From positions 46,624,001 through 46,688,000 of the forward strand of contig CM114271.1 of NCBI GenBank assembly GCA_050084515.1: a stretch of DNA of 64,000 bases, written 5' to 3'. Below are positions 1 through 64,000 of this stretch, piece by piece; positions within the stretch are counted from its first letter, which is position 1, and each line of letters starts with the position of its first letter. Below the pieces are notes generated by a model. The model did no database searches, was not told the DNA's origin, and saw nothing but the letters and a program-made list of their open reading frames with translations. The position numbers and the translations under genes were made by a program. Source of the DNA: Blasia pusilla. Its lineage: Eukaryota.

Positions 1-1660
1 GAGTAGGAACCCATGTACTAGCCAAGAGGATACAACTGGGGCTAGATGGCATGGCGAGGTTGATGAGGAGATGGTGCCAGGTTGGCATGCATCCGCCTTT
101 TATGTTGGTTAGGGGTGGACTCTAGTATGGAGGACCACATGATATCTTACTCTAGTCAGAGGGTAGACGGCCAGCCTTCAGATCCTAAGGTTGGAGATGG
201 TGGTACGGATCAGCGTGATATTCATGATGATGCGTTGGTGTTGGAGTTCCTACGGACCAGTAGGGTGCCAGGCATAGTGAGTGCCAAGGAGCGAGACCGT
301 GTTCTTCAACGTGCTAAGAGGTATCGATTGGAGGGAACACATATTCTCCGCGTGTGGGAGGATGGTAGAGTACGAGTAGTGCCACATTTGGCTCGGAGAG
401 AGCGATTGTGACAGCGACATGTCCATGAGGAGTTGGGACATTTTGGGGTAAAGCGTACGTATAGCTTACTCCTTGGCCAGATTGGTGGCGTGGCATGCAT
501 ACTCAGGTGCAGCAGATTAGTGTCACGTTGTATGGTTTGTGACCGGGTGAGGGCATCATTTAATGCCCCTACACCACAATTACACACCCTTGCCTATTAT
601 GGGGTTGGGTTACCGTTGGAGTGTGGACTTTGCGGGACCGTTACGTTCAGCATGCGACATCATCGATATGTGTTGGTGATGGTGGAGCACTTCTCCAAGT
701 GGATTGAGTTGGTGGCATTACCGGACAAGGCAAGTGAGGGAACGGCGTATGCGTTTCTGGATAGAGTGCTTAGTCATTTTGGTGCACCAGCTGAAGTGCT
801 GACCGACCAGGGTACAGAGTTTCAGGGTGAGTTTCAGGTCTTGAGTGACAAGGCGTTGATTGATCATCGGACCACGTCTCGAGATCATCCAGGGGCGGAT
901 GGTTTGGCTGAGCGTGTGGTTCAGACGGTGAAGAGGGCATTGCGCAAGTATGGCCTCTGAAGCGGCATCTTGGAGACAGGATGTTCAGTTGCCATGGTTA
1001 GCCATGGGGTATAGGTTCAGTCGCCAAGCATCCTTGGCTTCCTTCTCACCTTATTTTCTGTTATATGGTCGAGATCCTGACTTGCCAGCAGCAATTCGTC
1101 AGGAGTCTAGTGAGGTGGTGAACCTTGATGACCCAGAGATGTGGATGAGGGTTTGTTCTCAGCGGGCGGAGCTCTTCCGGAGAGTTATGCCAACAACCTT
1201 TGAGAATCTTGCCATTGCTCAACACAGGGATACGTTGCGGTATGCAACCATTCGAGGTGGAGGTTATCGACCATCGATTCGTAGGTTCCATGTGGAGAAC
1301 TATGTCTATTTGCAGCAGATTGCACCGACAACGTTGGATGTGACGGCAGGCCGCACTATTTTACGAGTGCGCGAGGTGTTAGCTTCTGGAGTTCTCATGT
1401 TGGAGGGTTGTGATGGAGTTGTTTGGAAGGACCATGTGCGTAATTGTGCGCCATGTCATCTTCCAAATGTGGATGGTACTGTTGACCCAAGCTTAGCCAT
1501 GATACGTGCTAGCTTGAGGTGCATGTTGTGTGCATCTGCTGGTAACGCAGCCCGTATGTTGGTGTGTGATCGGTGTTCTAGGGGTTGGCACATGATGTGT
1601 TTGACTCCACGTTTGGATGTTGTTCCTACTGGAAGGTGGGTTTGTCCTCGATGTACTTAG
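1..1660 (+). pseudogene. Retroelement pol C-terminus: integrase (H2C2 + DDE core) fused to a PHD finger; frameshifted
   Basis: ORFs 82-411, 433-960 and 950-1660 join across frameshifts. The last ends CMLC..MLVCDRCSRGWHMMCLTP..VPTGRWVCPRC, a C4HC3 PHD signature. Confidence 0.9.
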
Positions 1661-2411
1661 GAGAGGTAGATGACTTGATCTTTGCATGATATGGATTACG
1701 GATGTGCGACTAACGATGGGGCAACCTAGCACCCGGCCTTCGATTCGGGCACCCAAGAAGGTGTATAGCATGTAGTAGATGTATAGGGCTACAGGAGTTA
1801 GAGGGACCTAACCGCTTGATTAGGGGGCGAGTTGTGGTTTTGTGTGTTTGTGGATACTCTCGTCTATGTTATGTATGTATGTGAGTATGGTATGTCAACG
1901 ATGTATGTTGTATGACGATGTGGATTCGCACGACATTTGTCATGACCATACGGATTATGTCGTAGAGTATGGTGTGCTAGTAGAGGCCATTCCTTATGTA
2001 GGACCGTAGTGGCTTGGTAGAAATGTGGTTCCATACATAGGGTTGGGGTTACTCGGTTGGGGGTGACTTTCCTAGTAGGGCCCGCTCTTAGGTTGGAGGA
2101 TATAAGGTGGAGTGCACTCAAAGAACGATCAGTTCTTTGAGTTGAGCCTGCTTGCGTTGGGAGTTAGCCTTGGTAGTGAGTAGAGCTCTTGGCTATGGTG
2201 TTTCCCAAGCTTCGACCTAGATTCTCCCATCGTGGGAGTGGGTTTGGCTCGATTGTATGTGATTGTACACGTGTTTTATGACAAAGAGGTCTTTCACGGA
2301 TTTCAGTTGTGGTACACTTGTGTTTGTGGATACTCTCGTCTATGTTATGTATGTATGTGAGTATGGTATGTCAGCGATGTATATTGTATGACGATGTGGA
2401 TTCGCACGACA
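1..2411 (+). mobile_element. 3' part of a Ty3/Gypsy-type retroelement (integrase + PHD finger) ending in split direct repeats B-A-B
   Basis: Frameshifted integrase (GHFGVKRT..C..C zinc finger; VEHFSKW, LTDQGTEF, GLAERVVQTVK core) and a C-terminal PHD. Then TAGGGGGCGA (1821-1830), B 1830-1935, TT, A 1938-2304 (starts TGTCA) and B 2305-2411 (ends CGACA). The 5' end lies outside the window. Confidence 0.9.
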
Positions 2412-2899
2412 GTTTTTGTTTATTCAAAATCACTTGCACGTCGAAAAATGTGGACATCTTTTCCACCAATGGGCTCCCAACATACATAATTGGGCACATA
2501 TGAAGAGAAGGATGAGGACATCCAAGGCATAACCATAGAGGTATTAAGAATATATTTCATGGCAAACAAAATGGAAGAATAAGAGCATTTGCAATATGTT
2601 AAGATCATGTTTATGTATCTGGACGTAAGTGTAGACGACGACAACAAGTATCAAAGGATGTCTCAAAGAGAAATGCTGGAAAAGTTTATTTGGTGCAAAT
2701 TCTTGGAGACAAGCTCTTGAAGTCAATCAAGCCATTCTATAATAATTTAAATGAAACAAGTCGAATTTCTTGTATAGCAAATGGAATAAAGTCCCGAACA
2801 AATCTCAGCTTTTATTGAATAATAGATCTCCCTCCTCAAAATGGACCACATGATCCATCAAGATAGATGCATCTCCTTGGAGAAACCTTGAAGTCATAA

Positions 2900-3700
2900 T
2901 CAAAGAGACTGAAGACCAACTACCCAAAAAAACTTGTCAATACGGTCCATATGTGACTGTGGAAGAAAATCTCACCCTTCCAAAACAAATAGGTAAAGTA
3001 GCTTGTCGTGAAACTAAGACATCATCTTCCTAAAATGTACTCAAATTGACAAATTGACCAAAAGTTGCCACAGTAGAAGTATCGGCACGGGCTAACCAGT
3101 GTGAGAAGATGGAAGGACATGTGCAAAGAAGGTAGAAAAGGCGTCGTAAAATATCATAAGCAACTTGAGGATCCTCTAGATAAGATAACAAATGAAGTTA
3201 TTATATATCTTCCGAGAAGGTCTCATCCAAGAACTTTGATACATAGTCCATGAATGCAATTGAGACACCAAGAGCTCATAACCCTTCGATACACAGGAAA
3301 AAATCAACAATAGATAGGATGAATGTTGATGGAATGGATGAAGGAGACCATTTCCAGTATTTACTAGGTTGGACTTAAGGATCTAGGATAGAGAATTGTT
3401 CCGCAAGATGGATATAAGCACAAACCATTTCACTAGGAGATTCTATAATGTAAATACAAAGAGAAGAGGGCACAAAAATGTGGGGAAAAAGTGGGTCATG
3501 CCTCAAGGTGATGTCATGAGTGGCAAAAAGTGTGCCACTCATGATATCACCTTGACACATCTCAAATGGAGACGGATTGGAGACTTCTAGAGATAGGTAC
3601 TCTCCGGAAGTGGCATGGTGAAAATAAATGACGGGCATATCTGAAATAGATGGAGCATACAACTAGAATGAACCTCACTACTTGTCATCCTATTAAACAA
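2900..3700 (-). mobile_element. Degenerate non-LTR (LINE-like) reverse transcriptase fragment
   Basis: ORF 3375-3662 contains QGDIMSGTLFA, resembling the LINE RT motif QGDPL(S/G)xxLF. Heavily decayed; boundaries approximate. Confidence 0.4.
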
Positions 3701-5005
3701 AACTCCTCAAATATGACCGAACAAGAAGTGGAATTGTATGCATTAGTCACATCGTTGTGAATAGGTACCCAAACTAGATGAATGTAAAAGATGACACCTC
3801 ACAACTACCCTAGATCAAAGGTGGCCATGCCAAATTGATGAAGAAATTGACTATGACTCCATAACTAACCCTATGGAATGGCAGATTTAGAACCCAAACT
3901 GTCTTTTGTTGCTTAGCTCCTCCTAAGACTACTCCATGTGTCATTGAAAACTTGGACACCAAACAGGTTACTTACTGCTGTTGGATAACCACAACATGGG
4001 GTAGTGCAAGTTTAGAAATCCTCGTGACTCCGCTGATTAGATGCTAACGTCCATTACACATCTGCCACATGGGAACATATGGAATGCATAGCACACTCAC
4101 ATATTGATTTGATATCATCTTTCATTCTTATAATCTGCCATCTCGCATTGATTTGCACTAGCACAAACAAGAAGAACCTGGTGACATCTTGAGGGTGACG
4201 AGGTGGTAGGAGGATTATGTTTTGGGTTTAGAAGAATTCTTGTGCAAAAGTGGATAATCTTGAGCATTCAGTGACAAGCAGTCCAGATATCTCCTGATTT
4301 GTCCCATCTCAGATGCAACACATATCCACACAATATGAGGCTGAATTTCTCCAAACCACTGATCACTCATGCTGGAGAAAGGACCTCTACACAATTTGAA
4401 GGGCACAACAAATGGAGGGATGTGCACCAAAGAGAATGAACTAAGCCAAAGGCGAAGCACTCTGGCCAGTCAAAAAGTGTAATCTTCCCGTTTGGTATAG
4501 ATTTTACCACTGAAATTCCGAGCTGGTGTACAGAGAGTGATACAACTTTCAGCACTGCTGGCATGTATCTTCTAAACTCAGATCAATCTCGAGTGCATCC
4601 CAGGGCGCTGGGAGGGATGGTCACTCAACAGCAATTTTAGCATCCTGGTTATGAGCTAATTGTAACATTCTTCTTTCTAAGGTATGGGTACATAGGCAAA
4701 AAAATCAGGCCCACATTTCAGAAATGAATGACAGATTGGAGACTACATGTCCTTAATCCCTTCCCTCTATAGAATGTCCACCTCAAAACAATTAATGTGG
4801 TTGCGTGACCACCACCCATCTAGGAGATATCCAAATCCATTTATCTAGTAGCTACATGAGGACTGATGGTCAGGCTTCTCCTAAAACTAGCTTCTGCCAA
4901 GAGGTATGCAAATACCTGCAGGCTGTGCATTGATTCATGTAAATTTTCGGCAATTTTCCTAATTTGAACTGGCAGAATCACACTACTCTGGTGTATCTAC
5001 ATTGG

Positions 5006-8000
5006 CTAGGATGGCCGCTCATGCTCAGCATTATCATTATCTGCAGCATCAATTCGTTCGGTGTATATTTTCCACTCAAATCGACACCTCTCTCGAACCT
5101 GGGAAAGACGAGACTAACCAGATTTAGAAATCCATCACCACATAAAATACATCATGGGAGTTTAAAAATGCCACGAAGCAAAAATAGATTTGGATTAGCT
5201 CTTGAGAGATAGAATACTTATGACAGAACTCACCCCTTCCCATGGCTCCTTTCCAGCCGCAGCCTCTCCCTGCAATCAGAACAAAAACCTAGGCTTCAAT
5301 ACCACATTTTGATGAACACAATCGCACAAGTTCTATGCATAAAGAGAGACAAGATATTCTACTGGTACATAGGGCTATATGAGCATTTTAGCAATACGTC
5401 CTTTCCTTGAGACACTACTCAAAAGATCCAGAATGCCTCCAACTTGCCTGTTGTCCCAGAGATGGTACCACTTGGTGCTTGATCCACTGTGAATCAACGA
5501 CTCCAATTTTTTCATGAGCTGGCTGCAATACAGAATTCAAGTCTAAAAGTCAGTGAAAACTCCCATGACCACTACATGTTGAGATAGTATCAGTAGAGCC
5601 TATGTGTGGCTGCTGAAAGGACTTTGCTCGGTCACTTATGGGCTAGAAGCTACAAACAAGAAGCAGGATGACATCACTGCACAGTGCACATACAAAAATA
5701 TCAATAACCACAAGTTCACCTCAAATACCATACTTCATTTCTTGGTGACAGATCTCACCTCTACACAGCGTCGCATACTGAAGTCTAGCCCCCAACCATG
5801 TACAAGATCATTCTGTAGAGCACACAGTTAAAAGTAAGGATTGTTCTGTACATAGCTCCACACACAATGAAAATCTTAATCCCAGACAATAGGACTAACT
5901 ACAGAGAAGAACTATACCCAGGGATTTTGTCCTTTCTTTTTTGGTAACAATTTATAATGGCCTGTCACATCCGGAACCCTTCAGAGAATTATACCTTCTT
6001 CCCATTTTGAAGTTTGTGCATATGCTAAAATGGAATCTCTTAGAATTATATCAGATCCAATTGGACACCCTGAGTCAGGTATTGCGTCAAACTCACTTGA
6101 ATCATGTGCCAAACACAGCGCCATGCTTTCCGAGAAAATACAGGGGCCATAATTTCTACAAATCTGCACTCCCCATTTTCAACAGCCAAAATTCAATTAG
6201 AAAGTTGGACCTTACAGGGGAGAGAAGCATTAGAGCTTCCACCAAATGAGCAGAAAGACATCAAAGAAAACATTAGTTATCTCTCCTCACCTCACAGGCA
6301 GAAAGACAAATCTGATGAATCGGAGGCATGAGGTAGCTTTTCTTGATTATAATCCACGAATACATCAACTGCACCTAACTACATCCCCCCCTGAGCAGCA
6401 GCCATGCTTGACAGGATGTCTGGAGAAAAATCTACTTACCCAGCACACGGTGGTAGATGGGGATCAGTGCACCAACCAGGCCGTTCCTCTGCTGTCCTGT
6501 AGGAGTAAGAGTATCGACGTATTAGTTAGGCAAATCTTTATAACTACAAGAATCAACCTTGTTCTATTCACCACTGCACAACACTGATTTTTTCTATCCT
6601 ATTGAGAAAAAGTAGACTATGTTATGCGTCGGAGCTCAGAGTGTGAGCATAGCCGGTTGGCACCTTCACAATACAGTAACTTACTTGTGCACCTCTGTAT
6701 CACCCCTTCGCTTGGTCATTTGCCATGTCAATCCTTTGTCCGGTTCTAGTGCTGGCTGTGAGATTTCCAAACCATATTTCCTGACCAGTTGGATATATCT
6801 GATGGATAATTGTATGGTCAGAATATCACATAGACAAGTGGAACGTAAGGGCAGCCCTCCTTTGACTAGAAAATCAAAGTTGTCAATTAAATGAGTCCCA
6901 AGTTGCACAGAACATGAACACCAACTTACTTCTCTGCATCAAAATGTTCGACATCCAGATCCTCATCCCAGATGAAGATGAAGTCATAGGGAGCTACAAT
7001 ATCAGGGTGCAGAAATCGCTTTGCATACCACCTGGCGAACCAGAACAAGAAGACATACATCAAATTTTGACACGACTCAGAGACTGCCTGGTTACAAATT
7101 GACAGCAGAGAGTTCTGTGAACTAGAAGTACATCTTTGCACGAAAGGAAGGGGCAATAGGTATCCATCTCTAGTCTTGAGAAGATGAAAAACTTTAGATC
7201 CCAACCAATGACTCCCTGGTCAAAGGAGTGACTAGCAACTTGGCACGTCTCCACCTTCAAAATACAAGGTACAATCCTCTGAAAAGTACATCCTCACTGC
7301 ATCTAGAGGATTAAACTCACCACTTAGTCTGTTTCCGGGCACTGATATGAATGGCAGTTTTGGACCACTCATATTCGTCCCACTCATTTGTATTCCCATC
7401 ATAGTGAAAGAGCAGAATGGTCCAGTCCTTTGGAAACTGCACGTGTTCACCAGGCATTTGAGTTGAGAATGATGTACTCCTCATCAATAGGATTCTGACT
7501 TTGATCAGCTCACAACCTTTAAATAGTTCTGAATGTTAACTTCACTCTACATTTTGGGCTGGCAAGAGTAGCTTGGCCATTTTCAATAGGAAAATATGAG
7601 AAACACTTTTGATAGCGGAGTACTTACTTTGGAGACAGCCTTGTCCACTATTTCCTTTTGCTTAATCCCAACAGTGAATGTCACCAGATACCTGGATGGG
7701 GAAGCGGGTAAATCCTACAAGAGGGAGTGAAGACACAGTGAGGAACTTTATAAGACCGTTGAAGTGCACAACTTAACGGCCAGCATTTTGTGAGATCCTC
7801 TGTAAACTTACTCATGCATTTCGCAGGTGAAGTACACTAGTCCATAAAATCTTCCCGGGACATCTCTTAACCAGCAGGCGGCAACATATCTCCACTAGAT
7901 TTGTCCATCGATGAAGTATGAAATAGACGGTCATGACTAATTTACCCACATCGCCACAAAAAGCGATGACTCGAGAGTGAAGTCGTTACCAGACCATCTA

Positions 8001-8819
8001 CATACTCGTCAGCCCATGACAAGTTCGACGGAGATCGCCCCATTACGCCTATTATCGAGCTATGACAAACCTGACGAGTCTGTAGACGGACAGCCCACGA
8101 CAAGCCCATCGAGATCGTTTTGGGATGTGTCTAATTCGGGATGGACATGAGTACCGGTAACATGCACTTCTGATAACCAAACTCGTGGAAAAAAGATTTC
8201 CTCATCAACTGATCCTCATGAGTGATCCACCTTCAGAACATACGAAAAACATTTGATTCAAACGTTCCTGAGACCGTTATGAAAGGTCGATCGTACCTCT
8301 TCAGGCTTTCCCCACAGTCTGCGCTGGTACAGATCTGACTCAGGAACGATGATACCTAGAGGAAGACCCTCAGTTCCACGAGGATGCCGAGTTGGGACAG
8401 AGGACAGTGGGTCATAACGGTGAATTTCTTCAGCGCTTAAAAAGCTACCACCGAAGTCACCCCAACCAAACTGCATCAGCTCCCCAGAAATCCAACAAGT
8501 AAATCAGAACTCGAAAAATTGGACCAGCAACCATTCGCAACAAGTCATGGATTGGATCACCTCTAGGGTGATAGACCAGTTTTCATTTTCCACAACTGAA
8601 ACTTCGGCAAAGAGTCAAGGGCGGGATTCCGTCCTGGAGGACAACCGGAAGCAATGGATTGAGCAGAAAAGTCCGGACAGAAGACTAATGGCGTACGCTT
8701 GTCAAGAAGATGCCGATGAAGAAGCCTATAGCAACTCCGCAGAAAATGGTGACGAGGAGCCTCAGGGTCTCGCTTCGCTTCTTCGTCGGCCCACTGCGAT
8801 GGAGACCAGAGTGAGCCAT
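5006..8819 (-). CDS. DUF707 family protein (lysine ketoglutarate reductase trans-splicing related 1-like), 12 exons, ~365 aa, N-terminal membrane anchor
   Basis: Exons 8819-8697, 8470-8297, 7714-7628, 7436-7321, 7031-6930, 6798-6685, 6496-6440, 6163-6097, 5812-5759, 5522-5448, 5269-5234 and 5098-5006 splice in frame (1098 nt). DUF707 motifs seen: GLPLGIIVPESDLYQRRLWG, LFHYDG, QTKWWYAKRFLHPDIV..YDFIFIWDEDL, EISQPAL, FVEIMAPVFSR.AWRCVWHMIQNDLVHGWGLD. Confidence 0.95.
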
Positions 8820-11800
8820 TCAATTTCTGGACGTGGTCCCGCGCAGATTACGAATCCCTGGACTCAATTTCAAAAATTTCAGCTGGGCGAGCAGAGCGGA
8901 CATCCGTGCTGGTGGAGCTACCGATCTGAATTCTGACGTACGGAAGAGTAGCACCAAGAAAAATACCTGCGCGAAGCCATGTGAGAAGAGGCCAGCAGGG
9001 TGGATTCAAACCCCTACTTTCTGTGAAACCAAACTTCTCTTCCCCTTCTCGCTTACTCAAAGATCCCACTCGGATCCTGCGTCCCTCCCGTCACAACCTT
9101 CAATTTCCTAGACCACGCGCCACATCCCTCCGACTCCAGTTCCCCACCATCGATCACGCACTCCTCATTTCAAATCCCCCGAAAACTCCGACCGATCCCC
9201 CTCATTTTCGATTGCGCGTGCTCGGAAATTCACCCATCGTCAAGCGCTCCCGCACCGCCGCACGCATCCATTCGAGCTTCCTACGGCGACACCCTCTACC
9301 AGCGCTCGAGGTCCAGAACGGCAGCAGCTGCAGCAGTTTCCATTCCACCACCAGCACTGCGTGCAGCGGCGCCAGAGGCGTAGCCTTACTGGCAAATGGA
9401 GTAACGCCATGTCCAACAACAACGACGACACAGGCGCTTCCCGAGTCCTGTCCCACGGATCCACTGCAGCGGGAAACGACTCCCGAGTGCCGTCTGTACC
9501 TGTACTGCGCACCCGGCACCACGCTGCGACCGCGACCGCGACCGCAGTCTGGGCTGGAGCGCGCAGGATCAACCACGATGGTCTGGGCTGGACCGCGTCG
9601 GGCGACGGTGTCCGCAGCGGCAGTCGAACGTCTGTCCTGACGTGGTTTCAGAGGCGGCGGCGCCCGCTTCCGTCTCCGTGTTTGTGCGCTGGCTCCCGCC
9701 GTGCTCTGCCGCGTGGTGCTGCGCAGCGGTCCCGGGTGGCTGGCTGGCTCGCTGGCTGGCTGTAACGGAACGCAGTCAACCGCTCGCAGCTCCCTCCCTC
9801 ACAACGGACGATGGTGGTTCTTCCCACGGCGGACTCCAAGGCCCAGTCCCAAGTACCGGGGATGGACGCCCGGTGGGGCCGTCCACCACAACCCCGGCTT
9901 TTCGAAGCGGCCCTTGCGACTGGCAATTCGATTTTATGAAATGCATCGGATCGACGGAAGGAATATTAATATATTGATGGGAGGATGTCTCTGATCGACA
10001 CGTGTCACTGTTCCCTACAAATATTTTTGGTAAGGTTAAGTGGAATCATCTATCTATATTATATTATTATTAAGAGAGGATAGGGTTAGAAAAAACCTCT
10101 TCTAACCTTGGGGAGGGTGTTGTTTACTTGGGACAAGACTCGACAGGCGCTTCCCGAGTCATGTCCCACGGGTGTTGTTCCCTAAGTCTAGAGAGGGAAG
10201 GACTCACTCCAACTTTGTGTTCTCTCTCGATCTCTTATATTTGGCACTCCCCGAAAAACTCCCCTAAACCCTCTCCATCCTCCCATCTCCATTCCTCCAT
10301 AGAGGGTAGGGATTGACATGGGAGGATGGAGATGAACTCTCTCGATCCCCCGAGAGAGATGGAAAGGGCCCATCCCTTCACTTTTAGAGAGAGAGAGAGT
10401 TTTGAATGTATTCCTAAATCAAATATTAAGTCAATAAGGCAGGCCAACAAAGGCGATGACAAACTAGTGCACCAAGTCATGCGAAGTTTTAGGCACTATT
10501 TGACCACCGCACGACATCATCAGATCATCTTGGTACAGATGGTCTAGCAAAGCGAGTTGTCAAGACTATGAAGAGAGGTTCACAACCGTGAAATTTGGGC
10601 CTCTACACCATCGTTACGTTATGCAATTATTGTTTTCAGTCATAAATTATGCCACTCACAACTCTCGCTTCTTTCTATGTGACTAACACGTGTATTTCCT
10701 TGTTCTTGAGTCCATCAATTTCAACCTACACTCAATTCTCTATTCTTTAACAACTTTGGATTGTGTCCATCTCTCCCATATGCATAGCAGGAACTACAAT
10801 AGACCACAGAGAGGGACATCATCTTGAAGGTTAATTAAGAAATATCCACAGGTTCCAACATAATAAGAAAATTATATCCCTCCATCCCACTATATCCTAG
10901 ATACTGCCATATATTCTACAACTTGTTGCTAAATCTTCACCTCTTGCTCCACTATGGATCACAATTAATGTATTGCACCACTGCCATTCAAATCTAATTA
11001 GCGACACCAACCTTGTGTCCTTCTCAAGCTCTTCATGAATCAAATCTACATTGCATAATTTTAAACCCTTTTTTCGGAATTCTTTCTTTTGGAATTCATC
11101 AACACACCAAAAAAGTGACACCACATGTGGTTCAAGATTTGGACTACGCGGATCTTTCCGTAGTGAAAATATTTAAATGGGAAACATACCTTTCTCCAAT
11201 TACATTGGATAAAATTTTGATCAAACCCATCTTTAATATGAGGGGACCCGAGTCTAATGTACCTCTACCAACACCCTAGTCTAGCCTATGCTTGGAATGC
11301 TCAATTGTCGAATGATGAGCCTCTCCAAGCCTTCCCTTGGGGTATACTTCTCTCCAAGTCCTAAAGAGCAAGAAGGTGGGTTGTGCACACATATCACGGT
11401 ATCACCTCAATTTCCTCAACATGTTCATAACAAATCACCGACCTCCAGTTAAGAAATCTGCTAGGAGGTTAAAAAAAACTCCCCGTGGATGACATATGCA
11501 TACAAGTCACAAAGGGAAGGCAATAGGTCGCTCTTAGCCTCTCCACGCCTAACTAAATACATATATAAACTCCCTACGAGAGTATGCAACCTAGTCTCTC
11601 TTGACTACAAATATTGTGACAAATCTTCAACATTAATGACACTTCATAGTCTCAATTCTCCTCAACAATGTGGTGTGAATACAAGCAAAGTGGTTTGACA
11701 ACAATGGCACAGTTTGGCTATGGGTGTTGTCACATGATAGTACATGGAGTTGTGCATAAACATGCACCACTCCACAATATTGGTATGGCTTTGTTCTTGT

Positions 11801-12860
11801 CAACGTTACATCATAGCCATAAGTGGCATGACATGGACATTTCGTAGTGTATTGCACCTACAAGTATCATGACATGATCATAATTGACTCAGAGAAACTA
11901 GCTAAGAACTATACATATCCATGAGACAAAATTGTGACAATCAATAATTACACCTTCGTATGATTTGATGAAATCGAGCTTACTTAGCATCTAAGGGTTC
12001 AACTTTCTATTCTATCCCCCTAAACTATGCTTTTAGAGCATGTTGTGGTTCCCACCCATTTACACAGGGGCTAGGTAAGCTCTATGCCCGGCATATGGAA
12101 TAGAGTCTCGCGTGGTTTTCTATATGGTGAAACTAAAGCACAATACATGACAAAGAGCTCATAAAGTAGTGGCAATGTATGCCATCAATTGTCATGAAGA
12201 ACCCTTAAATTAGGTTGGCCTAAGTGCAAGTTTGACTTATACATCATGAGATTGCACTACGATCACTAAGTGGGTGATGCCAAATTGTGAAGAACCATAA
12301 AGATTATCTAATTAAAATGGTGAACTTTTTTTGAAATAATCTTTTTTGGGGGCATGGCCCTTCAAAATTTCACCAAAACAGATATATCTCTGACAAACCA
12401 TACCATGCAATCCTATCATTCTGTGTGGTATGTCTCTATGCCTCAAAATTGGGTCCCATATCTAAGATCCACCATACGGATAAGGTTGAGGGTAAGGTTA
12501 ATCATGGGCACGGCTATAGCGGGGATCGTTAATATCGCATTCTTCTTCAATGTTTGGGCTTTGTGCATCCATTTTGCATACTAGTTTGTTATTTTGAGCT
12601 CCTTGCTTCGATATTTATAACTCAAATATGTGTAACAAATATCACATATATTATAGCAGATTGATGAATATCCATCCAGTGGCTTCAAGGAGGTAAAGGA
12701 TGAATTTTTTAGGACTAGGGAAACCTAAGTGTGGGATATTTTTCCCTTTTATGGTCTCTTTGGGAACTATATTGCTGTGTTTACCATTTTAGGAAAGTTC
12801 TATGTTTGGAATAGAGCTGATCTTTCATTTCGGAAAGATGCCCCTTAACCCAATCTTGCA

Positions 12861-12862
<2 letters not shown>

Positions 12863-12892
<30 letters not shown>
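12863..12892. repeat. (CT)n microsatellite
   Basis: Visible dinucleotide run. Confidence 0.9.
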
Positions 12893-12895
<3 letters not shown>

Positions 12896-13330
12896 CTCAA
12901 GTTTAGAATAAGGGCTATCCCCTTGAACCATGAGAAAAGAAGGATGGGAATACAACTAAACTCTTGCACCTTGCATAATGATGGGGATGAAACCTCTAGT
13001 CATTACTTGGAGTTCACCCCACATTGAGCAAGAGCATATGCTCATATTGCTAAGCTTGTCACACCAAACTTGTTCAACACTTTCAGTAGCCTTGATTCAT
13101 TGCCCAAAGTTGATGTGCTAGTAAGTAATGTCTATTGGAGATCCCTATCAAGTAAAGTAGATAGTGTGGTGAAGAGTTTCTTCGTTGACACTTGGAAGCT
13201 CCGTAGCATCACATTGTTTGTTTAGCACTCATACTATATGAGAGTGTCTCCCTCCTCTCATATGGTACCTTCTCTACTTCTTCCTCTCTCTACACCCATC
13301 CCAATCTCAAGCACCGTCCAAGGTCGCAAG

Positions 13331-13540
<210 letters not shown>

Positions 13541-13877
13541 ACATACATTTATCATATGAATCCTAAAAATCTATACATGAACGATTTGACACACCCAAAT
13601 CCTTAGATATTAAATATGCTTTTAGCTCTAAAATCTACAATTCCATTGTTTTAACATAACATTCACTCCCAACATGACTTGGATATATTTAATATGCATG
13701 CACTTCATGCTTCCAAAAAAAATGTCCAAATCAAGATACACTCAAACATAAATTTGTGATCTCTACATTAATTGTAGCCTGCTATTAATGCAAAAGATTT
13801 CATGCTCAAGACACCAACTTAGCCTTGTTATAATATATATCATGGATCCCATTCTCAAGGTATGATATCTAAAGATG

Positions 13878-16800
13878 TGTCGTGTGCATACACATCGCTG
13901 TCACTCAACACACACACAAACACACACGATCCCATATTATTTCATGGCATCCAAACAACGAGACAAGAAGTACCAAAATATCTCCAATAAAATAAGATCC
14001 AATCTCTCTCAACACCATAGCTCTCAAATGTATGCACTCTCATATGTCTCTCTCAATGTGAAACCTAACCCCCTCTCCTAATGAGAGGCTTGGGTTACAC
14101 ACACAAGGCAAGCAAGACCATAGCTCTGCCGCCTCATGCCAAGAGAGAATGAGCTCTCAAGCTCATTCTCTCTTTGTCGAACCTCTTGGCATGAGGCATT
14201 CTCTCTTTGTCTCAAGCTCTTGACCTGATGTAGGAGGTCAAAGGCCACTAACAAAAAATAGAAAGTGGATCATATATTCAAAATGGTACTTACCTAAAAT
14301 AGTGAGTTCTTCAATATGGCTCCAAATGAGCCGAAATGAAGGCCTCAACAGATCATCCTCGACCTATTGAGCCTGTCCTCCACTACTCATGGAGGCGCTC
14401 TACTAGATCTCATCGATATATCCTAAAAGACGTGACAATTGTCGTGCGCGTACACATCACTACATAACATACATCGATGTTACCGAACACACACACAAAC
14501 ACACACGATCCCATACTAACTCATGGCATCCAAACAACGAGACAAGAAGTACCAAAATATCTCCAATCGCCCCCCTAGTTGGTGGACCTCAAATTGTCGT
14601 GGTTGGCGATGGGATACAGATTCAGTAGGCAAGCATCCTTAGTGTCTTTCTCATTGTACTTGCTTTTGTATGGCCAAGAGCCAGATTTACCTACGGCCAT
14701 TCGTCAAGATGTTGGTGAGGTGTTGAACCTTGATGATCCTGATGTATGGATGCAAGCATGTTCTCAGAGGGTTGAGTTATTTCGGAGAGTGATGCCCATC
14801 ACGTTTGAGAACTTGGCGATTGCGCAACATCGGGATACATTGAGGTATGCGACTATTTGGGGAGGTGGTTATCGACCACCTCCCCAATTTGAGGTCCCAA
14901 TCTCCTAGGTGACATCTCTGCAAGCCATACTTGCATAATCCTCTTCACCGTCTGCACAACCGGCTCAGCTAGTCCATTTGCCTTAGGATGATCTCGCGAA
15001 TTAGTGCGGTTGTCGATCAGTGTCTGATCACACAAGGCTTGAAATTGCCCACGGAACTCTATATCTTGGTCTGTCAACACCTCAACTGGTGCACCATAAT
15101 GACTCAGCACTCAATCTAGGAAGGCATACGCTACTCCCTCACTTGCTTTGTCAGGAAATGTAACCAACTCTATCCACTTTGAGAAGTGCTCGACCATCAT
15201 CAACACATAATGACAATGGCGCTCCGTCAAAGGCAAAGGTCCTGCAAAATCCAAATTCCGTCTATAACCTAAACCCATGATCGGAAGTGGATGCAACTGT
15301 GAAGTCGGAGCATCAAACGATGCTCGAACTTGATCACACACCATGCATTTGGCAACAAACTGCTGAACGTCAGTCTACATGCCTCGACACCAATACGAAA
15401 CCTGGAGCAAGCAGTACGTCCGCTTCACTCCAAAATGACCCAACTCTTCGTGGGCATCACGCACCAAATGTGCTTTCTACAAAGTATGAGGCACTACACG
15501 CACTCTACCACACTCGCAACACATGTGTCCCGTCCCACCAAAACTGTCTGGCTCGCTATAGGATCTGATCCTGCTCTCTAGCATCCATTATGCTCGCGAT
15601 GCTGCCAGTACGTAGGTCCTCCAAGACCACTCCATCATCGTGAATATCTCGGCCACCTGTCTTCTCCTCACGGGCCTCTGGATCTGAGGACTCTCCGTCA
15701 GACCTCGCCATAGAAGTCTCAGCAATTTGGCTCTCCATAGCCAACAAGCCCAAATAGGCTGACACATGCCATCTTGGCACCAACTCCTCATCACTCTCAC
15801 TATGCCAACGAGCTCTAGTTGCATCTCGCTGACTCAGGCATGGGTTACGGCTCAAACCATATGCATCTTGGTTGAGCATCACAGGTCTATGCACCACCTG
15901 GAAGTCATACTCTTGCAACAAAAGAGCCCACCTCGCAAGCTTTCCTGTAAGCTTGTCGGACTCCATCAACCACTTAAATGGCTGATGATCAGTAATGATG
16001 GTAAAGGGATTGCCAAATAGATAACATCTGAAATGTGCGAGAGCCCACACTGAAGCCAAGCACTCACCCTCATACGAGATATACTTTGCCTCTGTAGGGT
16101 TGTTTGAGCGATTAGCGTAAGCCACCACGAACTCTGTACCATCATTGTCAAGTTGGGTGAGCACGACTCCGAGCCCCAACATGCTCCAATCGATATGCAA
16201 ATGGAAAGGATGCCCCCTCATCGGTCTCCTCAATATGGGCGGATGTCAAACTGTCCTTGAGCATCTGAAATGCTCTCCTGCTCATCCCCCCAGTGCCACT
16301 CTTGATCCACCTTGGTGAGCAAGGTCGGTGGCTTTGCAATCGACCTAAAACCCTTGACGTATCGTCGATAGAAGTCCGCCAATCCCATGAATGCACAAAC
16401 TCGACTCACATTTATAGGGCATGGAATGCGTGAAATAGCCTCTACCTTCCTCTACTGCACATCAAGGCCCCCTGGGTATATCGTATGACCCAAGTACTCA
16501 ATCTGGTCGTAGAAGAACTTGCACTGGATGTAGCTTCAGCCCATGTAACTGCAATTGTCGGAACACCTCCTCTAGATGTTGCTCATGCTCCTCAACCATG
16601 GGGCTAAAGACTATGATGTCATCAATATAACACCTAGAAAAATCCAGACCTGTCAAGATCCTATCCATGATCCTCTAGAAATCATTCAGGGTGTTCTTTA
16701 ACCCAAATGGTAAGAACCACCATTGGTACAAGCAATCCTTCCCGTGAGGATCGATGCCTCAAAATGCCGTTTGTTGCCTGTCCTCCAATCTAATAGGCAG

Positions 16801-19800
16801 TTGATAGTATCCGGGTCAAAGATCTAATGAACTGAAGATCTTTGCATGCCCAATAACATCAAAGATCTCCTCATGAGTGGGCATGGCATACCTATCGGAT
16901 TTTGTCTACCGATTGATAGGTCAGTAATCTCCACACATCCGCCTATGTGTCTGCTTGCCATGCACGTCCTTCTTGGCGGGCATGATAGTGGCAGATGCAT
17001 ACTCCCCATGCGACATCTCCACTAGTCTTCCTCCAACCAAGTCCTGGCTCCTACTCTGAATCAAAGCCCTCTCCATGTCACTGTACCTGTAGGGTTTTCG
17101 GAAGATCAGCGTGTCACTCGACAACTTAATGCAGATCCTTGGACCCTTCAGCATATCCAAATCCTGCATACTAAATGCAAAACAGCTCCTATAACTCCTA
17201 AGGAACTGGTGTATGCGGCGCCGCTCTCCTCCTGTCAACTTAGGGCCCATATGTGGCTCCCAAATCTCCATCGTGCCTACAGTAGGACTCTCCGGTATGG
17301 GTGTCGGTGGTTGCTATGGTGTAACCCCGTCTCGGACAACAAAACTCGATTGCTCTCCTGCCACCAACTGCAAAATCGGATCTCCATTTGCAATACCCGG
17401 AACCACGCTCGATGTTGTGTGTACCATCTCCTGGTGTACCTGCAAAACATTCCAAGAAGTCCAAGGGTGTCTCTCCCGATCACCCCTAGTGTGTCGATCT
17501 CCTCTAGTCAACCATTGCCTCGACCGTCTTAGTAGGCATGGGGCTTACCAACGCAACTTTTGTGATCTGTCGCTCCTCAAACGACGTTGCTAAGCTACTA
17601 CTAAGCTGAAAATCTATGTCAAGCAGTTGAGGTACATTCCTTTATCCAAGACATGACGTTATGATGCCTCTGGTAGTGATAATACTACCTTCATTCCTAT
17701 GGGGAATCCCATCACTTGCTCTTGCTCATCGGCGTTAGGCTCCACCAACCTCTATGCCTGGTCATCCCAAACCAAGCCAGGTTCGGCCTCCTTGAATGCA
17801 TAGGAAGTGGGAAAACTCACCAATGTGGGAAAGGCTACTCGTGGCATGCCACTCTTGTGAACCATAATCCATAACCATAACGAGGGTCGATCATCATGCC
17901 TCACTGCCTATGATCGACGACCCGGATCCAATATACAATCCACCAACAAATCATAGGGACGCTCCACTCTCGCATAAGCCCTCCGCAACACCTCAGGTGG
18001 TACCAAGTTGGTCCACCAAAGACACGGGCGGTCTGCTCTAGAACCTACACTCGTCGCATCTAACAACATTGCCGGGCCGATCCATGCACGCACCTTATGT
18101 GCACTCGTCACTATGCGGGACCTTGAATCGCCCAAAATTGACACATTCTCCAAAATGCATATTGGAGAAAGAGGGTGATGCTCATGTAAATATCGCAAAA
18201 TCCGCATCATCTCCCAAAACAACCTGGACCGAGTGTCAGCTAACCCGCTACCTCGTCCAACATTCAATTGGCCCTGACATGGCCAACCAAGTCTATGGTC
18301 CCTACCTGCTCCAAGTCATGCGCCCCCAACAATGAAATGTCCCTCCGTAGGGAACTCTGGTAACCCTTAATGGCATACGCAAACAACAAGTTGGGAAAAC
18401 AGAGGCGTAACTGCGCCACATGGTGAAGTGAAGCGCGCCTCGCAATATCATCAATTTCCACATACAGGTACTGTTCCTCGTGCACTCCACCATGCAAAAC
18501 AACACCTAACCCAATACTGATCCCTCCAAAGAGATCCAACACCCAAATATCCTCCTCTAGGATGCACCACACAATCGGGTTGATGTCCAAAGGGGTCATA
18601 GCAGCACTCCTGCCTACCTGGGGTTCCTCTGACCCGTCACACTCTAGTGCAAACGTCTCGCTCCATGTGGTGTGCACATGCTCAGTGGCTAAGCGTCGAA
18701 GCTCCTCAGTCGAGCCCCAAAGTGGCACCTCTCTTCCACGGACTGGTGAGACTATCATGACACTCCTCTCCATATAAATGTCACGAACAAGAGTATCCTC
18801 TGCATGGATATGTCCCTCAATCAAATCAATAGGCCAAGTGATGGCACTTCTGATTGTTGCTAAGGTCGCCATCTCTTATGGTCGTCGCTCGATCACTACA
18901 CCTGTGAATCGAATGGGTAATGAGCTAAGGCGCCCATCACCTGACTGCCATCCTGGTTTGTAGGACGCTGATTCCTCCCAGTAATCCAGGGAAACCCCAT
19001 CGGGTATAACACTTCTCCACCAACCAAGACATTGTAGGACTCTACATCAATCACTATCGCCTTGGCTCATCTCTAGGATATCCCAGGAAAATCCTCACCA
19101 CAAACTCATGTCGGGTGATATACTGTGTGGTACTCACTCCACCCAAGGATGTCTGTATCTGGAATGGACAACGCTCCACATCGGCTCTCGTCAAGCCCAA
19201 TATTCTGAATGACGCTTTCCCCAACATCAGGGGTTGCGCTCTTGAATCCAACAAGACGCACTGTAGACTAAAAGCTCTACCTCCTAGACTCACCAACTAG
19301 AAGACATCTCCCCAATTATCCAGAAAAACAACACCAAGAGAAGCCATGGCACGCTCTACCATGGGTCTAGCGGGCATCTCCGCCATCCTAGCAGCCGCAG
19401 CCTGCCATGAATTTGACGAATACAGCCCAAGCATCAGCTCCAAGGGCAGGTCCATCACCTCCTCTACAATCACCTCTGAACGTGATGCAAGAACTCCAAC
19501 TCCACGCTCACATAGTGTAGCAGCTAGCTCAAAAAACTCGACAGGGGTACCTCCCAACGTCATAACATAGGAAGCAACAAATAAAGGAGCGCAGTACACA
19601 ACGGTGGCCGCCCACAACAACGTGCTCAACACATGCCCCTCCTGAGCATCAGCAATAGGAGTCATTGCACTCGCTTCTCCCATCGCCCTCCGTGCCTGCA
19701 CACCAACAACATCACCAACTCTCCAGGAACTCTTTATCAGGACCCATCCATGGGGTCCTTATTGCCTCGAACAACGTGAAAGATTGAGGAAGCCTGGTCT

Positions 19801-22800
19801 ATTTCCTGTCTTTTCCTCGATGTGGATCTAACTCTACGGCTGCTCCATGCGTCATAACTGCAGCGGCTTGCATCTGGGCAACCACACACATCCAACCAGG
19901 ATCCTCCATATCTTTAGCTGCTCCATATGATGTCGATGCCATGGATCCGGCATTGGGTAACCTCAATGCCATAGCAACAAACTGCTCCTGTAGCTGCTGT
20001 ATCTGAGCAGCCATCCCAGCCTCACGTCCGGCGTCTCCCTCGACGCGTCTAGGTGGTGGGACTCTAGCTCCTCCACGGGCAGCTCCACCACCCTGTCGAG
20101 CAACTCCAGCTCCTCGTCCCCCAATGGGACCACCGGGTGCATGATCTCTAGGCCCATCCGGACCGGCTACTCGCTCTAGTGCCCTCTCTGGCCCTCGGTC
20201 CGAACATAACTCAGCACGTAAACTGAAATACCTGGCGCGTGTATGACCATACCTTTGACAATAGTCACACTGATAACCTCCTGGTGCAGCACCATCTCCT
20301 CCTTCATGTTGAGGCATAGGTCCACGACCCTGACGAGTGCAATCACGTTGATGATGGGCTCCACCACATGACCAACAAGTAATTGTAGGGGGCTACTGCT
20401 GAGCCGCATATGAAGGTGCAAGTCTCTATGGCACGGCCTCTCGGTATCCTCCTTGAGCTCGTGGTGCCACAATCGACCTATCTCGGAGTCCACGTTGCTG
20501 CACTAGTGGTGCAAAGAATCGTGAGTGCTCTCGCCCAGAATCCATGGTGGCTATGCTCTCCTCCGCCATGTTGCGCTCAATATTCTTGGCGGTCCTAAAA
20601 ACATTTCTCAACGTAGGAGAGGTGTTCATAAGAAGCACCCTCTTCCGCACCCATATCCGTAGGGTCCGGTCCAACATTGTGTATCATGACTGGATAGCCT
20701 GAGCCTCTGTCACCCCCTGAGTGACGTTGATCAACCGATGCAAGCGAGTGTAAGCCTCACACAAACTCTCACTTGGGCACCTCTGGAAGTCGTAGATGCT
20801 CCACAACTTCTCCGTCCGTACCCCCTGGTAGCTCGCCCTCAACTCAGTGAAGAACTCAACCACGTGGTTGAACAAGGGATGAACCCGACTAGACGGTGCA
20901 ACTGCTCCAGTGCGAGTGACCCCTCCTAAAACATCACTAGTGGAAGAGGAAGTAGCCTCTCCTGACTCCTCCTCCTTATCTAGGAACGGCACCGTCCATG
21001 ACAGATAGTGTGGATCATAGTAGAGTCGCCATGCCTCAATCTCATCGACATATCTCTGGGAGAACTCATGATAATCGTCCGTGGGCGCCCCCTCTAAATG
21101 TTGGAACATGCGGTTCCAGGCTGTAAACGAGTTCAACTCTCTAGAGTTCCGGCCCGCTGTGAGTCACACAAAATCCTAAACTCCGCAATGAAGTCGTGTA
21201 GCTCTATAGTGCCTACAACACCCAAAAACCTACGCACTCCTCTACCGCGTTCGTCCATCTTGTATGTCCAACTGGTAGGACCACTCAATATGTACGGTGG
21301 ATCACTAACACACTCCTCTACATGCTCCCCCTCATTTGAAGATAACACAGAAGGAGATCGAGGTGGTCTTTCACGTGGAGACCCTCGAAACCACTCTGGG
21401 TAAACCCTCCAGAGCTACTCTCAGGTCCACTACCTTGCCTCTTAAAATCTTGAAAGGACGCCATGATGGCCCTTGTGCCCCTCTCACACGATCACTCTCA
21501 ATCTTGCAAGTAATCCCTCAGTCACTAAAACTAAAAATGCGGCACTCGATCTACACTCTCTCATTGAGACCTGTGCTGTGTGGCAACAAGCGACGCGGTC
21601 CGGCAAATCAACTGATATATCATCTCATCGACAAACCATCCTCAACTCGGGACATCCCATAAAATTCTATGTCCCCTAAACCCATACATCATTGATGCTC
21701 TCAGCATCAGCACAAAACAATTTCCCAAATAACTTCCCAATATCCGGAAATCCCTCACACATGGAGGGTAAGAGACCAGAATGGGTAACCTGACAATAAT
21801 GTCAATGTCGCTCCTCAGAAACTCCAAATCTCGAACCCAACTTGGTTGTGAAGACAACTCCTTCAATCAGCAAGTCGTACTCCTCTCGTACTAACGCTGC
21901 TCAAACCTCCTCGATGTGCGGTGCACGTTCACCGGTTCGATGCGGCACGGAACGGCTACAAATGACATGGCACTCGAGAATGGGATGCGGCACTCAACGG
22001 CATACCCTCTCTTCTCCTTAGTGAAGGAGTACCTCTACGATCGAGACGGTGCGGTGCGGCCACAAGCGGCGTGACGTGGCAATCGGAGAGCGTTGTGGCT
22101 ACGGGCGTCACGACATGGTACTTCATCGTCGTTGAGCGGCTACCAATCACAACATAGCAACATGAAATAAAAACTCAAACACCATAACTCGAGGTCACCT
22201 GCCATTGGTGGTTGATGACAAAATTGCAATCACAGTGGTGGCCAAACCAAAGTATGTGGTGGCGGCGCAAGTCAGAGAATCAGCGATCATCGTGGAATAC
22301 CCTCCACTCCGTAATGGCGGCAATGGAAACCAAGAGTGGACGACGGCCGAACGCGGCTCTTAGCAGTGCTATGAGGCGGCGGCGGCCAAAGGTGGACCAT
22401 TGATAATGACGGAGGATTGTTGATGGTGATGGTGATCGTCGACGATGACGGTGACTATGACGGCAACGGTCGTCGCCGGCGCGGCGGTTGGTTTAGAGTT
22501 TGAAAAATTTCACCCTTAAAATTGCTTAGCAATGGAAGTTTTGTAAGATTGACCATTACTTTTTGTTTGCAACTTCAAATTGCACACCGTTTGCTGCACA
22601 GCTTCACGATCTGCGATGGCGTGAAAAAACATTTTGAATCAAACATTGCTGTAAAAAGTGACAGGGACTGTTGTAAAACCCAACGTGTCTTTCTCCTACA
22701 CAAAATTCGATAGTGCTTCCATGCTGATTTCTCCCAATAAAAATGTAAAACCAATGAGAACATAAATCATCAAGCTACATGGTGCTCTCGAAAGCACTGG

Positions 22801-23552
22801 CATGGAGTTATCCGCCCCCATACTCAATTCCTATCAAAAATTGGGCAGCCGCTTCCGCGTGCCACTCTCCCATACAAAAAATCAGCAAAGCAAAACAACA
22901 AACTCACACGGCTCTTACTCCATTGAGCACTCTCATGAGCCATGAAGCGGGGAACACGGTCCTCCAACCTACACCAAACATCGAACAACCAGCAAGCTCC
23001 CTCATCAAGCTCTCTCACTCACTCATTCTCTCTTCGTAAAATAAGATCCAATCTCTCTCAACACCATAGCTCTCAAATGTGTGCACTCTCACACGTCTCT
23101 TTCAATGTCAAACCAAACCCACTCTCCTAATGAGAGGCTTGGGTTACACAAACAAGGCAAGCAAGACCATAGCTCCGCCGCCTCATGCCAAGAAGTTCGA
23201 CAAAGAGAGAATGAGCTCTCAAGCTCTCTCTCCTTGAGGTATACCCCTCCCCACTCCCAAGCTCTCTCCATGGTAACCTATGCTCCCAAGTCACCTCCTT
23301 GGCTCTTGACCTGATGTAGGAGGTCAAATGACACTTACCAAAAATATAACGTTGATCATATATTCAAAATGGTACTTACCTAAAATAGTAAGTTCTTCAA
23401 TATGGCTCCAAATGAGCCGAAATGAAGGGAAAACCTGCTCTCTCAGGTTTTCTGGGGCCTCAGTAGGTCATCCTCAATCTATTGAGCCTGTCCTTCACTA
23501 CTCATGAATGCACTCTACTAGATCTCACCGATTCATCCTAAAAGACGTGACA
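13878..23552 (-). mobile_element. Near-complete decayed Ty3/Gypsy-type retroelement (gag-PR-DNMT-RT-RH-INT) with split direct repeats and 4-bp TSD GATG
   Basis: GATG at 13874-13877 and 23553-23556 flanks TGTC...GACA termini. A1 23552-23037; coding region; CTAGGGGGGCGA 14578-14568; B1 14567-14440; AT; A2 14437-13988; B2 13988-13878. Motifs: gag knuckle CDYCQRYGHT, PR LLDSRAQ, RT RRMCGDY and YIDDIIVFS, RH LHIDWSMLGLG..YEGECLA..TDHQP..KLARWAL, INT VEHFSKW and LTDQ. Confidence 0.93.
17590..18548 (-). pseudogene. DNMT3-like C5 cytosine methyltransferase domain inside retroelement pol (copy 1)
   Basis: Motif I VLDLFGGISIG, II YVEID, III RDI, IV GWPCQG (across a small deletion near 18290), VI ILENV, VIII SRADRPCLWWTN, IX EPNADEQEQVMGFP. 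Stops and frameshifts present. Confidence 0.88.
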
Positions 23553-23710
23553 GATGAGCTCCATAATAAGCTTTGCCAAGGGTATACCTTCTTGCTTGAA
23601 AACACCATGATGCTCACATACATGCATAGATTATGCACATGCAATAGATCCCGAAGTACGCAATCTGCATGATCATCTTGATAAAATACCACATAAGATC
23701 CTCTCTATAT

Positions 23711-24456
23711 TGTCATGGTAGATTAGGCGTAGAGCGAGATAGTATCGAGGCCTTAGAGGGATCTTATACTTCCCTATTTTAAGAGGTCATATATTACCTG
23801 CTCTTATGAGGTGACCTACGAGTGTAGGTCACCCTTTCTTTTATGAGGAGTGGCAACCTTAGAGAGGTTGACCCTCCTAGCCATGTATATATGACTTCAC
23901 TTGGACCTATAAGGTCAAGGGTTACTTGGTCGTTAGTCCCATTAAGAGACCACATATGTAGTTGTTAGGGAGTTAGTACTTATATATTACAAGTCATTAG
24001 TTACGTGCTAGGGGGGAGGTGATCTATGTGTGTAGGTCACGCATGGAGGTGCCCAAGGGCGGAATATCTCAAAGGACGCTCATTTAGAGCTCATCTTCCT
24101 TACGATTACACACATGTTGGGATCCGTCAGACCCTGCAGCTTGCATGTATTGAGTATGGATTCTCTCTTGAAGAGTGGGCTAGGATTGATAGAAGATCAC
24201 ACATATTTTGGAGTCCTTTGTATACTTTCTTCTACTATTACAACAGTGTGTATGGATATGGATGTTTAGATGAAGAATATTTGGTCAATTGCAAATTTCA
24301 TTAGAGTTTACAGTCCATATTCAACTTTATTGGAGTCGTGTGGGGCTGTCCAGTCGTTCATGTGTAGATATATTAGGATTTATAGGTAGATGGATTTTAG
24401 ATATGTGTGTGCATGAGAGCCAATTTATGTTGGCAACAATGTCTATTTGCACGACA
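23711..24456 (+). mobile_element. Solo terminal repeat (solo-LTR-like unit) with 4-bp TSD ATAT
   Basis: Starts TGTCATG, ends GCACGACA (same termini style as the split-repeat elements), ATAT on both sides. Homologous along its length to 52962-53706. Confidence 0.85.
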
Positions 24457-27400
24457 ATATGAACCAAGTGTATCTACAGGAAGGAAATGCCTCACAAAAG
24501 CTATAGGATACCCTTATTATTGGCATATCTTACTTCGCCCCATTGGCTCAATGGCATCTTTGATCATATTCACTCTGTTCTTCCTTGAATTCGAAGAGAG
24601 CTTCATTGTTTCTTATTACAATATCATGATTCTCTTCTTCAAGAAGATCTGCTTCTTGATTTGAAGATAGGTAGTAGGTTAGAGATCTTCAATTGTCTTA
24701 TTTATAGAATTGCACATATTAGAAGAAACACCACCTAATATTTTCTATCAAACTTATCCATGCATGGATACACATCTATACTATTATGGGAGAGTACCCT
24801 CTTGCCCGTGCAAACACCTCTCCTTGAGCCACGTGGCGATTTTGGCTAATAAAAATTTGATTTTGGATAATCGTAGTTGTCTGCCAATCTAAGGGTTTTT
24901 TTGAGTGGGACATTTACAACCATCATAGTACTTCAAAACGGTTTTTTTGAACTTTTAAAATTTGTCATGGTGACAGTTATGATCGTAGTAAGGAGATCCA
25001 TCAATGGCAAGATCCTTTTTTTAAGCTTTTAAATTATGTCGTGCTAACCGTTATGATCGTGATAAGGTAGATCTGTTGATGACGAGGTGCTTTCCCTCCC
25101 AGAGTTGTGCAACGGTTTTTCAGGTTATCGTACTCACATCCGACTGTATTTATACCGTGCATTCAATGTAGACACTCATGACGTAGATACAATACGCACA
25201 TACTCACCCAGGTAACCATTTCCACCAACATTGCAAATTGATGTTCCCAGATGATTACAAGTTTTTGAGATGCTAGGCATATGATTGATGTACTCTAACA
25301 ACCTATCTGGTTTGTGAGCTACAACTTTCAAAGGAGTTTTCGAGTCTCCCAAAACTCACAGACTCAACGTTCCTCCACCCAAGAAGCTCGCAACTCGAGT
25401 CGCTAGGAGATCAGGCTGATTGTTCCCCTTCATATCTCCAACACTCCCATGTTGACGGTTCCTCTACATTCCCCTTCAGTTTCAATAGCACTCCCGATTC
25501 GACTTAGGTCCTCAGCATCTCCCAATTTGGAATAACTCCAGGTCCACCTCCAACTCCAGCTACGCTCTAGTTTAGTCGCCTTCTATTTGTTCGACCTATG
25601 CCAGCTCCACATTCTCTCTACAACCATGGCTTCCAACCCTTCCGATAACCAATCGAGCTACATACAAAAACATCAAAATGGCAACAAGGATAACTGCAAA
25701 GAAATCAACACATAGAAAGGGAAAGGGAAAGGCTCCATCCAAAACCACTCCATCAAAGAAATATTATGGTGTAAAGCCTGCTGATCTCAAACCTTGGGAG
25801 AGTGGAAAATAGTTTCCCATCTCTCAAGAAGACTGTGTTTGCCTGAGCATGTGGAAGAAGTCACACTTCAGAATTAGCCCACCTTTGGGGACGAGACTCA
25901 GCCCGGAGCATCCTCCAGACTTTGAAGGTGCAGTAAAGGACTCTCTCCTAGTGGGAGGAGGGCCTCCATTATAAAATAAAGGATATCTTCTTAACTCGGT
26001 TGAGGGGTTGGAAAAATAATTTCAAATCGAAGTCCAAGAAAGTCCCCAATGTTATGTAAGGGGCCCTGCAATTAAAGACCATGCACATTCCACGCAACAT
26101 CTGCAAAAAAAATTCTCAAAACACCTCATCCCAACGTTCAAGAACATTGCTCACCTTCTTAGAAGAGGTCGCCAATCCACATGAACGTGCCCATTAGCTC
26201 TACCCCACAAACCAATGGGACTAAAATAGTTCAGAAAGGGAAAAAAACATCAAGGTGTTATTATAAACATTGAGATTAGGATCTGACCAAACTAGGAGCC
26301 TAGGAGCTTCCCCATCTATAGATCGGAAAGAGTTAGAAAGATTGACTTGCATGTAACGCTTGGTACATGGAAATCAAAGCTTGGTTGGAAATGAAAACTT
26401 AGCTGAACATTACTTTGTCTGAATGTGTGGTTACTACATCAGCAACCCCCTCTCTCTCTCTCTATGTATAGAATTACTCTTCTCGAGTACTCCTGATATG
26501 AGCAACCATGGTCACCGCATTTCACCTACTGGCTCCTCTCGAGTACTCTAGCGACAAGCAATAAGGTTAGAATGTAGAGCACGGATGCGAAAACATGCAC
26601 AAGCTCGAGAGCATAAGGACACTAAGCCTTAAGTCCAAGCAGGAAAGGCGAGGAAACCTGCACGAAGTCTCAATGCTTTGTTGAGTACAAGCCCATGCCA
26701 CCCCCAAGCAATCGCAGTAACCTATGCCACGTGCAAGTAATTTCAGCAACCTTGACGAACAAACAGGAGCAGATTCCAAGGCGAGTACGTAGCAAGATGA
26801 GTCTTGAGCAAAGCCATAGCCAAGGAAGGACCAAGGGCGAGTGGGTGGGCGAGCGAGAAAAATCCTATAGCTAAAAAAGGACCGAGGGTGGGATGTTGAG
26901 AAAAATCACAGAGGATTGTCACATCTGGGTAGCCGATAGGCCGAGATTTATCGTGGATAGGGCGTAGAAGCCAGGGGACTATCTTGAGTGTAACTTTGTC
27001 CCACTGTGTCGGATGAGGTTGAGGATAGGTCCATTGTGTTAGGAACGTTGTTTCTGACAACTATCATGTTGCGGTCTTTCAAAACCGGGTGACTTGTTGA
27101 CCAGGTCATCCGCCCCTGGTAACCTGTGCGCGCAAGTTACCAGGGGGAGGGCTATTTTTAGGGGAAGAGCCTTTTGGCTCTTCCCAACCCTATATAAGAG
27201 AGGAAGATGGATTTCCTAAGCCATCTTTCTCATGTTGGGCCGTTGGAGCATCTCTCTTGTATGTGTGTGAGATAGGACTAGGGTGCTAGCATCCGGATTC
27301 CTTGATAGCACAGGGTGGACGAGGCTCGATATGCCGATCTAGATTGAGGAGTGGAGTTTTAGGCCGGGTGTGTCGTTCTTACTACTCTTTATTTTTACAT

Positions 27401-28543
27401 GGGAAAGTTGTCAAGGAGCTGGTGGGAATTTGTTGTTTGCAGGTAGGCAAGCGAGTTGCCTTGGTCGAGAGCTTCCGGAGACGCGTGTGTTGCGTGTGTT
27501 GGTCATTTTACTGTTCAGAAGGTCATGGGCGGAAGCGCTATCCGGTTTTCTCAGATTTTTGGCTGGTGCAGATTAACAGGGGACATCAGCTGAGTGTAGC
27601 AGGACGTATGGCGTCAGTTGTACACAAGTGAGGGTCGGAAAGAGGAGGAGGCGGTTGGAAACTAGGGCACGGACGGGCAGATGGCGACGCTGTGCCCCCC
27701 ACCCCCTTTTTTTGGACGTGGTTGGCGCCTACCACGCAACATGGTAACCGAGTCGGGCGTACGTGGTAGCAATCAAGGAGAGATGGTTGAGTTCAGACGG
27801 CGTTGAGTCAAGTTACATGCCGCGTGTGGGGATAAGCGGAGAAGTTTGCACGACATGATTTTCTCGGACGTGACGAGGATTTGCGAGAGTTGACGACGGA
27901 GTGTCAGTAAGTATGATGCCGACGGGTTGTCCGCATTTGTTGACAGGAGGATTGACGTATTGGTCGAGGAGAGTATTTTGTTGCGGACGTTGTCGTGTCA
28001 CATGGAGGAGTGCGTGTTGACGGTGCCGTAGGTTGGAGGGCGTGATCAGGTTACCCATTCGAGTCCCTTTTCCCGCACTTGTCGTGTGTGATTGAGAGTG
28101 TTGGGTATCGGGTAGTAGCAGGTGCGAGGTGGATGTAGTGATGGTGAGAGGTGCGGTAAGAGGAGAGGAAGAGAGGAAGATAGGAGAGAGGAAACTACCT
28201 TCAACCGAAATAGATACTTTTTTTTGAAGAGAGTTTCCGTCGGGTTGAAGAGAGGAAAATTTTTGTTTGAATTTTTTTGCACTTTTTTGTTCATATATTA
28301 AGCAGTCCCACAAATTTTTTTTCCTCTTCCATATTTTGGCAACCCCTCTGAGTCCGACGAGTTGCAAATTGCACAAAATTTAGAAAACTGAAAAATCAGT
28401 GGAATCATAAGTGTGGAACCAATCACTTTTTCCATCCAAGGTCTGGAAAAAATCTATCATTTGCCCAGGGCTGAATAGAGTTCAAGCTCAAAGTGAAGGT
28501 TGAGAAAAAAAAAAAGTACAATCTAAAACCTCATTTTGCATCC

Positions 28544-31500
28544 TCAAAGTGGTTTGTTTAAAATACTTCGAACTTCTTTGAGGGACAAAATTGGTTGGTG
28601 GATTCCTACTCCTACCTCCAACTCTCTTAAAACTACCAACAACACATAGTACATGTGCTTACAAGGGAAATACCTTTTGCCACTTGTCTCTCTTTGGACA
28701 AAGTCATCACATGAACATGTGGGAAAGCAACAGATGTGCACCACATACACCCCTGTGACACTTGAATTTACAGTGTTGTTCCTGACCCAATACATCCTTC
28801 CTATTCCATTGCCACTCAAGACATCTTTCGTGGCGATGATCTCCATTTTTGCCTCCCCAGTTGATGCAATTTGCTTTGCTCTCTCCACCGTTGGCCTGCA
28901 CATTCTGTTTCTATTCACTCCATTTCTAGACTCAAACAGAAATAATGGATTGAGATCATCCTCCTTCTCCGGGTACATGTTGACATCAATCTTGGGTTGA
29001 ATACAAAATGCGAAGGTCTCTGTAATGCGAACATGCTCCGAACTTCCCCCGTCTACGAGTTCCGGCACTTGTAAGATTGTCCACTTCGTCTTGAGTGCAG
29101 TTCATGCCTGCGGCGATGGGCCAAATCGTGGGGGTATTCCCGGGGAGCTCCAATGGCAGCCGGATAAGACTTCCGGAAAGCGCAAGATTCATTTGGGCAG
29201 AAGAAGTACTTCAATTGATGCCCGGTCCTCGTGAAACGATCAAAGGTTTTGAGTCCCCAAAACCCAGGCAATGGTCGTCCAGTCCTTGTACAGTTCTTAT
29301 TTAGGAAAGTGCCGCATGCTCTCCTAATGCCATCGATCCGCGCCTGCCAGGTGGGTCCACGCCCTGGGTTGCTCCGAGATATATGCCACCGTTTAGGTTG
29401 CAATCCACCTCCATTACCAGAATCCCATATTGTTGAACCACCCCAGTGACAAGATGTTGCGAACTTCCAGCAACGGAGGGCTTTTGACATAAAACATTCA
29501 CTGATTTTGGAGAAGTAACTCCATCACGGATTTGGGACGGGTCCGGGGTCCCCGAATACCTGGGCGGTGTAATTTCCTCATCCAAATCAATCACCGGATT
29601 CGTTCCTCGATCTTCGCCTCTTCACTTGCTCAAGTCAAGATACTTATCTGGTCTCCACGAGTCTCGTTCGGACTGCTCTACCACCATCTGTATGGGACAT
29701 CTTGAAACCCGCCCACGAATATCCCCACCTATGTGTACGTCTTGCTCGAGTGGAGTTCCAGCTACGCACCGGTTGAAGGCTTTGACATACAATTTTTCAT
29801 CACCAGATCTCACAGCCGCCCTGACATAGAGCTCGTAGATCAACGGCCCCTTTCCTTTTGTTATGCCTTTTGTGAGGAAGATATGGGATGCTGCAGACTA
29901 TAGTATTGCTCTTGCCTGGTCTTGTTGGCATGCCTCCACAAGTGAAATTCGTTGGCATGCTTGTGACGACCTCCAAGAGGAATGAACACTTTCTGCTCCA
30001 CTTGTGTTGGGGCAGAGGGCATTTTCATGAACGTTCAATCCCTGCAACGACGGCAATGTTAGAAGGGAACGAAAATAACTCTGGAGTCAAAGAAATAAGC
30101 GACCTGTTGGAACCAGATGGGTTGTAGGCCCGAGATATCCCATGAACGACTCTGCGACCCGTCGGGTCCCGACGTGTTGTAACCTTAAACCCACCTACTG
30201 CAACCCGTCGGAACCGGACGGGTTCCAAGGCCGAGGCATCCCATGAATGACTCTGTGACCCGTCGGGTCCCGACGGGTTGCACACTCGGGTTGCACCAAA
30301 CATCTGGATGCAACCCGTCGGTTTCCGTCAGGTTGCACCCTCGGGCAACCCGTTGGTTTCCGTCGGGTTACACACTCGGGCAACCCGTTGCATCCGACAG
30401 CTTGCTTGGTTTCTTGGGTTTGAAATCCATATAGTTCCCATGCTTCTCACCCTGAGCTACAACTTTACAAACAATTCTCAGCGTGAGCTTGACAAGACAA
30501 AATAGTGAACTCACCTGCCGCATGAAGTTTCCCCATTGTCTCATACGTAGAGTCTACCAACTCAACCAAGAGCACAACTCTTTGTACTTCCCCTCAATCG
30601 CATGCTTCCTCCACCACCCATGAAGTTCTTCCTGGCATTCCATGGCCTGCTTCAAGGTTTTGATGTCCTTGCAGCGTTGGAGTAGAGTGACATGCTCTGT
30701 CCTCTTATTCTCCTTGATGCAAGATTTGGTGTACCGGGTCACAGACTGTTGCCAATGGAAAGCATCCGACCTTTCCCTCTCCGGTTGAACCTCTCCACCC
30801 CAGAACACTTCCCGGATAGCAATCCACCCAGGTTGTGCATTGTCCGCCATGAACCCATAAATTTCCGGAGGTGGCCTTTTGTTTTCCTTCACCACCTCCA
30901 ATAAGAGTAACCAGCACATCTTCAAATTGCCAACGTCTTCTGCCTTTACTTCACAGACAAATATAATTTTGAGTCCCTTCTCCACATGGTCATAAACGTG
31001 AGCACCCATCGTCAACCATCCGTTCAACACTCAATAGCAAATATCAAACCTTACTCAACTCACGTAAAGATCTTCCCCTTCCCTCATTCGATCTATAAGA
31101 TCGAGGCCACTCGACGGACCTGTGGTTGACATTTTGAAGACATAGGCCCTGGATCCCTCGCCTCCTTGGCCCATGAACCGCCATCTCGAATGAACGGAAA
31201 TCTGGAGTTGGCCTTGATTCGGCGATGGCATCCATTTCGCCGTCTTTCCATCCGTAACTCGTATTTGACGCAAAGCAAATTCGGAAGCATTCAGGATCAG
31301 CGAGAAATGCGAGATTCTCCTGAGTTGTTTCTCCTCAACCGTAATCTCGCTTGTCCAGGGATTCCAAGCAATTTTTCACAAATTTGTGATGCCGTTGTGA
31401 GCTTGATCACTCCGGGCTTTGAACCCGGAGAGTTTGTGTAGACCTCGGCTACTTTCTTCGCCACATCCTCCTTGATGTGTCTTTGAATTGCATCGGTCAC

Positions 31501-32341
31501 AGGATGAGTGTGGGAGCCAACATGGAGTGCCAGCCTTGTATACTTTGACGTGGAGCCCAAGTCGTGGACAATGAAAAATATGTATGCAGGACACGCTCCA
31601 ACGCATAAGGGCGATGCCTGACAATGAGGATATCGATGGCCTCCAGGCGGTATGGTGGCACCGACCGCGTATGGAGTTTCTGCATTCTTGGGAGGGAATT
31701 GTGACGTATTGACTCGCCTGTTGCGCTCTAGATACGGGCATGCTGGACTTCTACACTCCAAGGCTCCCACGCATTGGCGGCGGGAGACAATCCAAGGACC
31801 ATCTGGAATTGAAGCACTGGTCCGTTGAAGCCTGCACCATCGATGATAATCGATTTTCGTCCCATACCCTTCAGCGCCCTCCATCCTTCTTTTGAGCAGG
31901 AGCAGCAAGTGGAGGCAACTCAAAAATGCAATTACCATCATACGTGGGCGGCAGCTCGTCGACAAGAATGCGCTTGAACATTTTCAAGGCCAGAGACGAA
32001 AGCAAACTATTGCCGGATACTCGCAAGAGGAACGAGTAGGCGGACAGAGGGCCCGACTGGTGTCCGACAGATCCACTGAGGTTGATAACATCCGGAATCT
32101 CTTCAGGAAGAACAACATTGTTACAAGCGTCGCGGTTGGAGTCGGCCGATCTGCAGAGCTTGGAGTTGCAAACGAGAGCTCGGAGCACTAGGAAATTCTA
32201 GACCGTCTACTTGGGAAACAGACGAATTCAAGGGCAGGCCGTAAACTCTGTATTGACCATTTGGTAGAGGTAGGAGATTCCATACTTTACGGTCTGAGGT
32301 CACTGGCTGGACCGTCTCACCTATTATGTCTTCCGTACCAT
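28544..32341 (-). pseudogene. MULE transposase: GCM/WRKY-like zinc finger, DDE core, SWIM finger; one intron; stops and frameshifts
   Basis: CVGALEC..C..C..C..HVGSHTHP (GCM-like); VRFDIC (D1); FMADNAQ..AIREVF..DAFHWQQSV (D2 + CxxH-like). Intron 30514-30042 joins NFMRQ|GLN..CPNTSGAESVHSSW (E). C-terminal CSCDDF..PCKHMYYV is a SWIM finger. Confidence 0.85.
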
Positions 32342-35300
32342 CCACCCTAACATCTTTGGATACAAAGATGGTTCCAATTTGGAGAAGAAATCAAGCATGT
32401 AAAAATTTTCATCCACTACTATGAAAGACTCACGAGCTTGGGGTCGAATGATTTCTGATTGAGGAAGGGCCTCGGATGATCGCCACAAGTGAGCTTAACA
32501 TAATTATCCATTCCAAGAAGATTCCAACGAGAGGAGACGAGAATGAGAATGAGAATGAGAATTTTTAATTTATAGTGAATAGGAAAAGATACACGACATG
32601 ATTTTTTACTGACAAGATGAATTCGGTGGATGACATTGTCTGACACAATGGATCCAATTCTGTAACACATTCAATTCTGTTGCAATATGTTACCGGATTT
32701 GGGAAGCAAAGGGTTGCGCATCACACTTCTATTCCGTCGGAGTCCTGGTAACTGAAAAATTACCCGAAGCTAACCGAAGCCTGCAACCCGTCGGCATCGG
32801 ACGGGTTGCACACTTCTGCTAAACATTGTCGAGGCGAGCAACCCGTCGCTCTCCGACGAGTTGCTCGGATACCGCTCCTTCTTGCCCGAAGATGCCGGAG
32901 GCGTGCAAACCGTCTGTTCCCGACGAGTTCCGCGGGTGCCTCACCTTTTTGCCCAAAGACGGCGAGGCGTGCAACCCGTCGCCCTCCAACGGGTTGCGCA
33001 AGGGCCTCGCCTTGTGGTGCAGCCAGCCGGACTCCGACGACTTGCACGGGAAGCCCTCGTTCTTAACCCTTGATGAGGGAAGCGTGCAACCCAACGGTCT
33101 CCGACGGATTGCCCAAGATACGTCCCGTTCCCGTCCCAAACACGGCGGAGGCGCGCAACATGTCGGTCTCCGACGGGTTGCGCGGGTACCTCGCGTTCTT
33201 TTCCGAAGACGACGGAGGCGCTCAACCCGTCGGTCTCCGACGGGTTGAGCATGCACGTGGCGACGTACCCAGGATGGCGGAGGCGCGCAACATGTCGGTC
33301 TCCGACGGGTTGCGCGGGTACCTCGCGTTCTTTTCCAAAGACGACGGAGGCGCTCAACCCGTCGGTCTCCGACGGGTTGCTCGCGACGCGGGTAACGCGT
33401 ACCCACGATGGCGGAGCCGCGCAACTGTCGGACTCGACGGGTTGCCATTTTTCACGTCCGGACTTCCGTAACATCCGGCACGTCGCCGTCGAAAAGACGA
33501 TGGGACCCAACGGTTAGCCCAACGGCTAGAAAAGTATAAATAAGGCAGAAATCGCTCATTTCCGGTTTCTCATTTTGCGATCTTCATTCCTCACTCTCCC
33601 GCGTAGCAGCTGATCAAATACGTAGGGGCATTTCACACGGCGACACATCGCGAGTCGATAGGAGGGAACAAGAGCGAGACTGTTCGACCGAACGACAGCG
33701 AGACGCTTCGACTGAGCGATCGCGGGACGATTCGAGCTACCCATCAAGGCGATTCGAGCTCCCCATCTCGACATCAGCAAGGCGACTGATCAAGGGATTC
33801 GTCGTGGACAGTGGAGGCATTTCCGGAAAAAATGACGAGGAAAAAGTCACAAGCCAACAAGTCTGGGAGCTTCATTCCGAAGTCCATTAGGACTCCTGCG
33901 TCAGCTTCTCCTGGGTTCGGCGAATGAAATTAGGCAGCAGGAAATCGAGGAGCGGGAAAGGGAAGCGGAGATGCACAACCAAGTGCTTCTTGCGAGACGT
34001 TTTCAAGAGGTGCTAGATAAACAGAACGCAGAGGCTGAGACGTCGCAGGCCTTGAAGAAAAGGATCGCCAACGAAAAGAGAGAAAAGAAGCGTCTCGACG
34101 CGTCGGTGAGGAGGGCAGAATTGGCTAAAGCGAGGAGGGAAAAAGCGATAGCCATTGAAGATAGCCCAACCCGTCCAACCGCAAGTGTTGAGATGCGGGA
34201 AATGTCCCCCACGAAGTCCGGGGACACAATCAACATAGTGGAAACGCCAGAAGTTGAAATCGATGACGACGAGGTCATGAGGACCGCCAGCGTGGAGATG
34301 GTGGACATGGCCGAAGAAGCCAAAGAGCGGTCATTCTTGACTCCAAGCCCGGCGGAGGACATCTACCTCTATCGGATCGACGAGTTCCCAGTTGATTTTC
34401 CAACTTCTGTCTCAGACAAGTTAGCTGGTCAAAAAACCGACCCCATTTTTGAGCGGGTAAGAGAGGATCTGGGTTTTTTGAATTATGTGAATTGCAATTT
34501 ATTGGGAATTCAGTGTAGCTTATTCATCTTGTCCCGGTTCTGACAGGTGGTAAAGCAGATGGCACTCATGGAGGGCCACAACGCCCCGAGGATTCCACTC
34601 TGCCAATTGCGGACAATGGAATACGTCCGCGAAATTCAGTCGGACGAGGACATCGCGAAGCTTAAACAATCGGCGGCGACAACATCCTACGTCGATAGCT
34701 TTCCTCCCTTCTATGTTCAGCCTTACGACGAGCATGGAACCCAAGCTCTGGTTACAGAGGAGGACTTGGAAAAGCTCGACACATTCTGGAGGATGCGAGA
34801 CCAGGATTTCGAAGGCAAGTTGAGGGCACGGAATTCATTTGGATGAGGAATCTACATTTCTTCATCCGGGATGGAAATCACAGAGTTCATGGCGTGGACC
34901 AAGTTTGCGGAGGAGCGGCCCAACTCATTGGAGGCACATTTTGCGTGAAGGCGGTGGTCCTTCACCCATTCCCTCATCACATGGCGACGGTGGAGATGGC
35001 AATGCATGCCATGAACACGTGAGTATCTTTAACATTTACGCAACTCGCCGGAGTCCGACGAGTTGCTTGATTGATGAATGGGTTAGGTTTGTTTTTGCGA
35101 AAGCAACTCGTCGGACTCACGGGTTGCTCGACCGCACGCTTTTTTGGATGTTTTTTAAGAATGCAACTTGTCGGACTCCGACGAGTTGTTTGATTGACCA
35201 CAGATTTAATTAGTTTTTGGCCCAAAGCAAACCGTCAGAGTCCGACGGGTTGCTCGACTCGCCGCCTTGTCAGGATGTTTTGAAGAATGCAACTCGTTGG

Positions 35301-38300
35301 ACTCGACGAGTTGTTATTGATCGACGCAGTTTAGAAGGTTTTTTCCCCAAAGCAACCCGTCGGAGTCCGACGGGTTGCTTGCCTCGAAACTGTTTTTGGC
35401 CGAAATCAACCCGTCAGAGTCCGACGGGTTGCTTTGGGATAAAAACCTTCTAAACCTGCAGTCAGTCGAACAACTCGTTGGAGTCCGACGAGTTGCATTC
35501 TTCAAAAAACATCCTGACATCCTGTTGTGAGTCGAGCAACCCGTCGGCCTCCGACGGTTTGCTTACCAGGCATTAGCAAATTTGAATGCAATCCGTCAGA
35601 CTCCGACGGGTTGCATCATTTAGCTCGTTGCTAGAATCCGACCTTGAGCTGTGACGACCCGTCGGAGTGCGACGGGTTGCATGAACCCATGTAATTTCCT
35701 GACGGGTTGAGTTTGGATGTGCAGGATTGTATCGGAGGGGAATGTCACCCACCACTGGATCCAGGACTGCGATCGGGTGAGGAAGGTGCTTACGACGCAC
35801 CCGGGAGAGTACAAGGGGTTCTTGGGCGATGCCCTTGTAAATCAGATGCTTGCAAAGGGTGCTCAGATTAAAAAGAAAACTTGGGCAAATAAGTTTATTT
35901 CCCAAGATGCAGCCATAACCATCCTTTTGCTGGTCGAAGATACAGGCCGAAAAGAAAAGCGCTCCACCGAGCTGGAGCGGAGGGAGAAGGTATCTGCGTC
36001 TGAGCGCGCCAAATTCATCCAAGCTGTAGTATCTGCAGCAACGAAATACATGGCGAGCAAGATGGAGCGATACATCAGCATTCTCAACCCCGAACTTGGT
36101 CCGGAGTTCTACAAGGAGCCAAGGCGATTATCAAGCGCCCGGTGAAAGGGATGAAGATCCGCGTGGTCGGATTGGGGAGAAAGTGTCCCGGATCGCGTGC
36201 ATCGGTTTGCGTTTCCGGCATAAGCGAGTTTAGGAGGATCCAAGCGATGAAAATCAGTCTCGAGGGCTCGTGAGGCTCGAGAAGAGGGCGGCACACCATC
36301 CCTGGTGTGTCCGATCCGATGATCTCGCACGGCTACGCGAATGGTTGTTCGGGGGCGCGTTGCGGGTTATCGTGAAGTCCGTCGGGGACGGTTTGCAAGC
36401 GGAGCTCGAAGATTAGAGCCCATCCGGATGAAGCAAACCTTGAAAGTTCGGAGATTTCGAGGTTTGGCTGACGACATCCGGACAAGCCAACCAAAACCCA
36501 GGATTCAAGACCATGTTCAAGGTTTGCGTCCTCCTCTCAGAGCTTGACGAAGAAGTAGAGGGGAACAAACGGGATCAAGCGAAGAAGAAGCGAGATCTAC
36601 AGGAGCAGACGGCCGATTCTATTCGACTAAAAGTCGCCCAAAGGATGGTCTTGTGTACCTCGTCAATGTAAGAATGCAGTGCGTGGGGAAAATAACCAGT
36701 AGCCTTGAAATTGTGGGCTTCGCCACGGATGCAGAGACATTCTCCATGTACGACATGGAGATGGGGCAAAGACATGTCCGATTGGGAGGTGGAGAATTGC
36801 CCCATTTGGCTCGACTTCAACGACCACTCAAGACATCACCGATAAGGATTTACGAGTGCTTCATGATACAAAGTGGCCTCACGACAAGACGACATCCCCA
36901 ATTTTGTCAAACCAAGACTTCTTGGAGGAGATGTAGAAGAGCAGCCCACGAGACAGGTGAGTTGGCTTCCAAGGTCCGCATGACCAAAGACAAATCCACG
37001 GCGGGTGTCAAAGGCAAGGCGAGGGGAGGGAAAATTCAGAGGCCGAGTCTTCCCAAAAGAGAGGTGAAGATTCAAGGCAGAGGCGGAATCGTCCCGGACG
37101 AGCGGGAGAGAGGGTCGGACCAGGTCCTCGGCGAAAAAAAAACCCCACCGAGTCCGAGGTCATAGAGACCCGACAAGCCGTCCGCAGACTAGGGAGAAGC
37201 GGCGAGAGGTGCGCGGGTTGTCCCAAGGAGAATCTGATCCATTATCCTCGGAAGACACAGACAAACAACGACCGGACAAGCGTCCTCCTTCGATTCACTT
37301 TTTCTTGGATAAGTCAAGAGCTTGATTCTCAAGCATCGACACCAGCCATCGGAAGCAAAAGCATGGACGGAAGCTCCAACGAAACGGCACGCTGCCTGGA
37401 CGGTGAATGGAGTGGTCGAAGAGGTTGCGGTGGATCTCTTGATCTCCGATCTGCCATCGGGGTTGCGACTTTGGGGCGAGAATCCGTCGGACGAGGTACG
37501 TAAGTGGAATGTGCCGCTCTCTTATGACCAGATTGCGCTTTTGTTCTCCTTTGCAGACGCCTATCTGAGTGAGAGGGGCTGCTTCTTGGTGTTGACTGGA
37601 GGGAGCGAGGACGAGCTCTTCAACCTCCAGTGCGTCAAGAGGTGGCTAAAGTGGAGGACGGCGCAATCGTGGATCATAAAAAACGAGTACCCACTCCGAT
37701 CCGCGACGAGTCAGATTCGGGTAAGGCTCAATTCATGTCCTATAATTTCAATTATATTTTAATGATGTGTATAATGAGTGTTCATCTCCGTTGAGTGAGT
37801 ATAATGAATGTCAATCTGGGTTTTTTTTGTCCGTGAGCAACCCGTCGGAAGGCGACGGGTTGCTGGCTTAGAGCAGCCCATGCTCGGCTGAGAGCAGCCC
37901 ATGCTCGGCTGAGAGCAACCCGTCGGCTTCCGACGGGTTGCATCTTTCCCACATACATAAGGAAAACCGCGTTGTACCTGCAATCCGTCGGAACCCGACG
38001 GGTTGCAGTTGCTTTTGGTTTTTCCCAGGTGCTTTTGGTTTTTGGATGCAACCCGTCTGATAGCGACGGGTTGCTCTCAGGCAAGCATGCCCTGCTCTAG
38101 GCCAGCAACCCGTCGCCTTCCGACGGGTTGCTCATGGACAAAAACAACGGGGCCCGACGGATTGTTTTAGTCCCTGACCAACCCGTCGGAAGGCGACGGG
38201 TTGGTCCGGGACAAAGCAACCCATCGGACTCTGACAGGTTGATCCAAAGTCAGTTATTGAAAATGTTCTCAAGCCGACTTCTTTAGTTTTTGACATTGTT

Positions 38301-39835
38301 TCCAACGTGCTGATTTACAGATGGACCACTCCTACGTGTACTGCTTCGTTCGGCCCGAGCACAATTTCCACGTGTTCAAGATCCAGGATCCTGTGGATTC
38401 ATGCTTAGATGGGTATAGCTTAGATAGTTTGTACAATTCCCCCCCGGGAATTTACATGCAAGACAGTACCCCACTTCTGGGAGGAAGGAAAAGTCGCCGA
38501 CCCGATGCAACGCTCATCGAGCTCGCTCAAGGCCGGGTGACTTGGTGTTCGACTTAGTGGGACTTTCAGGGGCAAGTATCAAAGGCGCCTGGCAAAGTGG
38601 CAGGAACATTCTCTGCCTCGAGGGAAGGCAGGAACTGTTTGACCTTTGCAAGGAGGAAAAGGAAGAATACGAAAGGCTCGTTGGGGCGTACAACTCTCCA
38701 CCAAAGCCGAGAGCTCCGGTTCCAGAGCCACCCTTGGTAGTGACTCCATCGTCACTTCCAACGATTCCAAAAATTGGGAGGGCAAGGCCGAAAGTAATTT
38801 TGCAAGAACTCTCAGACGATGACGAGTGAGTTCAAAGAACTCAACGACCCAGCTTGACTGCAGCGTTTGGAGTAGGGAGTTTTTTGATGATGAGGCAAAA
38901 GATTTCATAGAATAGATCAAATGTACACTTCCGAGCTTTTTTCGGATGATATAAAGCAGAAGATTTTTTCGAACGATGGTGGTGCTTGTAAAAGTTTGCT
39001 GAACATTTTTTGTCTTTTCGAATGTGATTGTCTATGTACTCCGCGGACTTCTATTTTTCAACCCGTCGGATTTCTCCTGCTTGCAACTTTTCACTTTTTG
39101 ACCACTGCACCCTTTTTACCACTTCGAGGCAACCTGTCTGATTCCGACAAGTTGCCTGATTGGACTCTTTCCCTGTTGGTCTAACTTAAGAGGCAGTCTG
39201 GTGGGCTTCTTCCCTTGGCACCTTCCCCTCAACTCGTAAAGGCAGGCGTAGGCTTCTTTTCTTCTCTCAGACGTTTTGGATTCCTACTACCTGTGCGATT
39301 GCCATAATGGTATTACCGGGGACGGAGCAGACATTGATAATGGATGGGTGTCACATTGCAGAGCGTACAAGGTATACTGCCGAGGAAGGCGGTGGGACTC
39401 GAAACAGGTTACATGGGACCGTTATGGTGTACCTAGGGGGGGGGCCAAGGCTCTCAAATTCGCCAACATTTTCGATCCCCGTCTACAATCGGCCTGAGGA
39501 GCCACTTGTATCCCAGGACATTCCTTTGGTATTGTCATCGAGGAGAGTTAGGAGTAAATTTGTAGATGACGAGGCTGAAGAAATCATAGACTAGGTGAAA
39601 TGTACATTTCCGAGGTTCCTTCGGAGGTAATAAAGGACGAGATTTTTTCAACCCATAATGGTGTTTGTAAAAGTTTGCTGGAATATTTTTTGGACTTGTG
39701 GATTGTGTTCTTTTAGCTACTCAGAATTACAATTCTGCAACCCGTATGATTCCGACGGGTTGCAACTTTTTGCTTTTTGCCCACTGCAACTTTTCTACCA
39801 TTTCCAGGCAACCTGTCGGATTCCGACAGGTTGAC
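30150..39835. repeat. Dispersed 25-bp palindrome CAACCCGTCGG-N3-CCGACGGGTTG, >30 degenerate copies
   Basis: Clusters at 30150-30410 (transposase intron), 32780-33450 (intergenic/promoter), 35040-35710 and 37840-38245 (introns of the accessory gene), and 39058-39835 (downstream). Confidence 0.93.
33833..38829 (+). pseudogene. MULE accessory gene: charged N-terminus, ParB/Srx-like motif, beta-class N4C/N6A DNA methyltransferase-like C-terminus; 3 introns; frameshifted
   Basis: GT-AG introns 34457-34546, 35019-35724 and 37721-38320 keep frame. FFIRDGNHR at 34858-34884; VDLLISDLPSG (37430-37462, DPPY-like motif IV); YLSERGCFLV; LIEL-SRPGDLVFDLVGLSGASIKGAWQSGRNILCLE (38512-38622, motif X/I-like). 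Confidence 0.7.
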
Positions 39836-42800
39836 TGCTTGAGTGATCGGACTCTATCCTGGTGAGACCAACTTCTGACGCATTGTGGCGGGCTTCTTGA
39901 CTTTTGGGTCGTTCCCCTACATTCGTCAAACCAGTTGTAGGCTTCTTTTCTTGTCTAAGATGTGCAGGATTCCTACTACCTGTCGGATTGCCATTTTGGA
40001 TTCCCAACCTGTTAGATCGTCGTGGGTGCAGGGTGGAAGAAAATCACTTCTAAAAATCTTTCCTTTCTTATGGTGAGCTTTCTTACGGGTTGGGAGGGGT
40101 GCAGCTTCTCGGTTTCTCAGCCTTAGGATCTGATGTGTTCACATTTCACAAAGTTGGTCTTGAGCAGACACCATTCATAACCAACAGAAAGTTGGTTATG
40201 GGGCAATTTAGGGGAGGCCATGATGCAGGCAACAATCCCTGCAAAAAGAGAGGTTGGCATCCGGGTGGTCCTCCAACAAAAATACCAAGGGCACTGATTT
40301 TTGTTGACCGAGACAGGGAATGTTAAGAAACTTAGGCTCACATGGAGAGTGATGGAAAAATGTTTAGGGTGGTCTTATGATGTCTCCTTTTTCTCGCCCC
40401 CAGGAAAGAGGAGGTTTTTTTAGGGCCAAATGTGGACCACTAAATACTCTCTTCTAAAGATTTCCTGAATTTGAAAGCAAACAAAAATTTCAAATATGTC
40501 AAAAAGTTTTGAAGAGAGGAGGCGGATTTGGCCCTTTTTTTTGAAGAGAGACTCTCCTCTCATCCTCTCTTCCTCTCCTCTCTTACTCTCTCCTGCCAGA
40601 ATACCAGCCCCCGTGATGGTGACGAGTGTAGACTCTTTTCATGTGTGGCATGTGGTGGATATACGGCGGTTTCTACGTAGAGGTTGCATGTATGACCCGA
40701 GAGTGTCGCTAGGTTAGGTGAGTCAGTTGGAAGGCTCATGGTGAGGCCGAGTGTTGAGTGTGCGTGAGGCCGGGTATGTCATCACAGGATTGATGTTAGC
40801 ATAGGTGAGCTAGTGAGGAGTGTGGGAGACTCTCGGTGAGTCTGAGTGCTTGAGCGGATGAGATAGGGTTTTCATCACTGCGTTCTTCTAGGGTTTGGAA
40901 GAACGGGGTAGTGCGAGGAGTAGTAGTGGTGTGACACGGACTGGAGTGAGATACCGAGGGATTACAAGTGAGGAGCTACCTCGACATCCATCCGTGGCTT
41001 GATCGTCATCACTAGACATCGGGTCTGGTGACAAGATCGCAGACGGAGGCAATATCACTTGGCAGGAGATGGACGACAAGGGCCATCGGGGCATGCGTCG
41101 TTTCTCAGGTACAGTGGGCACCATCGCCTTAGATGATTTTATCCACGAGTCCGACACGTGGTGCGACTTCCAGGAGATACGGACCCTGACACGGTTAAAC
41201 CCTTTATGGCATGGAAGGGGTTGTTCCAGCACTTGGAGGGTCCTCCAATGGATGACTACATGGAGTTTTGATCACTATATTCAGTAGAGATCAATGCCCG
41301 GAGGATGTATTGGGCTCCACGGTATGTGTCCAGTAGTGGTCGCGAGGCATATGATGGGATCGTGAGAGGAGAGAGACCCACACCATCAGGCCGGAGACTA
41401 GATGGAGAGGAGGGCAGTGAGATAGGTGATGTGGCAGAGACCTTTGGTGGTAGAGGGCCATCCAGCTTCAGCCCCACAGTGGAGTTCTTCCGACAGTTGG
41501 GGAAGAGCTACCAAGGCATACACACCGACAAGATGAAGAGTCTTCAAGATTTTCAGCGACAATCGGGTGAGAGAGGCATTCATGCGCATGAGGAGGCTAA
41601 TCATTGTTACGTATGGAGTGACTGAGGCGCAGTCAGTCCAGTATTGGTACGGGATTCTAGACGGAGAGCTACGGAGGAGAGTCCGAGATGCGGTGCTGAT
41701 TCACACAGCAAAGCCCACATTGAAGGTGGTCTTTGAGTTGTCTGAGCGTATTGAGCTCAACATGAGTGAGGAGCACGTAGTGACCGCTAGATTTTCTCGA
41801 GAGTCAACGGGTCCACGAGCAACGGTGACCCCACAGTTGCCACAGCGAGCACCAGTACCACGGGATTGGGCCAGTGTGCCCAGAGAGCAGGTCGGGTATC
41901 GTGAGCCTATGAGGCAACGACCCGTACCTACATATGTTGCCCAACACTGACCGATGTGGTCTTGTTGGACGTGTGGAGGGGCCCATAGGCAGAGAGACTG
42001 CCCACAGCATGGGAGAGGACCATGAGCGCCTCCGATTTCTCAAGAGCCACAGAGGATGGCCCCACCACAGCACTAGTGTGACTATTGCCACAGATATGAT
42101 CACACTAGGGATAGGTGTTTTGACCTTCGCCGAGAGGCACGTTCAGAGGTAGGCCGAGGATCTTGGGGCGGTCGTCCTAGAGGAGGTCAGGGAGTTCTTC
42201 CAAGACGTGGTGGTAGAGGATCACAACCAGCCAAAGGAGATGGAGCAGGAGCACCAGAGCCGTCACTTCTCTCACGCATCGATCAGTTGGAGCAGAGGAT
42301 TGTTGCCATGACGATGATGCAACTTAGGGAAGGCACAAAGCTGCGAGCAGCTAGTGTGACTCTAGCTTCTACCTCTTATCCTGACCTGGGTCAGGATCTC
42401 GCTAGTATGGGGTTTATGTGTAGTGCAGCCCAGGTTGAGGCAGCTACAGTGGTGACTCGGGGTGCTGCGAGAGGCATCGAGTCATTGAGAGGTGGAGTTG
42501 AGATTGATCCACCAGAGGGGATTGATGGGTGGCAGGCCAGGGTTCCACAGTCATTCATATTGTCGGAGGCACTACACACACCATCGATTGTGCCTCGATG
42601 ACTAGTGGTGCCTATAGCTCAGGTAGGTACGTCGACATCACGAGAAGTTGGAGTGACAACTCCTATGCCGACTCGAGTGGAGTCAGTGTCGACCATAGTG
42701 TTGGAGGTGGCCACCAGAGTGAGTGAGACTCCACTATTTTCCGCCATAAAGTTGGCGACGTTGGGAGTTGGACCAGCTGAGGTGTTCCGGCTGGCCGCCA

Positions 42801-43784
42801 CATTGTGTGAGCGTGGAGAGATGTATGCTTCTTGTTTAGGGGTAGTTGACGAGGTGGTGGACTTGCCTTGAGAATCGATGCTCAGAACGTTCCCCACAAA
42901 GTCATGGCATGCGGCGGCGGCGAAGTTGGTAGATATGCCAGGTTGACCGGCCACAGAGCGAGCAGTGGTGACACTTGGAGTAGTGTTATTGGATAACCAA
43001 GCTGGATTATTTTGCTTGGTTAGTCCCACGGGGACGGTATACCACCCGCAACGCATCCTACTTGATTTGGGAGCACAACCCTTGATGTTAGGGAAGGCGT
43101 CATCTTTAGGGTTGGGGTTACGGAAGGCCGACATTGAGCCTTGTCCCTTCCAGATACTGATCTCGATTGGGGGCGTGTCACCCACGTAGTATATGACTCG
43201 ACAGGAGATAGTTGTCAGAGTCCAGCCAGAGCATGCGACGGATAATGTTGTGGTGCGTACATGTGCGATTACCACACCAACTGAGTCGTACGATGTGTTG
43301 GTGGGGAGTATAGTGTTATATCCCCTAGGATTCATCCTTGTGGGAGGAGACCGTTGCTTATCGGCCAGGGTGGCAGTCAAGTGACGAGCGGAGGAGTCAG
43401 TTACCTATGCAGTTTGCGGGACAAGGTGGTCGATCACGAGGCGAGTGTGTGACCACGTTGGCAGCTTTCACAGGTAGTGTTAGCTGGCCAAAAGAGTTGT
43501 TGGAGGGGAACGCACATGCGGAGGATGTCCTAGTAGCGGATAGTCCCACGGAGAGAAAGGCCATGGTGGGTGTCTCTTCCCATGTTGGCGAGACCTCTTC
43601 ACCATTGTGGGGTACGACTCCGGAGCTACAGAGGAGTGCCGACGATCTCGTGAGGCAGGCGTGGAGTCATGCCTTTATCCCATAATAGCGCGAGTTAGGT
43701 GGTGATCAGGCTTCTGGAGTGAAGACGTTGACCCCACGGGATACCACACCTGTTGTGTGGTAGTGTCCAGAGGAGGGTGTTAGG

Positions 43785-44730
43785 GTGTTAGATCTCTTCG
43801 GATGGATTAGCAGCGGATTGGCTGCAGTATTGCTGGAGGGAATACGGGTGCATCAGTACGTTTATGTGGAGAAAGATGACACCGCGCCGCAAGTATCATT
43901 ACGTCACATGGCGAGATTGGTCCAGAGGTATCATGAGTTTTTGCCGGTATCTGCAGTACGGGGATATCAGCATACACTACCCGCCGACATCTCATTCGTG
44001 GGGGCGCAGGATCAGGATAGAGTTGGCACCATTCATTTGGTGATTGCTGGATGGCCATGTCAGGGTCATTCATCAGCAAGCCGAGGATTTGGATTGCAGG
44101 ATCCGAGATCAAGGATGTTTTGGGAGATGTTGCAAGTAGTACGACACTTGCATGAGAGTCAGACATGTTCTCCAACGTACATTTTGGAGAACGTGCCGTT
44201 GTTGGGAGACACTCGTGCACGTGTGATGACGAGTGTGCATCAGGTGAGGTCCTGGTTGGGACCTGCTGTGTTGTTAGATGCAGCGAGAGTTGGATCACGT
44301 GCCCATCGTCCACGACTATGGTGAACAAACTTTATACCATCAGAGGTATTAAGTCGAGCATACGATGGAGTCCGTAGAGCGCTACATCTCATAATATATG
44401 CTATTTTGGGCTTAGGGAGTCGATCTCAGGTGGTGACATGGGGATGATAGACCACCGTTGGCGATGGCCAATAGGGTGGGGAGTTGAGGGCAGCCTTACC
44501 TACGTTGGTGAGCTTCCCAGCATCCCATGCCTTTTGTGAGGGAGGGCCAGACATGATTTGGGATGAGGTGACCTGAGCATTGGAGGAGCCTACAGCAGAT
44601 GAGCGCGAGCACGCCATGGGGTCCGCTACCTGTACTATGGCGGTGCCAAGGATGACTAAGGCATCCCGGAGACAGATGTTGGGGCAGGCGATGGACCTCA
44701 ACTATCTCACATGGATAGTCAGCCTAGGTA
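43785..44730 (+). pseudogene. DNMT3-like C5 cytosine methyltransferase domain inside retroelement pol (copy 2)
   Basis: VLDLFGWISSG (I), YVEKD (II), ADI (III), LVIAGWPCQGHS (IV, catalytic PC), ILENV (VI), SRAHRPRLW*TN (VIII), EPTADEREHAMG (IX), RRQMLGQAM (X), in canonical unpermuted order. Confidence 0.92.
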
Positions 44731-45478
44731 TGGCTGAGCAGAGACGGATGCGAGTGTCATCCATGCCGTCACGTCCAGGAGTTGGACCATTGCCTAGAGG
44801 GTCTGTACAGACATTGGTTGGGGGCGAGATGAGGAGAGATAGGCACCCATGGACTTCCAGGGACGTCATTCTAGCGGAGAGGGCGAAGGCGGCCATAATA
44901 TCACATGTTCATTTTTTGGATGTGGAGCATGGTGTAGGAGGTCAAAATGGAGTGGTTGTTGTGGAGGTGGCTAGGATTGCTACATAGCAACCAAAGCCGG
45001 AGGTTGCGTCCTCTCCGAGTGAGGTCACGATGGAGACTTGGGAGCTTGTGATAGGTCTCAAGTTGATAGGAGGAGAGCGATGGCAAGTTCATAGGTTTCT
45101 GAGAGGGCATGTCAATTGTTTTGCCTTCAGTATGAGAGACTTGGGTACGCTGAAGGGTCCCGGGATACGGATTGAGTTGGCTAGTGATACGTCGATCTTT
45201 CGTCGACCCTACAGGTATTCTGATATGGAGCGAGCCTTGATTCAGACCAAGAGTCAGGACTTGTTGGAGGCAGGACTTGTGGAGTTATCACATCGGGAGT
45301 ATGCATCTGCCACAGTCATGCCGGCGAAGAAGGATATGTATGGAAATTGGACGGATAGGCGGATGTGTGGAGATTACGGTCCTATCAACCAACATAGGAG
45401 GTCAGATCGGTACGCCATGCCTTCTCTTGAGGAGATCTTTGATACGGTAGGGCATGCAAAGATCTTCAGTACGGCTAC

Positions 45479-48400
45479 CTTGATAAGCAACGGTCTCCTC
45501 CCAGAAGTCAAGGATGAATCCTAGGGGATATAACATTGTACTCCCCACCAACACATCGTACGACTCGGCTGATGTCGTAATCGCATGTGTGCGCACCATA
45601 GTACTATCCGTCGCATGCTCTGGCTGGACTCAGAGAACAATCTCCTCTCGAGTCATATACTGAGTGGGTGATACGCCCCCAATCGAGGTCTGTATCTGGA
45701 AGGGACAAGGCTCAATGTCGACCTTCCGTAATCCCAACGCTAAACACGCCGCCTTCCCTAACATCAAGGGTTGCGCTCCCGAATCAAGTAGGACGCGCTG
45801 CGGGTGGTATACTATCCTCGTCGGACTAACCAAGCAAAATACTCCAACTCGGTTATCCAGTAACACTACTCCAGGTGTCACCACTGCTCGCTCTATGGCC
45901 GGTCGAGCTGGCATATCTACCAACTTTGCCGCCGCCGCATGCCATGACTCTGTGGGGAACGTCCCAAGCACCGGCTCTGAGGGCAAGTCCACTACCTCCT
46001 CAACTACCTCTGAACAAGAAGCAATCATCTCTCAACGCTCACACAACGTGGCGGCCAACCGGAACACCTCAGCTGGTCCAACTCCCAACGTCGCCAACTC
46101 TATGGCGAAAAATAGCGGAGTCTGACTCACTCTGGTGGCCACCTCCAACACTATAGTCAACACTGACTCCACTTGAGCCGGCATAGGAGTTTTCACTCCA
46201 ACTCCTCGTGATGTCGACGTATGTGCGTGAACTGTAGGCACCGCTGGTCGTCGAGGCACCATCGATGGTGTGTGTAGTGCCTCCAACAATGTGAATGATT
46301 GTGGAACCCTGGCCTGCCGCCCATCGGTCCCCTCTGGTGGGTCAATCTCAACTCCACCTCTCGATGGCTCGGTGTCTCTTGCAGCATCCCGAGTCACCAC
46401 TGCAGCTGCCTCAACATGGGTTGCACTACACATGAATCCCATACTGGCGAGATCCTCACCCGGGTCAGGGTAAGAGGTAGAAGCTGGAGGCACATTAGCT
46501 GCTCGCAGCTCCATGCCTTCCCTAAGCTGCATCATCGTCATGGCACCAATCCTCTGCTCCAACTTATCGATGCGTGAGAGAAGTGTCGACTCTGGTGCTC
46601 CTGCTCCATATCCTCTGGCTGGTTGTGGCCCTCTACCACCACGTCCAGGAAGAACTCCCTGACCTCCTCCACGACGACCGCCCCCAGGCCCTCAGCCTAC
46701 CTCAGGACGTGCCCCTGGAGGTGCCCGTCGGCGAAGGTCAAAACATCTATCCCTAGTGTGACCATATCTGTGGCAATGGTCACACTGGTGCTGTGGTGGG
46801 GCCATCATCTGTGGCTCTTGAGCAATCGGAGGCGCTGGTGGTCCTCTCCCATGCTGTGGGCAGTCTCTTTGCCTTTGGGCCCCTCCACACGTCCAACAAG
46901 ACCACATCGGTCAATGCTGGGCAACATATGTAGGTGCGGGTCGTTGCCTCATAGGCTCACGGTACCCGCCCTGCTCTCTAGGCACACTGGCCCGCTCCGT
47001 GGGTATGGTGTGCTTTCGGGCACCTTTGTGGGATCACCGTCGCTTGTGGACCCGTCGACTCTCGAGAAAATCCAGCGGTCACTACCTGCTCCTCACTCAT
47101 GTTGAGCTCAATACGCTCAGACAACTCAAAGACCACCTTAAATGTGGGCTTCGCTGTGTGAATCAGCACCGCATCTCGGACTCTCCTCCGTAGTTCTCGG
47201 TCCAGAACCCCGTACCAATACTGGACTGACTGCGCCTCAGTCACTCCAAAGGTAGCAATGATTAGCCTCCTCATGCGTGTGAATGCCTCTCTCAGACTCT
47301 CACCCGATTGTCGCTGAAAATCTCAGAGACTCTTGACTTGTCGTCGTGCAGACGCTGGTAGCTCTTCCCCAACTGTCGGAATAACTCCACTGTGGGGCTG
47401 AAGCTAGGTGGCCCTCTACCACCAGAGGTCTCTGCCACATCGCCTGTCTCACTGCCCTCCTCTCCATCTAGTCTTCGGGCTGGGTCTCTCTCCTCTCACA
47501 ATCCCATCATATGCCTCGCGACCACTAGTGGACACATACCCTGAAGCCCAATACATCCTCCAAGCATCGATCTCTACTGAATATAGTGATCGAAACTCCA
47601 TGTAGTCATCCATCGGAGGACCCTCCAAGTGCTAGAACAACCCCTTCCATGCCATGAAAGGGTTGAACCATGTCGGGGTCCATATCTCCTGGAAGTTGCA
47701 CCATGTGTCGAACTCCTGGATAAAATCATCTAAGTCGATAGTCCCCACTGCACCCGAGAAACGACGCATGCCCCGATGCCCCATGTCGTCCATCTCCTGC
47801 CAAGTACTACTGTCTCTATCTGTGATCTCATCGCCAGACCCAATGACCTGTGATGACGATCCAATCACGGATGGATGTCGAGGGAGCTCCTCACTGGTAA
47901 CCCCTCCATATCTCACTCCACTCCGTGTCACACCACTACTACTGCTCGCACTACCCCGTTCTTCCAAACCCTGGAAGAACGCCGTGATGACAAACCTTGT
48001 CTCACCCGCTCAAGCACTCAGACTCACCGAGAGTCTCCCACACGCCTCACTAGCTCACCTATGCTAACATCAATCCCGTGATGACATACCCGGCCTCACG
48101 CCCTCCAACCTGCTGCACCGTCAATATGCACTCCTCCACATGATATGATAATTTCCGCAACACAACACTCCCCTCGATCAACACGGGGCGCGAATGGGCT
48201 CAACGCCTTGCCCCCTCAATATGCACTCCTCCATATGCGTGCCTACACAACACTCCCCCTAACCCTAGAGCGCTTGCGCCGACTTGACCCGGCGACCCTC
48301 GCCGCAAGCTCTAGCTCTTCTTCTCCTGGTACTCTGACCTTCCACGAGCTATAAGACGCGTTACTCCCGCCAACACAACTGCGCTACACCTGTTGCTTTG

Positions 48401-48985
48401 TCCCCATCAATCCCAGAAAATCTGAAAAAAATCTTGAAAAAAACACAAAACGTCGCCTCCGCCCACGGCCTTCCAAACAGAAAAATGACACACATCTTTC
48501 TCATGTTAAAATAAAGAGTAGTAAAAACGGCACTCCCGGCCTAAAACTCCACTCCTCAATCTACATCGGCATATCGAGCCTCGTCCACCCTGTGCTATCA
48601 AGGAATCCGGACACTAGCACCCTAGTCCTAGCTCACACACATACAAGGGAGGTGCTCCAACGGCCCAACATGAGAAAGATGGCTTAGGAAAGCCATCTTC
48701 CTCTCTTATATAGGGTTGAGAAGAGCCAAAAGGCTCTTCCCCTAAAAATAACCCTTCCCTTGGTAACCTGCGCGCACATGTTACCAGGGGCGGGTGACCT
48801 GGTCAACAAGTCACCCGGCTGTAAAAGACCTCAACATGAAAGTTGTCAGAAACGACGTTCCTGACACAATGGACCTATCCTCAACCTCATCCGACACCGT
48901 GGGACAAAGTTACACTCAAGATAGCTTGCTGGCTCCTACGCCTTATCCACGATGATCTCGACCTATCGGCTACTTAGATGTGACA
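45479..48985 (-). mobile_element. Inverted, truncated third copy of the same retroelement (5' repeat, gag, protease)
   Basis: 48985-48496 is the reverse complement of 26917-~27406. 48100-45482 is the reverse complement of ~40762-43362 (ORF 45630-46028 has LLDSGAQ; CDHCHRYGHTRDRC knuckle). Confidence 0.9.
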
Positions 48986-49546
48986 AAGCCTATCCCGAAC
49001 CTAACCCATTTTTTTAATTAAAAAATATCATCCCATATTTTCTTAAGGCGTAAATATTTTTAGATGTTTTAAAAAAATATCCCTCCATATTTTTGTTTCT
49101 TTCCCATATTTTTTCCCTAATCTTTTTTTAATACTATTTTTTATTTTTTATTTTGAATTTTAAACACTTAAATTTCCCTTCCTTTTTGCACTTCTTTTTC
49201 CTTTTTCTTGCTTGATTTTTTTAAATGTGGCACAAGATTTATTTTCTTTTTTTTGTCTTTTTTTTTTCATACTTTGGCAGGTTTCTTTGTATGTATTCCT
49301 CCGATTGGTCGAGCCTACCGATTAATCAATAGTTTTGTGGTGTGGTATATAGATGGCAAGTGTCTTTGGGTCATTATTGGATGTGGAGAGGCAACCGCTT
49401 GGTGTTCTGACAAGTACACCAATTCCACGAATATTTCAAGGAGACAAAAGGACGAACAAAAGAACACCTCTCCAATGTAAGCACCTTTTTTGTGCCTTTA
49501 TTTCCATTTTTATTTATTTATACTCTAATCATGCCTTCTCCTAAAA

Positions 49547-49610
49547 TGTTGCATGGACTTCCTATTCCATCAACTCCTATGAGTTGATGGAATAGGAAGT
49601 CCATGCAACA
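49547..49610. repeat. Perfect 30-bp inverted repeat with 4-nt loop
   Basis: TGTTGCATGGACTTCCTATTCCATCAACTC-ctat-GAGTTGATGGAATAGGAAGTCCATGCAACA. Confidence 0.95.
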
Positions 49611-50456
49611 CGACTTTAAAAAATTGATGTATGTGAATGCACAACAAAAAAGGTGTGCCTATCGTAAAGAAATTTTAGCACAACAAACAAACATTGAACA
49701 TGAACTCGCCCTCGAAACATCTCCAACATAAGTTCACTTAATTGACAAACATTATGCAAGTGTCGTTCTACGTGGCGAAGCCCAAAAATGAAAACGTGTT
49801 GTTTGCGCTGATAAAATGAAAGCTCTCAAAGAGAAAAAGAGGATATACCATCGTGAGTATAGAAAAATATGAAAAGCACTTCATGTTGAAGTTGAGCCTG
49901 CTTTGGTTTTTGAGTATATTCCAACTATTCCAAGTATGGACCTTTTGACCATTGGTAGTATTCATAAGCAATATATATCTAATTTTATGTAATTATAGTT
50001 GTGTGTTAAACCCATTCATTGTTCATATTTGATTTGTATGTTGACCTATTCTTTATTTTGTGAGGCCTTCCAATGAGGATGGAGAATTATTGGGAGAAAA
50101 TTAAGGAGCTCACATAGGGGATATTTATATATCGCAAAGGCTTGAGGATGGAGTAATTGTAGAAAATTGCTAAAGAAGCATAATTGGTGGGAAATGGCTC
50201 TCACACTCACACACCACCATGGAGAACGAAATTTTGCAATGAGAGAATGGTGGAGGTTGGTCCCCTTCTCAATTATATAGGGTAAGTACAAGAAACCCTA
50301 ATCCTAATCTTAACCATAGTCTCGAGTTAGACTAAATGTGATTAACTAACCCTAGTTAAGATAATCATGCTTAAGTTACTAGCTGAAATTAAGCTTCCCT
50401 ACTTCGTGTGAGTACCAAATACAACAGTCTGGATGTGTGATGAGCTTGACTGTAAC

Positions 50457-51130
50457 TCACTCTTCAATACTCCCCCTCAAGCTCATATCGATATCACTAA
50501 CGCCTAAATTGTTTCTAAATATCTCAAACTTGTCTCTAGACAATGCCTTTGTAAACATATAAGTAATTTGCTGATCTGTACCTATATCCACAAGCACTTT
50601 CTCTCTGATAAAATGATATTGCACCTCAATATGTTTTGTTCGAGCATGAAACACATAGTTATTAGCAAGCTTGATGCTACTAATATTGTTTGCATATATT
50701 ACACTAGGTCCTAGGTTACTAACACCAATCTCAAGAAGTAATCAATGAAGCCACACTGCCTCACATTCTGTATTGGTTGCTCCTTTGTATTCACCCTCTG
50801 TTGAAGATAAAGCAATTGTACGTTGCTTGTTTGAAGGCAACTTATAGCAACGCTTCCCAAAGTAAATAAATAACCAAATGTTAAGTGTTTATCAGACACG
50901 CTTCCTGCCTAATCAGCATCTGTGAATCCCTATAATTGTAAACTCGAAGAAGGTTCAAATTGAAGCCCGAATTGAACACATAATTTCACATACCGCATAA
51001 TCCTCCTTACAACATCAAGGTGAGGTTTTCAAGGTGCTTGCATAAATTGGCTCACTAGGCCAACTGCATAGCTCAAATCATACTTGGTTATAATCAAATA
51101 GATCAAACTTCCAACCACGCGTGTGTACAT
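50457..51130 (-). mobile_element. Ty1/Copia RT end and RNase H fragment with PPT
   Basis: FHARTKHIEVQYHFIREKV..TDQQITYMFTKAL; FTDAD*AG; LRGSIE / TTGAGGGGGAG PPT at the end. Confidence 0.9.
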
Positions 51131-52479
51131 ATGTAAGGCCCACATTTTTGAAATTTTGACAGAAAGATCAATTTTTGTACAGAAGTCTTCCTTGAGCAAG
51201 GACTAAAGACTCAATACTGGAAGTAAAGAGTCTTACTTTACTGAAATTATATGAAAGAGTGACTGACAGAACTCTGACAAGAGGGTAGGAGATGTTAGAA
51301 GATTAAGTGTTATCTTGGAAGAGTGGGAATTATGTAAAAGTAGGAAAAGAAGTTAGAAGAGGAAGCGCGGGAGCTTCGCAAGAAAGACCGCAGTAAGAAC
51401 AGTGTAAAAGACTGGAAAAAGCTTCTTTATGAAGAAGAATGAAGGTAGTCTTTGTGCAAAGAGTGGGTACAAAGAATGAAGAACGAAGAGCAAAGACTCA
51501 AGAACAAAGACTCAGAACTCAAAGAAGGAAGAGGAAGATGCGAAAGAGGTCAAAGAGTCTTCACAAAAGCAGAAAGGTGTATTAAGAATAGGAATAGAAA
51601 GACAAGAAATGCTTTGAAGGCAACACATTGAAAGAAAGTACAAAGGAGGACTCTTTGGGGCGACAGAAGGATAAGAGTCTTTCCGCGAAGATAGGATAGC
51701 AAAGATAAAGACTACAAAGACTACAAAGAGCGCAAAGATTGTGAAGACTCAATTGTTGCGGCAGTCTCGGAAGCCAAAAATAGAGCGGCACAGTGATTAA
51801 GAAGGGAGCGGACATGAAATGACAGGGAAACCAACTGTCTTGGGAAGATGGAGGGTTGGGAATCTAAATAGGGTAGGTTAGGATTAGCATGCAATTAGAA
51901 TTCTAAATCAAAATAGGAAGATCAATCAAAATTTGTAAAGACTATTTAAAGAGCATATTAGTAGAATAAGGGATCATTCCTTGGTGTCTTGAATCTTCCC
52001 AAATACTAGTGATTGGTTGGATGAAGAGGGACTATGCCCTTGAGTCTTAAATTTCCAGTACTCGTGAGGATTATGTGTGGGTAGGTTGTTGAGGGATAAT
52101 CCAAGCCGAAGAGTCTTCTACTTTCTACAGCTTGCAACATTTTCTAGTTCTTTCCACTCTTTGATGCAGAAGAAGAGTCTTCTCTCATGCTTTCTAATGT
52201 GCGGAGTTGGGTGTAAAATCTTATTGGGTTGTAGTAGAGATGAGAGTTGAGTCTTGTAGTTTCAGAATTCCAGAAGATATTCAAGAAGAGCGTAGGAAAG
52301 CTGTTAGACAATGAGTAACCTGCCATGATAGATTCAATTCTGAAAGTAGGGTGAGCCGCCATTCTTGAAGTCTCTTTGAGGTCTTCTTTGGAGCTTTCTT
52401 ATGTACCAGCCTGTTGTCGAGTCTTTCTTGACCATTGCCCCCATAGGATGAGTCATGACCAAGAGGTTTTTAGTTTATA

Positions 52480-52955
52480 AATGTTGTTCTTCTTGATGTT
52501 GCCCTTGGTCTTATTGCTCCACATAGTTTTGTTACTATAAGGCTACAGTTCTCATATCTGCCTTCTTCTTGAAGCAAAACTTTGCATAGTGACCCTTTAT
52601 CCGACAATAATTGCAAGATAAAAGGACACTTTGCTGTTGACCTCGATCCCAACGGTTTCCACCATCATCACCTTGTGATTGTGTCTGGTATTGGTTTGTA
52701 GTTGATTGAGTGAGGTTATATTGAGTGCCTCTTCCTCCATATGCTTGATATACATCATGACTAGGGAAGCTTCTACCACGATCCCTGCCTCTATTTGATC
52801 CATTACTTGCAAATAGCGCACTCTCTTGCAGACCAGACGAGCTACCGCTGCCTATTAGGCACATCTCTTCACTGATTAATAGTGGGACTTACTCTTAAAA
52901 GGTTTGATACTTTTCTCTCAGAGAAGTAGAGATCTCAAGTGATGTGTATTAGTAT
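52480..52955 (-). mobile_element. Ty1/Copia gag fragment (zinc knuckle)
   Basis: ESALFA...CNYCRIKGHYAKFC (CCHC), same strand as the Copia RNase H fragment. Confidence 0.7.
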
Positions 52956-52961
52956 GACAGT

Positions 52962-53706
52962 TGTCGTGGTAGATGAGGCGTAGGGCGAGATAGTATCGAG
53001 GCCTTAGAGAGGTCTTGTACTTCTCGATTTTGAGAGGTCATATGTGAACTGCTCTTAGGAGGTGACTTACGAGTGTAGGTCACCCTTCCATTTATGAGGA
53101 GTGATAACCTTGGAAAGTTTGACCTTCCCAGCCATATATGGCTCTAGTTGGACCTATAGGGTCATGGGTTAGTTGGTAGTTGGTCTCATGAGGGGACCAC
53201 ATGTGTACTTATAAGGGAGCTAGTATGTGTGTACTACATGTTGGTAGTGACCTGCTATGAGGGAGGTAACATGTGTGTGCAGATCACCCATGGAGGTGCC
53301 CAAGGGGTATACCTTGATGAGGCTCATTTGGAGCTCATCTCATTAGGATTGCAGACCCTTGTTGGGATCCGTGATAGAGTGCGGCTTGCATGTATTGAGC
53401 ATGGATTCTCTCTTGTAGAGTGGGCTAGGAGTGATCAATAAGGAAGATCGCACATATTTTGGGAGTCCTTGAGTACACTTTCTCTTGCTGTTACAACAAT
53501 GTGTATCTGATTCATGTATATGGTTGTTTGGATGAAGCACGGTTGATTGCAAATTTCATCAGAGTTTACAATGCATATTCAACTTTATATTGGGATTGTC
53601 CAGTTGTTCATGTGTAGAAATGTTAGGATTCATAGCTAGATGGATCTTAAACATGTGTGTGCATGACAATCGATGTATGTTGGCAGCGATATATATTCGC
53701 ACGATA
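52962..53706 (+). mobile_element. Solo terminal repeat, second copy of the 23711-24456 family
   Basis: Colinear similarity with 23711-24456 (GCGAGATAGTATCGAGGCCTTAGAG...GCACGA); TSD not recognisable. Confidence 0.8.
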
Positions 53707-53939
53707 AATTATTTGAGCAAGTGTAATTGGGAGAAGCGTGTCTGAATAAAAGGTACACAACCCTCGCCCACTTCCAATAACCCATGAGCAAAACCTTGTT
53801 GTTCAGCACAAAAATGACCTTCCAACCTTTGAACTCACATGTTTGTTATCATCATGACCTTTATATTAGACCAAGTAGGTGATCTCTTTACGGTAGCTTG
53901 GATGATTTATGGCCGATCCCCATGACAAACAACTGACGA

Positions 53940-55607
53940 AAGTCACCACCAAATATCATAAGTTTTCCGCCAAATACCATAAATCTTAAGAAATAACTCC
54001 CATAATATCTTATAAAGTGCGATTCACAACCTCGAATGCATGACAATGATGATGACGATAAGTCATAGGTGCTTCATCCCATATAATGATCATTGCCTCA
54101 TGGATTAAGCGTGCTCCATCACTATCAACTGATAAACTATAAATGACAGAGGAAAATAAATTACAAGTTGTAATAATTGGACTAATTAAACTTTATGTAT
54201 CAATACAATTGCACATCAAGTGGTTAATAACACTTACTTGCAAGAAGAGCTCTCATGAAGACTGATGGGGATCTTGAAATGTGAATGTGCAATACGTCCT
54301 CTGTCTAACAATAAAGCAGCTATTCCAGATCATGCTACCGCCAATGCTATACCTCTTACTCTCCTTACGCTTGCAAGGAGAAGATTATATAGAAATGCCT
54401 TTCATGTTCTACCGAGACCATCGATGAAAAAAACTTTTGAATATAATGGAGCATATAAGCATATTTGATCAAGCTCATCATGTATAGCATCCCAAATAAC
54501 ACATCCTTACTTGGGAGAAGATTTTATACAATTACCATCTTAAATTATAACTAATAGTAATAAGATATTTGATCTTATTGATTATTTTATCTATGACAAT
54601 TCTCCTAGCCAATTCCAAGACATTGGTTTCTTGATAGATACAGTTATTCTGACGTCAAGAAATAGATATGTTGATGACATAAATGGAGATGTTATGTCTC
54701 GGTTTCCTGGACATGTAATCTTTTAATTTGTATACATCTTCTACATGGATTTTTTTCTTAGGGTTTAGGGTTTAGGATTGTTTTACTAATTGTCTTTACT
54801 AATATATAGTTTTTTTCTCACGAATTCATTAGACATTGTGTACATGAGCATATTTACCTCAGCGTCGACTCTATTCCAAATGAGGCCATGAGTCATATCT
54901 ATCCAACGGAACTTTTGAACACATGCTTTCCTTTTGGACTACCTTTGTATCGTTTAAATTTGAAGATTGTGCACCAATCATGCTCGTACGAAACATGAAT
55001 GGGTCACAAGGACAAGCAAACAGTCGGGACGAGATTGATGATTCGTGGATTTATGCAACATTGCAAAGATGCTAAAATCATTACTAGGAAGAATATTGGA
55101 GATCGAGTTTTTATTCCACATCTTCCATTGATTGCATCAAATTCTGGTCTGCCATTTGATTTACGTAGGTTTCAATTCCCTATTCGCCCAACTTTTGCTA
55201 TTAATAAGTCTCAAAGTCAAAATTTGCAAAAGGTTGGCATTTACTTGCCTACTCTTGTATTTTCTCATGGTCAATTGTATGTAACATTATCTAGAGTAGG
55301 GAAGAGAAGTTATATCCACATTACCGTTGGAAGCGATGAACATTCCAATAAGGAAGGTGCCTACACACAAAATGTAGTATATAAAAAAATACTAGGATGA
55401 AATAAATTTTGCAATTATATTACAGGAACATGGGAGTGTTGGAGATAGAAGGGGGCACGATCATGAGGCAACATGAAAATGTTTCACATTCTATGGACAA
55501 TAAGAAAAAAATACGTAATTGTATGCAGTATCATTAATCTCTTCAATACTTAGTAACTCTTCAAACACTTTTTTCCCCGTGCATCACACGAGCACGTACC
55601 TTATTAG
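53940..55607. mobile_element. Rearranged Helitron PIF1 helicase fragments with probable 3' end
   Basis: Minus strand ~54250-54480: FFIDGLGRTWKAFLY..LAVAWSGIAALLL (motif I/Ia). Plus strand 54600-55400: [45 protein letters not shown]-rich hairpin-like segment and TTAG lie near 55575-55607. Confidence 0.8.
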
Positions 55608-58142
55608 TATTAAGTGATCAAACTTTTTACTTCATGCACTAAACATAGGATTCATGGGCAGGCCGTACACAATGATCTTTCTTACATAAAAAAAGATGAA
55701 AAGTAGCTTGTTTTGTTCAACATGAACTAGCTACTCCAGACACTTCTTCAATAAATAATTACAACTCTTCACAAATTTATTTTTTTTGCTGAGATTTTTG
55801 TAATCTTCTTTGCTAAACATCCCAATAAAAGATCACTAAGCTACTCACTCATCTTCCTATTCTCCTCCAATGGTTTTTCTACATCATGAGCTCCTATCTT
55901 TCTCTCTAACTCATTGATCCTCCAAGTATCCTTGAAGTTATTCTATGTTTTCCCACTCCTTAGCACCCCATAAGTGTACTAAATGTGCTTGCACATATGT
56001 AACTATAACCTTCTTCTCTAATAAGTCAATGGTCTACTACTGCATCCCCTTCTAATTTTATGGACATGGTCAATCAGATATTCCTCTCATGCTTGTCGAT
56101 AGAAGTGAAGATTGTTTCCATGTGCTCTCAAAGGTCGATTTGGGCTAAAAATACTCTACAACATCTTCATAAAGAGTTGAAATTTTCTTCAATAATATCC
56201 CCAACTTTATATCCATTTCCTCTTTTCAACTTCATAGCATTCTTGGAATTAAATCCAATTTTCTTAATTTTGGCTCGCACTTTGTACACGATATCTTGAT
56301 TTCTCACATCATAAATCACACTCTATATGTTTGCATCCTAGTTCTTCAACCGCTACTGCTATTCATCCAAATTACTTGCTACTTCGTCTTTAAATATTCT
56401 AAGAAGCTCCACACACAAATTTCTCCATTCATTATTGAACCAAGTCTTCAATTGAAACTCTTCTACCTTTATGGAAATATTCCTTTAGTCAACCACATGT
56501 ATATTTTCATCAATACTAAACATGCATAATACTATCTTTTTCTCACAAGTATCTAATCACTCTTTCATTGAAGTGCTTCTCTCCTATCTCATTACACCTT
56601 CATTTGGTTGGTTGCACATATCGTGCGCCTACTCTCATGAACTTCAATTTCATGTGGTGCAAAAGCTTGCCTTTAGTAGGAGATGCTCACACTAATGATA
56701 TGCACCCAAACACACTTACATGATTTGATTCCATCAGCCTTACATCTCCCCGATTTCTCAACTTGGCCATTCTTCAATCTCAATAGTTTCAAACCCCTCA
56801 CTTCCAACACGGGAAAGTCTTCCTAGACTAAAGACAGAGCTTCCTAGATAGTCCATGCACCTAAAACAACACTAGTGATTCCAACTATCTGATGAATCTT
56901 GAATGATTCTCCAGCCAAGACCCAAGATATGTGTCACGGATCAAGGTCCAAGGTTGACATCCATAATTTTCTCCCTTGGACTTGGCTTGGTATTTTGACT
57001 TTGAAGCCAACCTTCTGATCCATTTCGTGTGCTTGGTTCGCCCCGCGACTCCCCAAAGTAGAGTTTAGATTCCAAACACCCCTTGGAGATCCTTCCCCTT
57101 ATATATAGTTTTAGGGATCTCCATCCCGTCCCCACCTTTGGGAAAGTCCTATTGGATCTCTCATTTTGGCCCTCAACCAAATTACCAATCTGATAGTTAA
57201 GGGATAGTTTCTCAATCTTTGTTCATGCGTTTATCCAGATATTTGGTATGTTGGAATATTCTTTGCATAGTCTTTCCAATGCCATCTTACTTATCCCAAC
57301 CGCACATAGCGTTTGGTCCGTATGAGCTTAAACACCGCAAAATGCTAGTCAAGTTCTAAATTCTCTAGCTTGCAAACCAACTCTCATGGGACTTAAGCTC
57401 CTCTTAAGTCTTGCTTCACATTTGGCCCTGATTTACTGGGTCACGACCCTCACCATTTTAGACGCCTAGCCTTATGTGTCACATCTTGTGTCTACTTCAA
57501 GACACTTCTCCAACATGGATCCATCCTAGTGTGAGCCTAGTAGAGTTCTAATGTTCCGCATCGGTTCATGTTTGGCTATGAGGATTGCAACATCAAAAGT
57601 GTGGCGCAAAATATAAATCCTATGCCAACTAGCCTTGTAAATCTATACCTTGTTTAAGTTCTTCAGGATTCTCTAGGTTCCTCACAACTTGGTTCCGAAC
57701 TTGGCTCATCCCTTATGTCTTATTTTATGATGCATGAAAGTTATTATACCTTAACGCCTCTTCATTGTTGAGATTCTCTTCATCATACCATAAGATTAAC
57801 TTCTTCATTATTGCTTCTTCCTAACATCCTTGGTGCTAGCAACTCGTCATCTGAAGCTTCAACTTCCAATACTTTCTACTTATTTATAATGTCTAGCTCT
57901 TCACAAAAACTATTTATTTTTTCATAAAAACCAAAAAGATTTCCCTACCTTTTTCATAACATCTTCTTTACGCTCTAATGAGAGTATCACAACATCTGCT
58001 AAGTGGCATGAAAATCCCTCAAAGAGTACCATTACTGAAAGGAAAGTGTGACTTATCCATGTAAGTGACCTCAAAGGTAGCAAATCACCACAACATGCTA
58101 AAAAGGGAGCAACAAAGGGCTCCTTTAGGCCTAAAAATGTTA

Positions 58143-58338
<196 letters not shown>

Positions 58339-61300
58339 ACATACATATATTACATACAACAATTCATCATTATGTTGATGAGGTGTTGAATGTTGATGAT
58401 CATGCAATGTATGTGCAAGCATACACGACTCAACATGTGAATGCACAATGGATGAGTGGCCACCAACCTTTTTGGCTCAATTTAAAACTTCCAATGCTTG
58501 TACACCTTGAAATGCCACTAAGATGCAACTTATCGAGTTGTTTTTCTATGACGATTGGTTGTCATTTTTTTGCATTTATTTCCTCTTTCCCTTATTGGGA
58601 TGTTGTTTCCTTTCTTTGTCCTATTTTGAGGTTTATTTTTATAATAAAGTGGATATTTAGTAACTTACCTAGTTTCTAGTCCATATGCTAAGAAATGCGA
58701 TCTTATCTTAAAATATAGAAATTTGACTATGAAATATCCTTCAAAATGAAACTTATATCAAACTAATCCACATGACAGTACTAGCTAGTTTGGATTTGTG
58801 TATGAAACAATCGTATCTTCTATGGGCTCCTATTGACATGTTATTTAATCTCGAAAAGTTATTATAGCACAAAATGATCACATGTGAATGACACCATTGG
58901 TCGTGACGCATGGTGGCTCACCCTTTACACGATGAGTTCCTAGAGGGACAAGCAAGGGTGGAAAGAATAAAAAGAGAGGGAATAGTTGGGCTAGAGGGGC
59001 AAGCATCTACCTTTTATGTATTTTTATAGATTTATGCCATGTATGTTAATTTTATATCAAGCTAGACCAAAAAATAGAATCCCAAAATACAATTCAAAAG
59101 TAAAAGAACCATAAAAAAAAGTCAAATTTTAACAATTTGAATTCTAAAATGGAGCACTAAAAGAAAATCCCATTTCCTTGTTGAGCGTTCCTTTATATTA
59201 ATATCTATTAATTAGATCATACTATGAAGGGCGTTAGCCCTTGCTGAGATGCTCCCAATGAATGCTACGTGTGGCCTTTTAGTTTTTCAATTTTTGTTTA
59301 ATTTTGCTTTTACGAAGCCAAAACCTGAATAGAAAAGAGGTCTTAATAATTATATAAATTTGGAAAATATTTATTAATAGTAAATGAAAAGATTGTGAGT
59401 CTTTTTCATGATCAATAAATTTTTTCACTTTCAAACTTAAAATTATAATTTCAATATGTAGGAAAAATGTAAAACTTTGAATTTCAAGTTAATTTTGGAA
59501 GGGAAACTACATATTACTTTAGAAAAAATGGAAAACGATAATATTACAAAAGTGGGAATTTAATTATTATTCAATAAGATAAAACTAAATTTAATCTAAT
59601 TTTCAATTTTCAAGCTTTAATTGTGAAGGATTTCTGAAGAATATTTTGAGAGAAAATTTGGATCAAAATGAGTGATTTGGTTTGCTAATTGAGAGATAGA
59701 GTTTGGAAAAATAATTATTAGTGATTTATTTCTTTATTAACAAGGGAAAATATAAGAATAAAAAAAATAAAACTTAGAATCTCATGATTATTCATAAATC
59801 TAAGTTAAAACTTATCACTATCTAATTTTTAAAATTTTAATTTTAACATATATATGATGGAAGAATTTCAGCATATTCTCTATTTATGAAATATTTTGAT
59901 TTCCATTGTTCTAGTTGAGTATATAACGCAAGCAAAATATTACCAGTATAATATTATGCATTATATATAATTTATGGGCAATTGATATCTATATAATAAC
60001 GAGTCATCCTATGTGGAGAGTAAGATTAAATAGTGGGACAATAAGACAAAAGAGTAATATAGTTGAGTTTTGTATCACATTCAATAGATAAATATAATGA
60101 ATTTTAGTAGAATAAAAAAACAGGTTTATTAATTTATATTAGAATGGGTGATCTAGATGTATAATAGGACAAAATAAATTAAAATAAAATAAAAGCAAAA
60201 ATTCCAATTTTGTTCCTTAATTCATATTTGATGAGAAGTGAAAATGAGTTTTAATGGAGAAGGACTAGTGATAAATTTTATTGAAAGGATGGAATTATGT
60301 AGGGATTAGTGATAAAATTTAAATTTTAAATGAAGAGTGGACTGTTATTACTCTTCTAAGATTTAAGAAAATAACAATTTTATTTAAATTTTAAAAAGAA
60401 AAATGATTAATTTTAAAGATAATCATATTAATTCACATTTGATATTGTGAGAAATGAAAATAAATTTAAAGAAAAAGGAAAATGATTTCATCAATTAAAA
60501 TCAACTATTAATCTAGTCAATGGATGTCATTTTGGCGGGGAGAGTGGAAGGGGAGAATAGGTATTATTCAAAATTTTATGGAGGAATGAAATTATTTAAG
60601 GATTTGGATATTATTTAAAAGTGAAATGCTATACCTCTTTTAAATTTTAAAAGAATAATTTATTTTTTTATTTCGAAAATGAAATACTTGTACAATAAAA
60701 AAATCATTTGACTAGCTAACTAGTTTTGATGGATACAAAGGCCTTTTAGACTCCCTCATTTTACTCGTTCAATTTGCAAATTCTAGCATGTTTTCACCAT
60801 CCCAACTATTCCTCCTTGTCTTTTAGAGGCCTCACACCCAAACACACGTACGTATTTCCTGCAGAGTTCTAAGTGCTTCCACCTAGGATTGGAACTAAGA
60901 TCGTAACGTACGTGCATACATATCCACCTCTGAAAGCAAGTTTCTAAAGATATATACATGTGTATATATATGATTCCCCAAGTTTTGTCTAACTCACTTT
61001 ATCCCTTCCCTACGCGTCCCTAATCCACAACACGAGGCCTCTATCTAGCCTCTAAACTTTAGCACGCAACTAGTCTGGCGATTGGGGGGCGTCGCCAGAC
61101 TAGGCGAGTGCTAAAGTTGCCGAAGCCAAGAACAACGACTCACACTCTGCTGCCGTCACACGACTCACCCGACGCGAAAAGATAGATAGAAAGCTCTCAG
61201 GACTTGGAGTACATGTCGAAAGAAATTTGGACATGGGGGCTTCTTCTTCGCCACCAGAAAACAGGTGGGAGGAAACAACCCCACCTACCTTGTGATTCCG

Positions 61301-62330
61301 TCCTCTTGTCGTGTTTCCACTTCCTCGCCGGCGTTCCAAGAAACAAGAGCATAGTTGTTATCCACCAGTCGCTCCAAATCCGTCTGCAGTGCACGAAGAC
61401 GAGGAAGAAATCCAAATCGGTATGGAGTGTGCGAGAAGAAGACGACGAAGAAGAATAGTAGGAGAAGAAGAAGACGACTGGGAAGAAGAAGAAGAAGGAG
61501 TAATAAGTGAGGAAAGGGAGAAAAGCGCGCATTGTGAAAACGGTTCGTGCGGGGCGGAGGTCTCAGGGGTTCGGTGTTTCTTGGGGGGCGGGCGAGGCGA
61601 TGGATGGGACTGGAAGAGAGCGAAGAGTGGTGACAGTGAGTGAGTGACTGACAGTAGAGGAGAGGTGACTTGTGAGCGGTGACTGGTGGGGTCAACGAGA
61701 GAAGGGGAGAATCAAGGAAGCCAGCGAGCGAGCGATAGCCGGTGCGTCTCGGCACGCCACCGTCTCTCACCTGTAGCGACTACCATCCGGACATCCGTCC
61801 GTCCGTCCGTCCGGACGTTCATGCCGCCCGCATTTGTAGGACGTTCTTCTTTTGTTTGCTTCCAGTGAGTGCCGCCTGCCGCCACTGCTCTCTCCTTCGG
61901 TTTGTGGACCTCTCCTGTGTGTGTTCCGTTGTGGTCTCTCTTGGGCTCTCATTTCTCGCCTGCTCCTCTCGTCTGGTCTCGTCTCGACTCCTGTTCTGGG
62001 CTCGCGTTGTCGTCTGGAAGTTGTGCTGCGGTCGGGGATCTTCGCGTTGGTGGGCTGTGGCCCTCTGGCCCCGCCGCCATTGGCCGTGTGGGTCTGCTGC
62101 TGCTGATAGATGTCGCCATGTTCTGATCGGGAGAAGAGAGGAGGAGGAGGAAGGGAGGGGGGCAGAGGGAGACGCTGTGCGGGTTGGGGTGTGTGTAAGA
62201 GGGGTAGGTTGGCGATTAGGGGAAGGTCGTTCTTCATGTGGCTGGTGGGCTGACGGTAGTCGTCCTCTCTCGTCTTGCCAGGCTCCCGTCTTGACGATTA
62301 CTCCACAATTGGCATTCAACGAGGGTCAGG

Positions 62331-63830
<1,500 letters not shown>

Positions 63831-64000
63831 TAGCTGGAATTATACTAGTACATGGGTGGAAGACTTCACTGTGCATGTGACTTGGACAATACTTATCATT
63901 CTCTCTGACAGGAGATTTCTGTGTCATGTGTTGAGTCTTGCCTTCACCGTGTTTGGAAATTTTTGATCAATTGCTGTAATTTCCTCTAGAATTCTCAGGT

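Follow-up and report, generated by a model that had tools for sequence, protein, structure and literature searches.

Split repeats in a Ty3/gypsy-type retrotransposon family whose inserted copies are probably circularly permuted

Why should a retrotransposon with a DDE integrase end in the repeat order B-A-B, and what would its replicative LTR then be? The locus that raises this question lies at the start of the window, by which we mean the whole 64,000-nt stretch of DNA that was analysed; the element concerned (element 1) is represented by its 3′ part only, its own 5′ end falling outside. Our reading is that 1821-2411 is probably where a dead Ty3/gypsy-type LTR retrotransposon copy ends on its 3′ side, and that this copy belongs to a family whose inserted copies are circularly permuted with respect to the LTR of reverse transcription. 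These copies have the layout TSD-A1-leader-gag/pol-PPT-B1-NN-A2-B2-TSD, with the insertion termini TGTCAYG...CACGACA, and we infer that the replicative LTR is B-NN-A, within which the integrase would cut at the palindrome CACGACA-NN-TGTCAYG. If so, the joint between A2 and B2 would be an end-to-end LTR junction.

A split-repeat terminus and a complete copy in one window

The first-pass annotation of this DNA had read 1821-2411 as a B-A-B terminus with a 2-nt junction. All of its parts are indeed in place, the only correction being that each B repeat begins one base later than had been given (B1 at 1831, not 1830, and B2 at 2306, not 2305). The parts of element 1 are as follows.

1..1660, plus strand: 3′ part of pol, with integrase (H2C2 remnant and rve core) and a C-terminal PHD finger, from ORFs, Pfam and tblastn to the polyproteins of relatives
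1821..1830, plus strand: polypurine-tract-like TAGGGGGCGA, directly before B1, the presumed plus-strand primer site
1831..1935, plus strand: B1 (GTTGTGG...GCACGACA), putative 5′ part of the U3 of the replicative LTR
1936..1937, plus strand: 2-nt spacer TT, centre of the palindrome CACGACA-NN-TGTCATG
1938..2305, plus strand: A (TGTCATG...GGATTTCA), putative remainder of U3, then R and U5
2101-2107, plus strand: TATAAGG within A
2117-2126 and 2132-2141, plus strand: left arm and right arm (GTTCTTTGAG) of a hairpin within A
2306..2411, plus strand: B2, the right insertion terminus, ending GCACGACA
2412..2415, plus strand: flank GTTT, the predicted TSD

B1 and B2 are 97% identical over 96 gapless nt, and their global alignment has 100 matches, 4 mismatches and 4 gap positions. 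The family depth in the DNA runs ends after the 2350-2436 bin, which fits B2 as the right terminus of element 1. Pfam finds rve (4.3e-12, 412-960) and PHD (8e-11, 932-1660) in the pol part, which is split over three frames and thus marks a dead copy.

The window holds a second element of this kind on the minus strand (element 2, 13878-23552), which is complete in the order A1-internal-PPT-B1-AT-A2-B2, with an A-only 5′ end and the 4-bp TSD CATC.

23037..23552, minus strand: A1, the A-only 5′ terminus, with the TSD CATC ahead of it at 23556-23553
23245-23238, minus strand: TATA-like GGTATACC in A1
23215-23203, minus strand: putative self-primer site CTCATTCTCTCTT in A1
23022..23034, minus strand: PBS-like AAGAGAGAATGAG, 2 nt past A1, complementary to 23215-23203 over 13 nt (0/2000 shuffles) and paired with it in the fold
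14579..23021, minus strand: internal region, with gag carrying CCHC knuckles, C5-DNMT fragments, RT, RNase H and integrase
14567..14578, minus strand (read 14578-14567): PPT-like CTAGGGGGGCGA
14440..14566, minus strand: B1
14438..14439, minus strand: 2-nt spacer AT
13988..14437, minus strand: A2
13878..13987, minus strand: B2, followed by the TSD CATC at 13877-13874

The internal region of element 2 is interrupted by many stops and includes an inverted piece of ~300 bp (14585-14878); neither its ORFs nor Pfam revealed a PHD finger. Degeneracy is general, applying to both window copies and to all loci that we examined.

The purine tract, the CACGACA end and the 2-nt spacer, which had been noted as common to element 1 and the element at 13878, belong to one grammar, written on the minus strand in the latter. 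The B repeats had been called otherwise unlike, which is nearly right: resemblance between the two B families is confined to the 3′ end (...GATGTG.A..CGCACGACA) and a TG-rich middle stretch. An exact CACGACA-NN-TGTCAYG stands at 1929-1944 (plus strand) and 14431-14446 (minus strand), and with up to 2 mismatches the window has 6 matches where 0.78 are expected, a number reached in 0/100 shuffles. A third junction-like site, at 52953-52968 on the minus strand, was set aside as part of another LTR family with ordinary-looking LTRs. The 10-mer TAGGGGGCGA is not enriched by itself in the window (3 matches with at most 1 mismatch against 2.04 expected; 34/100 shuffles reach 3). Of 65 related loci that extend 300 nt or more beyond their integrase-PHD match, 50 have a purine/G5 tract in the first 500 nt past it, mostly ~166 nt after the match and immediately before B; the conserved feature of the PPT-like tract is its position.

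The proteins are those of a Ty3/gypsy-type element. The Pfam domains of the family are rve, Integrase_H2C2, RVT_1, RT_RNaseH, PHD and DNA_methylase, in a pol ordered RT - RNase H - integrase, whose RT_RNaseH is of gypsy type and whose integrase is a DDE enzyme (rve plus H2C2). The element 2 ORF at 19799-20392 shows CCHC motifs, with weak Pfam matches at the same place; the relative P0143 matches zf-CCHC at 4.4e-7 and Asp_protease_2 at 3.5e-5. The C5-DNMT domain (PF00145) lies in the gypsy polyprotein, with values of 1.4e-5 in element 2, 0.0019 in locus L057 and 2.6e-9 to 1.7e-5 in relatives, and the motifs FxGxG, PWQ (PCQ in element 2) and ENV can be read in the translation. A tyrosine recombinase (PF00589) was matched neither among the 15, 10 and 6 ORFs of the window and L057 nor in the polyproteins of four relatives.

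Ends of related elements

The same grammar is repeated in our comparison set of 80 related metagenome loci. Fourteen distinct 5′ ends could be collected (12 metagenome loci, L080 and element 2), and in every one of them A is followed by the leader, never by B. An A-only 5′ end had been proposed as a family feature, alongside the split repeats, the PPT-like tract before B and a TSD, and all four proposals gain support: the tract precedes B1 in both window elements as well as in the related loci, and the 11 elements in which both ends are readable comprise nine with a perfect 4-bp TSD, one with 3 of 4 and one (L080) with none. No copy examined begins with a complete A+B LTR followed by a PBS, which would have been the contrary outcome. 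The layout of element 2 recurs in L020, L024 and L057, with the TSDs AAGG, TCTC and CATA, respectively. Within an element, A1 and A2 are 90.6-94.8% identical and B1 and B2 90.9-95.2%, values close enough in each case to place both pairs in one insertion event. The mirror form, A-B-NN-A-leader...PPT-B, is found at 0/14 distinct 5′ ends, while the observed form is found in 4-6 of those elements.

Short TSDs and TG...CA termini are as expected of Ty3/gypsy elements. The two insertion ends do not carry an LTR of identical complete form, the 5′ end being A only and the 3′ end B-NN-A-B, and the places expected in Ty3/gypsy elements for the PPT, just before the 3′ LTR, and for the PBS, just after the 5′ LTR, are occupied only on a B-NN-A definition of the LTR. 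The split direct repeats A1...B1A2B2 are those of the DIRS order, which is not known to leave a TSD on insertion, whereas this family has 4-bp TSDs.

Self-priming and transcripts of the family

No tRNA genes were found in the window, ARAGORN printing none for the window and the 80 loci, and by eye 0/3 post-A1 sequences start with TGG. The sequence after A1 is complementary to a site in A, located 122-179 nt before the A end and ~27-33 nt after the TATA-like motif (a distance counted by eye). The pairing uses different sequences in three subfamilies (13 nt, 0/2000 shuffles; 11 nt, 3/2000; 13 nt, 0/2000), the predicted 5′ end and the post-A1 site covarying across them, and both MFE and centroid folds pair the two. 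As far as sequence can tell, this points to self-priming of a Tf1-like kind; Tf1 primes with the first 11 nt of its own RNA.

Raw stranded RNA reads from runs X22 and X23, placed on the coordinates of element 1, show the family to be transcribed in the source species. Sense-strand depth is 60-240 over 1-2262, continuing through the PPT, B1, NN and A (110 in X22 and 155 in X23 at position 1936). In the 2263-2349 bin it is down to 17 (X22) and 13 (X23), and the 2350-2436 bin retains 2 and 4, respectively. The spacer is GT in most expressed copies, position 1936 reading G in place of T in 98/110 (X22) and 144/155 (X23) first-mate-minus reads. Moreover, 18 X22 reads join the last base of A (2305) straight to a non-B leader, CTCAAAGAAC..., which is the complement of 2132-2141; a joint of the A end to a leader with the self-primer complement had been forecast from element 2 and was then met in these reads.

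No rise in depth was seen over the presumed R in the X22 and X23 RNA reads. The sole molecule start to be flagged, at 2098, comprises 20 molecules beside a depth of 86, in X22 only, where a start at 2132, 34 nt farther downstream, is predicted; PCR copies or the clipping of diverged copies may account for it, and we do not count it as a mapped TSS. We read the joints 178->1188, 1783->1878 and 2235->1967 in the RNA as variant copies.

Summed over Logan contigs, word depth reaches 14,000-195,000 across the element, compared with 3-11 in the flank, a contrast that shows a repeated family, summed word depth being no measure of copy number. Several air-metagenome runs contain a small share of these words, from which we draw no habitat.

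A possible route to the inserted form

In the route that we propose, the steps from transcription to cDNA are based on the PPT, the PBS, the TATA-like motif and the RNA reads, and those concerning the integrase cut and the junction are put forward less firmly. Transcription would start inside A, ~30 nt past the TATA-like motif, pass through the leader, pol, PPT, B1 and NN into A2 and end near the A end, giving an RNA of the form R-U5-PBS...PPT-[B-NN-U3′]-R. The first 10-13 nt of this RNA would pair with the sequence directly after A1 and prime the minus strand by Tf1-type self-priming, the PPT would prime the plus strand at the first base of B, and ordinary strand transfers would yield a linear cDNA with the LTR B-NN-A at each end. 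The integrase might then leave the cDNA tips unused and cut after both CA's of CACGACA^NN^TGTCAYG, a single staggered cut that could produce two 3′-OH CA ends, recessed behind 5′ overhangs of 2 nt and shaped like processed retroviral ends.

Since the A2|B2 joint unites the predicted right cDNA tip (the U5 end) with the predicted left tip (the first base past the PPT), it would be an LTR-LTR junction. Such a junction may form by end-joining before integration, as a 2-LTR circle that is opened at the palindrome of one LTR, or alternatively after an inside-out integration, through host repair of the two free tips. A linear cDNA with B-NN-A LTRs, an LTR-LTR junction intermediate and cleavage at the palindrome are what we infer. 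A 3′ copy of R is kept only in the A1...B1-NN-A2-B2 form, so only that form could found new copies. The strongest version of this proposal, namely, that the integrase routinely cuts the LTR-internal CACGACA^NN^TGTCAYG instead of the cDNA tips, that an end-joined LTR-LTR junction lies on the productive pathway and that the inserted copy is a circular permutation of the replicative genome, is tentative, and we consider it somewhat more apt to fail than to hold. What counts against random opening of a 2-LTR circle at either palindrome is that the mirror form should then equal the observed form in frequency, yet none of the 14 ends has it.

Two different sites (L001 and L010/L011) have snap-back ends, in which A2 is followed by C and then by the reverse complement of A[1..~188], ending CATGACA|flank. 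Ends of this kind would be expected had a longer molecule, with the self-primer at its end, primed at the PBS and had the integrase then used the inverted A start as the right end.

The absence of mirror forms would also be accounted for by a DIRS/Ngaro-type route operating with a DDE integrase, in which B1-NN-A2 acts as an internal complementary region (cf. DIRS-1), a bridging template across which an incomplete cDNA, perhaps single-stranded, regains both ends and is closed into a circle, which is then inserted. PMC7192593 draws PAT-like and Ngaro elements with the layout A1...B1A2B2, and PMC5890265 describes it for SymbioDIRS-Dnmt3 as well. We nevertheless regard this route as improbable: with its PPT next to B1, its self-primer PBS next to A1, a TATA-like motif and R at both ends of the RNA, the family has a complete ordinary LTR cycle, for which no bridging template is needed, the ORFs and relatives scanned hold no tyrosine recombinase, and the 4-bp TSDs point to DDE integration. 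Far less credible still, and already contradicted, is an ordinary LTR element with LTR A+B that has been rearranged, the extra B1 being tandem or nested insertion debris or a misassembly and the A-only 5′ end a deletion. A+B of element 1 does have TG...CA ends and, at ~470 bp, resembles a normal LTR, but the layout recurs at many independent sites with different TSDs in three subfamilies, the PPT abuts B1 and not A2, raw RNA reads connect the A end to the leader, and a 5′ A+B occurs at none of the 14 distinct 5′ ends.

It also seems unlikely to us that the integration unit is A...PPT-B, cut from the linear cDNA at both LTR palindromes, with B|flank as the normal product and B-NN-A-B as a minority by-product. 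Many metagenome contigs end B1|flank with matching TSDs; after manual correction, ~23 distinct 3′ ends stop at B|flank against ~13 distinct B-NN-A-B ends, and the six B|flank contigs that include their own 5′ end show a perfect 4-bp TSD in L004, L005, L013, L066 and L072 and 3 of 4 in L067. Such copies, however, would lack the 3′ R and could not be copied again, and both window copies have B-A-B. In addition, a single site is seen with B-A-B in L046 and with B alone in L066; the pair is only 91% alike in the element part and 99% in the flanks, so the repeat parts of the B|flank contigs may be composite. A deletion between B1 and B2, or a short-read assembler that skips the loop and collapses the repeat, explains B|flank ends equally well, and we have dropped these contigs as proof of direct A...B integration.

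Our preferred reading, a B-NN-A LTR that is cut internally, can be set beside several known systems. Retroviral 2-LTR circles are regarded as by-products, and among retroviruses and other LTR elements an end-joined LTR-LTR junction is a dead end. HIV-1 integrase is reported to cleave the palindromic LTR-LTR junction internally (PMC1905944), and the cut that we propose would resemble this activity on 2-LTR circles in being a DDE cut at a palindrome of U5 end and U3 start, away from the tips. The retroviral palindrome is the circle junction itself, whereas in this family it lies inside each LTR, has a 2-bp spacer and is apparently the regular integration site. The Tf1/sushi chromoviruses, among them the plant Tcn1 clade that Neumann et al. 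2019 (PMC6317226) describe from mosses and club-mosses, have no tRNA-type PBS and a predicted RNA start complementary to the post-U5 sequence, as the present family appears to, and their hosts, too, include bryophytes. Ordinary LTRs and a chromodomain set them apart from the present family, with its permuted split repeats, PHD finger and DNMT.

To our knowledge, the DIRS-order Ngaro and PAT-like elements make no TSD. They employ a tyrosine recombinase, in contrast to the DDE integrase, 4-bp TSDs, PPT and self-primer PBS found here, and share the split direct repeats A1...B1A2B2, with a B1-A2 joint that repeats the joint of the element's two ends; their mechanism is, in the account of PMC7192593, still largely a model. 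If the strongest version of our proposal is true, Ngaro/PAT and these gypsy elements arrive at split repeats by a common logic, in which a tandem-LTR intermediate is opened at a fixed internal site, here by an unrelated enzyme. The PPT, the self-primer and the junction palindrome can each be mutated, which makes this a concrete and testable model for the origin of split direct repeats. A DDE-integrase retrotransposon without matching LTRs also breaks the rule on which LTR finders operate, so that such families would be missed or misdated in bryophyte genomes.

Our search of main texts found no mechanism for the permuted-LTR layout and, among the papers listed, no relevant account combining Marchantia, PHD and DNA_methylase; judged by titles and the starts of abstracts, 12 of the 14 matching papers on split direct repeats include no apparent DDE-integrase element with this layout and instead cover tyrosine-recombinase elements, reviews and other topics. 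The layout itself is already known from the figure legend on KnitGypsy-Dnmt3 of Klebsormidium nitens (de Mendoza et al. 2018, Nat Commun, PMC5890265), an element with a Gypsy-type pol, a C5-DNMT and, per the Fig. 4 legend, A-coding-B-A-B repeats. The present family is like it in all three respects, a likeness by description of layout and domains; on the C5-DNMT in pol and the DIRS-like repeat arrangement, compared with the Fig. 4c legend, we would assign the family to the 'Gypsy-DNMT3' kind. Section 9, the Fig. 4 legend and the searched passages of PMC5890265 give no TSD, PPT/PBS, junction palindrome or mechanism for KnitGypsy-Dnmt3, and the passages make no mention of a PHD finger such as this family has. 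Carrying two chromatin modules, the C5-DNMT and the PHD finger, the family is of interest for how transposons handle host silencing. The host of KnitGypsy-Dnmt3 is a charophyte alga, unlike those of the named relatives of the window's proteins, which come from liverworts and a moss; relatives are many in liverworts and mosses.

Split repeats in two elements of the window

Positions 1821-2411 form the 3′ end of a plus-strand retroelement (element 1), a degenerate Ty3/gypsy-type copy whose 5′ part lies beyond the window, since integrase coding lies upstream: positions 1-1660 encode a broken integrase (Pfam rve, 4.3e-12) with a C-terminal PHD finger (8e-11). Sequence reading and motif location agree to within one base with the coordinates of a first-pass annotation. 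With A and B denoting the two parts of the split repeat, A1/B1 and A2/B2 their first and second copies and NN a 2-nt spacer, this end is laid out as follows.

1821-1830, plus strand: polypurine-tract-like stretch (PPT), TAGGGGGCGA
1831-1935, plus strand: B1, GTTGTGG...GCACGACA
1936-1937, plus strand: spacer TT
1938-2305, plus strand: A, TGTCATG...GGATTTCA
2306-2411, plus strand: B2
2412-2415, plus strand: flank GTTT

B1 and B2 are 97% identical over 96 gapless nt, the full alignment comprising 100 matches, 4 mismatches and 4 gap positions. A second element (element 2; 13878-23552, minus strand) is a complete copy.

23556-23553, minus strand: target-site duplication (TSD) CATC, 5′ side
23552-23037, minus strand: A1
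23034-23022, minus strand: AAGAGAGAATGAG, after a 2-nt gap from A1
between 23022 and 14578, minus strand: gag/pol, ~8.4 kb
14578-14567, minus strand: PPT-like CTAGGGGGGCGA
14566-14440, minus strand: B1
between B1 and A2, minus strand: spacer AT
14437-13988, minus strand: A2
13987-13878, minus strand: B2
13877-13874, minus strand: TSD CATC, 3′ side

The 5′ end of element 2 is without B, and CATC stands on both sides; the A-only 5′ end and TSD that the annotation had predicted are thus seen here. Its ORFs encode CCHC knuckles, C5-DNMT fragments (PF00145, 1.4e-5), RT_RNaseH (5.2e-33) and integrase, and no PHD finger was detected in this element. About 300 bp of its integrase C-terminal coding region (14585-14878) are inverted within the element and read on the plus strand, while 14916-15500 reads on the minus strand.

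Both elements carry an exact match to CACGACA-NN-TGTCAYG. At up to two mismatches, this motif occurs 6 times in the window against 0.78 expected, a count reached in none of 100 shuffles. Across the family, NN differs (TT, GT, AT, GC, AC) and both half-sites are kept. The 10-mer TAGGGGGCGA by itself showed no enrichment in the window.

Several other repeats lie nearby. A 769-nt LTR-like repeat is present in two copies of 79% identity (23710-24457 and 52961-53707, minus strand), the first of them 158 bp from the element 2 insertion. Both copies end in CCA(C/T)GACA; in the 52961 copy, AC-TGTCATAC comes next and leads to a CCHC gag, and a palindromic end/leader junction therefore exists in another, ordinary-looking LTR family too. 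Besides elements 1 and 2, a third piece of this family's kind of polyprotein (43767-45521, plus strand, within 40762-48185; DNMT and part of RT by tblastn to relatives) is flanked by long inverted repeats, including 1208-nt arms of 89% identity (42133-43340 and 45509-46716). Arrays of period 8-10 nt occupy 13230-13667 and ~58038 onward (listed by the repeat finder as 54 overlapping copies), one of them adjoining the 3′ flank of element 2 on the outside.

Layout of the family among relatives

The integrase-PHD ORF of element 1 gave 367 matches, the named ones being from Marchantia polymorpha, Calypogeia fissa and Sphagnum fallax at no more than 88% identity, and the DNMT region matched Marchantia and Sphagnum polyproteins; these matches indicate a bryophyte-like source, probably a liverwort. 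Intact relatives showed the domain orders CCHC-protease-DNMT-RT-RNaseH-integrase (P0143) and RT-RNaseH-DNMT-integrase-PHD (P0147); another polyprotein, P0144, is ordered like P0147 by tblastn, with no DNMT by Pfam. No tyrosine recombinase was found in the intact relatives' polyproteins examined.

A scan of metagenome contigs yielded 80 related loci. The annotation had taken the PPT-like tract before B for a family feature, and this is borne out: of the 65 loci whose downstream sequence spans 300 nt or more, 50 have a G-rich purine tract within 500 nt 3′ of the PHD stop, mostly ~166 nt past the integrase-PHD match and just ahead of a 113-nt B. B-NN-A-B comes next in 15 loci, which represent 9 distinct sites when counted automatically by flank and about 13 once L036, L052/L054, L050/L051 and L073/L074 are included by eye. 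The same layout characterizes a subfamily (L073, L074, L080) with an integrase only 58-60% identical. Fourteen metagenome loci, or 12 distinct sites (L005 equals L006, L020 equals L061), provide a 5′ end; with L080 and element 2 added, all 14 distinct 5′ ends are A-only. Perfect 4-bp TSDs (CATC, AAGG, TCTC, CATA, TGTT, ACTA, TACA, ATTA, TGTG) flank 9 of the 11 elements with both ends readable, the exceptions being L067 (three of four bases) and L080 (none). Compared inside single elements, A1-A2 identity (90.6-94.8%) is similar to B1-B2 identity (90.9-95.2%). Overall, the first-pass observation is confirmed and its interpretation supported.

The same short sequence, starting TCGCAACCCCACT, breaks B in L050 (1722-2558; equal to L051), leaving a gap of ~835 nt from A to the remaining B2, and in L021 (~2870), within B1. 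This insert is possibly a small mobile element with a preference for the spot.

Transcripts and a putative self-primer

Two stranded raw-read RNA runs with the same species label (X22 and X23) were mapped to 1-2600 at 90% likeness. Sense-strand depth was 60-240 over 1-2262, across PPT, B1, NN and A (110 and 155 at 1936). The 2263-2349 bin had a depth of 17 and 13, and the 2350-2436 bin one of 2 and 4; because of this fall past 2262, we conclude that transcripts stop near the A end and seldom reach B2. In 18 X22 reads, the last base of A (2305) is joined to CTCAAAGAACTAGAG..., which is both the reverse complement of 2132-2141 and the leader that element 2 had let us forecast for the subfamily of element 1. 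A single molecule start was flagged, at 2098 in X22 (20 molecules next to a depth of 86) and not in X23; it was not accepted as a mapped TSS, being at odds with the predicted start at 2132. A further 16 (X22) and 25 (X23) reads jump from 178 to 1188, with 1009 nt of integrase sequence missing and TGAGAACTT between the two sides; as the ends are CA..TA, this is no canonical intron, and we read the joint as coming from an expressed family variant with a deletion.

Directly past A1 lies a sequence complementary to an internal site of A, with three different sequences in three subfamilies: 13 nt in element 2 (0 of 2000 shuffles reach this), 11 nt in the L004 type (3 of 2000) and 13 nt in the L080 type (0 of 2000). 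In all three, the site lies 122-179 nt short of the A end and, by eye, ~27-33 nt past a TATA-like motif (GGTATACC, GGTATAAA, GGATATAA). The leader starts with (C/T)TCAAAGAA[CT] in 13 of the 14 loci with a 5′ end, with an offset of a few bases in L059; in L066 it starts with TTGAAAAAC. In both the MFE and the centroid fold, the predicted RNA 5′ end pairs with the post-A1 site. By analogy, this complementarity is the pattern of Tf1/sushi self-priming, the Tf1 self-primer being the first 11 nt of its RNA. For the moss Tcn1 clade, self-priming is predicted by Neumann et al. 2019 (PMC6317226).

Proposed replication and integration, and known elements

Since the PPT adjoins B1, the primer-binding-like site (PBS) adjoins A1, the presumed promoter and R are within A, and RNA covers PPT-B1-NN-A2, we take B-NN-A to be the replicative LTR. 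By standard LTR logic, the linear cDNA would carry B-NN-A at both ends. The inserted copy runs from TGTCAYG to CACGACA inside a 4-bp TSD, which argues that integrase acts at the LTR-internal palindrome. Cuts after both CAs of CACGACA-NN-TGTCAYG would leave two recessed CA-3′OH ends with 2-nt 5′ overhangs, the same form as retroviral processed ends. The A2|B2 joint, ...TTTCA|GTTGTGG..., matches exactly the predicted right cDNA tip followed by the predicted left tip, and we infer that it is an LTR-LTR junction. It might arise before integration, from a 2-LTR circle that is cut open at a single palindrome, or by inside-out integration, with the free tips then joined by repair. HIV-1 integrase is reported to cleave a palindromic LTR-LTR junction internally (PMC1905944). 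The RNA, PPT and PBS part of this model is well anchored; the integrase cut and the A|B joint we only infer.

Further support comes from two independent sites, L001 (1283-1798) and L010 (3361-3878; equal to L011), where A2 is followed by C and then by A[1..~188] in reverse-complement orientation, a fold-back at the hairpin/self-primer whose outer end is CATGACA|flank. These ends fit PBS priming by a longer molecule ending in the self-primer, with the inverted A start serving as right end.

Two observations are problems for the model. If a circle were opened at random, the mirror form A-B-NN-A-leader should be as frequent as the observed form, yet it was found at 0 of 14 distinct 5′ ends. Moreover, about 23 distinct contigs show B1|flank ends, 6 of them also with a 5′ end and 5 of these 6 with a perfect 4-bp TSD. 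We do not score them as direct A...B insertions: L046 (B-NN-A-B) and L066 (B only) are one site, and B1-B2 deletion or loop-skipping in short-read assembly accounts for such contigs equally well. The element parts of L046 and L066 are just 91% identical, against 99% for their distal flanks, a mismatch that may reflect quick repeat decay, gene conversion or composite assembly; we take it as a hint that the repeat parts of B1|flank contigs may be composite.

The split-repeat layout is drawn for Ngaro and PAT-like elements in the Fig. 1 legend of PMC7192593, and going by that legend our family has it in common with them; its enzyme, TSD, PPT and PBS are of the LTR-element type. In the literature, supplements aside, we found no account of this bryophyte family with a PHD finger, nor of its TSD, self-primer, internal palindrome or any mechanism, and Marchantia, PHD and methyltransferase each have 0 occurrences in Neumann et al. 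2019 (PMC6317226). A 2026 preprint has the wording "streptophytes (Gypsy-DNMT3)". For KnitGypsy-Dnmt3 of Klebsormidium nitens, the legend of Fig. 4c in de Mendoza et al. 2018 (PMC5890265) gives a DIRS-like repeat arrangement with gypsy domains, and by that legend a split arrangement in gypsy elements bearing a DNMT has thus been recorded before.

Follow-up and report, generated by a model that had tools for sequence, protein, structure and literature searches.

The described element nearest in kind to the one reported here is KnitGypsy-Dnmt3 of Klebsormidium nitens, for which a figure legend records a Gypsy Pol with a DNA methyltransferase and DIRS-like repeats (de Mendoza et al. 2018, PMC5890265, Fig. 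4c legend); the main text of that article gives no primer-binding site (PBS), polypurine tract (PPT), termini, duplication or replication model for it. Split direct repeats of the order A1-B1-A2-B2 are described as defining Ngaro, PAT, Toc and Viper-type elements (PMC4157794), and a replication model for DIRS elements is set out in PMC7192593. Self-priming that dispenses with a tRNA PBS is described for the Tf1/sushi and plant Tcn1 clade, with Tcn1 present in mosses and club-mosses (Neumann et al. 2019, PMC6317226). Troyka, another atypical Gypsy-related group, is described as restricted to animals, with ordinary LTRs, CG..CG termini and 3-bp duplications (Kojima 2025, PMC12440569).

We analyzed a retroelement, E1, in a stretch of 64,000 nucleotides from Blasia pusilla (the window). 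E1 belongs to a Ty3/Gypsy lineage of bryophytes that encodes a DNA methyltransferase, and it is an old copy, decayed and broken. Direct reading and repeat finding resolved it on the minus strand, from 23552 to 13878, into A1, PBS, genes, PPT, B1, the dinucleotide AT, A2 and B2, with termini that start TGTCA and end CGACA. Repeat finding gave identities of 82-94% between A1 and A2, depending on the segment, and 93% between B1 and B2. The parts are as follows.

23553-23556: target-site duplication on the 5' side of E1, GATG on the plus strand (CATC on the minus), identical to 13874-13877
23037-23552, minus: A1, the left repeat, starting TGTCACG and matching A2
about 23243-23240, minus: TATA-like box within A1
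23203-23215, minus: predicted self-primer CTCATTCTCTCTT within A1, where the transcript is expected to start, 28 nt past the TATA-like box
23022-23036, minus: PBS CGAAGAGAGAATGAG, immediately 3' of A1, with neither TGG nor B
14594-14878, plus: integrase C-terminal segment, inverted in the E1 copy only (plus/plus match to E2 989-1273)
14567-14578, minus: PPT ctaggggggcga, adjoining B1; a G-run stands at the same place in related loci
14440-14566, minus: B1, ending CGACA
14438-14439, minus: AT spacer between B1 and A2, the centre of the GACA-NN-TGTC junction
13988-14437, minus: A2, starting TGTCACG
13878-13987, minus: B2, the right terminus, ending CGACA
13874-13877: target-site duplication on the 3' side, GATG on the plus strand (CATC on the minus), by direct reading

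The first-pass annotation of this DNA had described an A1 that starts TGTCA and runs directly into internal sequence with neither B nor a TGG-type PBS, a 3' end of B1-AT-A2-B2 in which both B repeats end CGACA, and a 4-bp GATG duplication bounding the whole unit. Direct reading, including that of both flanks, agreed on each point, with the B boundaries shifting by 1-2 nt. It had advised comparison with atypical groups before the element was called new. In kind, E1 matches KnitGypsy-Dnmt3, and the layout itself was already noted in 2018 (PMC5890265). The two share a C5 methyltransferase inside a Gypsy Pol, the order A-coding-B-A-B and a streptophyte host. The present lineage has liverworts and mosses as hosts (Marchantia, Calypogeia, Riccia and Sphagnum by named matches), whereas KnitGypsy-Dnmt3 comes from the green alga Klebsormidium; no Klebsormidium-named protein is among the matches listed, and the kinship is one of description. 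Troyka, which the same annotation had put forward for comparison, proved unrelated; the E1 lineage shares its atypical, Gypsy-related character and has neither CG..CG termini, nor 3-bp duplications, nor ordinary LTRs.

Pfam scans placed RVT_1, RT_RNaseH, Integrase_H2C2 and rve in this order on the E1 minus strand; two large translations in which stops were written as X were used in such scans alone.

17911-18315, minus: C5 cytosine DNA methyltransferase fragment (region of motifs I-IV) in an open frame, PF00145, E 1.4e-5, 25.1 bits against a cutoff of 22
16525-16929, minus: reverse transcriptase, RVT_1, in a broken frame, E 3.5e-14
15907-16257, minus: RNase H, RT_RNaseH, E 5e-33
14997-15473, minus: DDE integrase, H2C2 zinc domain (Integrase_H2C2, E 4.5e-12) and rve core (E 1.7e-5)

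The rve match in E1 scores 25.4 bits, below the cutoff of 32.6, and exceeds that cutoff in a second element of the window (E2) and in two related loci, L025 and L037; the E1 integrase region is 74% identical in DNA to that of E2. Integrase_H2C2 and rve together were matched in E1, E2, L025 and L037, and the order reverse transcriptase, RNase H, integrase recurs in L025, L037 and L076. PF00145 was found above cutoff in the E1 frame, E5, L025, L074 and L076, and intact relatives of about 2000-2240 aa have all domains. The Pol order of the lineage is protease, Dnmt, reverse transcriptase, RNase H, DDE integrase and PHD finger. E1 has the DDE integrase, the domain order, the TG..CA termini and the short target duplication of a Gypsy element. 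A tyrosine recombinase is absent, as the first-pass annotation had also held: no Phage_integrase match was obtained in the three sense frames and 35 opposite-strand frames of E1, nor among 27 frames taken from four related loci. The repeat layout alone would speak for a true tyrosine-recombinase element of the DIRS, Ngaro or PAT type with a mistaken integrase call. That reading is refuted by the integrase matches in four copies, the Phage_integrase null, the TG..CA ends and the 4-bp duplications, and we give it practically no credence. To our knowledge, Ngaro, PAT, Toc and Viper elements make no target duplications. The lineage is like them in its A1-genes-B1-A2-B2 order, hence in the split direct repeats of the DIRS order, and in a likely circular or end-joined intermediate; it differs in having a DDE integrase, TG..CA ends and 4-bp duplications where they have a tyrosine recombinase. 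By title and abstract, the literature on split-direct-repeat retrotransposons among the matches listed deals with tyrosine-recombinase or unrelated elements.

Two further sets of copies lie in the window. The first is E2, a second, diverged element in which the PPT-B-NN-A-B order of E1 recurs (1822-2411), and the second is the pair E5L and E5R.

1-2411, plus: E2, cut by the window start
379-891, plus: E2 integrase
1520-1654, plus: E2 PHD finger
1822-1830, plus: E2 PPT
1831-1935, plus: E2 B1, followed by a TT spacer
1938-2305, plus: E2 A2
2306-2411, plus: E2 B2
26917-27410, plus: E5L, an A starting TGTCACA with a decayed PBS immediately after it and no B
48493-48986, minus: E5R, with A at 48986-48507 and the PBS ACATGAGAAAGATG adjoining it at 48506-48493

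A search of the window for the motif ACGACANNTGTCA returned 4 matches against 1.5 expected, that at 52955 belonging to an unrelated LTR family and being attributed to chance; a PPT motif search of the window was not above chance by itself.

The layout was then compared across at least 80 related bryophyte loci from metagenomes (534 of 600 stretches confirmed). Automatic form calls were corrected by eye, with L050, L051 and L072 reassigned to the long form, and L026, L027 and L060 (truncated B) as well as L029, L034, L048 and L057 were set aside from the form counts. The B-NN-A-B end was present in 28 of the 80 loci listed, representing 19 independent insertions in at least four diverged groups, and the B-NN-A spacer measured 2 nt in every one of the 28 locus rows (27 by script, L072 read directly) as well as in E1 and E2. 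At the other end, B adjoined A1 at none of the 14 independent 5' ends among the loci listed. The first-pass annotation had reasoned that the finding would collapse if most copies had two complete A+B LTRs with a PBS, and this is not what the copies show: they lack a pair of complete, identical terminal LTRs, their 3' ends consisting of B-NN-A-B or of B alone. That E1 began as a canonical Gypsy element flanked by A+B LTRs and then privately lost the 5' B and PBS and gained a stray 3' B might be suggested by its heavy decay and its private inversion at 14594-14878. This origin is refuted, with a negligible chance of being right, by the same layout in E2 and the 19 independent loci of several diverged groups, by the lack of any copy with A+B at its 5' end, and by junction positions that are base-exact across copies. 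Altogether, the split-repeat layout is real and a trait of the lineage, neither chance nor a private rearrangement.

A shorter form also exists. Among the loci listed, 21 of 42 independent 3' ends are of the form A-genes-B and lack A2-B2, as many as the 21 of the longer form, and the A-genes-B copies L002, L007 and L044 have 4-bp duplications of their own. Both facts would suit a basic A-genes-B element devoid of repeats, whose B-NN-A-B end arose through nested or tandem insertion by, or recombination with, a solo A-B unit. We consider this quite improbable, since the spacer is constantly 2 nt and not a 4-bp duplication, the duplication encloses the entire A1...B2 unit in E1, L014, L037 and L076, and the A1/A2 and B1/B2 identities are similar within a copy. 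Moreover, an A-genes-B element would have no downstream R, which should make the first strand transfer impossible. Among complete elements, the 4-bp duplication was perfect in 7 of 10, matched at three of four nucleotides in one and was absent in two.

A PPT and a PBS are present next to the repeats, yet they delimit B+NN+A, not A+B. A G-run adjoins B1 in all groups. With the PPT abutting B1, a finding new here, and the PBS abutting A1, the LTR of reverse transcription is B+NN+A. The integrase ends lie back to back inside this LTR as the palindrome GACA-GC-TGTC, an arrangement that is likewise new. The A2|B2 junction, in turn, looks like joined cDNA ends, also a new observation. In one DNA run labelled as the same species, the last base of A (23037) was joined to the first base of B (14566) in 36 reads. 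The length of the A|B junction differs in 4 of 15 copies of groups 1 and 3 (-22/+3, +1, +2 and -2), and some A|B junctions retain nucleotides of the PPT or PBS; from this pattern, A|B was probably formed anew and B-NN-A inherited. A fossil structure shared by L005 and L006 consists of B1-GC-A2-PBS, after which A positions 1-180 recur in reverse complement, as would be expected if plus-strand strong-stop DNA had primed on itself.

To characterize the PBS, the sequence following A1 was compared with A itself. An exact reverse complement of 9-16 nt pairs a segment at offset 0-2 after A1 with a site 119-179 nt before the A end. Among the loci listed, this complementarity was found at 8 of 14 independent 5' ends, in five families (E1, E5 and groups 1, 3 and 4) with five different sequences. 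In E1, CTCATTCTCTCTT is the exact reverse complement of 23034-23022, a length of 13 nt that none of 295 control windows reached; across cases, 0-0.4% of control windows matched the observed length. In E5R, the exact complement of the PBS ACATGAGAAAGATG lies at 48681-48668, 24 nt past TATATAAG, and the predicted primer sites in general stand 24-30 nt past TATA-like boxes. In folds, the PBS pairs with the predicted 5' end; the ends of the folded sequences had been chosen from the complementarity, so that the folds are not independent tests. The other 6 of the 14 5' ends lack the complementarity and are presumably decayed copies. No TGG occurs at offsets 0-5 after A1 in any of the five families, and a search of the window with ARAGORN gave no tRNA. 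Because of this lack of TGG together with the self-complementarity, we regard the element as having no tRNA PBS. Complementarity between the A1-adjoining PBS and the predicted transcript start indicates putative Tf1-like self-priming. The self-primer/PBS complementarity at the A1 end is new here, and its covariation across five families supports the tRNA-independent priming suggested in the first-pass annotation. As in Tf1/sushi and Tcn1 elements, the predicted 5' end of the transcript is complementary to a site beside the 5' repeat. The likeness is one of features: Tf1/sushi and Tcn1 elements carry a chromodomain and have complete LTRs of the ordinary kind, whereas the present lineage has a PHD finger at the integrase C-terminus, a Dnmt and permuted repeats.

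The route that best accounts for these data, and in which we place slightly better than even confidence, runs through a cDNA with joined ends or a 2-LTR circle, which integrase would open at the internal palindrome. Transcription would start about 25-30 nt past the TATA box inside A1, at the predicted start, and read through B1-NN-A2. The first 10-16 nt of the RNA would fold onto the complementary site after A1 and prime the minus strand as in Tf1, with no tRNA, and the G-rich tract directly 5' of B1 would prime the plus strand. Reverse transcription would thereby build the LTR B+NN+A and a cDNA of the form [B-NN-A]-PBS-genes-PPT-[B-NN-A], whose integrase ends (TGTC..., ...GACA) would be located not at the tips but inside each LTR as GACA-GC-TGTC. 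Joining of the cDNA ends, in a 2-LTR circle or equivalent, would create the A|B junction. Integrase would then make a double-strand cut in one of the internal palindromes and insert A-PBS-genes-PPT-B-NN-A-B with a 4-bp duplication, and this permuted insert alone would retain a downstream second R and so be recopyable. Use of a CA-NN-TG site by integrase, which the first-pass annotation had raised, fits the 4-bp duplications and the inserted ends, each of which corresponds to one half of that site. Against this model, a symmetric 2-LTR circle should be opened at either palindrome with equal frequency and so also give A-B-NN-A-genes-B, a form seen at none of the 14 5' ends among the loci listed; we can only suggest that it collapses faster or that the cDNA is asymmetric. 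The A-genes-B copies fit the model, and B1 x B2 recombination accounts for them equally.

The absence of this form would be explained by DIRS/Ngaro/PAT-type replication, in which RNA running from inside A1 to inside B2 copies the whole A-genes-B-NN-A-B, the tips are restored on B1-NN-A2, and a circle with a new B-NN-A is opened by integrase instead of a tyrosine recombinase. Such a cycle yields A-genes-B-NN-A-B only and never A-B-NN-A-genes-B, matches a repeat order identical to that of split-direct-repeat elements as described in PMC4157794 and PMC7192593, and allows A-genes-B copies to be B1 x B2 recombinants. Six RNA reads, of mixed strands, span the A|B junction, which also suits it; given these reads, the transcript may end beyond A2. 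We nevertheless judge this cycle unlikely, if worth keeping in view. In every group the PBS sits exactly at the A1 end and the PPT exactly at the B1 start, positions that would have no role in it and are needed by LTR-type strand transfers. The length of A|B varies in 4 of 15 copies and that of B-NN-A never does, the opposite of what it predicts, and the L005/L006 fossil has an A-PBS 3' end.

Beyond the end-joined route itself, we propose tentatively, and with distinctly less confidence, that the integrase attachment sites have left the LTR tips and now form an inherited palindrome within the LTR, that insertion requires an end-joined or circular cDNA opened by integrase, and that only the permuted product is replication-competent. 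If so, split direct repeats would be a circularly permuted LTR, independent of the integration enzyme, and the repeats of Ngaro, PAT and Toc would be explained as well. LTR retrotransposons are taught with PBS/PPT boundaries and integrase ends in register; in this transcribed bryophyte lineage the two are about 115-180 bp out of register. In circle junctions of IS3/IS911-type insertion sequences, two recognition ends of a DDE enzyme stand 2-3 bp apart and are cleaved when the circle inserts, and for retroviruses the circle junction as an att site was an early proposal, later abandoned. IS3/IS911 are DNA transposons, whereas the present junction sits inside an LTR and is inherited via RNA. With such tractable plants, three long-standing questions become testable: whether an integrase of retroviral type can normally act on an internal site or a circle junction, how split direct repeats originate, and how element ends are regenerated. 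Software for LTR detection that presupposes a pair of complete LTRs and a tRNA PBS likely misses or mis-bounds such elements of liverworts and mosses, and the cargo of DNA methyltransferase and PHD finger bears on the interplay with host silencing.

The family is transcribed in the sense direction. Matching reads of at least 90% identity numbered 1393, 1664 and 1400 in three RNA runs; these reads were strand-biased, and the bias reversed in the inverted segment of E1. DNA reads from other copies carried the corresponding opposite-strand joints, 14584-14598/14885-14898, in 36+40 and more reads.

Direct reading of the minus strand, combined with a repeat finder, resolved E1, a Gypsy-type element whose direct repeats are split into parts A and B, into the features below, and the layout described in the first-pass annotation was right to within 1-2 nt. 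CATC lies on either side of the element (GATG on the plus strand).

Layout of E1
23552 to 13878, minus: whole element, 9675 bp
23552-23037, minus: A1, begins TGTCACG
from 23036, minus: sequence 3' of A1, CGAAGAGAGAATGAG..., without B and without TGG
14578-14567, minus: polypurine tract (PPT), ctaggggggcga
14566-14440, minus: B1, CGACA at end
14439-14438, minus: B1/A2 spacer, AT
14437-13988, minus: A2, TGTCACG at start
13987-13878, minus: B2, CGACA at end

Pfam scans of E1, run on stop-to-stop frames and on the three sense frames with X in place of stops, gave the domain order C5 DNA methylase fragment (frame 17911-18315; 25.1 bits, cutoff 22), RVT_1, RT_RNaseH, Integrase_H2C2 and rve, the last at 25.4 bits and below the Pfam cutoff in this decayed element; no tyrosine recombinase was detected by Pfam in the sense frames or in 35 opposite-strand frames. 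The observation of a DDE-integrase retroelement with split repeats (A-internal-B-A-B) is confirmed, and the annotation's reading of it was essentially right. Many stops and frameshifts are spread throughout the sequence, and this copy is dead. The integrase C-terminal segment (14594-14878) is inverted, a change private to E1, and sister copies without it are represented by DNA and RNA reads linking both of its borders on opposite strands. The methylase exceeds the Pfam cutoff in E1, in E5 (another family in the window) and in the related metagenome loci L025, L074 and L076, and public data hold intact relatives of 2000-2240 aa with rve, RVT_1, RNase H, DNA_methylase, H2C2 and PHD. Methylase-like motifs that we take to be I, IV (PCQ) and VI (ENV) are legible in the E1 and E5 translations. 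Chromodomains are the usual integrase ending in chromoviruses; here a PHD finger stands in that place (window 1520-1654; L037:9566-10687), and its combination with the Dnmt domain suggests chromatin-directed targeting or self-methylation.

RNA-seq reads at least 90% identical to E1 numbered 1393, 1664 and 1400 in three runs labelled as the same species; most were 90-95% alike and so came from sister copies. A strong strand bias (e.g., 35.3 versus 0.82 in bin 15036-15369) is reversed inside the inverted segment, and, going by the mapping tool's note on stranded libraries, the E1 family is transcribed in sense. A DNA run yielded 40133 reads, including 35970 that are 90-95% identical, so this is a multi-copy family.

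E2, a second, diverged copy (window 1-2411, plus strand), has integrase DNA 74% identical to that of E1, and its 3' end on the plus strand reads integrase, PHD finger, PPT (ttagggggcga), B1 (ends CGCACGACA), TT, A2 (starts TGTCATG) and B2. Both 5' portions of family E5, E5L (26917) and E5R (48986), start with TGTCACA and pass directly from A into internal sequence. The best named relatives of the E2 integrase-PHD frame come from Marchantia polymorpha, Calypogeia fissa and Sphagnum, with identities of 82-88% in 6/8 named matches and 79-80% in the remaining 2, which assigns the window to a bryophyte. Lineage proteins from moss (Sphagnum) and liverwort (Marchantia, Calypogeia) records are 80-90% identical, which is high for hosts so distant and suggests strong constraint or horizontal transfer.

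Metagenome contigs were scanned with an alignment of lineage proteins, giving at least 80 loci of host-plant DNA; A and B were mapped on the 80 loci listed, and same-flank copies were discarded before independent insertions were counted.

Independent ends
3' end PPT-B-NN-A-B (NN, 2-nt spacer): 21 insertions among the matches listed (19 loci, E1 and E2)
3' end PPT-B, then unrelated flank: 21 insertions among the matches listed
5' ends examined: 14 (11 loci among the matches listed, 3 in the window)

Neither B beside A1 nor B-NN ahead of A1 occurred in any of the 14 independent 5' ends; the possibility, raised in the annotation, that most copies carry two A+B LTRs with a primer binding site (PBS) and that E1 is a private rearrangement therefore falls away. 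The A-genes-B-NN-A-B layout is a lineage trait, no accident. Among ten complete elements checked, the 4-bp target duplication is perfect in seven (E1 CATC, L002 ACTA, L007 TACA, L014 AAGG, L037 CATA, L044 TGTG, L076 ATGT), matches at 3/4 nt in L004 and is absent in L055 and L074; duplications accompany the long form (A-genes-B-NN-A-B) and the short form (A-genes-B) alike.

TGG was never found at the start of the sequence directly 3' of A1, and the first 10-16 nt after A1 and a segment within A are exact reverse complements of each other.

Complementary segments
E1: after A1, AAGAGAGAATGAG; inside A, CTCATTCTCTCTT
E5R: after A1, ACATGAGAAAGATG; inside A, CATCTTTCTCATGT
group 1 (L014): after A1, CTCAAAGAACTATGTT; inside A, AACATAGTTCTTTGAG
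group 3 (L074): after A1, TCTAGAAAAACT; inside A, AGTTTTTCTAGA
group 4 (L055): after A1, AATCACCAAAAGT; inside A, complement of AATCACCAAAAGT

At least 9 exact complementary nt at offset 0-2 are kept in 8/14 independent 5' ends, and the observed length was reached in 0-0.4% of control windows from the following 1 kb; the remaining 6/14 have point changes and look decayed. The segment lies 119-179 nt ahead of the end of A and 24-30 nt past a TATA-like box (TATATAAG in E5, TATAAAG in group 1, TATAAAAG in group 3), where, judging from sequence, transcription should start. Pairing kept at one place by five different sequences is covariation. It matches the self-priming that PMC6317226 describes in Tf1/sushi elements and predicts in the Tcn1 clade of mosses. 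When the predicted 5' leader was folded, its first 15-20 nt paired with the PBS in minimum-energy and centroid structures; because the leader ends were chosen from the complementarity, these folds illustrate self-priming rather than test it. A PBS-like copy closely precedes the predicted primer and pairs with it as a hairpin (e.g., L014:10500-10535; window 14141-14185), in group 1 CTCAAAGAAC-ATA-GTTCTTTGAG, and a similar hairpin is present in A2 of E1 and in E5.

Since in every group the PBS adjoins the last base of A1 and a G-run PPT adjoins the first base of B1, the ordinary rules of LTR reverse transcription would yield B+NN+A, not A+B, at both ends. The A2|B2 junction joins the base preceding the PBS exactly to the base following the PPT and is a putative signature of joined cDNA ends; 36 sister-copy reads from the DNA run labelled as the same species join 23037 precisely to 14566. 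Each inserted terminus, TGTC... or ...GACA, corresponds to one half of the internal B-NN-A junction. The spacer of this junction measures 2 nt in E1, in E2 and in 28/28 locus rows among the matches listed; GC is its commonest sequence, and AC, GT and AT are variants consistent with C-to-T decay. In its ancestral form the junction, GACAGCTGTC, makes a perfect 10-bp palindrome. A|B junction length differs in 4/15 copies of groups 1 and 3 (L008 -22/+3, L038 +1, L063 +2, L064 -2), and some variants retain PPT or PBS nucleotides; the pattern fits A|B being made anew every cycle and B-NN-A being copied through RNA.

We infer, with moderate confidence, that the most likely mechanism is replication via end-joined cDNA opened by integrase. 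Transcription would begin inside A1, the minus strand would be self-primed and the plus strand primed by the PPT; the resulting cDNA would have B-NN-A LTRs, its ends would be joined as a 2-LTR circle or equivalent, and integrase would make cuts 2 bp apart in the two strands of one internal palindrome to produce CA-3'OH ends, with insertion giving the 4-bp duplication. A-PBS-genes-PPT-B-NN-A-B would be the sole permutation with R upstream and downstream, so that no other permutation could enter a further round of copying. The A-genes-B copies may come from insertion of linear or 1-LTR-circle cDNA or, equally, from later B1 x B2 recombination. The weak point of the circle model is symmetry, as a 2-LTR circle should also give A-B-NN-A-genes-B, a form seen in 0/14 5' ends examined. 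Speculatively, this form, with 340-bp repeats only 117 bp apart, may collapse quickly, or asymmetric cDNA (e.g., from a plus-strand break at the PPT) may lie behind its absence. The asymmetry is accounted for by the main rival, a scheme of DIRS/Ngaro type that copies the whole unit and closes it on the internal junction, but that scheme, which we consider unlikely, leaves the PBS and PPT positions and the junction-length pattern unaccounted for.

The fossil L005:3361-3878 (= L006) reads B1-GC-A2-PBS, followed by A positions 1-180 in reverse complement, with the inverted A start ...GGTCATGACA before the flank; it looks like inserted plus-strand strong-stop DNA (B-NN-A-PBS), self-primed by its 3' PBS on its own primer segment. 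At L029:1480-1820 and L034:3260-3605, which have a common flank and represent one event, the integrase-PHD frame passes without a break into A at ~177, just past the self-primer site, and then into B; PPT, B1 and the initial half of A2 are lacking, through either plain deletion or aberrant first strand transfer.

E1 is a bryophyte element of the same kind as KnitGypsy-Dnmt3 of Klebsormidium nitens, as far as the consulted text of de Mendoza et al. 2018 (PMC5890265) describes it; the bryophyte member is new, and the kind itself was already in print in 2018. In the literature searched, with Repbase and the PMC5890265 supplements outside it, we found no description of bryophyte members, the priming logic or the junction logic, and no further paper using the name KnitGypsy. 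Troyka, suggested earlier for comparison, is unlike this lineage in every diagnostic feature covered by the accessible part of PMC12440569. Added here are the proposed self-primer, the out-of-register LTR, the inherited palindromic integrase site, the 4-bp duplications and the two insertion forms.

Family E5 occupies window 26917-48986 as two 5' portions facing each other, with arms 89-93% identical.

Other features of the window
26917 to ~45480 (into RT), plus: E5 left copy, broken by a 12.7-kb insertion at 28045/40762
48986 to 45482, minus: E5 right copy
28046-40761: the inserted 12.7-kb block, with tandem and inverted repeats within
23710-24454 and 52961-53704: unrelated LTR family, 745 bp, 79% identical, TGTTG start, ..GACA end
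13230-13667 and 58038-58358: short tandem repeat arrays, period ~6-10 nt, mutual identity up to 100%

TGTCACA stands at both outer ends of the E5 pair, with no duplication at its flanks (GGAT/AAGC); the pair could have originated as snap-back cDNA, or a deletion could have brought two elements together. Pfam matched nothing on the plus strand of the inserted block. A minus-strand gag frame with a CCHC knuckle follows the LTR copy at 52961, the copy at 23710-24454 lies 158 bp from E1, and one tandem-repeat array lies 200 bp from the 3' end of E1.

Follow-up and report, generated by a model that had tools for sequence, protein, structure and literature searches.

A DNMT3-type methyltransferase domain between protease and reverse transcriptase in two divergent Ty3/gypsy-type elements of Blasia pusilla

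Element copies in the window

The window analyzed here, a 64,000-nucleotide stretch of Blasia pusilla contig CM114271.1 (assembly GCA_050084515.1, positions 46,624,001 to 46,688,000 of the forward strand), contains two divergent Ty3/gypsy-type retrotransposons, elements A and B, together with two partial copies, C and D, of the same family. Element A occupies positions 13878-23552 on the minus strand. Searches of the window by tblastn with two Marchantia polyproteins (P0006 and P0010) gave the order gag, protease (PR), DNA methyltransferase (DNMT), reverse transcriptase (RT) and RNase H along that strand, with matches running from 21243 to 19739 for gag, 19608 to 19069 for PR, 19004 to 17569 for DNMT and 17262 to 15514 for RT-RNase H. 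ORFs and tblastn matches place gag, with its CCHC knuckles, at 19739-21282, and the aspartic protease, whose active site has decayed to DSRA and whose relatives match Pfam Asp_protease_2, at 19069-19626. A conserved stretch found by tblastn (18558-19004) lies between the protease and DNMT motif I, and is followed by the DNMT catalytic domain with motifs I to X at 17569-18557, identified by tblastn, Pfam and motif alignment. RT and RNase H (15514-17262) are matched by residues 696-1190 of P0010 (tblastn E 3e-161, 49% identity) and, at 15556-16245, by Pfam RT_RNaseH (5e-33); the best PDB matches of P0010 are Ty3 RT (4e-48 and 1.4e-47), as expected for a Ty3-type RT/RNase H. The integrase core, in broken minus-strand ORFs at 14853-15374, shares 69% nucleotide identity with copy D. 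Integrase lies 3' of RNase H in Pol, the Ty3/gypsy order, with the DNMT inserted between PR and RT.

The C-terminal part of the integrase is inverted relative to the rest of element A: it is read as an ORF on the plus strand (14594-14908), which matches copy D 989-1273 in the coding sense of copy D. At 14584|14898, reads derived from other copies, both DNA and RNA, form 'opposite strands' joints, and the RNA strand bias flips within this segment. With copy D collinear and these joints present in reads of other copies, we ruled out the inverted piece as a feature of the family; it is private to copy A.

The ends of element A read TGTCAC... and ...ACGACA, the TG..CA type of Ty3/gypsy elements, and are flanked by a 4-bp target-site duplication (GATG, at 13874-13877 and 23553-23556). 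Its repeats are split, unlike two simple LTRs, into a main terminal repeat with a 5' copy that lacks the B segment (A1, 23037-23552) and a 3' copy (A2, 13988-14437, starting TGTCACGTC on the coding strand), and a second repeat with an internal copy directly upstream of A2 (B1, 14440-14567) and a final segment (B2, 13878-13988, coding-strand end ...ACGACA), all on the minus strand. A1 and A2 are direct repeats with ungapped blocks 88-94% identical, three indels and a K2P distance of 0.08 over 381 nucleotides; B2 is 93% identical to 14471-14567. In this DIRS-like split-direct-repeat layout, A1-ORFs-B1-A2-B2, the two A copies flank the ORFs and the two B copies flank the 3' A, as in the published Gypsy-DNMT3 kind discussed below, and the same layout is present in three related loci (L038, L059 and L066). 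For 14440-14567, a truncated tandem LTR and a 2-LTR-circle junction had both been considered; we dropped these readings since the split-direct-repeat arrangement recurs in these three loci.

Element B, likewise of Ty3/gypsy type, extends from 26917 to about 45480 on the plus strand and reads gag-protease-DNMT-RT. Its 5' terminal repeat (26917-27411, starting TGTCACATCT) is 92% identical to 48986-48492 in inverted orientation, and its leader runs to 28045. The leader is separated from gag by a 12.7-kb nested insertion (28046-40761) that is foreign to the DNMT element. The bounds of the insertion follow from copy C, with B 27956-28045 matching C 48185-48096 and B 40762 matching C 48101; a Pfam search of 13 ORFs from the insertion and five flank ORFs gave no match. 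Gag and protease (41048-43333) are followed by the DNMT (43341-44867), made up of an N-terminal stretch and then the catalytic domain (43764-44717), and by the first part of RT (44988-45480), which is cut off at about 45480; the tblastn matches cover 41087-43333 for gag-protease, 43341-44867 for DNMT and 45039-45446 for RT. The PR-DNMT-RT order that the sequence-only reading had proposed for both elements is borne out by the searches with P0006 and P0010.

At about 45480, element B is joined tail to tail with the inverted copy C (45480-48986, minus strand), in which tblastn located gag and protease behind a terminal repeat running from 48986 to 48492. Copy C belongs to the subfamily of B (89% identical over 2630 nucleotides) and ends at the exact point where the DNMT stretch would start. 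What had been taken for a single element starting at 26917 is therefore copy B, interrupted by the nested insertion and joined to copy C. Copy D (29-1657, plus strand), the 5' part of which is cut by the window start, carries RNase H, integrase and a C-terminal PHD finger of the A/B family (Pfam rve 4e-12, PHD 8e-11) and shares 69-75% nucleotide identity with element A. In related loci, the DNMT is followed, at a distance of about 3.7 kb, by this integrase-PHD part. The full layout of the family is very probably gag(CCHC)-protease-DNMT-RT-RNase H-integrase-PHD, with DIRS-like split direct repeats and TG..CA ends, and the DNMT is very probably translated as part of the Pol polyprotein.

The methyltransferase domain

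The catalytic core of the element A DNMT, from motif I to motif X, spans 17590-18548, and a conserved N-terminal extension reaches 19004; the stretch at 18558-19004 shares 49% amino acid identity with element B over 102 codons. The Marchantia polyproteins match the window with tblastn E-values of 1e-70 to 1e-80, and Pfam PF00145, with a curated cut-off of 22 bits, scores 25.1 bits (E 1.4e-5) on element A ORF 17908-18315 and 32.5 bits (E 8.2e-8) on element B ORF 43764-44324. Motifs I (DLFGG), IV (GWPCQG), VI (ENV), VIII (GSRAHR.RLWWTN) and X (LGQAMDLN) are recognizable in normal order in both elements, so the claim that A and B share the methyltransferase motifs stands, though both domains are broken. 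This is an unrearranged DNMT3-type catalytic domain inside the Pol ORF, as in Gypsy-DNMT3 elements. Element A has six stops or frameshifts in the DNMT, including a frameshift at about 18267-18288 and in-frame stops, and its motif VIII carries H to D and R to C changes; element B has eight breaks (in-frame stops) and a motif I reading DLFGW (G to W). Given these breaks, neither copy could make the enzyme, and given the motif VIII changes in A and the motif I change in B, the two copies themselves fall short of the catalytic residues of the DNMT3 family.

Intact relatives keep these residues (the PCQ Cys, the ENV Glu and the motif VIII Arg). Across 39 relatives, the PCQ Cys-Gln and the ENV Glu are invariant, and the ENV Asn and both motif VIII arginines are present in at least 90%. 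When P0010 was compared with PDB by phmmer, its DNMT matches were DNMT3A, 3B and 3C only (best E 2e-6). A profile of the 39 relatives matched DNMT3A at 3e-23, DNMT3B/C at about 1e-20, DRM at 5e-14 to 2e-9 and M.HhaI at 1e-8, with DNMT1 and CMT absent from its PDB matches at E≤0.01. An AlphaFold model of one relative, P0019 (pLDDT 83, pTM 0.80), retrieved DNMT3A/3B/3C throughout among the Foldseek PDB matches listed (to rank 49), with a target-normalized TM of about 0.8 for methyltransferase-domain chains. By profile and modelled fold, the domain is a DNMT3-type C5 cytosine methyltransferase with a presumptive catalytic activity and substrate. It shares the catalytic fold and motif order of cellular DNMT3A/3B, but is only about 20-22% identical to them, lies inside a polyprotein, and has no PWWP or ADD domains beside it.

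Divergence, selection and trees

The two elements have terminal repeats as unlike as the sequence-only reading had described: the A repeats (13878-14437 and 23037-23552) and the B repeat (26917-27411) show no similarity at E≤0.001 except for the terminal TGTCACRTCT. Their proteins are also clearly divergent, as that reading had it, with amino acid identities of 53% for DNMT (348 codons; 64% nucleotide identity over 623 nucleotides), 66% for RT (75.6% at the nucleotide level), 51% for PR and 48% for gag. Differences between the A and B DNMTs fall at codon positions 1, 2 and 3 in 114, 83 and 211 of 348 codons (chi-square p 4e-24), a bias that contradicts neutral evolution of the domain; a protein-independent blastn alignment gives 55/190, 39/190 and 106/188. 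Non-synonymous divergence (dN) between A and B is 0.24 for RT, 0.35 for DNMT, 0.42 for PR and 0.49 for gag, and the intermediate DNMT value, between RT and PR/gag, is the expectation for a co-diverging Pol domain. The proposed comparison of DNMT with RT is usable for dN (0.35 versus 0.24). For A against B, the pairwise dN/dS estimates were rejected (NG86 dS 2.5 for the catalytic part and undefined for the whole DNMT; maximum-likelihood dS 7.6-17.6), and with DNMT synonymous sites saturated, the ratio is unquantifiable and only its direction, dN well below dS, is usable.

Selection was gauged instead from 80 related metagenome copies together with A and B, in protein-guided codon alignments whose pairs are not independent. 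The median DNMT dN/dS is 0.65 at dS 0.1-0.25 (1995 pairs, 99% of them below 1) and 0.21 at dS 1.2-2.5 (145 pairs); the RT medians in the matching bins are 0.46 and 0.18. The DNMT ratio exceeds that of RT in all bins short of saturation. It stands at 0.83 for the closest pairs, with medians of 0.6-0.8 among close pairs, which are mostly dead copies, and 0.2 reached only by the deepest pairs. As only 29 ORFs of at least 300 amino acids occur across the 80 related loci, no intact full-length copy was seen among them. The codon patterns support the view that active elements kept their DNMT under purifying selection, apparently somewhat weaker than on RT/RNase H and stronger than on the protease.

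Trees were built by quick searches with SH-aLRT support only. The best 150 representatives for the DNMT were all element-like, with no cellular plant DNMT3 among them, so the trees lack a cellular plant DNMT3 outgroup and are unrooted. The A and B DNMTs fall within one clade of element-borne DNMTs (SH-aLRT 100) in a 56-row DNMT tree, which does not resolve them as sisters. In smaller DNMT and gag-PR trees (19 and 20 rows), the window copies group together (SH-aLRT 98), apart from the Marchantia clade. The congruence of RT and DNMT trees, proposed as a test across copies, was found: the 56-row DNMT tree and a 23-row RT tree have an identical deep split, and DNMT dN distances correlate with those of RT (r 0.68) and PR (r 0.85), values reached by none of 999 permutations. 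For RNase H dN the correlation is weak (Pearson 0.17, reached by 69 of 999 permutations; Spearman 0.59). Identity of the A and B DNMTs to their tree relatives, named and unnamed, peaks at 54% and 60%, respectively.

Host range, alternative explanations and transcription

The gag-PR-DNMT-RT order occurs in Marchantia, Calypogeia, Sphagnum, Closterium and Klebsormidium nitens (P0180 from K. nitens is CCHC-PR-DNMT, P0303 from Closterium is CCHC-PR-DNMT-RT, and P0302 has the full order). Because this order is common to all of these hosts, the A/B lineage is of the streptophyte 'Gypsy-DNMT3' kind published as KnitGypsy-Dnmt3 by de Mendoza et al. (2018; PMC5890265), and the DNMT element is not the discovery it had first been taken for. 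As described in that paper, KnitGypsy-Dnmt3 resembles A and B in having a Pol of Gypsy type whose ORF combines RT and RNase H with an unrearranged DNMT3-type domain, and in its DIRS-like repeats (legend to Fig. 4c and reply to reviewers). For its DNMT the paper reports purifying selection (Ka/Ks < 0.2 between copies); among the copies compared here, dN/dS is below 1 in 99% of pairs and the median comes down to 0.2 only for the deepest ones. The hosts here are bryophytes and the distribution is much wider than K. nitens, whereas the paper, with a survey that by its text held no liverwort, Sphagnum or Closterium, described the acquisition as confined to the lineage of K. nitens; its passages on KnitGypsy-Dnmt3 describe no integrase PHD finger. 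By host, tree side and domain order, P0180 is a candidate KnitGypsy-Dnmt3 protein; it falls on the type-i side of the DNMT-tree split, that of the window copies (SH-aLRT 99), on a long branch whose exact place is unsure.

A second architecture, RT-RNase H-DNMT-integrase-PHD, is found in the chlorophytes Haematococcus, Monoraphidium and Chromochloris and in many metagenome proteins. These elements share with the A/B type a related RT, a DNMT3-type domain (36-39% identical to the Marchantia DNMT) and an integrase C-terminus with PHD finger that aligns end to end (37-43% identity), but carry the DNMT after RNase H and before integrase, rather than between protease and RT. A single branch sets the two architectures apart in each tree, with SH-aLRT 99 for DNMT and 100 for RT; all streptophyte hosts have one architecture and chlorophyte hosts the other. 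More distant is SymbioDIRS-Dnmt3 of the dinoflagellate Symbiodinium (PMC5890265), which also has a DNMT3-type domain inside a retrotransposon Pol, but on a DIRS backbone that its authors consider unrelated to Gypsy. Our literature search found no description of such elements in liverworts or bryophytes within its coverage, which left out most subscription journals and bioRxiv supplements, and the relevant passages of PMC5784723, PMC12344493, PMC6453930, PMC11982613 and bioRxiv 10.64898/2026.05.21.726589 contain none. New here are the bryophyte hosts, the integrase PHD finger and the sister chlorophyte lineage with the DNMT after RNase H.

With the identity, position, fold type and age of the DNMT and the selection on it established, the dead copies A and B very probably represent two divergent sublineages of a single Ty3/gypsy-type family in which the DNMT is an old, selected and integral part of Pol. 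The third-position bias, the dN/dS below 1 in 99% of pairs, the agreeing trees and the wide host range uphold the sequence-only reading that the domain is not a recent capture. The position of the DNMT would already have been set in the common ancestor of the Klebsormidium, Closterium, liverwort, Sphagnum and window copies. DNMTs have entered retrotransposons on more than one occasion (PMC5890265), and the sister lineage bears the domain at another position, so each subfamily might have separately and recently captured a host DNMT3, the shared position being convergence or an artefact of nested insertion. We consider this scarcely credible, as the A and B DNMTs lie in the single element-borne clade, the trees of DNMT, gag-PR and RT are in agreement, the Marchantia polyproteins align collinearly across the junctions and the conserved flanking stretch, and the PR-DNMT order is also present in K. 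nitens and Closterium. Horizontal transfer among green plants, with the DNMT old in the element and the element young in each host, is rather unlikely. It would suit window copies that fall cleanly with neither the liverworts nor Sphagnum, and a copy D integrase-PHD part that is 73-86% identical to most metagenome copies carrying it, against the DNMT peaks of 54% (A) and 60% (B). Yet streptophytes all have one architecture and chlorophytes the other, the named bryophyte copies form one clade, and no near-identical copies were seen in distant hosts.

An old, Pol-integral DNMT might also have been conserved after losing DNA methylation, as a structural spacer, an RT cofactor or an RNA-acting enzyme in the manner of DNMT2. 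In yeast, no methylation was obtained with the K. nitens DNMT, a result its authors call inconclusive, and they raise RNA methylation for a LINE-borne DNMT (PMC5890265); constraint on the DNMT is also weaker than on RT. Since 39 relatives keep the catalytic Cys-Gln, ENV and the motif VIII arginines with little or no variation, and fold and profile fit DNMT3 far better than DNMT2, we regard such a loss as improbable. SymbioDIRS-Dnmt3 DNMT methylated CG de novo in yeast (PMC5890265). The chances are a little short of even that active copies of the A/B family encode a working de novo DNA methyltransferase that accompanies RT and integrase and methylates either the freshly made cDNA of its own element or the insertion site. 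Newly inserted copies would in that case bear a host-like methylation state, and histone tails at the target would be read by the PHD finger of the integrase. More tentatively, a single capture of a DNMT3 by a PHD-integrase gypsy lineage could pre-date the chlorophyte/streptophyte split, with the domain later relocated inside Pol, to lie between PR and RT in streptophytes and between RNase H and integrase in chlorophytes. If so, for the greater part of their history green plants have carried retroelements in which a PHD histone reader is coupled to a writer of DNA methylation, and a tractable example, still transcribed, would be available in bryophyte genomes, including that of the model Marchantia.

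Cytosine methylation is the main route by which plants silence transposons, so it is unexpected for a transposon to carry a de novo methyltransferase of its own. The element type is present in the model Marchantia and is under selection, and its family is transcribed in the species of the window; the role of a transposon-borne DNMT can therefore be tested in organisms that have genetics and methylome tools. The finding of a second subfamily with the DNMT is confirmatory, and exactly what an old, integral domain predicts. The sole plant-lineage case described in PMC5890265, thought to be confined to the alga Klebsormidium, is now joined by liverworts (Marchantia), Sphagnum, Closterium and the Blasia pusilla window.

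All three RNA-seq runs under the same species label contain strand-biased reads over the element A interior (for example, 34 versus 0.8 at 15076-15419). Most are only 90-95% alike to element A (1235 of 1408, 1444 of 1692 and 1249 of 1414 reads in the three runs) and thus come from related copies, so the family is transcribed in the sense direction. A run-index look-up with the element B DNMT stretch listed no RNA run, and no joint skipping the DNMT is present among the 15 joints listed of 95. The DNMT stretch has the lowest DNA depth of the element interior (49-113 versus 240-400) and the lowest RNA depth (0.6-6), which could reflect faster divergence or relatives that lack the DNMT.

Domain order in element A and its neighbours

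The interval 17590-18548 of this eukaryotic window is the methyltransferase catalytic core of element A, a Ty3/gypsy-type retrotransposon that occupies 13878-23552 on the minus strand and is bordered by a 4-bp duplication, GATG. Using tblastn with two Marchantia polyproteins from the first homology search (P0006 and P0010), we located in coding order gag (21243 to 19739), protease (PR; 19608 to 19069), a stretch bearing a DNMT3-type cytosine methyltransferase (DNMT; 19004 to 17569; PF00145, 25.1 bits versus a cut-off of 22), reverse transcriptase (RT) with RNase H (17262 to 15514; RNase H Pfam 5e-33) and, after RNase H, the integrase core (15374 to 14853). In copy B, on the plus strand, the same queries placed gag-PR at 41087-43333, the DNMT at 43341-44867 (PF00145, 32.5 bits) and the first 136 residues of RT at 45039-45446. 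These coordinates bear out the PR-DNMT-RT order that the sequence-only reading had given for both elements, and its observation of that order in a second subfamily is confirmed.

The single element which that reading had placed at 26917 does contain the DNMT-bearing copy B, but is a composite of B, a nested insertion and an inverted copy C. The 5' repeat of B (26917-27411) and its leader, which runs on to 28045, are followed by a 12.7-kb insertion within the leader (28046-40761). Copy C, an inverted gag-PR lying tail to tail with B and carrying its own repeat (48986 to 48492), belongs to B's subfamily (89% identical). The genes of B reach approximately 45480, where they are cut within RT. Inverted C breaks off right after its protease, at the very position expected for the start of a DNMT stretch. 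This junction could represent either two insertions that were each truncated, or one inverted duplication whose centre is asymmetric. Copy D, at the start of the window (29-1657), carries an integrase whose C-terminal side bears a PHD finger (Pfam 8e-11).

Broken ORFs lie on the minus strand of the nested insertion at 28547-31983, and in one of them the Cys/His pattern may be SWIM-like; Pfam matched none of the 13 ORFs of the insertion that were scanned. It also carries a 27-nt palindromic unit (GCAACCCGTCGGAGTCCGACGGGTTGC) in four clusters (approximately 30099-30371, 32754-33380, 35026-35688 and 37759-38096) and a 450-nt direct repeat (38862-39305 and 39544-39994, 74% identity). Next to element A is a direct repeat some 750 nt long (23710-24457 and 52961-53707, 79% identity), and two long (CA)n microsatellites (13334-13552 and 58144-58358) are 97-99% alike.

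The repeats of element A differ from two plain LTRs. On the coding (minus) strand the order is main repeat A1 (23552 to 23037), genes, short split repeat B1 (14567 to 14440), main repeat A2 (14437 to 13988) and short split repeat B2 (13988 to 13878), with two bases between B1 and A2; A1 and A2 are separated by three indels and by a K2P distance of 0.08, the latter over 381 ungapped bases. Three related metagenome loci (L038, L059 and L066) have this layout, which is also that of the 'DIRS-like' repeat structure of KnitGypsy-Dnmt3, as described in the Fig. 4c legend and the reply to reviewers of de Mendoza et al. (PMC5890265). The C-terminal integrase part of A (14594-14908, plus strand) is inverted relative to the remainder of the element. 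Given that it is collinear in copy D, and that reads of other copies, both DNA and RNA, have 'opposite strands' joints at 14584/14898, the inversion looks private to copy A.

Divergence of and selection on the DNMT

The two elements had been described as clearly divergent in protein and unlike in their terminal repeats, with the same methyltransferase motifs, and this description holds. Amino acid identity between A and B is 53% for DNMT (348 codons; 64% at the nucleotide level over 623 nt), 66% for RT (75.6% nucleotide), 51% for PR and 48% for gag, and their repeats have only the first ten bases, TGTCACRTCT, in common. Both retain recognisable motifs I, IV (GWPCQG), VI (ENV), VIII and X in the usual order. 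The DNMT of A has six breaks and a motif VIII without its His and one Arg; that of B carries DLFGW as motif I and is interrupted by eight in-frame stops. Both copies are dead.

Because synonymous sites are saturated, the A/B dN/dS ratio is not confidently given, but the purifying direction of the differences is clear: by codon position 1/2/3 there are 114/83/211 over the 348 DNMT codons in a protein-guided alignment (p 4e-24), and 55/190, 39/190 and 106/188 by blastn, which uses no protein information. The dN of the DNMT (0.35; 0.33 in the catalytic part) falls between that of RT (0.24) and those of PR (0.42) and gag (0.49).

Scanning JGI metagenome contigs, we collected 80 related loci, which come from a handful of samples, may stand for few host genomes and are nearly all decayed (only 29 ORFs of at least 300 amino acids). 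The codons of these loci, A and B were projected onto Marchantia references, and dN/dS was summarized as medians per dS bin over non-independent pairs in protein-guided alignments. The DNMT median was 0.83 at dS below 0.1 (69 pairs; RT 0.48, PR 1.14, RNase H 0.76), 0.65 at 0.1-0.25 (1995 pairs, 99% below 1; RT 0.46, PR 0.78, RNase H 0.48), 0.64 at 0.25-0.5 (623 pairs; RT 0.36, PR 0.66, RNase H 0.33) and 0.21 at 1.2-2.5 (145 pairs; RT 0.18, PR 0.33, RNase H 0.10). This drop with distance is the pattern expected from dead copies of a selected gene, and constraint on the DNMT is weaker than on RT and RNase H and stronger than on protease. The third-position excess between A and B, and the ratios in the 0.1-0.25 bin among the related copies, speak against neutral evolution of the DNMT.

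All trees are unrooted quick searches. The DNMT tree, built on 19 rows for which both parts were available, joins A with B (SH-aLRT 98), as the gag-PR tree joins A with B and C (20 rows, copy C added; SH-aLRT 98); in both trees a Marchantia clade and one Sphagnum row lie separate from the window copies, and three unnamed proteins make up the far group. A 56-row DNMT tree places A and B within an 8-row clade (SH-aLRT 100) that also holds Calypogeia P0002, Marchantia P0006, P0010 and P0014, and the unnamed relatives P0004 and P0017. That tree does not resolve A and B as a sister pair, and B shows greater identity to the Calypogeia copy (60%) than it does to A; by this placement, their split is about as deep as those among liverwort copies.

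Two architectures among green hosts

The only solved DNMT relatives of the P0010 sequence were DNMT3A, 3B and 3C, and a 39-sequence profile ranked DNMT3A (3e-23) over DNMT3B/C, DRM (5e-14 to 2e-9), M.HhaI and DNMT2. For the predicted structure of relative P0019 (pLDDT 83), the matches listed to rank 49 were all DNMT3 chains, with a target TM of about 0.8 for catalytic-domain chains. The catalytic Cys-Gln and the Glu of ENV are invariant across the 39 relatives.

In a profile search of 1.84 billion representatives, 12027 proteins passed E<=0.001, and for 482 of them E was 1e-30 or lower. By Pfam, 22 of 24 long representatives read RT-RNase H-DNMT-integrase, most with a PHD finger at the end; one reads CCHC-DNMT-RT-RNase H-integrase, and in one the DNMT alone was detected. 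Among 200 proteins with a DNMT match, RT precedes DNMT in 77 and follows it in 10, the order being indeterminate in 113. Each architecture falls on its own side of a single branch, both in the DNMT tree (20 versus 36 rows, SH-aLRT 99) and in the RT tree (5 versus 18 rows, SH-aLRT 100). DNMT dN distances correlate with those of RT (r 0.68) and PR (r 0.85), with 0 of 999 permutations as high in either case, and weakly with those of RNase H (Pearson 0.17, 69/999 permutations; Spearman 0.59). RT and DNMT are thus congruent across copies, both in the architecture split and in their distances.

Named hosts of the DNMT-before-RT type are Marchantia, Calypogeia, Sphagnum, Closterium and Klebsormidium nitens (Pfam finds CCHC-PR-DNMT in a K. 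nitens protein and CCHC-PR-DNMT-RT in one Closterium protein); those of the other type are the chlorophytes Haematococcus, Monoraphidium and Chromochloris. An order common to so wide a host range, together with purifying selection, supports the earlier view of the DNMT as an old, selected component of the family rather than a recent capture. A large public-metagenome set (P0045, P0049-P0126, P0204-P0300) consists of RT-RNase H-DNMT-integrase-PHD polyproteins; one, P0226, is labelled as coming from a 'Minisyncoccia bacterium' MAG and probably derives from a eukaryotic contig that was misassigned to a bacterial bin.

A PHD finger closes the family's integrase (copy D, 932-1657, plus strand; L009, L015, L022 and other loci). 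In chromoviruses the corresponding integrase end carries a chromodomain. In 32 of the 80 loci this integrase-PHD part follows the DNMT, some 3.7 kb further downstream, and in 24 the PHD finger itself is covered; the part aligns over its whole length with the chlorophyte polyproteins at 37-43% identity. The unnamed DNMT-before-RT proteins P0302 and P0308 are without it.

This kind of element is published; the hosts are new. De Mendoza et al. 2018 (PMC5890265) describe K. nitens Gypsy elements whose Pol includes a DNMT3, with Ka/Ks below 0.2 and DIRS-like repeats, ascribe the acquisition to the K. nitens lineage, and present a survey without liverwort, Sphagnum, Closterium, Haematococcus, Monoraphidium or Chromochloris. 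A 2026 preprint names 'streptophytes (Gypsy-DNMT3)'. In our search of the literature, whose coverage is incomplete, neither the bryophyte elements nor the PHD finger nor the chlorophyte architecture turned up as described. The wider picture deserves pursuit: on unrooted trees, gypsy elements with a PHD-bearing integrase would form one lineage that spans the green plants, with DNMT3 at either of two positions.

Possible role and transcription

The analysis establishes a DNMT3-type domain translated in Pol between protease and RT, at an ancient position and under purifying selection. In active copies the DNMT would be produced together with RT and integrase, and may methylate newly made element cDNA or the site of insertion, an idea that de Mendoza et al. 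(PMC5890265) favour for cDNA-forming elements; the PHD finger might help to choose or read target chromatin. When these authors tried the K. nitens domain in yeast it gave no activity, a result that they deemed inconclusive. We give DNA methylation that benefits the element a little under an even chance of being the role of the DNMT, and a non-catalytic or RNA-directed role, or a self-limiting one, would share the rest.

We mapped one DNA run and three RNA-seq runs, all with the species label of the best DNA matches, on 13700-24000 at 90% likeness. Strand-biased reads cover the interior of A in all three RNA runs, sense to the element on the usual reading of stranded libraries, and the bias flips within the inverted integrase piece, an internal control. 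Since nearly all RNA reads are 90-95% alike to A (at least 99% in only 5, 3 and 6 reads), it is related copies that are transcribed: there is family-level sense transcription, with nearly all reads assigned to those copies rather than to A itself. The DNMT stretch has the lowest depth (RNA 0.6-6; DNA 49-113 versus 240-400), which we read as faster divergence, although relatives without a DNMT might also account for it. The main repeat of A (22988-23331) has a DNA depth of about 1150 per mate class, compared with 240-400 for the genes and 15-17 for the right flank; the main-repeat depth suggests many solo repeats and a many-copy family in the species.

Follow-up and report, generated by a model that had tools for sequence, protein, structure and literature searches.

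A 27-bp palindrome fills the non-coding DNA of a Mutator-like element: candidate operator sites for an element-encoded protein

The window, i.e., the whole 64-kb stretch of DNA that was analysed, contains a Mutator-like element of 12,465 bp (28148..40612), inserted into an older repeat. Its boundaries follow from contigs with the empty site. The joint 28137->40613 leaves out 12,475 bases, and 10 letters at it fit either side. It was found in one contig of X7 and one of X8, two related organisms, and in one RNA read. An uninterrupted, inverted copy of the interrupted host repeat lies at 45509-48953. The insertion is flanked by the 10-bp target-site duplication GTGATGGTGA (left 28138..28147, right 40613..40622), which is within the range of about 9-11 bp that is typical for MULEs. 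No inverted match was found at the very ends of the element, only an imperfect, GA-rich terminal inverted repeat with 30-nt arms. Its left arm (28159..28188, plus strand) starts at the 12th base, i.e., 11 bases inside the left end, and its right arm (40552..40581, minus strand) ends 31 bases before the right end. The arms match at 28 of 30 bases, with a score of 50 against 18.9 +/- 2.3 in 200 shuffles, a low-complexity and weak match.

The element carries two divergent genes. The putative transposase gene (28544..32500, minus strand) has exons at about 30515-32500 and 28544-30041, separated by a GT..AG intron of 473 nt (30042..30514, minus strand). This intron is supported on either side by fitting reading frames and homologous exons, and its position is shared with the related element L001. 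The transposase homologues (P0001-P0006) are 41-49% identical, and a tblastn match spans 32149-30461. The copy in the window is broken, as an in-frame TAG stands where the relatives have W. Two strings, FMADNA...DAFH and GAESVHSS (the latter in the exon after the intron), fit the D..D(2)H..E pattern of the Mutator superfamily. A SWIM-like finger in 28544-29101 (PF04434, E=0.011) scored 15.7 bits, below the Pfam cut-off of 19.6 bits, and PF10551 (MURA-type DDE transposase) gave no Pfam match in the exons of the window or in P0001, P0002, P0003 and P0005. The nearest named Atlas clusters are MULE/SWIM at 0.83-0.88, which is a lead only. Judged from sequence, the element appears Mutator-like, with the assignment of the transposase to the MULEs as a lead.

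The second, accessory gene (33968..38829, plus strand) is supported by open reading frames and the homologues P0007-P0009. In the window it is frameshifted near 34830, within 36145-37313 and near 38530. Two of its introns, both GT..AG on the plus strand, are of importance here: intron 2 (35019..35724, 706 nt), which joins the frames, and intron 3 (37721..38320, 600 nt, phase 0), which splits an N6/N4-methyltransferase-like domain in the C-terminal half. The protein matches PHROG DNA methyltransferase with E=8e-4 and 9e-3. Furthermore, 46 phage records match it (best E=0.03), the matches listed being annotated almost throughout as DNA (adenine) methylase, and the nearest Atlas clusters are PF01555 at 0.90-0.91. 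PF01555 itself had no Pfam match in the exon pieces or in P0007-P0009; the domain is split by the intron and frameshifted in the window copy. These weak but convergent matches suggest a methyltransferase-like domain. Homology of the accessory protein to named families was not found beyond this part, and no DNA-binding domain reached significance in either the transposase or the accessory protein.

N6/N4 DNA methyltransferases carry the catalytic motif (D/N/S)PP(Y/F/W). In the accessory protein DPPY is replaced by D[LI]Px in all four sequences (DLPS in the window, DLPT in P0007, DLPK in P0008 and DIPN in P0009), with the D and the second P invariant, and by eye motif I of the window copy deviates as well. 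As DPPY is absent from all four, deposition of 4mC or 6mA at the palindrome appears doubtful, and the active methyltransferase considered in a preliminary description of this DNA finds no support.

The preliminary description had reported a palindrome that recurs more than 30 times with constant geometry. Scanning the 64-kb window with CAACCCGTCGG-N3-CCGACGGGTTG at <=3 mismatches indeed yielded 32 matches, 31 in 30155-39833 and one at 28340, whereas none of 100 dinucleotide shuffles had any. For the 11-nt half-site, with <=1 mismatch allowed, there were 56 matches (0.63 expected), all within 27919-39833. A looser scan (<=6 mismatches, spacer of 1-6) gave 45 candidates against 0-2 in 20 shuffles. 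Five of these (27905, 34167, 35683, 38140 and 39059) were discarded as lone half-sites or chance-level matches. Among the 40 accepted copies 36 have a 3-nt spacer and four a spacer of 1-2 nt, and the latter look like small deletions. The geometry is constant, and a further base on each side, G...C, belongs to the palindrome, which is thus 27 bp long.

All 40 copies lie inside the insertion, between the target-site duplications, and none is centred in an exon of the gene model used here, as had been described. No full copy occurs in the remainder of the window, where the only trace of the motif is a solitary exact half-site (27919-27929), some 210 bp to the left of the target-site duplication. 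Seven copies fall in the transposase intron, 18 in the two introns of the accessory gene, 11 between two TATA-like boxes, one on the minus strand (32562-32577) and one on the plus strand (33534-33545), and four in 3' or terminal non-coding DNA. The four locations named before, i.e., the introns of both genes, the divergent promoter and the downstream region, are thus all occupied. The copies form seven separate clusters, all non-coding, which has a chance probability of about 0.003 given 44% non-coding DNA. The interval 30150..39835 proposed for the palindrome covers most copies and misses those at 30100 and 28340 and the half-site at 28237, which are all inside the element.

From left to right, a single copy (28340..28364) with a lone half-site beside it (28237-28247) is followed by cluster 1 (30100..30404, 7 copies), which takes up 64% of the transposase intron. 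Cluster 2 (32784..33444, 11 copies) lies between the TATA-like boxes and is built with periods of 67 bp and 132 bp. Cluster 3 (35041..35679, 11 copies) occupies 91% of intron 2 and contains higher-order inverted duplications, and cluster 4 (37838..38241, 7 copies) occupies 67% of intron 3. These clusters were delimited by motif scans. Downstream of the stop of the accessory gene, the half-site and loose scans gave cluster 5a (39059..39154), with one half copy and one full copy. Cluster 5b (39738..39833, 2 copies) is part of 39559-39994, a 76%-identical duplicate of 38880-39305. The outermost copies are at least 90 bp from the left end and at least 779 bp from the right end of the element.

Conservation is confined to the arms, which carry 1.46 and 1.61 bits per position, compared to 0.45 in the spacer and 0.16-0.17 in the 25-nt flanks. 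Between clusters (510 pairs) the identity is 0.83 for the arms, a value inflated by the selection of copies by arm match, 0.37 for the spacer and 0.30 for the flanks. Since the arms are conserved and spacer and flanks are not, the clusters have a module of about 27 bp in common rather than a longer repeat unit. The flanks of different clusters are unrelated, and simple tandem duplication can therefore not explain the spread, in agreement with the earlier view that it is not the sole explanation. The covariation of the arms, proposed as a check, did not exceed the controls. Arm pairing within a copy is 84.4% against 84.0% after shuffling, and 174 of 500 shuffles reach the observed value. Since pairing does not exceed what the column composition predicts, selection on the hairpin is unsupported. 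Single-strand hairpins of the palindrome are stable at -10 to -15 kcal/mol. The rest of the window has 35 palindromes of 24-28 bp, all with different sequences, against 6-10 in shuffles, so that palindromes as such are not rare here. Around the TATA box of a neighbouring unrelated repeat, for example, there are three different palindromes of 28 bp (27116-27229).

The arrays change between copies of the family. Tandem periods of 35, 67, 125 and 132 bp and higher-order inverted duplications of 102, 81 and 61 nt were found within them, and the joints 33302->33435, 35377->35565 and 30317->30354 show that the copy number differs between family copies. One 132-bp unit of cluster 2 is absent from an X8 contig, the joint 35377->35565 in cluster 3 is present in an X7 contig, and a deletion derivative of the element has its breakpoint at the edge of cluster 1. 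The observed/expected ratio of CpG is 0.92 in the element, 0.93-1.34 in the arrays and 0.61-0.65 in the flanking repeats, which fits less methylation-driven decay of the element and its arrays and is confounded by age.

In the related element L001 the palindrome is replaced by another one. This 2,078-bp contig encodes a transposase core that is 51% identical to that of the window. Its homologous intron, between the WGNxxR(L/Q) and GAESVHSS exons, contains three copies of a different 26-bp palindrome with 12-nt arms and a 2-nt spacer (6 half-site matches against 0.1 in shuffles). The comparative support for the replacement is this one short contig. The more distant lineage L003-L005 is without the transposase intron and has one perfect 27-bp palindrome together with degenerate copies; a homologue of the accessory gene was not found in the 13-15 kb of these loci.

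We propose, with a probability of roughly one half, that the palindromes act as operators, i.e., as lineage-specific cis sites, for an element-encoded, dimeric DNA-binding protein in a VANC-like architecture. Half-sites that are conserved independently of each other, with an unconserved spacer between them, agree with a dimeric binder. The 11 copies between the TATA-like boxes are probably not transcribed, which points to a role in DNA. The binder would be either the accessory protein or the transposase; for a transposase acting at the ends, the lack of copies in the outermost 90 bp (left) and 779 bp (right) would be odd. Sites may accumulate where the sequence is free to change, i.e., in the shared promoter, the introns of both genes and the 3' and terminal DNA, and local tandem and inverted duplication would then multiply them. 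By the high local density of sites the binder could recognise its own family. Once bound, it could activate transcription, counteract silencing or help to assemble the transposition complex, as is the case for VANC on VANDAL elements. The copy in the window is dead due to the stop codon and the frameshifts and is itself not under selection. In the VANC-like self-recognition suggested before, the architecture stands as a fair match, with a motif that is element-specific in the window and a different palindrome in L001, whereas the binding, the identity of the binder and its effect are what we infer.

Alternatively, the palindrome could be a structure-prone minisatellite without binding function, which arose once, spread by slippage, template switching and unequal exchange and survived outside coding sequence. 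This is the strongest competitor, although it is considerably less probable than operator sites. The tandem periods, the inverted duplications, the copy-number joints, the deletion breakpoint at cluster 1, the stable hairpins and the general excess of palindromes in the window all favour it. However, it leaves unexplained why one 27-bp core occurs in seven compartments with unrelated flanks and why a different palindrome of the same size occupies the same intron of L001, and with arm pairing equal to column composition nothing maintains the hairpin as such. The arrays might also act as RNA, by folding into very long duplexes in introns and 3' regions that would supply small-RNA pathways, for self-limitation or for silencing by the host, or influence splicing. 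Introns or 3' regions indeed hold 29 of the 40 copies, and the RNAs of introns 2 and 3 have folding energies of -398 and -330 kcal/mol (z = -23 and -22), with units that pair across the array in long stems. Low-level reads that come from family copies and have the fitting strand were seen for both genes, and VANC target regions are described as RdDM targets as well (Sasaki et al. 2023, PMC10398659). Nevertheless, such a role seems improbable: 11 of the 40 copies lie upstream of the two genes, between the TATA-like boxes; every array of identical palindromes would fold alike, which makes the fold a by-product of sequence; and compensatory changes are not in excess. An effect at the RNA level could also exist as a cost alongside operator sites.

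Two further explanations have a still smaller chance, about equal for both. Bacterial parS sites are palindromes of 16 bp without spacer, present in several copies and bound by a ParB dimer. The preliminary description had proposed the palindromes as sites for the element's own ParB-MTase protein. In a strict ParB-parS system of this kind, the ParB domain would load at the palindromes, perhaps in a CTP-dependent manner, the protein would spread over the element, and the fused methyltransferase would then mark the DNA. The C-terminal half of the accessory protein is methyltransferase-like, and in 34548-35018 a DGNHR string with its upstream pattern resembles, by eye only, the GxxR box of ParB/sulfiredoxin. 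Palindromic sites in several copies would be a further likeness, together with dimer binding, which is inferred for the element. However, no ParB domain was found in Pfam (E<=10), PHROGs, NCBIfam, PDB sequences, the search for homologues or 50,697 phage records searched by tblastn, with sensitivity lowered by the frameshift in the candidate domain. In addition, the site of 25-27 bp with its 3-nt spacer is unrelated in sequence to parS, the catalytic DPPY is replaced and a partition context is lacking. In favour of this explanation, transposons of a red alga are described as having accessory genes of weak ParB homology beside tandem inverted-repeat arrays (bioRxiv 10.1101/2025.02.11.637652). 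Sites of a host transcription factor, recruited by the element as an enhancer, would agree with the densest regular array, which is in the shared promoter, and with the 28-bp palindromes around the TATA box of the neighbouring repeat. Against this, 29 of the 40 copies sit in introns and 3' DNA, a long way from the promoter, no full copy lies outside the element within the window, and the wholly different palindrome in the L001 intron fits a co-evolving, element-encoded binder better.

Operator sites bound by an element-encoded protein have parallels in other transposons. The En/Spm elements carry many copies of a 12-bp TnpA-binding site in their subterminal repeats, some as inverted pairs, which are bound by an element-encoded regulator. 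The element shares with them the many copies of a short, element-specific site and, putatively, an element-encoded binder. However, TnpA sites are subterminal only, whereas the sites described here avoid the outermost DNA and fill introns. TnpA is also treated in a preprint by Sasaki et al. (2026).

VANDAL21 of Arabidopsis, a member of the Mutator superfamily with an accessory gene, is described as having a short motif concentrated in introns, intergenic and terminal non-coding DNA (Hosaka et al. 2017, PMC5735166). In the same account the VANC target repeats are tandem, vary in copy number between copies and differ in motif between related elements. Our element is likewise Mutator-like, with an accessory gene and an element-specific non-coding motif in changing tandem arrays, and resembles VANDAL21 in motif turnover, here seen at one related locus, L001. 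In contrast, the VANC21 motif is the 9-bp asymmetric word YAGTATTAY, arrayed in one orientation (PMC5735166), compared to a palindrome of 25-27 bp here. Moreover, the element has no detectable VANC homologue but a methyltransferase-like accessory protein, and binding and hypomethylation, shown for VANC, are presumed for it.

A further parallel comes from a red alga, Bostrychia, whose giant Plavaka transposons carry accessory genes such as PAG2 and PAG3, and in the 2025 preprint it is already proposed that a protein binds and modifies its own element (bioRxiv 10.1101/2025.02.11.637652). According to this source, homologous accessory genes occur in Mutator elements of another red alga. A DNA transposon, a PF01555-type methylase gene, a weakly ParB-like gene and tandem inverted-repeat arrays come together there, and in our element the arrays are within and beside the accessory gene. 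By description the two are set apart: the Bostrychia elements belong to the CACTA/Plavaka type, have three accessory genes and carry arrays that adjoin PAG3, whereas the element in the window has a MULE-like transposase, a 10-bp duplication, one accessory gene and arrays in introns and promoter. The 10-bp duplication and the MULE-like transposase lead speak against a CACTA/Plavaka identity.

More tentatively, the element may represent a clade of MULEs with operator arrays of 26-27 bp, fixed in size and lineage-specific in sequence, which saturate promoter and introns and co-evolve with an element-encoded dimeric binder, perhaps a pseudo-enzyme derived from a methyltransferase. If this is true, operator arrays would be a private code of each lineage for self-recognition and anti-silencing, and the replacement of the palindrome between the window and the L001 intron would be the trace of an arms race with small-RNA silencing by the host, which the arrays would unavoidably provoke by folding into long double-stranded RNA.

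The 25-bp palindrome, said in the preliminary description to recur more than 30 times, proved to be real and striking. In the 64-kb window, which is eukaryotic, CAACCCGTCGG-N3-CCGACGGGTTG was matched 32 times at up to three mismatches, whereas no match was found in 100 dinucleotide-preserving shuffles. The 11-nt half-site gave 56 matches at up to one mismatch (0.63 expected), all within 27919-39833. A looser scan (up to six mismatches, spacer of 1-6 nt) returned 45 candidates compared to 0-2 in 20 shuffles; 40 were accepted and those at 27905, 34167, 35683, 38140 and 39059 were left out as lone half-sites or chance-level matches. When the 36 copies whose spacer is 3 nt long were aligned, the symmetry extended one base further on each side, giving the consensus G-CAACCCGTCGG-ANT-CCGACGGGTTG-C. 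Start-to-start distances inside the clusters vary from 35 to 78 bp (median 64), so the copies have no fixed phase. In the arms 87 of 864 positions are off consensus, 42 of them by C>T or G>A. This divergence is about the decay expected for an old copy, which suggests that the palindromes were probably near-identical when the element inserted. The exact palindrome had no match in metagenome contigs, prokaryote genomes or viral contigs in a search sensitive to perfect copies only. An exact 11-nt half-site with its partner arm absent lies at 27919-27929, some 210 bp beyond the left target duplication.

The borders of the transposon were defined by its empty site. In contigs from the sequencing runs of two related organisms (X7 and X8), and in one RNA read, 28137 joins straight to 40613 with 10 letters fitting both sides. 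The insertion therefore comprises the 12,465 bp of 28148-40612, with the 10-bp target duplication GTGATGGTGA on either side. At its ends nothing was found beyond a 30-nt GA-rich imperfect inverted repeat. Taken together, the duplication and the transposase leads read as a Mutator-like element. In organism A this family is highly repetitive, since the summed contig depth is 10^3-10^5 across the element versus 47 in the left flank.

The element was inserted into an older repeat, of which an uninterrupted inverted copy is present at 45509-48953. Together with the left copy (26950-43340), which the transposon interrupts, this copy forms a giant inverted repeat in head-to-head arrangement, whose arms are 74-95% alike and about 2.2 kb apart; a gag-like zinc knuckle of the repeat is located near 42077. 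About 230 bp beside the insertion site (28046-28137 and 40623-40761) are shared by the window and the X7/X8 empty-site contigs and absent from the other host-repeat copy. Their junction is marked by a 6-bp GCGTGA overlap, and they may go back to a small earlier insertion, or the other copy may have lost them by deletion. The host repeat, which is unrelated to the element, carries at 27116-27229 three different 28-bp palindromes packed round its own TATA-like box, with a mirrored copy near 48674-48830. Outside the element the window contains 35 palindromes (12-nt arms, up to two mismatches) versus 6-10 in shuffles, and long arrays of 8-10-bp period at 13230-13667 and from about 58038 onward. 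The flanking repeats have an observed/expected CpG ratio of 0.61-0.65, whereas the element reaches 0.92 and its arrays 0.93-1.34; this difference may reflect younger age or less methylation of the element. Scanned for Rfam families and tRNAs, the window gave no hits.

The transposase gene is encoded on the minus strand. A tblastn match to the transposase spans 32149-30461, and its homologues (P0001-P0006) are 41-49% identical. Pfam gave no significant family, a SWIM finger reaching E=0.011, and the comparison to PDB sequences returned nothing meaningful; in the Atlas, the closest named clusters are those of MULE/SWIM (0.83-0.88), which serves as a lead only. The window copy is dead: a TAG is found where relatives have W. 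The second, methyltransferase-like gene (about 33968-38829, plus strand) carries several frameshifts in this copy. Downstream, its 3' region is duplicated in tandem (38880-39305 and 39559-39994, 441 nt aligned, 76% identical), with two palindromes carried along.

The palindromes avoid the exons of both genes, as the preliminary description had claimed. None of the 40 falls in the exon model. Seven copies lie in the transposase intron (30042-30514, 473 nt, minus strand), 11 between the TATA-like boxes at 32562 and 33534, 11 in intron 2 (35019-35724, 706 nt) and seven in intron 3 (37721-38320, 600 nt) of the accessory gene, three downstream of its stop and one near the left end of the element. 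As 44% of the element is non-coding, all seven clusters would miss the exons by chance in about 3 of 1,000 cases. In the three long introns the arrays occupy 64-91% of the sequence, and the sole palindrome-free intron, accessory-gene intron 1 (34457-34546, plus strand), is 90 nt long. An RNA run placed 286 reads on the stretch, most of them only 90-95% alike and hence from other copies. No splice joint passed the threshold for listing, and therefore the borders of all four introns rest on frame continuity, GT..AG and homology. Eight RNA reads share a loose end at 29219 with letters that, judged by eye, resemble 30404-30432; the reads seem to come from a transcribed deletion derivative in which 29219 is joined to about 30405, at the edge of the first palindrome cluster (30100-30404).

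Two explanations without a binding protein were weighed. Tandem duplication accounts for part of the pattern: inside the clusters tandem periods of 35, 67, 125 and 132 bp and inverted duplications of 61-102 nt are found, and family copies differ in whole array units. As an explanation of the whole it did not stand, however, because flanks of 25 nt share only 30% identity between clusters, which is the random level, while arms reach 83% and spacers 37% (510 pairs); arm identity is inflated by the choice of copies, but the absence of flank similarity is unaffected. What the seven places have in common is a module of about 27 bp. The other explanation, selection for a hairpin, would fit the predicted folding of palindrome single strands at -10 to -15 kcal/mol and an excess of changes on both sides of the arms (9 cells versus 4.5 +/- 1.8 expected, 9 being reached in 5 of 500 shuffles). 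These changes are CTCG/CGAG and CCTG/CAGG variants, that is C-to-T at the CCG of each arm in 11 and 10 of 72 arms, and are explained by parallel deamination or unit duplication, a few variants having multiplied locally. Arm pairing within a copy is 84.4%, versus 84.0% from column composition, and 174 of 500 shuffles were as high; thus nothing maintains pairing as such. Arm covariation, which had been put forward as a check, was therefore dismissed as support for a hairpin. Two independently conserved half-sites round a free spacer are the pattern that a dimeric binder would predict. For the RNAs of introns 2 and 3 very long duplexes are predicted (z = -23 and -22), as follows from any array of identical palindromes; they probably come at a cost, by triggering small RNAs, or serve a second function.

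When metagenome contigs were searched with a profile, six loci were recovered, and of these it is L001 that is informative. In L001 the transposase core, 51% identical to that of the window, is interrupted by an intron in the same place, between a WGNYIRL exon and an NLPIHDSAL...GAESVHSS exon (GLNVHENAL...GAESVHSS in the window). In this intron (317 nt) a different palindrome of 26 bp (12-nt arms, 2-nt spacer) occurs three times, and its half-site has 6 matches versus 0.1 in shuffles. The array in the transposase intron and the size of the palindrome are common to both elements, whereas its sequence has been replaced. This single 2-kb contig provides the strongest argument for a co-evolving binder. 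An introner-type origin of the introns was also considered; as the position of this one is common to L001 but the palindrome is different, the intron is older than the present arrays. At 1172-1231 of L001 the middle palindrome extends into a perfect one of 60 bp, each arm being 29 nt long. The near-identical contigs L003-L005 (33% identity) carry one perfect 27-bp palindrome and degenerate copies, which is no more than suggestive. As a second comparative case they were downgraded, because they count as one lineage, lack the homologous transposase intron and have AKS in place of AES; the accessory gene was not detectable in them. At L003 3534-3581, and likewise in L004 and L005, AKSVHSS (VKSVHSS in L004) replaces the conserved GAESVHSS, and K for the presumed catalytic E may indicate inactive or domesticated copies.

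The preliminary description had assigned the sites to a ParB-methyltransferase protein of the element, or else to its transposase. For the last exon of the accessory gene, matches were obtained with DNA-methyltransferase families of PHROGs (E=8e-4 and 9e-3) and with 46 phage records (best E=0.03); among the phage matches listed, the annotation is almost always DNA (adenine) methylase. The exon preceding the last intron, the N-terminal half of the methyltransferase, resembles PF01555 clusters (Atlas, 0.90-0.91); a word-based homologue search gave no match for it, and a full HMMER search gave three homologues, none with a Pfam family. In the window copy and these homologues (4/4 sequences) the catalytic DPPY position reads D-[L/I]-P-x. 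The protein thus appears to be methyltransferase-derived but probably not an ordinary amino-methyltransferase, and the proposed active methylase is not supported. Nor is ParB/parS: no ParB domain was detected with Pfam (E<=0.01 and E<=10), PHROGs, NCBIfam, PDB sequences or a word-based homologue search, and tblastn against phages gave hypothetical proteins only (best E=4). The sole sign in favour is a DGNHR string, seen by eye, in a stretch where a frameshift reduces search sensitivity.

The architecture matches VANDAL21/VANC21, whose motifs lie in introns, intergenic and terminal non-coding DNA, form dynamic tandem repeats and differ between related elements (Hosaka et al., 2017, PMC5735166; Sasaki et al., 2023, PMC10398659). 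Since the transposase of AtMu1 is by itself able to bind and activate its cognate copies (Sasaki et al., 2026, preprint), transposase and accessory protein are equally good candidates for the binder. The idea is not wholly new. Besides the VANDAL precedent, a preprint on a red alga already proposes that a ParB-like accessory protein binds the tandem inverted repeats of its own transposon, in giant Plavaka elements whose genes include a PF01555 methylase and one with weak likeness to ParB (HHpred E=0.29), and describes homologous accessory genes in Mutator elements of another red alga (bioRxiv 10.1101/2025.02.11.637652). In the literature, supplements aside, we found nothing closer on ParB, methyltransferase or palindromic binding sites in Mutator-like elements. 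Of the two proposals in the preliminary description, the VANC-like one, backed by the comparative case of L001, has held up: the palindromes as candidate binding sites are the best available reading, to which we would give a probability of roughly one half.

To our knowledge, sequence-specific self-recognition of transposons has been shown experimentally in a few Arabidopsis families only (VANDAL/VANC, Spm TnpA and AtMu1). If the palindromes are not binding sites, they form an ordinary structure-prone minisatellite in an old, dead transposon copy. If they are, this strategy would also exist in a different Mutator lineage, with an accessory protein of another kind, derived from a methyltransferase, and a very different site. 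With such a long and unusual palindrome, the system could easily be followed from genome to genome and put to the test, and it would be linked to the untested suggestion for the giant red-alga transposons. The element would also illustrate in nature how arrays of binding sites can expand introns, here about 5- to 8-fold (473-706 versus 90 nt within one element).

Follow-up and report, generated by a model that had tools for sequence, protein, structure and literature searches.

A decayed Mutator-like transposon with a divergently transcribed accessory gene that combines a putative ParB-like region and a probable, non-canonical methyltransferase-derived domain

The window analyzed here, a 64-kb stretch of the Blasia pusilla genome to which all positions refer, contains a Mutator-like element (MULE) of 12,465 bp (28148-40612), as delimited by an empty site, a target site duplication (TSD) and a terminal inverted match. 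The 10-bp TSD GTGATGGTGA is found at 28138-28147 on the left and at 40613-40622 on the right; the window holds three matches to it (0.27 expected), two of which flank the element. MULE TSDs are usually 9–11 bp long, a range into which this one falls. An LTR-type retroelement hosts the insertion in its leader, and the uninterrupted (empty) target site is present in a second copy of this surrounding retroelement. The element ends form an imperfect, purine-rich terminal inverted match of 41–43 nt with a 17-nt offset at one tip, scoring 27 as compared to 11.2 ± 1.9 (maximum 23) for shuffled sequences. On the minus strand, open reading frames (ORFs) outline a transposase gene of several exons (28544-31983) with a palindrome-filled intron near 30025-30450. 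A Pfam search of the transposase gave no MULE (PF10551) match and a SWIM zinc finger at an E-value of 0.011, which lies under the Pfam cut-off, while the Atlas placed the piece at 30554-31030 nearest to MULE (PF10551) clusters (best 0.93, 25/30 matches), a lead only. The TSD, the empty site and the opposite strands of the two genes confirm the proposal of the earlier note that a TSD-bounded MULE carries a gene opposite its transposase.

This second gene, an accessory gene of about 5 kb on the plus strand (33832-38829), diverges from the transposase gene and is a pseudogene in this copy. Its exons (33832-34456, 34547-35018, 35725-37720 and 38321-38829, all +) are separated by three GT..AG introns (34457-34546, 35019-35724 and 37721-38320) that keep the frame open according to our reading of the sequence. 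The third of these (plus strand, phase 0) holds seven palindromes, and RNA depth was zero over 37763-38305 in both RNA runs, with the exons on either side covered. The earlier claim of a spliced gene therefore holds in part: the frame-keeping introns and the RNA gap speak for it, whereas no splice-junction reads were found among the 15 joints listed of 25, and RNA reads were present over the predicted intron at 35019-35724. Another GT..AG pair (37497-37556) was rejected as an intron, as relatives of the protein align straight through it. The middle region of the gene (35725-37312, +, frame 2 to 0 to 2) is shared with the Riccia protein P0001, of which residues 23–47 match 36035-36109 (E 0.009) and residues 256–270 match 36774-36818 (E 2e-4) in a 2.1-kb search.

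The window's copy of the accessory gene is dead: it carries at least seven frame breaks, so that both the frameshifts and the inactivity of this copy suspected previously are borne out. Three of the breaks fall into the ParB-like region (near 34830-34845, at 34884 and at 34938) and one into the C-terminal methyltransferase-like half (38524). Related copies are nevertheless transcribed, as the sense-strand RNA reads over the gene derive from copies of 90–95% identity. Among the RNA reads listed, a frame-keeping one-base difference was seen in 1/1 and 2/2 reads of the two runs at 34884 and in 5/5 and 6/6 reads at 38524, whereas at 34938 it occurred in 4/4 reads of one run and 0/2 of the other. 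In the DNA run X1, the majority of the depth matched the frameshifted form of the window. The element family is high-copy, given that 31,809 and 3,331 DNA contig pieces match the region.

The methyltransferase-like domain lies at the C-terminal end of the predicted protein and is split by the third intron. Its N-terminal half (37424-37720, +, motif IV to about VIII) was assigned by phmmer relatives, a PDB profile search and hhalign, and its C-terminal half (38321-38640, +, motifs VIII, X, I, II and III) by PDB, phage and plasmid matches. The stretch VDLLISDLPSG is located at 37430-37462, with DLPS at the motif IV position (37448-37459), and is followed by the ERGCF stretch and then by RPGDLVFDLVGLSGAS...GRNILCLE (38530 onward). 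The motifs listed in the earlier note are thus present, in the permuted order of beta-class amino-methyltransferases with motif IV first and X-I-II-III last. An exhaustive phmmer search with the N-terminal half against 1.84 billion representatives returned three relatives (E 1.6e-12, 2.4e-12 and 9e-4), namely two proteins of the liverwort Riccia and one metagenome fragment, whose motif IV positions read DLPT, DLPK and DIPN. D-[LI]-P-x therefore replaces DPPY in all four members, and (D/N/S)PP(Y/F/W/H) occurs in none of them. Because all four lack DPPY, the odd motif is a trait of the family and not a defect of the window's copy, and the earlier reading of DLPS as a sign that this particular copy is inactive does not stand. 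The motif I region (38548-38577) reads DLVGLSGAS, where phage enzymes read DFFMGSGAT or DPFGGSGSL, with the first glycine of GxG replaced; the C-terminal half is known from the window's one broken copy only, and this substitution may not be family-wide.

Comparison with known enzymes pointed to DNA methyltransferases for both halves, with database E-values that were all marginal (0.03–0.24). Among 177,635 PDB sequences, the four-sequence profile of the N-terminal half ranked a DpnA-type adenine DNA methyltransferase first (E 0.24), in an alignment covering DPPY and the next strand, and the C-terminal half ranked M.RsrI first at motif I (E 0.21; six sequences at E<=10). The N-terminal half as a single sequence gave no relevant match in phages or the PDB. 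Using hhalign, this half aligned with three phage PF01555 enzymes in the motif IV register (P 0.0043, columns 14–73 versus 27–84); with the compact phage enzyme Kvothe gp42 the register was unchanged and the alignment not significant (P 0.38). A tblastn search of 50,697 phage records with the C-terminal half hit 112 records, the best being DNA adenine methylases of lambdoid phages (E 0.03–0.06), which themselves match PF01555 at E ~1e-42; out of 60 rows sampled along the whole ranking, 38 were DNA methylases or methyltransferases, 2 had another named function and 20 were unnamed. Site-specific DNA methyltransferases likewise made up 18 of 23 plasmid rows, the other five being unannotated, and identity to gp42 of Gordonia phage Kvothe reached 34.7% over 49 residues. 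The N-terminal half matches residues 27–84 of the three phage PF01555 enzymes and the C-terminal half residues ~276–346, that is, the start and the end of the enzyme, and the two are therefore collinear with it. The PF01555 profile check suggested earlier was negative, as Pfam gave no such match for the window pieces (E<=1), the four N-half sequences (E<=10) or the relatives P0001-P0003, and the AlphaFold models were poor (pLDDT 44.6 and 62.8). At the level of sequence comparison, these searches establish a remote homology of the C-terminal domain to methyltransferases, and the earlier proposal of a C-terminus derived from a prokaryotic-type beta-class amino-methyltransferase is very probably correct.

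Upstream of this domain lies a putative ParB/Srx-like domain (34547-35018, +), assigned at the motif level. A DG.HR or G.RR-type motif after a strand is a hallmark of ParB/Srx (PF02195), and the IRDGNHR motif reported earlier is indeed present at 34864-34884, the sole DG.HR among the 127,996 codons of a six-frame translation of the window. The ParB/Srx identity drawn from it found no support in the searches: Pfam gave no ParB/Srx match on the window pieces, neither of the two ParB-like pieces had a PDB match at E<=10, phages and plasmids yielded unrelated rows only (E 2–7), and the best Atlas neighbors were NUP210 Ig domains (0.83), with recognition below the mark. All of these searches were weakened by the three frame breaks that cut the domain in this copy. 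A ParB fold is hence suggested by the single IRDGNHR motif together with the architecture.

A further feature of the element is a 27-nt palindrome with 32 matches, all of them within 28340-39833 and none in the other ~51 kb of the window (0 expected); within the window, the palindromes are thus confined to the element. Eight form an array with a 67-bp tandem unit between the divergent genes (32784-33379), which shows strong single-strand folding (z = -6.0), nine form an array with a 125-bp tandem unit in intron 2 (35041-35679), and others lie near the element ends (28340; 39738-39833). Array length varies among genomic copies, with DNA joints skipping 187–329 bases within 35377-35707.

We favor, with moderate confidence, the explanation that the window contains one decayed member of a Mutator-like transposon family of high copy number, whose accessory protein, of ParB-type and non-canonical methyltransferase-derived parts, serves in self-marking or shielding. 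The element family would encode a transposase and a divergently transcribed accessory protein of ~1,100 residues, with an N-terminal ParB/Srx-type DGNHR region, a family-specific middle and a C-terminal domain that would derive from beta-class N6A/N4C DNA methyltransferases of prokaryotes or phages. D-[LI]-P-x would have taken the place of the catalytic tetrad (D/S/N)PP(Y/F/W) in the family; together with the altered GxG, this suggests that catalysis, and thus canonical amino-methylation, has been lost. The methyltransferase-derived domain might then serve as a module for binding DNA or SAM. By analogy with ParB and parS, the accessory protein would probably target the element's own 27-nt palindrome arrays, and by binding to them it may mark the transposon or shield it, for instance against silencing. 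VANC of the Arabidopsis VANDAL MULEs is an anti-silencing accessory protein that acts on the short repeated motifs of its own element. We know of no sequence or domain relation between VANC and the present protein, and the likeness is one of role only. A more specific version, to which we give rather little credence, is that a streptophyte or liverwort Mutator lineage borrowed its self-recognition from phages, with a ParB-like reader of the palindromes (a parS analogue in the bidirectional promoter and introns) and a non-catalytic methyltransferase fold that shields against silencing and does not methylate.

Accessory genes of this general kind have precedents. Prokaryotic-type amino-methyltransferases exist as host genes in eukaryotes, such as bdelloid N4CMT, which reportedly carries the canonical TSPPY and has proven 4mC activity. 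The same holds for MpDN4MT1a/b of Marchantia (canonical TSPPY, proven 4mC activity), which share with the present family a domain of this type in a eukaryote and a liverwort context, as the family's nearest relatives are also from liverworts, and differ, by description, in being neither transposon passengers nor degenerate in the motif (10.1101/2021.02.12.428880). In the brown alga Ectocarpus, the Sola1 superfamily element Sola1-1_Ec32 is described as carrying, opposite its transposase, a gene for a 1104-aa ParB-like plus N4C/N6A methyltransferase protein whose proposed role is to bind its own element and to modify it (PMC12477816). The present gene resembles it, as described there, in its ~1,100 residues, its position opposite the transposase, its location on a DNA transposon of >10 kb and its order of a (here putative) ParB-like part and then a methyltransferase-like part (PMC12477816). 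The domains are recognizable in the Ectocarpus protein, whereas Pfam sees neither in the present one, in which motif IV moreover reads D-[LI]-P-x. In red algae, Plavaka and Mutator elements (the latter in Chondrus) are described as carrying PF01555 and ParB-like accessory genes: PAG2 combines PF01555 with SET, PAG3 combines a ParB-like part, weakly detectable as ParB (HHpred E 0.29), with a 2OG oxygenase, and tandem inverted-repeat arrays adjoining the ParB-like gene are proposed as binding sites (10.1101/2025.02.11.637652). These giant DNA transposons thus also unite methylase and ParB-like parts with inverted-repeat arrays, albeit, as described, in separate proteins with other partners, while the present gene encodes one protein in which no SET or oxygenase was seen (10.1101/2025.02.11.637652). 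Compared by description only, the present gene fits the algal accessory class in position, size and methyltransferase part, and at the motif level for ParB. Like the phage and plasmid PF01555 enzymes (PY54, SfV, Kvothe, M.RsrI), its domain is permuted (IV...X-I-II) and shows 35–45% identity over 40–70 residues in X/I/II; unlike them, it lacks DPPY, has an altered GxG and a very short VIII-X region, stays below the Pfam threshold and sits in an intron-containing eukaryotic gene for ~1,100 residues. A transposon-borne methyltransferase fold with catalytic substitutions is also described for the DIRS1 retrotransposon, where it belongs to a PCIF1-like clade, lies in the retrotransposon polyprotein and was judged inactive owing to catalytic and substrate-binding substitutions, with a binding or mimicry role suspected (PMC4738411).

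As ParB-like plus methyltransferase accessory genes have been published for giant transposons of brown, red and green algae (PMC12477816; 10.1101/2025.02.11.637652), the earlier note overstated the novelty of such a passenger; the concept is in print, and the present gene adds the altered catalytic motif. Because the concept is published and the window's copy is dead, the value of the finding lies in the family rather than in the locus. If confirmed in intact copies, it would extend this passenger class from algae to a lineage including land plants, provide a natural variant with its catalytic motif replaced family-wide and, with the palindrome arrays as a concrete candidate binding site, make transposon self-binding or self-marking testable. 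It also bears on the origin of the bacterial-type 4mC/6mA enzymes of eukaryotes.

Several other explanations deserve consideration. Intact members could be active N6-adenine or N4-cytosine methyltransferases that tolerate D-[LI]-P-x and mark their own transposon DNA, which we regard as unlikely: the beta-class order is kept, with well-conserved motif X-like and I/II-like stretches (RPGDLV.D...SGA..K.A...GR), and related copies with open frames at three break sites are transcribed, yet 4/4 members have neither the second proline nor the aromatic residue in motif IV, the window's motif I has another residue at the first GxG glycine, and the Pfam PF01555 model does not recognize the domain. The motif IV aromatic residue of amino-methyltransferases makes a stacking contact with the flipped base. 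The active MpDN4MT1 retains TSPPY (10.1101/2021.02.12.428880), although the same kind of proposal has been published for Ectocarpus and red algae (PMC12477816; 10.1101/2025.02.11.637652). That the methyltransferase and ParB resemblances arose by chance in an unrelated, lineage-specific transposon ORF seems improbable. The E-values above 0.01 in all database searches, the silence of Pfam, the Kvothe gp42 alignment (P 0.38) and the lack of tool support for ParB would fit such a coincidence; however, both halves separately rank a beta-class DNA methyltransferase first in the PDB, such enzymes make up 38/40 function-named phage rows and 18/18 annotated plasmid rows, and the two halves match opposite enzyme ends in the right order.

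The role of the palindromes is a closer call, as they may just as well be repeats bound by the transposase, or short foldback (MITE-like) insertions that have spread in the element and its introns, independently of the accessory protein, a possibility that we rate a little short of even. Arrays in the transposase intron and near both element ends, their length variation between genomic copies and the strong folding are in line with it, whereas the confinement of 32/32 palindromes to the element, the position of the largest regular array between the divergent genes and the inverted-repeat arrays adjoining the ParB-like gene of red-algal Plavaka elements, as described in 10.1101/2025.02.11.637652, speak for a link with the accessory protein, which may bind them under our preferred reading of self-marking or shielding. 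Quite improbable, finally, is a host gene captured in Pack-MULE style, or part of a different nested element: the terminal inverted repeats (TIRs) are weak, as this would allow, but the gene region is present at very high copy in the DNA runs, the element-specific palindrome of the transposase intron and the intergenic region recurs in the gene's own introns, and no TSD or TIR pair within the element was found around the gene. Next to the accessory gene, its 3' end is partially duplicated in tandem (38880-39994, +; 38880-39305 versus 39559-39994, 76% identity), and this region contains an ORF at 39190-39594.

In the window, whose overall GC content is 46%, the accessory gene is carried by an insertion of 12,465 bp (28148-40612). 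The 10-bp direct repeat GTGATGGTGA stands on both sides of this insertion; it has three matches in the window against 0.27 expected, and two of these are the element flanks. The host site is the leader of an LTR-type retroelement, of which a second, inverted copy carries the same site without the insertion, in agreement with the TSD-bounded MULE described in the earlier note. The only stretch common to the two ends is a purine-rich inverted match of 41-43 nt, with a score of 27 compared with 11.2 ± 1.9 in 200 shuffles (maximum 23). Transposase-like open reading frames occupy 28544-31983 on the minus strand, so that, as had been proposed, transposase and accessory gene form a divergent pair. 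Pfam returned a sub-threshold SWIM finger (E 0.011) and no MULE domain in these frames, and the piece 30554-31030 fell nearest MULE (PF10551) clusters in a language-model Atlas (best 0.93, 25/30 matches), a result to be taken as a lead only. Together with the 10-bp duplication, these transposase signals make "Mutator-like" the best label for the element. Because the sequence is eukaryotic, a scan of the intergenic stretch for bacterial promoters and terminators has no meaning here and was set aside.

On the plus strand, 33832-38829 consists of a series of open frames with repeated frame changes. All the motifs previously quoted for this gene were found, and in the expected order: IRDGNHR (34864-34884), VDLLISDLPSG (37430-37462), an ERGCF stretch following it and, from 38530, RPGDLVFDLVGLSGAS...GRNILCLE. 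Three GT..AG introns, across whose borders the reading stays open, can be placed at 34457-34546, 35019-35724 and 37721-38320, the third splitting the methyltransferase-like domain into an N-half and a C-half. A further GT..AG pair (37497-37556) was rejected as a small intron because three database relatives align straight across it.

The C-terminus had been read as a prokaryotic-type N4C/N6A methyltransferase. The proposed Pfam check for PF01555 gave no match, and no other Pfam domain was recognised on any piece of the gene, the methyltransferase halves included; the case thus rests on remote similarity, found independently for the two halves. With the C-half (38428-38826) as query, M.RsrI was the best of the six PDB sequences at E<=10 (E 0.21, aligned at motif I), and tblastn against 50,697 phage genomes retrieved 112 records, at the top of which stand lambdoid-phage DNA adenine methylases (E 0.03-0.06); three of these, when checked, all carried PF01555 at about 1e-42. 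Among 60 phage rows sampled evenly along the ranking, 38 were named DNA methylase or methyltransferase, 20 were unnamed and two had another function (exonuclease, terminase), while 18 of 23 plasmid rows were site-specific DNA methyltransferases and the other five were unannotated. The N-half (37385-37726) as a single sequence had no relevant match in PDB or phages. Aligned with its three relatives and searched as a profile against PDB, it placed a DpnA-type adenine DNA methyltransferase first (E 0.24), in an alignment spanning DPPY and the next hydrophobic strand. The same register was obtained by hhalign against the three phage PF01555 enzymes (P 0.0043) and against the compact gp42 of Gordonia phage Kvothe, the latter match not being significant (P 0.38). 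Since the N-half matches the beginning and the C-half the finish of the phage PF01555 enzymes, the two halves follow the permuted beta-class order. Structure prediction was too poor for fold comparison, both for the N-half alignment (AlphaFold, pLDDT 44.6) and for the isolated motif I-III piece (pLDDT 62.8, modelled entirely as helices), and a complex prediction with three methyltransferase pieces (score 0.01) gave no answer and counts as evidence neither way. Motif order and remote matches to both halves thus speak for the proposed methyltransferase, although PF01555 is not recognised and the best database E-values are 0.03-0.24; on this sequence evidence, we consider it very likely that the tail descends from a PF01555-type enzyme.

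When 1.84 billion representatives were searched exhaustively with phmmer, three relatives of the N-half emerged: P0001, a 488-aa hypothetical protein of the liverwort Riccia sorocarpa (KAL3687003.1, E 1.6e-12); P0002, a 305-aa hypothetical protein of the liverwort Riccia fluitans (KAL2653794.1, E 2.4e-12); and P0003, 104 aa from a metagenome contig (E 9e-4). Pfam found no domain in any of them. P0001 also matches the middle region of the accessory gene in other frames (36035-36109 and 36774-36818). None of the three gene models extends past the intron dividing the methyltransferase domain, so the C-half is known solely from the window. Word-indexed protein searches matched nothing except the query and missed P0001, which phmmer found, so that they lack sensitivity for this family; metagenomes were scanned twice, once with the N-half alignment and once with P0003 as query, and nothing was retrieved. 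In the four sequences the place of motif IV is taken by DLPS, DLPT, DLPK and DIPN. As none of the four has DPPY there, its loss is a property of the family and not damage to the window copy, and DLPS, which had been counted earlier among the signs that this copy may be inactive, is no defect peculiar to it.

The ParB/Srx-like character assigned to the head of the protein could not be substantiated. Neither Pfam, PDB, tblastn against phages and plasmids nor the Atlas returned anything relevant for it, and no PF02195 was found in four phage records sought as sources of ParB comparison sequences. Three frame breaks, one near 34830-34845 and the others at 34884 and 34938, interrupt the head and handicap every similarity test of it. 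In favour of ParB are its place ahead of the methyltransferase domain, published precedent and the DGNHR motif, which is unique in the window (DG.HR occurs once among 127,996 codons in six frames). A ParB-like head is plausible and unproven, a reading towards which we lean.

The element also carries a repeated palindrome. The pattern CAACCCGTCG-N5-CGACGGGTTG, allowing up to 3 mismatches, has 32 matches in the window against 0 expected by chance; all 32 lie within 28340-39833 and none in the remaining ~51 kb. The consensus is 27 nt long with 13-nt arms, and the palindromes are grouped in five arrays with a spacing of 52-78 bp: one in a transposase intron, one between the transposase and accessory genes (about 5 copies of a 67-bp unit), two in introns of the accessory gene, and one near the 3' end. 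At 35041, 35471 and 39809, among other sites, a change in one arm is mirrored on the opposite arm. The 27-nt palindrome is a candidate, testable binding site.

The frameshifts noted earlier were confirmed: no fewer than seven breaks disrupt the window copy, one following the start codon, one near 34830-34845, one each at 34884, 34938 and 38524, and at least two between 36142 and 37313. The locus is a dead copy within a transposon family. Part of the gene's 3' end recurs as a tandem duplicate (38880-39305 and 39559-39994, 76% identity), and an open reading frame at 39190-39594 closes in an acidic tail of similar kind.

Two RNA and two DNA runs were aligned to 33600-39000 at a likeness of at least 88%. 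The DNA runs contained 31,809 and 3,331 matching contig pieces, and the family is high-copy. Matching RNA reads were few (156 and 201); none was identical at 99% or more and most were at 90-95%, which indicates that they come from other copies. Their first mate lay mostly on the minus strand, which in most stranded libraries denotes plus-strand RNA. The reads cover the accessory-gene exons. That the gene is spliced, as claimed, is supported by the three frame-keeping introns and by the lack of reads within 37763-38305 (intron 3) in both RNA runs, but no GT..AG junction was present among the 15 joints listed out of 25, and reads occur over 35048-35771, overlapping the proposed intron 2. At three of the breaks other copies differ by one base each, such that the frame stays open. 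The frame-keeping difference at 34884 was seen in 1/1 reads of RNA run X19 and 2/2 of X20, that at 34938 in 0/2 and 4/4, and that at 38524 in 5/5 and 6/6; in DNA run X4 it accounted for all depth at 34884 and 38524 and part of the depth at 34938, and in DNA run X1 for a minority at each site. Separately, a 35-bp segment (34606-34640) collected 34-38 RNA reads per run, which extend on both sides into unrelated sequence and have a mate orientation opposite to that of the accessory-gene reads; these probably represent an abundant unrelated transcript with a short common segment.

Passenger genes of this kind are already in print for algae. In Ectocarpus, the 21.5-kb Sola1-1_Ec32 encodes an accessory protein with ParB-like and methyltransferase parts on the strand opposite the transposase (PMC12477816). 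Plavaka elements of Bostrychia (10.1101/2025.02.11.637652) carry PF01555+SET and ParB-like+oxygenase accessory genes, with inverted-repeat arrays adjoining the ParB-like gene, and Mutator elements of Chondrus carry homologues of Plavaka accessory genes. In their review, Iyer et al. (PMC4738411) list several instances of eukaryotes acquiring sequences from phage ParB-terminase loci, and note that DIRS1 elements contain a methyltransferase domain that is inactive. TSPPY is retained in MpDN4MT1, an active liverwort enzyme (10.1101/2021.02.12.428880), whereas DPPY is replaced in the accessory family. In the main texts of literature lying mostly outside subscription journals, we found no report of a ParB-like plus methyltransferase fusion in a land plant or a MULE. 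The earlier observation was largely right, and its methyltransferase reading probably so; what is new is the lineage, the nearest relatives being liverwort proteins, and the family-wide replacement of the catalytic motif.

Copies of the LTR-type retroelement surround the MULE (26916-27411 on the plus strand, 48492-48986 on the minus strand, 40762-43362 versus 45482-48101, and 43764-44324 on the plus strand). Inverted repeats of 496 bp (26916 and 48986) were considered as TIRs of the MULE and rejected as such, being TG..CA retroelement repeats in inverted orientation that are 92% alike. About 230 bp of retroelement leader (28046-28137 and 40623-40761) flank the MULE and are missing from the second retroelement copy, where the gap is bounded by a 6-bp GCGTGA overlap. 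This overlap (28046/40762) was rejected as the TSD since it encloses the 10-bp repeat, and is probably the trace of a microhomology deletion that the second copy underwent. One open reading frame of these retroelement copies has a C5 DNA methylase domain (PF00145, E 8e-8), recalling KnitGypsy-Dnmt3 of Klebsormidium nitens, a DNMT-bearing Gypsy element whose repeat layout is described as DIRS-like (PMC5890265). Elsewhere, 412-1660 on the plus strand encodes the integrase core of a retroelement (rve, E 4e-12) and, after it, a PHD finger (PF00628, E 8e-11), which may be a chromatin-reading targeting module, and long (CA)n/(GT)n microsatellites at 13334-13547 and 58144-58358 produce many self-matches.

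Follow-up and report, generated by a model that had tools for sequence, protein, structure and literature searches.

A DNMT3-like methyltransferase domain between protease and reverse transcriptase in Ty3/Gypsy-type retrotransposons of Blasia pusilla

A stretch of 64,000 nucleotides from Blasia pusilla (GenBank assembly GCA_050084515.1, contig CM114271.1, positions 46,624,001 to 46,688,000 of the forward strand), referred to below as the window, was analysed for a methyltransferase-bearing retroelement. Three copies of the element and one inverted partial copy were located; all coordinates are those of the window. The features of copy 1 and of the inverted copy adjoining it are as follows.

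41087-42601, plus strand: copy 1 gag with a CCHC zinc knuckle (41963-42001), found by tblastn with the Marchantia proteins P0006 and P0001 and by translation
42602-43333, plus strand: copy 1 protease region, found by tblastn, with the active-site block LLDLGAQ at 43058-43078
43647-44846, plus strand: copy 1 DNMT3-like C5-methyltransferase domain, matched by the family profile; decayed, with 8 in-frame stops inside
43788-43817, plus strand: motif I (SAM-binding loop, LDLFGW), with W at the second glycine position
43863-43877, plus strand: motif II
44046-44072, plus strand: motif IV with the catalytic Pro-Cys (AGWPCQGHS); Cys kept in 98% of 155 sequences
44178-44198, plus strand: motif VI (YILENVP); Glu in 100% and Asn in 96% of 155 sequences
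44292-44321, plus strand: motif VIII (GSRAHRPRLW), covered by the alignment with DNMT3A from the PDB; the next codon, at 44322, is an in-frame stop
44598-44624, plus strand: motif IX (DEREHAMGS), in the second aligned stretch, which corresponds to the C-terminal motifs of DNMT3A
44667-44696, plus strand: motif X (RRQMLGQAMD), in the same second stretch of DNMT3A C-terminal motifs
44988-45482, plus strand: N-terminal part of the reverse transcriptase, 66% identical to residues 696-831 of Marchantia P0010
45482-48101, minus strand: inverted partial copy with gag and protease only, 89% identical to 40762-43362 (blastn/tblastn), head to head with copy 1

Motifs I, II, IV, VI, VIII, IX and X of copy 1 follow one another in canonical order from 43788 to 44696, and the span of 43785-44730 given by the first-pass annotation brackets this core correctly. 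That annotation had described C5-methyltransferase motifs, including the catalytic PC and ENV, between protease and reverse transcriptase; the motif coordinates and the flanking protease (PR) and reverse transcriptase (RT) agree with it. An ORF at 43764-44324 on the plus strand was matched by Pfam PF00145 (E value 8.2e-8; 32.5 bits against a cut-off of 22), and, in the comparison that had been proposed, both methyltransferase copies in the window scored above the Pfam cut-off (32.5 and 25.1 against 22). The domain is complete and in unpermuted order: the family methyltransferase profile matched copy 1 at positions 13-346 of 355 (334 of the 355) with 366 bits. With stops read as X, 43329-45524 is a single reading frame that contains both the methyltransferase and the RT. 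The odd residue of motif I is peculiar to copy 1: a different letter stands at 43803 in 732 of 751 genomic reads.

Gag and protease of copy 1 lie in a different frame from methyltransferase and RT, with the switch at about 43333-43341. The inverted copy has LLDSGAQ at the protease active-site position where copy 1 has LLDLGAQ, and relatives of copy 1 give Pfam aspartyl protease matches at the corresponding position. Copy 1 carries 21 in-frame stops, 12 in the gag-PR frame and 9 internal to the methyltransferase-RT frame, and at least one frameshift. The stop ending at 44324 is replaced by another letter in 625 of 638 genomic reads, and indels relative to most family reads were found at 44440 and 44477, flanking three stops. 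The element breaks off inside RT at about 45472-45482; 1656 genomic reads continue past 45472 into sequence absent from the window, and this continuation is, in frame, the next conserved RT block. Given the 21 stops, the frameshift and the break inside RT, copy 1 is dead and truncated and cannot make a working enzyme. It therefore cannot itself methylate its own cDNA or insertion site. Of the element pictured in the first-pass annotation, the methyltransferase within pol holds, but copy 1 is not intact (stops, indels, broken RT).

Compared with the family reads, copy 1 has A/T where the family has G/C at 77 of 155 differing places and the reverse at 25, an asymmetry that fits ordinary GC-to-AT decay. 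The contexts of transitions where copy 1 has A/T were 2 CG, 2 CHG and 12 CHH (16 listed, from a selected 40 of 199 places), numbers too few to read further. The CpG observed/expected ratio gave no signal, with 0.65-0.69 in the copies and 0.70 in the window.

Copy 2, which is near full-length, and copy 3, of which the 3' part is present, were mapped as follows.

13892-23552, minus strand: copy 2, near full-length, diverged and decayed, with 64-75% nucleotide identity to copy 1 by blastn
23037-23552, minus strand: copy 2 5' repeat A, with no B repeat adjoining
21243-19739, minus strand: copy 2 gag (tblastn)
19626-19069, minus strand: copy 2 protease (tblastn)
17569-19004, minus strand: copy 2 methyltransferase (PF00145, E value 1.4e-5, 25.1 bits against a cut-off of 22)
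17262-15514, minus strand: copy 2 RT-RNase H (tblastn; Pfam RVT_1 and RT_RNaseH)
15559-16245, minus strand: copy 2 RNase H domain (PF17917, E value 5.2e-33)
15311-14916, minus strand: copy 2 integrase (tblastn)
14594-14878, plus strand: C-terminal piece of the copy 2 integrase, in the opposite orientation to the other parts of this element (blastn/tblastn against copy 3)
13892-14567, minus strand: copy 2 3' end, in which B1 (14567-14471), A (14437-13988) and B2 (13988-13892) come after a purine run
2-2414, plus strand: copy 3, 3' part only, beginning with the end of RNase H (2-351); 80% tblastn identity to Marchantia P0010
412-957, plus strand: copy 3 integrase (rve, E value 4.3e-12)
932-1657, plus strand: copy 3 PHD finger in an open ORF (PF00628, E value 8e-11)
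1843-1938, 1939-2318 and 2319-2414, plus strand: copy 3 3' repeats B1, A and B2 after a purine run; B copies 97% alike

By tblastn, the order in copy 2 is gag-PR-DNMT-RT-RNaseH-INT, which matches copy 1 where copy 1 persists. Its segments contain 23 stops and at least three frame changes. The methyltransferase of copy 2 lies in two frames, covering profile positions 12-118 and 121-345, with the frameshift just ahead of GWPCQG. The two B repeats of copy 2 are 93% alike and the A repeats 88-94% alike in ungapped blocks; its 3' region has undergone some rearrangement and lacks the PHD part. An A-coding-B-A-B layout is thus seen whole in copy 2, and B-A-B stands at the 3' end of copy 3. A repeats flank copy 2 and a purine run lies ahead of the 3' repeats; no primer-binding site was recognised in copies 2 and 3.

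The integrase C-terminus and PHD finger of copy 3 were matched over nearly the whole length of the module by P0240, a DNMT-RT-RNaseH-INT-PHD protein (E value 5.8e-86), and by dozens of RT-RNaseH-DNMT-INT-PHD proteins (E values down to 3e-63). Since the copy 3 module matches proteins of both layouts nearly full-length, the PR-DNMT-RT and RT-RNaseH-DNMT-INT layouts have one integrase-PHD module in common. The Ty3/Gypsy Pol order PR-RT-RNaseH-INT with a DDE integrase was found in the order of copy 2, the rve match of copy 3 and the full order of P0080. The likely full layout is an A repeat, gag (CCHC), PR, DNMT3, RT, RNase H, integrase, PHD finger and B-A-B repeats.

The kind of methyltransferase was determined with the homolog P0005 as query for a sequence search of the PDB and for an AF2 model. 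Against all PDB sequences, P0005 gave E values of 6e-12 for DNMT3A, 1.4e-9 for DNMT3B and 6e-9 for DNMT3C, followed by tobacco DRM (1.2e-8), AtDRM2 (1.6e-4), bacterial enzymes (about 1e-3) and DNMT2 (0.007); DNMT1 gave no PDB match at an E value of 0.01 or better with this query. The alignment with DNMT3A is collinear, query residues 47-231 pairing with 7-171 and 320-353 with 235-268. DRM chains match P0005 through their own C-terminal part only, as would be expected from the permuted motif order of DRM; the copy 1 domain, read from its motifs, is not permuted. The AF2 model of P0005 had a pLDDT of 86.1 and a pTM of 0.87, and the Foldseek matches listed for it (best 50) were DNMT3A, 3B and 3C only, with a best E value of 2.1e-19 and a target-normalised TM score of 0.82. 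The domain is accordingly classed as DNMT3-like by PDB sequence ranking and predicted fold rather than by a rooted tree. The term DNMT3-like used in the first-pass annotation is borne out, the PDB ranking and the predicted fold both being nearest to DNMT3A/3B/3C.

Homologs were collected in several searches. A word-indexed protein search returned 41 proteins, the best 72% identical; all 21 that carry names are from bryophytes (16 Marchantia polymorpha, 3 Calypogeia fissa and 2 Sphagnum). Marchantia paleacea, Riccia sorocarpa and Sphagnum tenellum were added by a further homolog search. Marchantia P0010 and P0023 each hold PF00145, then RVT_1, then RNase H in a single ORF, and the tblastn alignment of Marchantia P0006 to both window copies runs from gag through PR to the methyltransferase. 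Relatives from Calypogeia, Sphagnum and Closterium show parts of the gag-PR-DNMT-RT-RNaseH-INT order, those from Closterium as PR-DNMT or DNMT-RT. By sequence, the family occurs in liverworts and Sphagnum mosses, and the same domain order is seen in proteins of the alga Closterium. None of the reference DNMT families was found among the proteins listed in the homolog searches (41, 69 and the best 120 of 303).

When 1.84 billion representatives were searched exhaustively with HMMER, 1249 matched at an E value of at most 0.001, 350 of them at 1e-10 or below. Among the best 150 of the 1249, retroelement domains were present in 47 of the 78 representatives of at least 400 amino acids and PWWP or ADD domains in 0 of these 78; no DNMT1, 2, 4, 5, 6, CMT, DRM or host DNMT3 reference occurred among the best 150. 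The representatives listed fall into three layouts: PR-DNMT-RT, with Closterium as the named source; RT-RNaseH-DNMT-INT-PHD, with the chlorophytes Scenedesmus, Chromochloris and Haematococcus; and Copia elements carrying the methyltransferase domain, from Closterium. A metagenome scan for DNA of close relatives gave 80 loci of low identity (21-45%), which, from that identity and from some record names, look mostly like distant methyltransferases outside elements. Only L001 and L002 of the 80 were element-like; L001 has the order RT-RNaseH-DNMT-INT-PHD, and its 11 kb contain no direct repeats.

A tree of 117 methyltransferase domains was computed with a quick IQ-TREE run, using SH-aLRT support only and a midpoint root. 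From 343 database proteins with a profile match, 188 covering less than 80% of the profile and 40 more than 80% identical to others were dropped. Both window copies fall in an 11-row clade with Marchantia and Calypogeia sequences (SH-aLRT 99). The Closterium PR-DNMT-RT group forms a separate clade (SH-aLRT 97), and all RT-RNaseH-DNMT-INT rows except one lie in a single 78-row clade (SH-aLRT 97).

Abundance was assessed with a single genomic Hi-C run and transcription with three RNA runs, all from the same species, counting reads with at least 90% likeness to 43300-45520. In the Hi-C run, 37,044 of 12.9 million sampled reads (about 0.3%) matched, with a summed depth of up to about 2700 across the region; 1021 reads were at least 99% alike and 27,638 were 90-95% alike. 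These counts, a share of reads and not a calibrated copy number, indicate a large and diverse element family in the source genome. The three RNA runs gave 107, 105 and 116 reads, of which 78, 77 and 85 were 90-95% alike, and both methyltransferase and RT were covered. Nearly all RNA reads had the first mate on the minus strand, which in the usual stranded-library convention denotes the sense transcript of a plus-strand element; given that convention, the reads are apparently sense transcripts. As most are only 90-95% alike, they come from copies other than copy 1; they are few and could be read-through transcripts. The family looks active.

Conservation was scored in 155 sequences with a profile coverage of 80% or more. 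The catalytic Cys was kept in 98%, the two Arg of motif VIII in 97% and 98%, Glu and Asn of ENV in 100% and 96%, and a Gly of motif I in 96%. Between copies 1 and 2, dN/dS (Nei-Gojobori) was 0.26 for the N part of the methyltransferase, 0.26 for gag, 0.20 for PR and 0.21 for RT; the C part of the methyltransferase was saturated, with a pN/pS of 0.375. These values are rough, given saturation at synonymous sites (pS 0.67-0.75) and the decay of both copies once they were dead. The methyltransferase thus appears to have diverged under constraint similar to that on the rest of pol, which is as far as such rough values go.

Taken together, the methyltransferase is very probably an inherited, selection-maintained part of a Ty3/Gypsy-type LTR retrotransposon family, and not a local insertion. 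The rearranged state of copy 1, with its many stops and the adjoining inverted partial copy, might suggest that a single element captured part of a host DNMT3 gene or had one inserted into it, or that the assembly is chimeric here. Such a one-off event is extremely improbable and is refuted by co-linearity in independent copies: the diverged copy 2 has the same order, Marchantia proteins carry PF00145 upstream of RVT_1 in a single ORF, Closterium proteins read PR-DNMT or DNMT-RT, and genomic depth is in the hundreds to thousands across the bins of the PR-DNMT and DNMT-RT junctions. The first-pass annotation had named a lack of co-linearity in other copies as grounds for abandoning its reading; co-linearity was found in copy 2, Marchantia P0010 and P0023, Closterium and about 37,000 genomic reads. 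In intact relatives, where the catalytic residues are kept, the enzyme would be translated as part of Gag-Pol. Three roles were ranked. Methylation of the element's own newly made cDNA by active copies comes first and is quite possible, if somewhat short of an even chance; it would probably fall at CG, as with DNMT3 enzymes, and new insertions would then arrive bearing the mark of the host. Next, as a rather unlikely alternative, the enzyme would methylate chromatin in or near the site of insertion, and the PHD finger might guide integration. DNMT2 acts on tRNA and DNMT3L is a non-catalytic module, and a domain under selection without DNA methylation could act on an RNA target (genomic RNA or primer tRNA) or, like DNMT3L, as a non-catalytic module for nucleic-acid binding or oligomerisation. 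This last role is improbable: a dead module of the DNMT3L kind is at odds with the catalytic Cys, ENV and Arg pair being kept in 96-100% of 155 sequences, and both sequence and predicted fold are nearest to the DNA enzymes DNMT3A/3B, with DNMT2 at an E value of only 0.007. In the accessible text of de Mendoza et al. (2018; PMC5890265), a Pol-embedded DNMT3 is proposed to methylate the new cDNA of its element, and SymbioDIRS-Dnmt3 domains expressed in yeast methylated CG sites de novo. With the Klebsormidium Gypsy enzyme, no methylation of yeast DNA was seen, in an assay that the authors call inconclusive, and RNA methylation is raised in that paper for a LINE-borne enzyme (PMC5890265); both points favour a role other than DNA methylation.

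How the elements are related to those of Klebsormidium is a separate matter. The first-pass annotation had cited the retrotransposon-borne DNMTs of de Mendoza et al. (2018) as precedent, correctly when compared with the accessible text (PMC5890265), and had supposed that this lineage persists here. It can be proposed tentatively that a single old Gypsy lineage (gag-PR-DNMT3-RT-RNaseH-INT-PHD, with split direct repeats) passed from streptophyte algae to land plants, is still active in bryophytes and makes up about 1% of some bryophyte genomes, and that the methyltransferase moved within the lineage, with the chlorophyte RT-RNaseH-DNMT-INT-PHD elements as a sister form. Should the bryophyte and Closterium elements instead have gained DNMT3 independently of KnitGypsy-Dnmt3, the lineage would not persist; this reading is doubtful, yet it has points in its favour. 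Capture of DNMT3 by retrotransposons is recurrent (DIRS twice, and Gypsy) in the accessible text of PMC5890265, the position of the domain differs among three arrangements (PR-DNMT-RT, RT-RNaseH-DNMT-INT and Copia), and no K. nitens name occurs among the relatives listed (41, 69 and the best 120 of 303) or in 30 clusters, an absence that is weak evidence as the two profile searches each scored only the 8000 candidates sharing most words. Independent gain is countered by the A-coding-B-A-B layout that the window copies have in common with KnitGypsy-Dnmt3 as described in the figure legends (PMC5890265), and by the PR-DNMT-RT order also being found in Closterium, a streptophyte alga.

In the literature searched, with subscription journals and supplements outside the scope, no description of Gypsy-DNMT3 elements from land plants was found; a single charophyte alga is the only reported source of the Gypsy form. 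The text of the 2018 paper, as far as accessible (PMC5890265), has 0 occurrences of Marchantia, liverwort, moss or Physcomitrella; in the accessible parts of a 2025 paper, which cites the 2018 work, and of a 2026 preprint (bioRxiv 10.64898/2026.05.21.726589), 'streptophytes' is the only term used. This kind of element proves to be abundant and transcribed in a bryophyte genome. Proteins of such elements are already annotated, unnamed, in Marchantia polymorpha, and presence in this tractable land-plant model with good methylome tools would make their function testable. Cytosine methylation is the main route by which hosts silence transposons, so a transposon with a de novo methyltransferase of its own reverses the usual picture. 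The PHD finger and the DIRS-like repeats provide two handles, on chromatin targeting and on replication of the element. If the single old lineage is true, a writer of chromatin marks and a reader of them are combined in one element, and de novo methyltransferases encoded by transposons would have a share in the methylomes of land plants, that of the model liverwort Marchantia included.

Among known systems, the animal enzymes DNMT3A/3B/3C are the best sequence and fold matches, and motifs I to X are collinear with those of DNMT3A. In contrast to host DNMT3 and DRM, the window domain lacks PWWP and ADD and is embedded in a retroelement polyprotein; unlike DRM, it is not circularly permuted. Chromoviruses are Gypsy elements with a chromodomain after the integrase, and in copy 3, too, the C-terminus of the integrase is joined to a module that reads chromatin; the reader in copy 3, however, is a PHD finger (PF00628), and a methyltransferase is present in the element as well. 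EpiLTRs resemble the window elements in being LTR retrotransposons with a DNA methyltransferase and a chromatin reader. They differ in having a Dam-type adenine methyltransferase and a DNMT near DNMT4, located at the 3' end of pol, together with a chromodomain; they occur in Cymbomonas and Euglena, and the accessible text of the preprint separates them from 'streptophytes (Gypsy-DNMT3)' (bioRxiv 10.64898/2026.05.21.726589).

SymbioDIRS-Dnmt3 of Symbiodinium has, like the window elements, a DNMT3-type domain in Pol and the A-coding-B-A-B layout, according to the accessible text of PMC5890265. It is, however, a DIRS element with a tyrosine recombinase, whereas the window elements combine the Gypsy order PR-RT-RNaseH-INT with an integrase of the DDE type (rve); the Symbiodinium protein P0246 matched the family profile with an E value of only 8.3e-9. 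Closer is KnitGypsy-Dnmt3 of Klebsormidium nitens, for which the accessible text of PMC5890265 gives, as in the window elements, a Gypsy domain set with a non-rearranged DNMT3-like domain inside Pol and, as in the window family, conserved catalytic residues and signs of purifying selection. Its repeats, like those of copy 2, are A-coding-B-A-B, called 'the same' as in SymbioDIRS-Dnmt3 (legends of Fig. 1e and Fig. 4c; PMC5890265). The differences are that the nearest relatives of the window elements are liverwort and moss elements, that the family is far more abundant here, with about 0.3% of sampled reads against 'fewer copies' in K. nitens, and that copy 3 has a PHD finger after the integrase, 'PHD' having 0 occurrences in the text of PMC5890265 as far as accessible. 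The kind of architecture and the A-coding-B-A-B repeat layout are the only links to the Klebsormidium elements; by this analogy the window elements may work like KnitGypsy-Dnmt3 and may belong to its lineage.

Copy 1 of the methyltransferase-bearing Ty3/Gypsy-type family lies within a palindrome-like rearrangement of two element copies, in which an inverted duplication of the gag-protease region surrounds the methyltransferase-RT piece. The 2.6-kb arms (40762-43362 and 45482-48101) match at 89% and enclose this piece between them. Tandem units, located upstream of the copy 1 gag, may represent a duplicated 5′ repeat region; no similarity to the A or B repeats of copy 2, the minus-strand element of the family, was detected by blastn. 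These units and further features of the window are as follows.

2-2414, plus strand: copy 3, a partial element running from the RNase H end through integrase and a PHD-finger ORF to B-A-B repeats
6929-7219, minus strand: short ORF matching DUF707 (PF05212; E = 6.7e-18)
8400-10000: GC-rich block (55%) in which each strand carries long open reading frames that overlap
13310-13560: long (CA)n microsatellite immediately beyond the 3′ end of copy 2
38871-39999: two tandem units of ~680 nt each, 76-81% alike

The DUF707 ORF is probably a host-gene exon or remnant, and the GC-rich block gave no Pfam match. Copy 3 was seen from the RNase H end onward, its 5′ portion lying beyond the window edge, and its PHD finger is encoded in an open 242-aa ORF 3′ of the integrase.

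The integrase-PHD module is common to the window family and to elements with a second layout, RT-RNaseH-DNMT-INT-PHD, which was frequent among relatives (P0062, P0113, P0231 and others). Chlorophyte hosts of this layout were Scenedesmus, Chromochloris and Haematococcus. A metagenome locus of the same type, L001, carries an intact ORF.

1400-7483 of L001: intact ORF of 2027 aa, RT-RNaseH-DNMT-INT-PHD type

A third retroelement setting of the same methyltransferase clade is provided by two Copia-type Closterium proteins (P0098 and P0172), in which copia gag, RVT_2 and a retroviral SH3-like domain accompany the DNMT3-like domain. Protein P0254 (455 aa, 49% identity to the homolog P0005) is labeled as originating from a Candidatus Obscuribacterales metagenome-assembled genome; its source was probably a eukaryotic transposon contig mis-sorted (binned) into a bacterial genome. 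Finally, metagenomic P0160 combines a C5 methyltransferase and a Dam-type adenine methyltransferase (PF05869) in a single protein, reminiscent of the EpiLTR retrotransposons, in which, according to a 2026 preprint (bioRxiv 10.64898/2026.05.21.726589), both methyltransferase types occur together.
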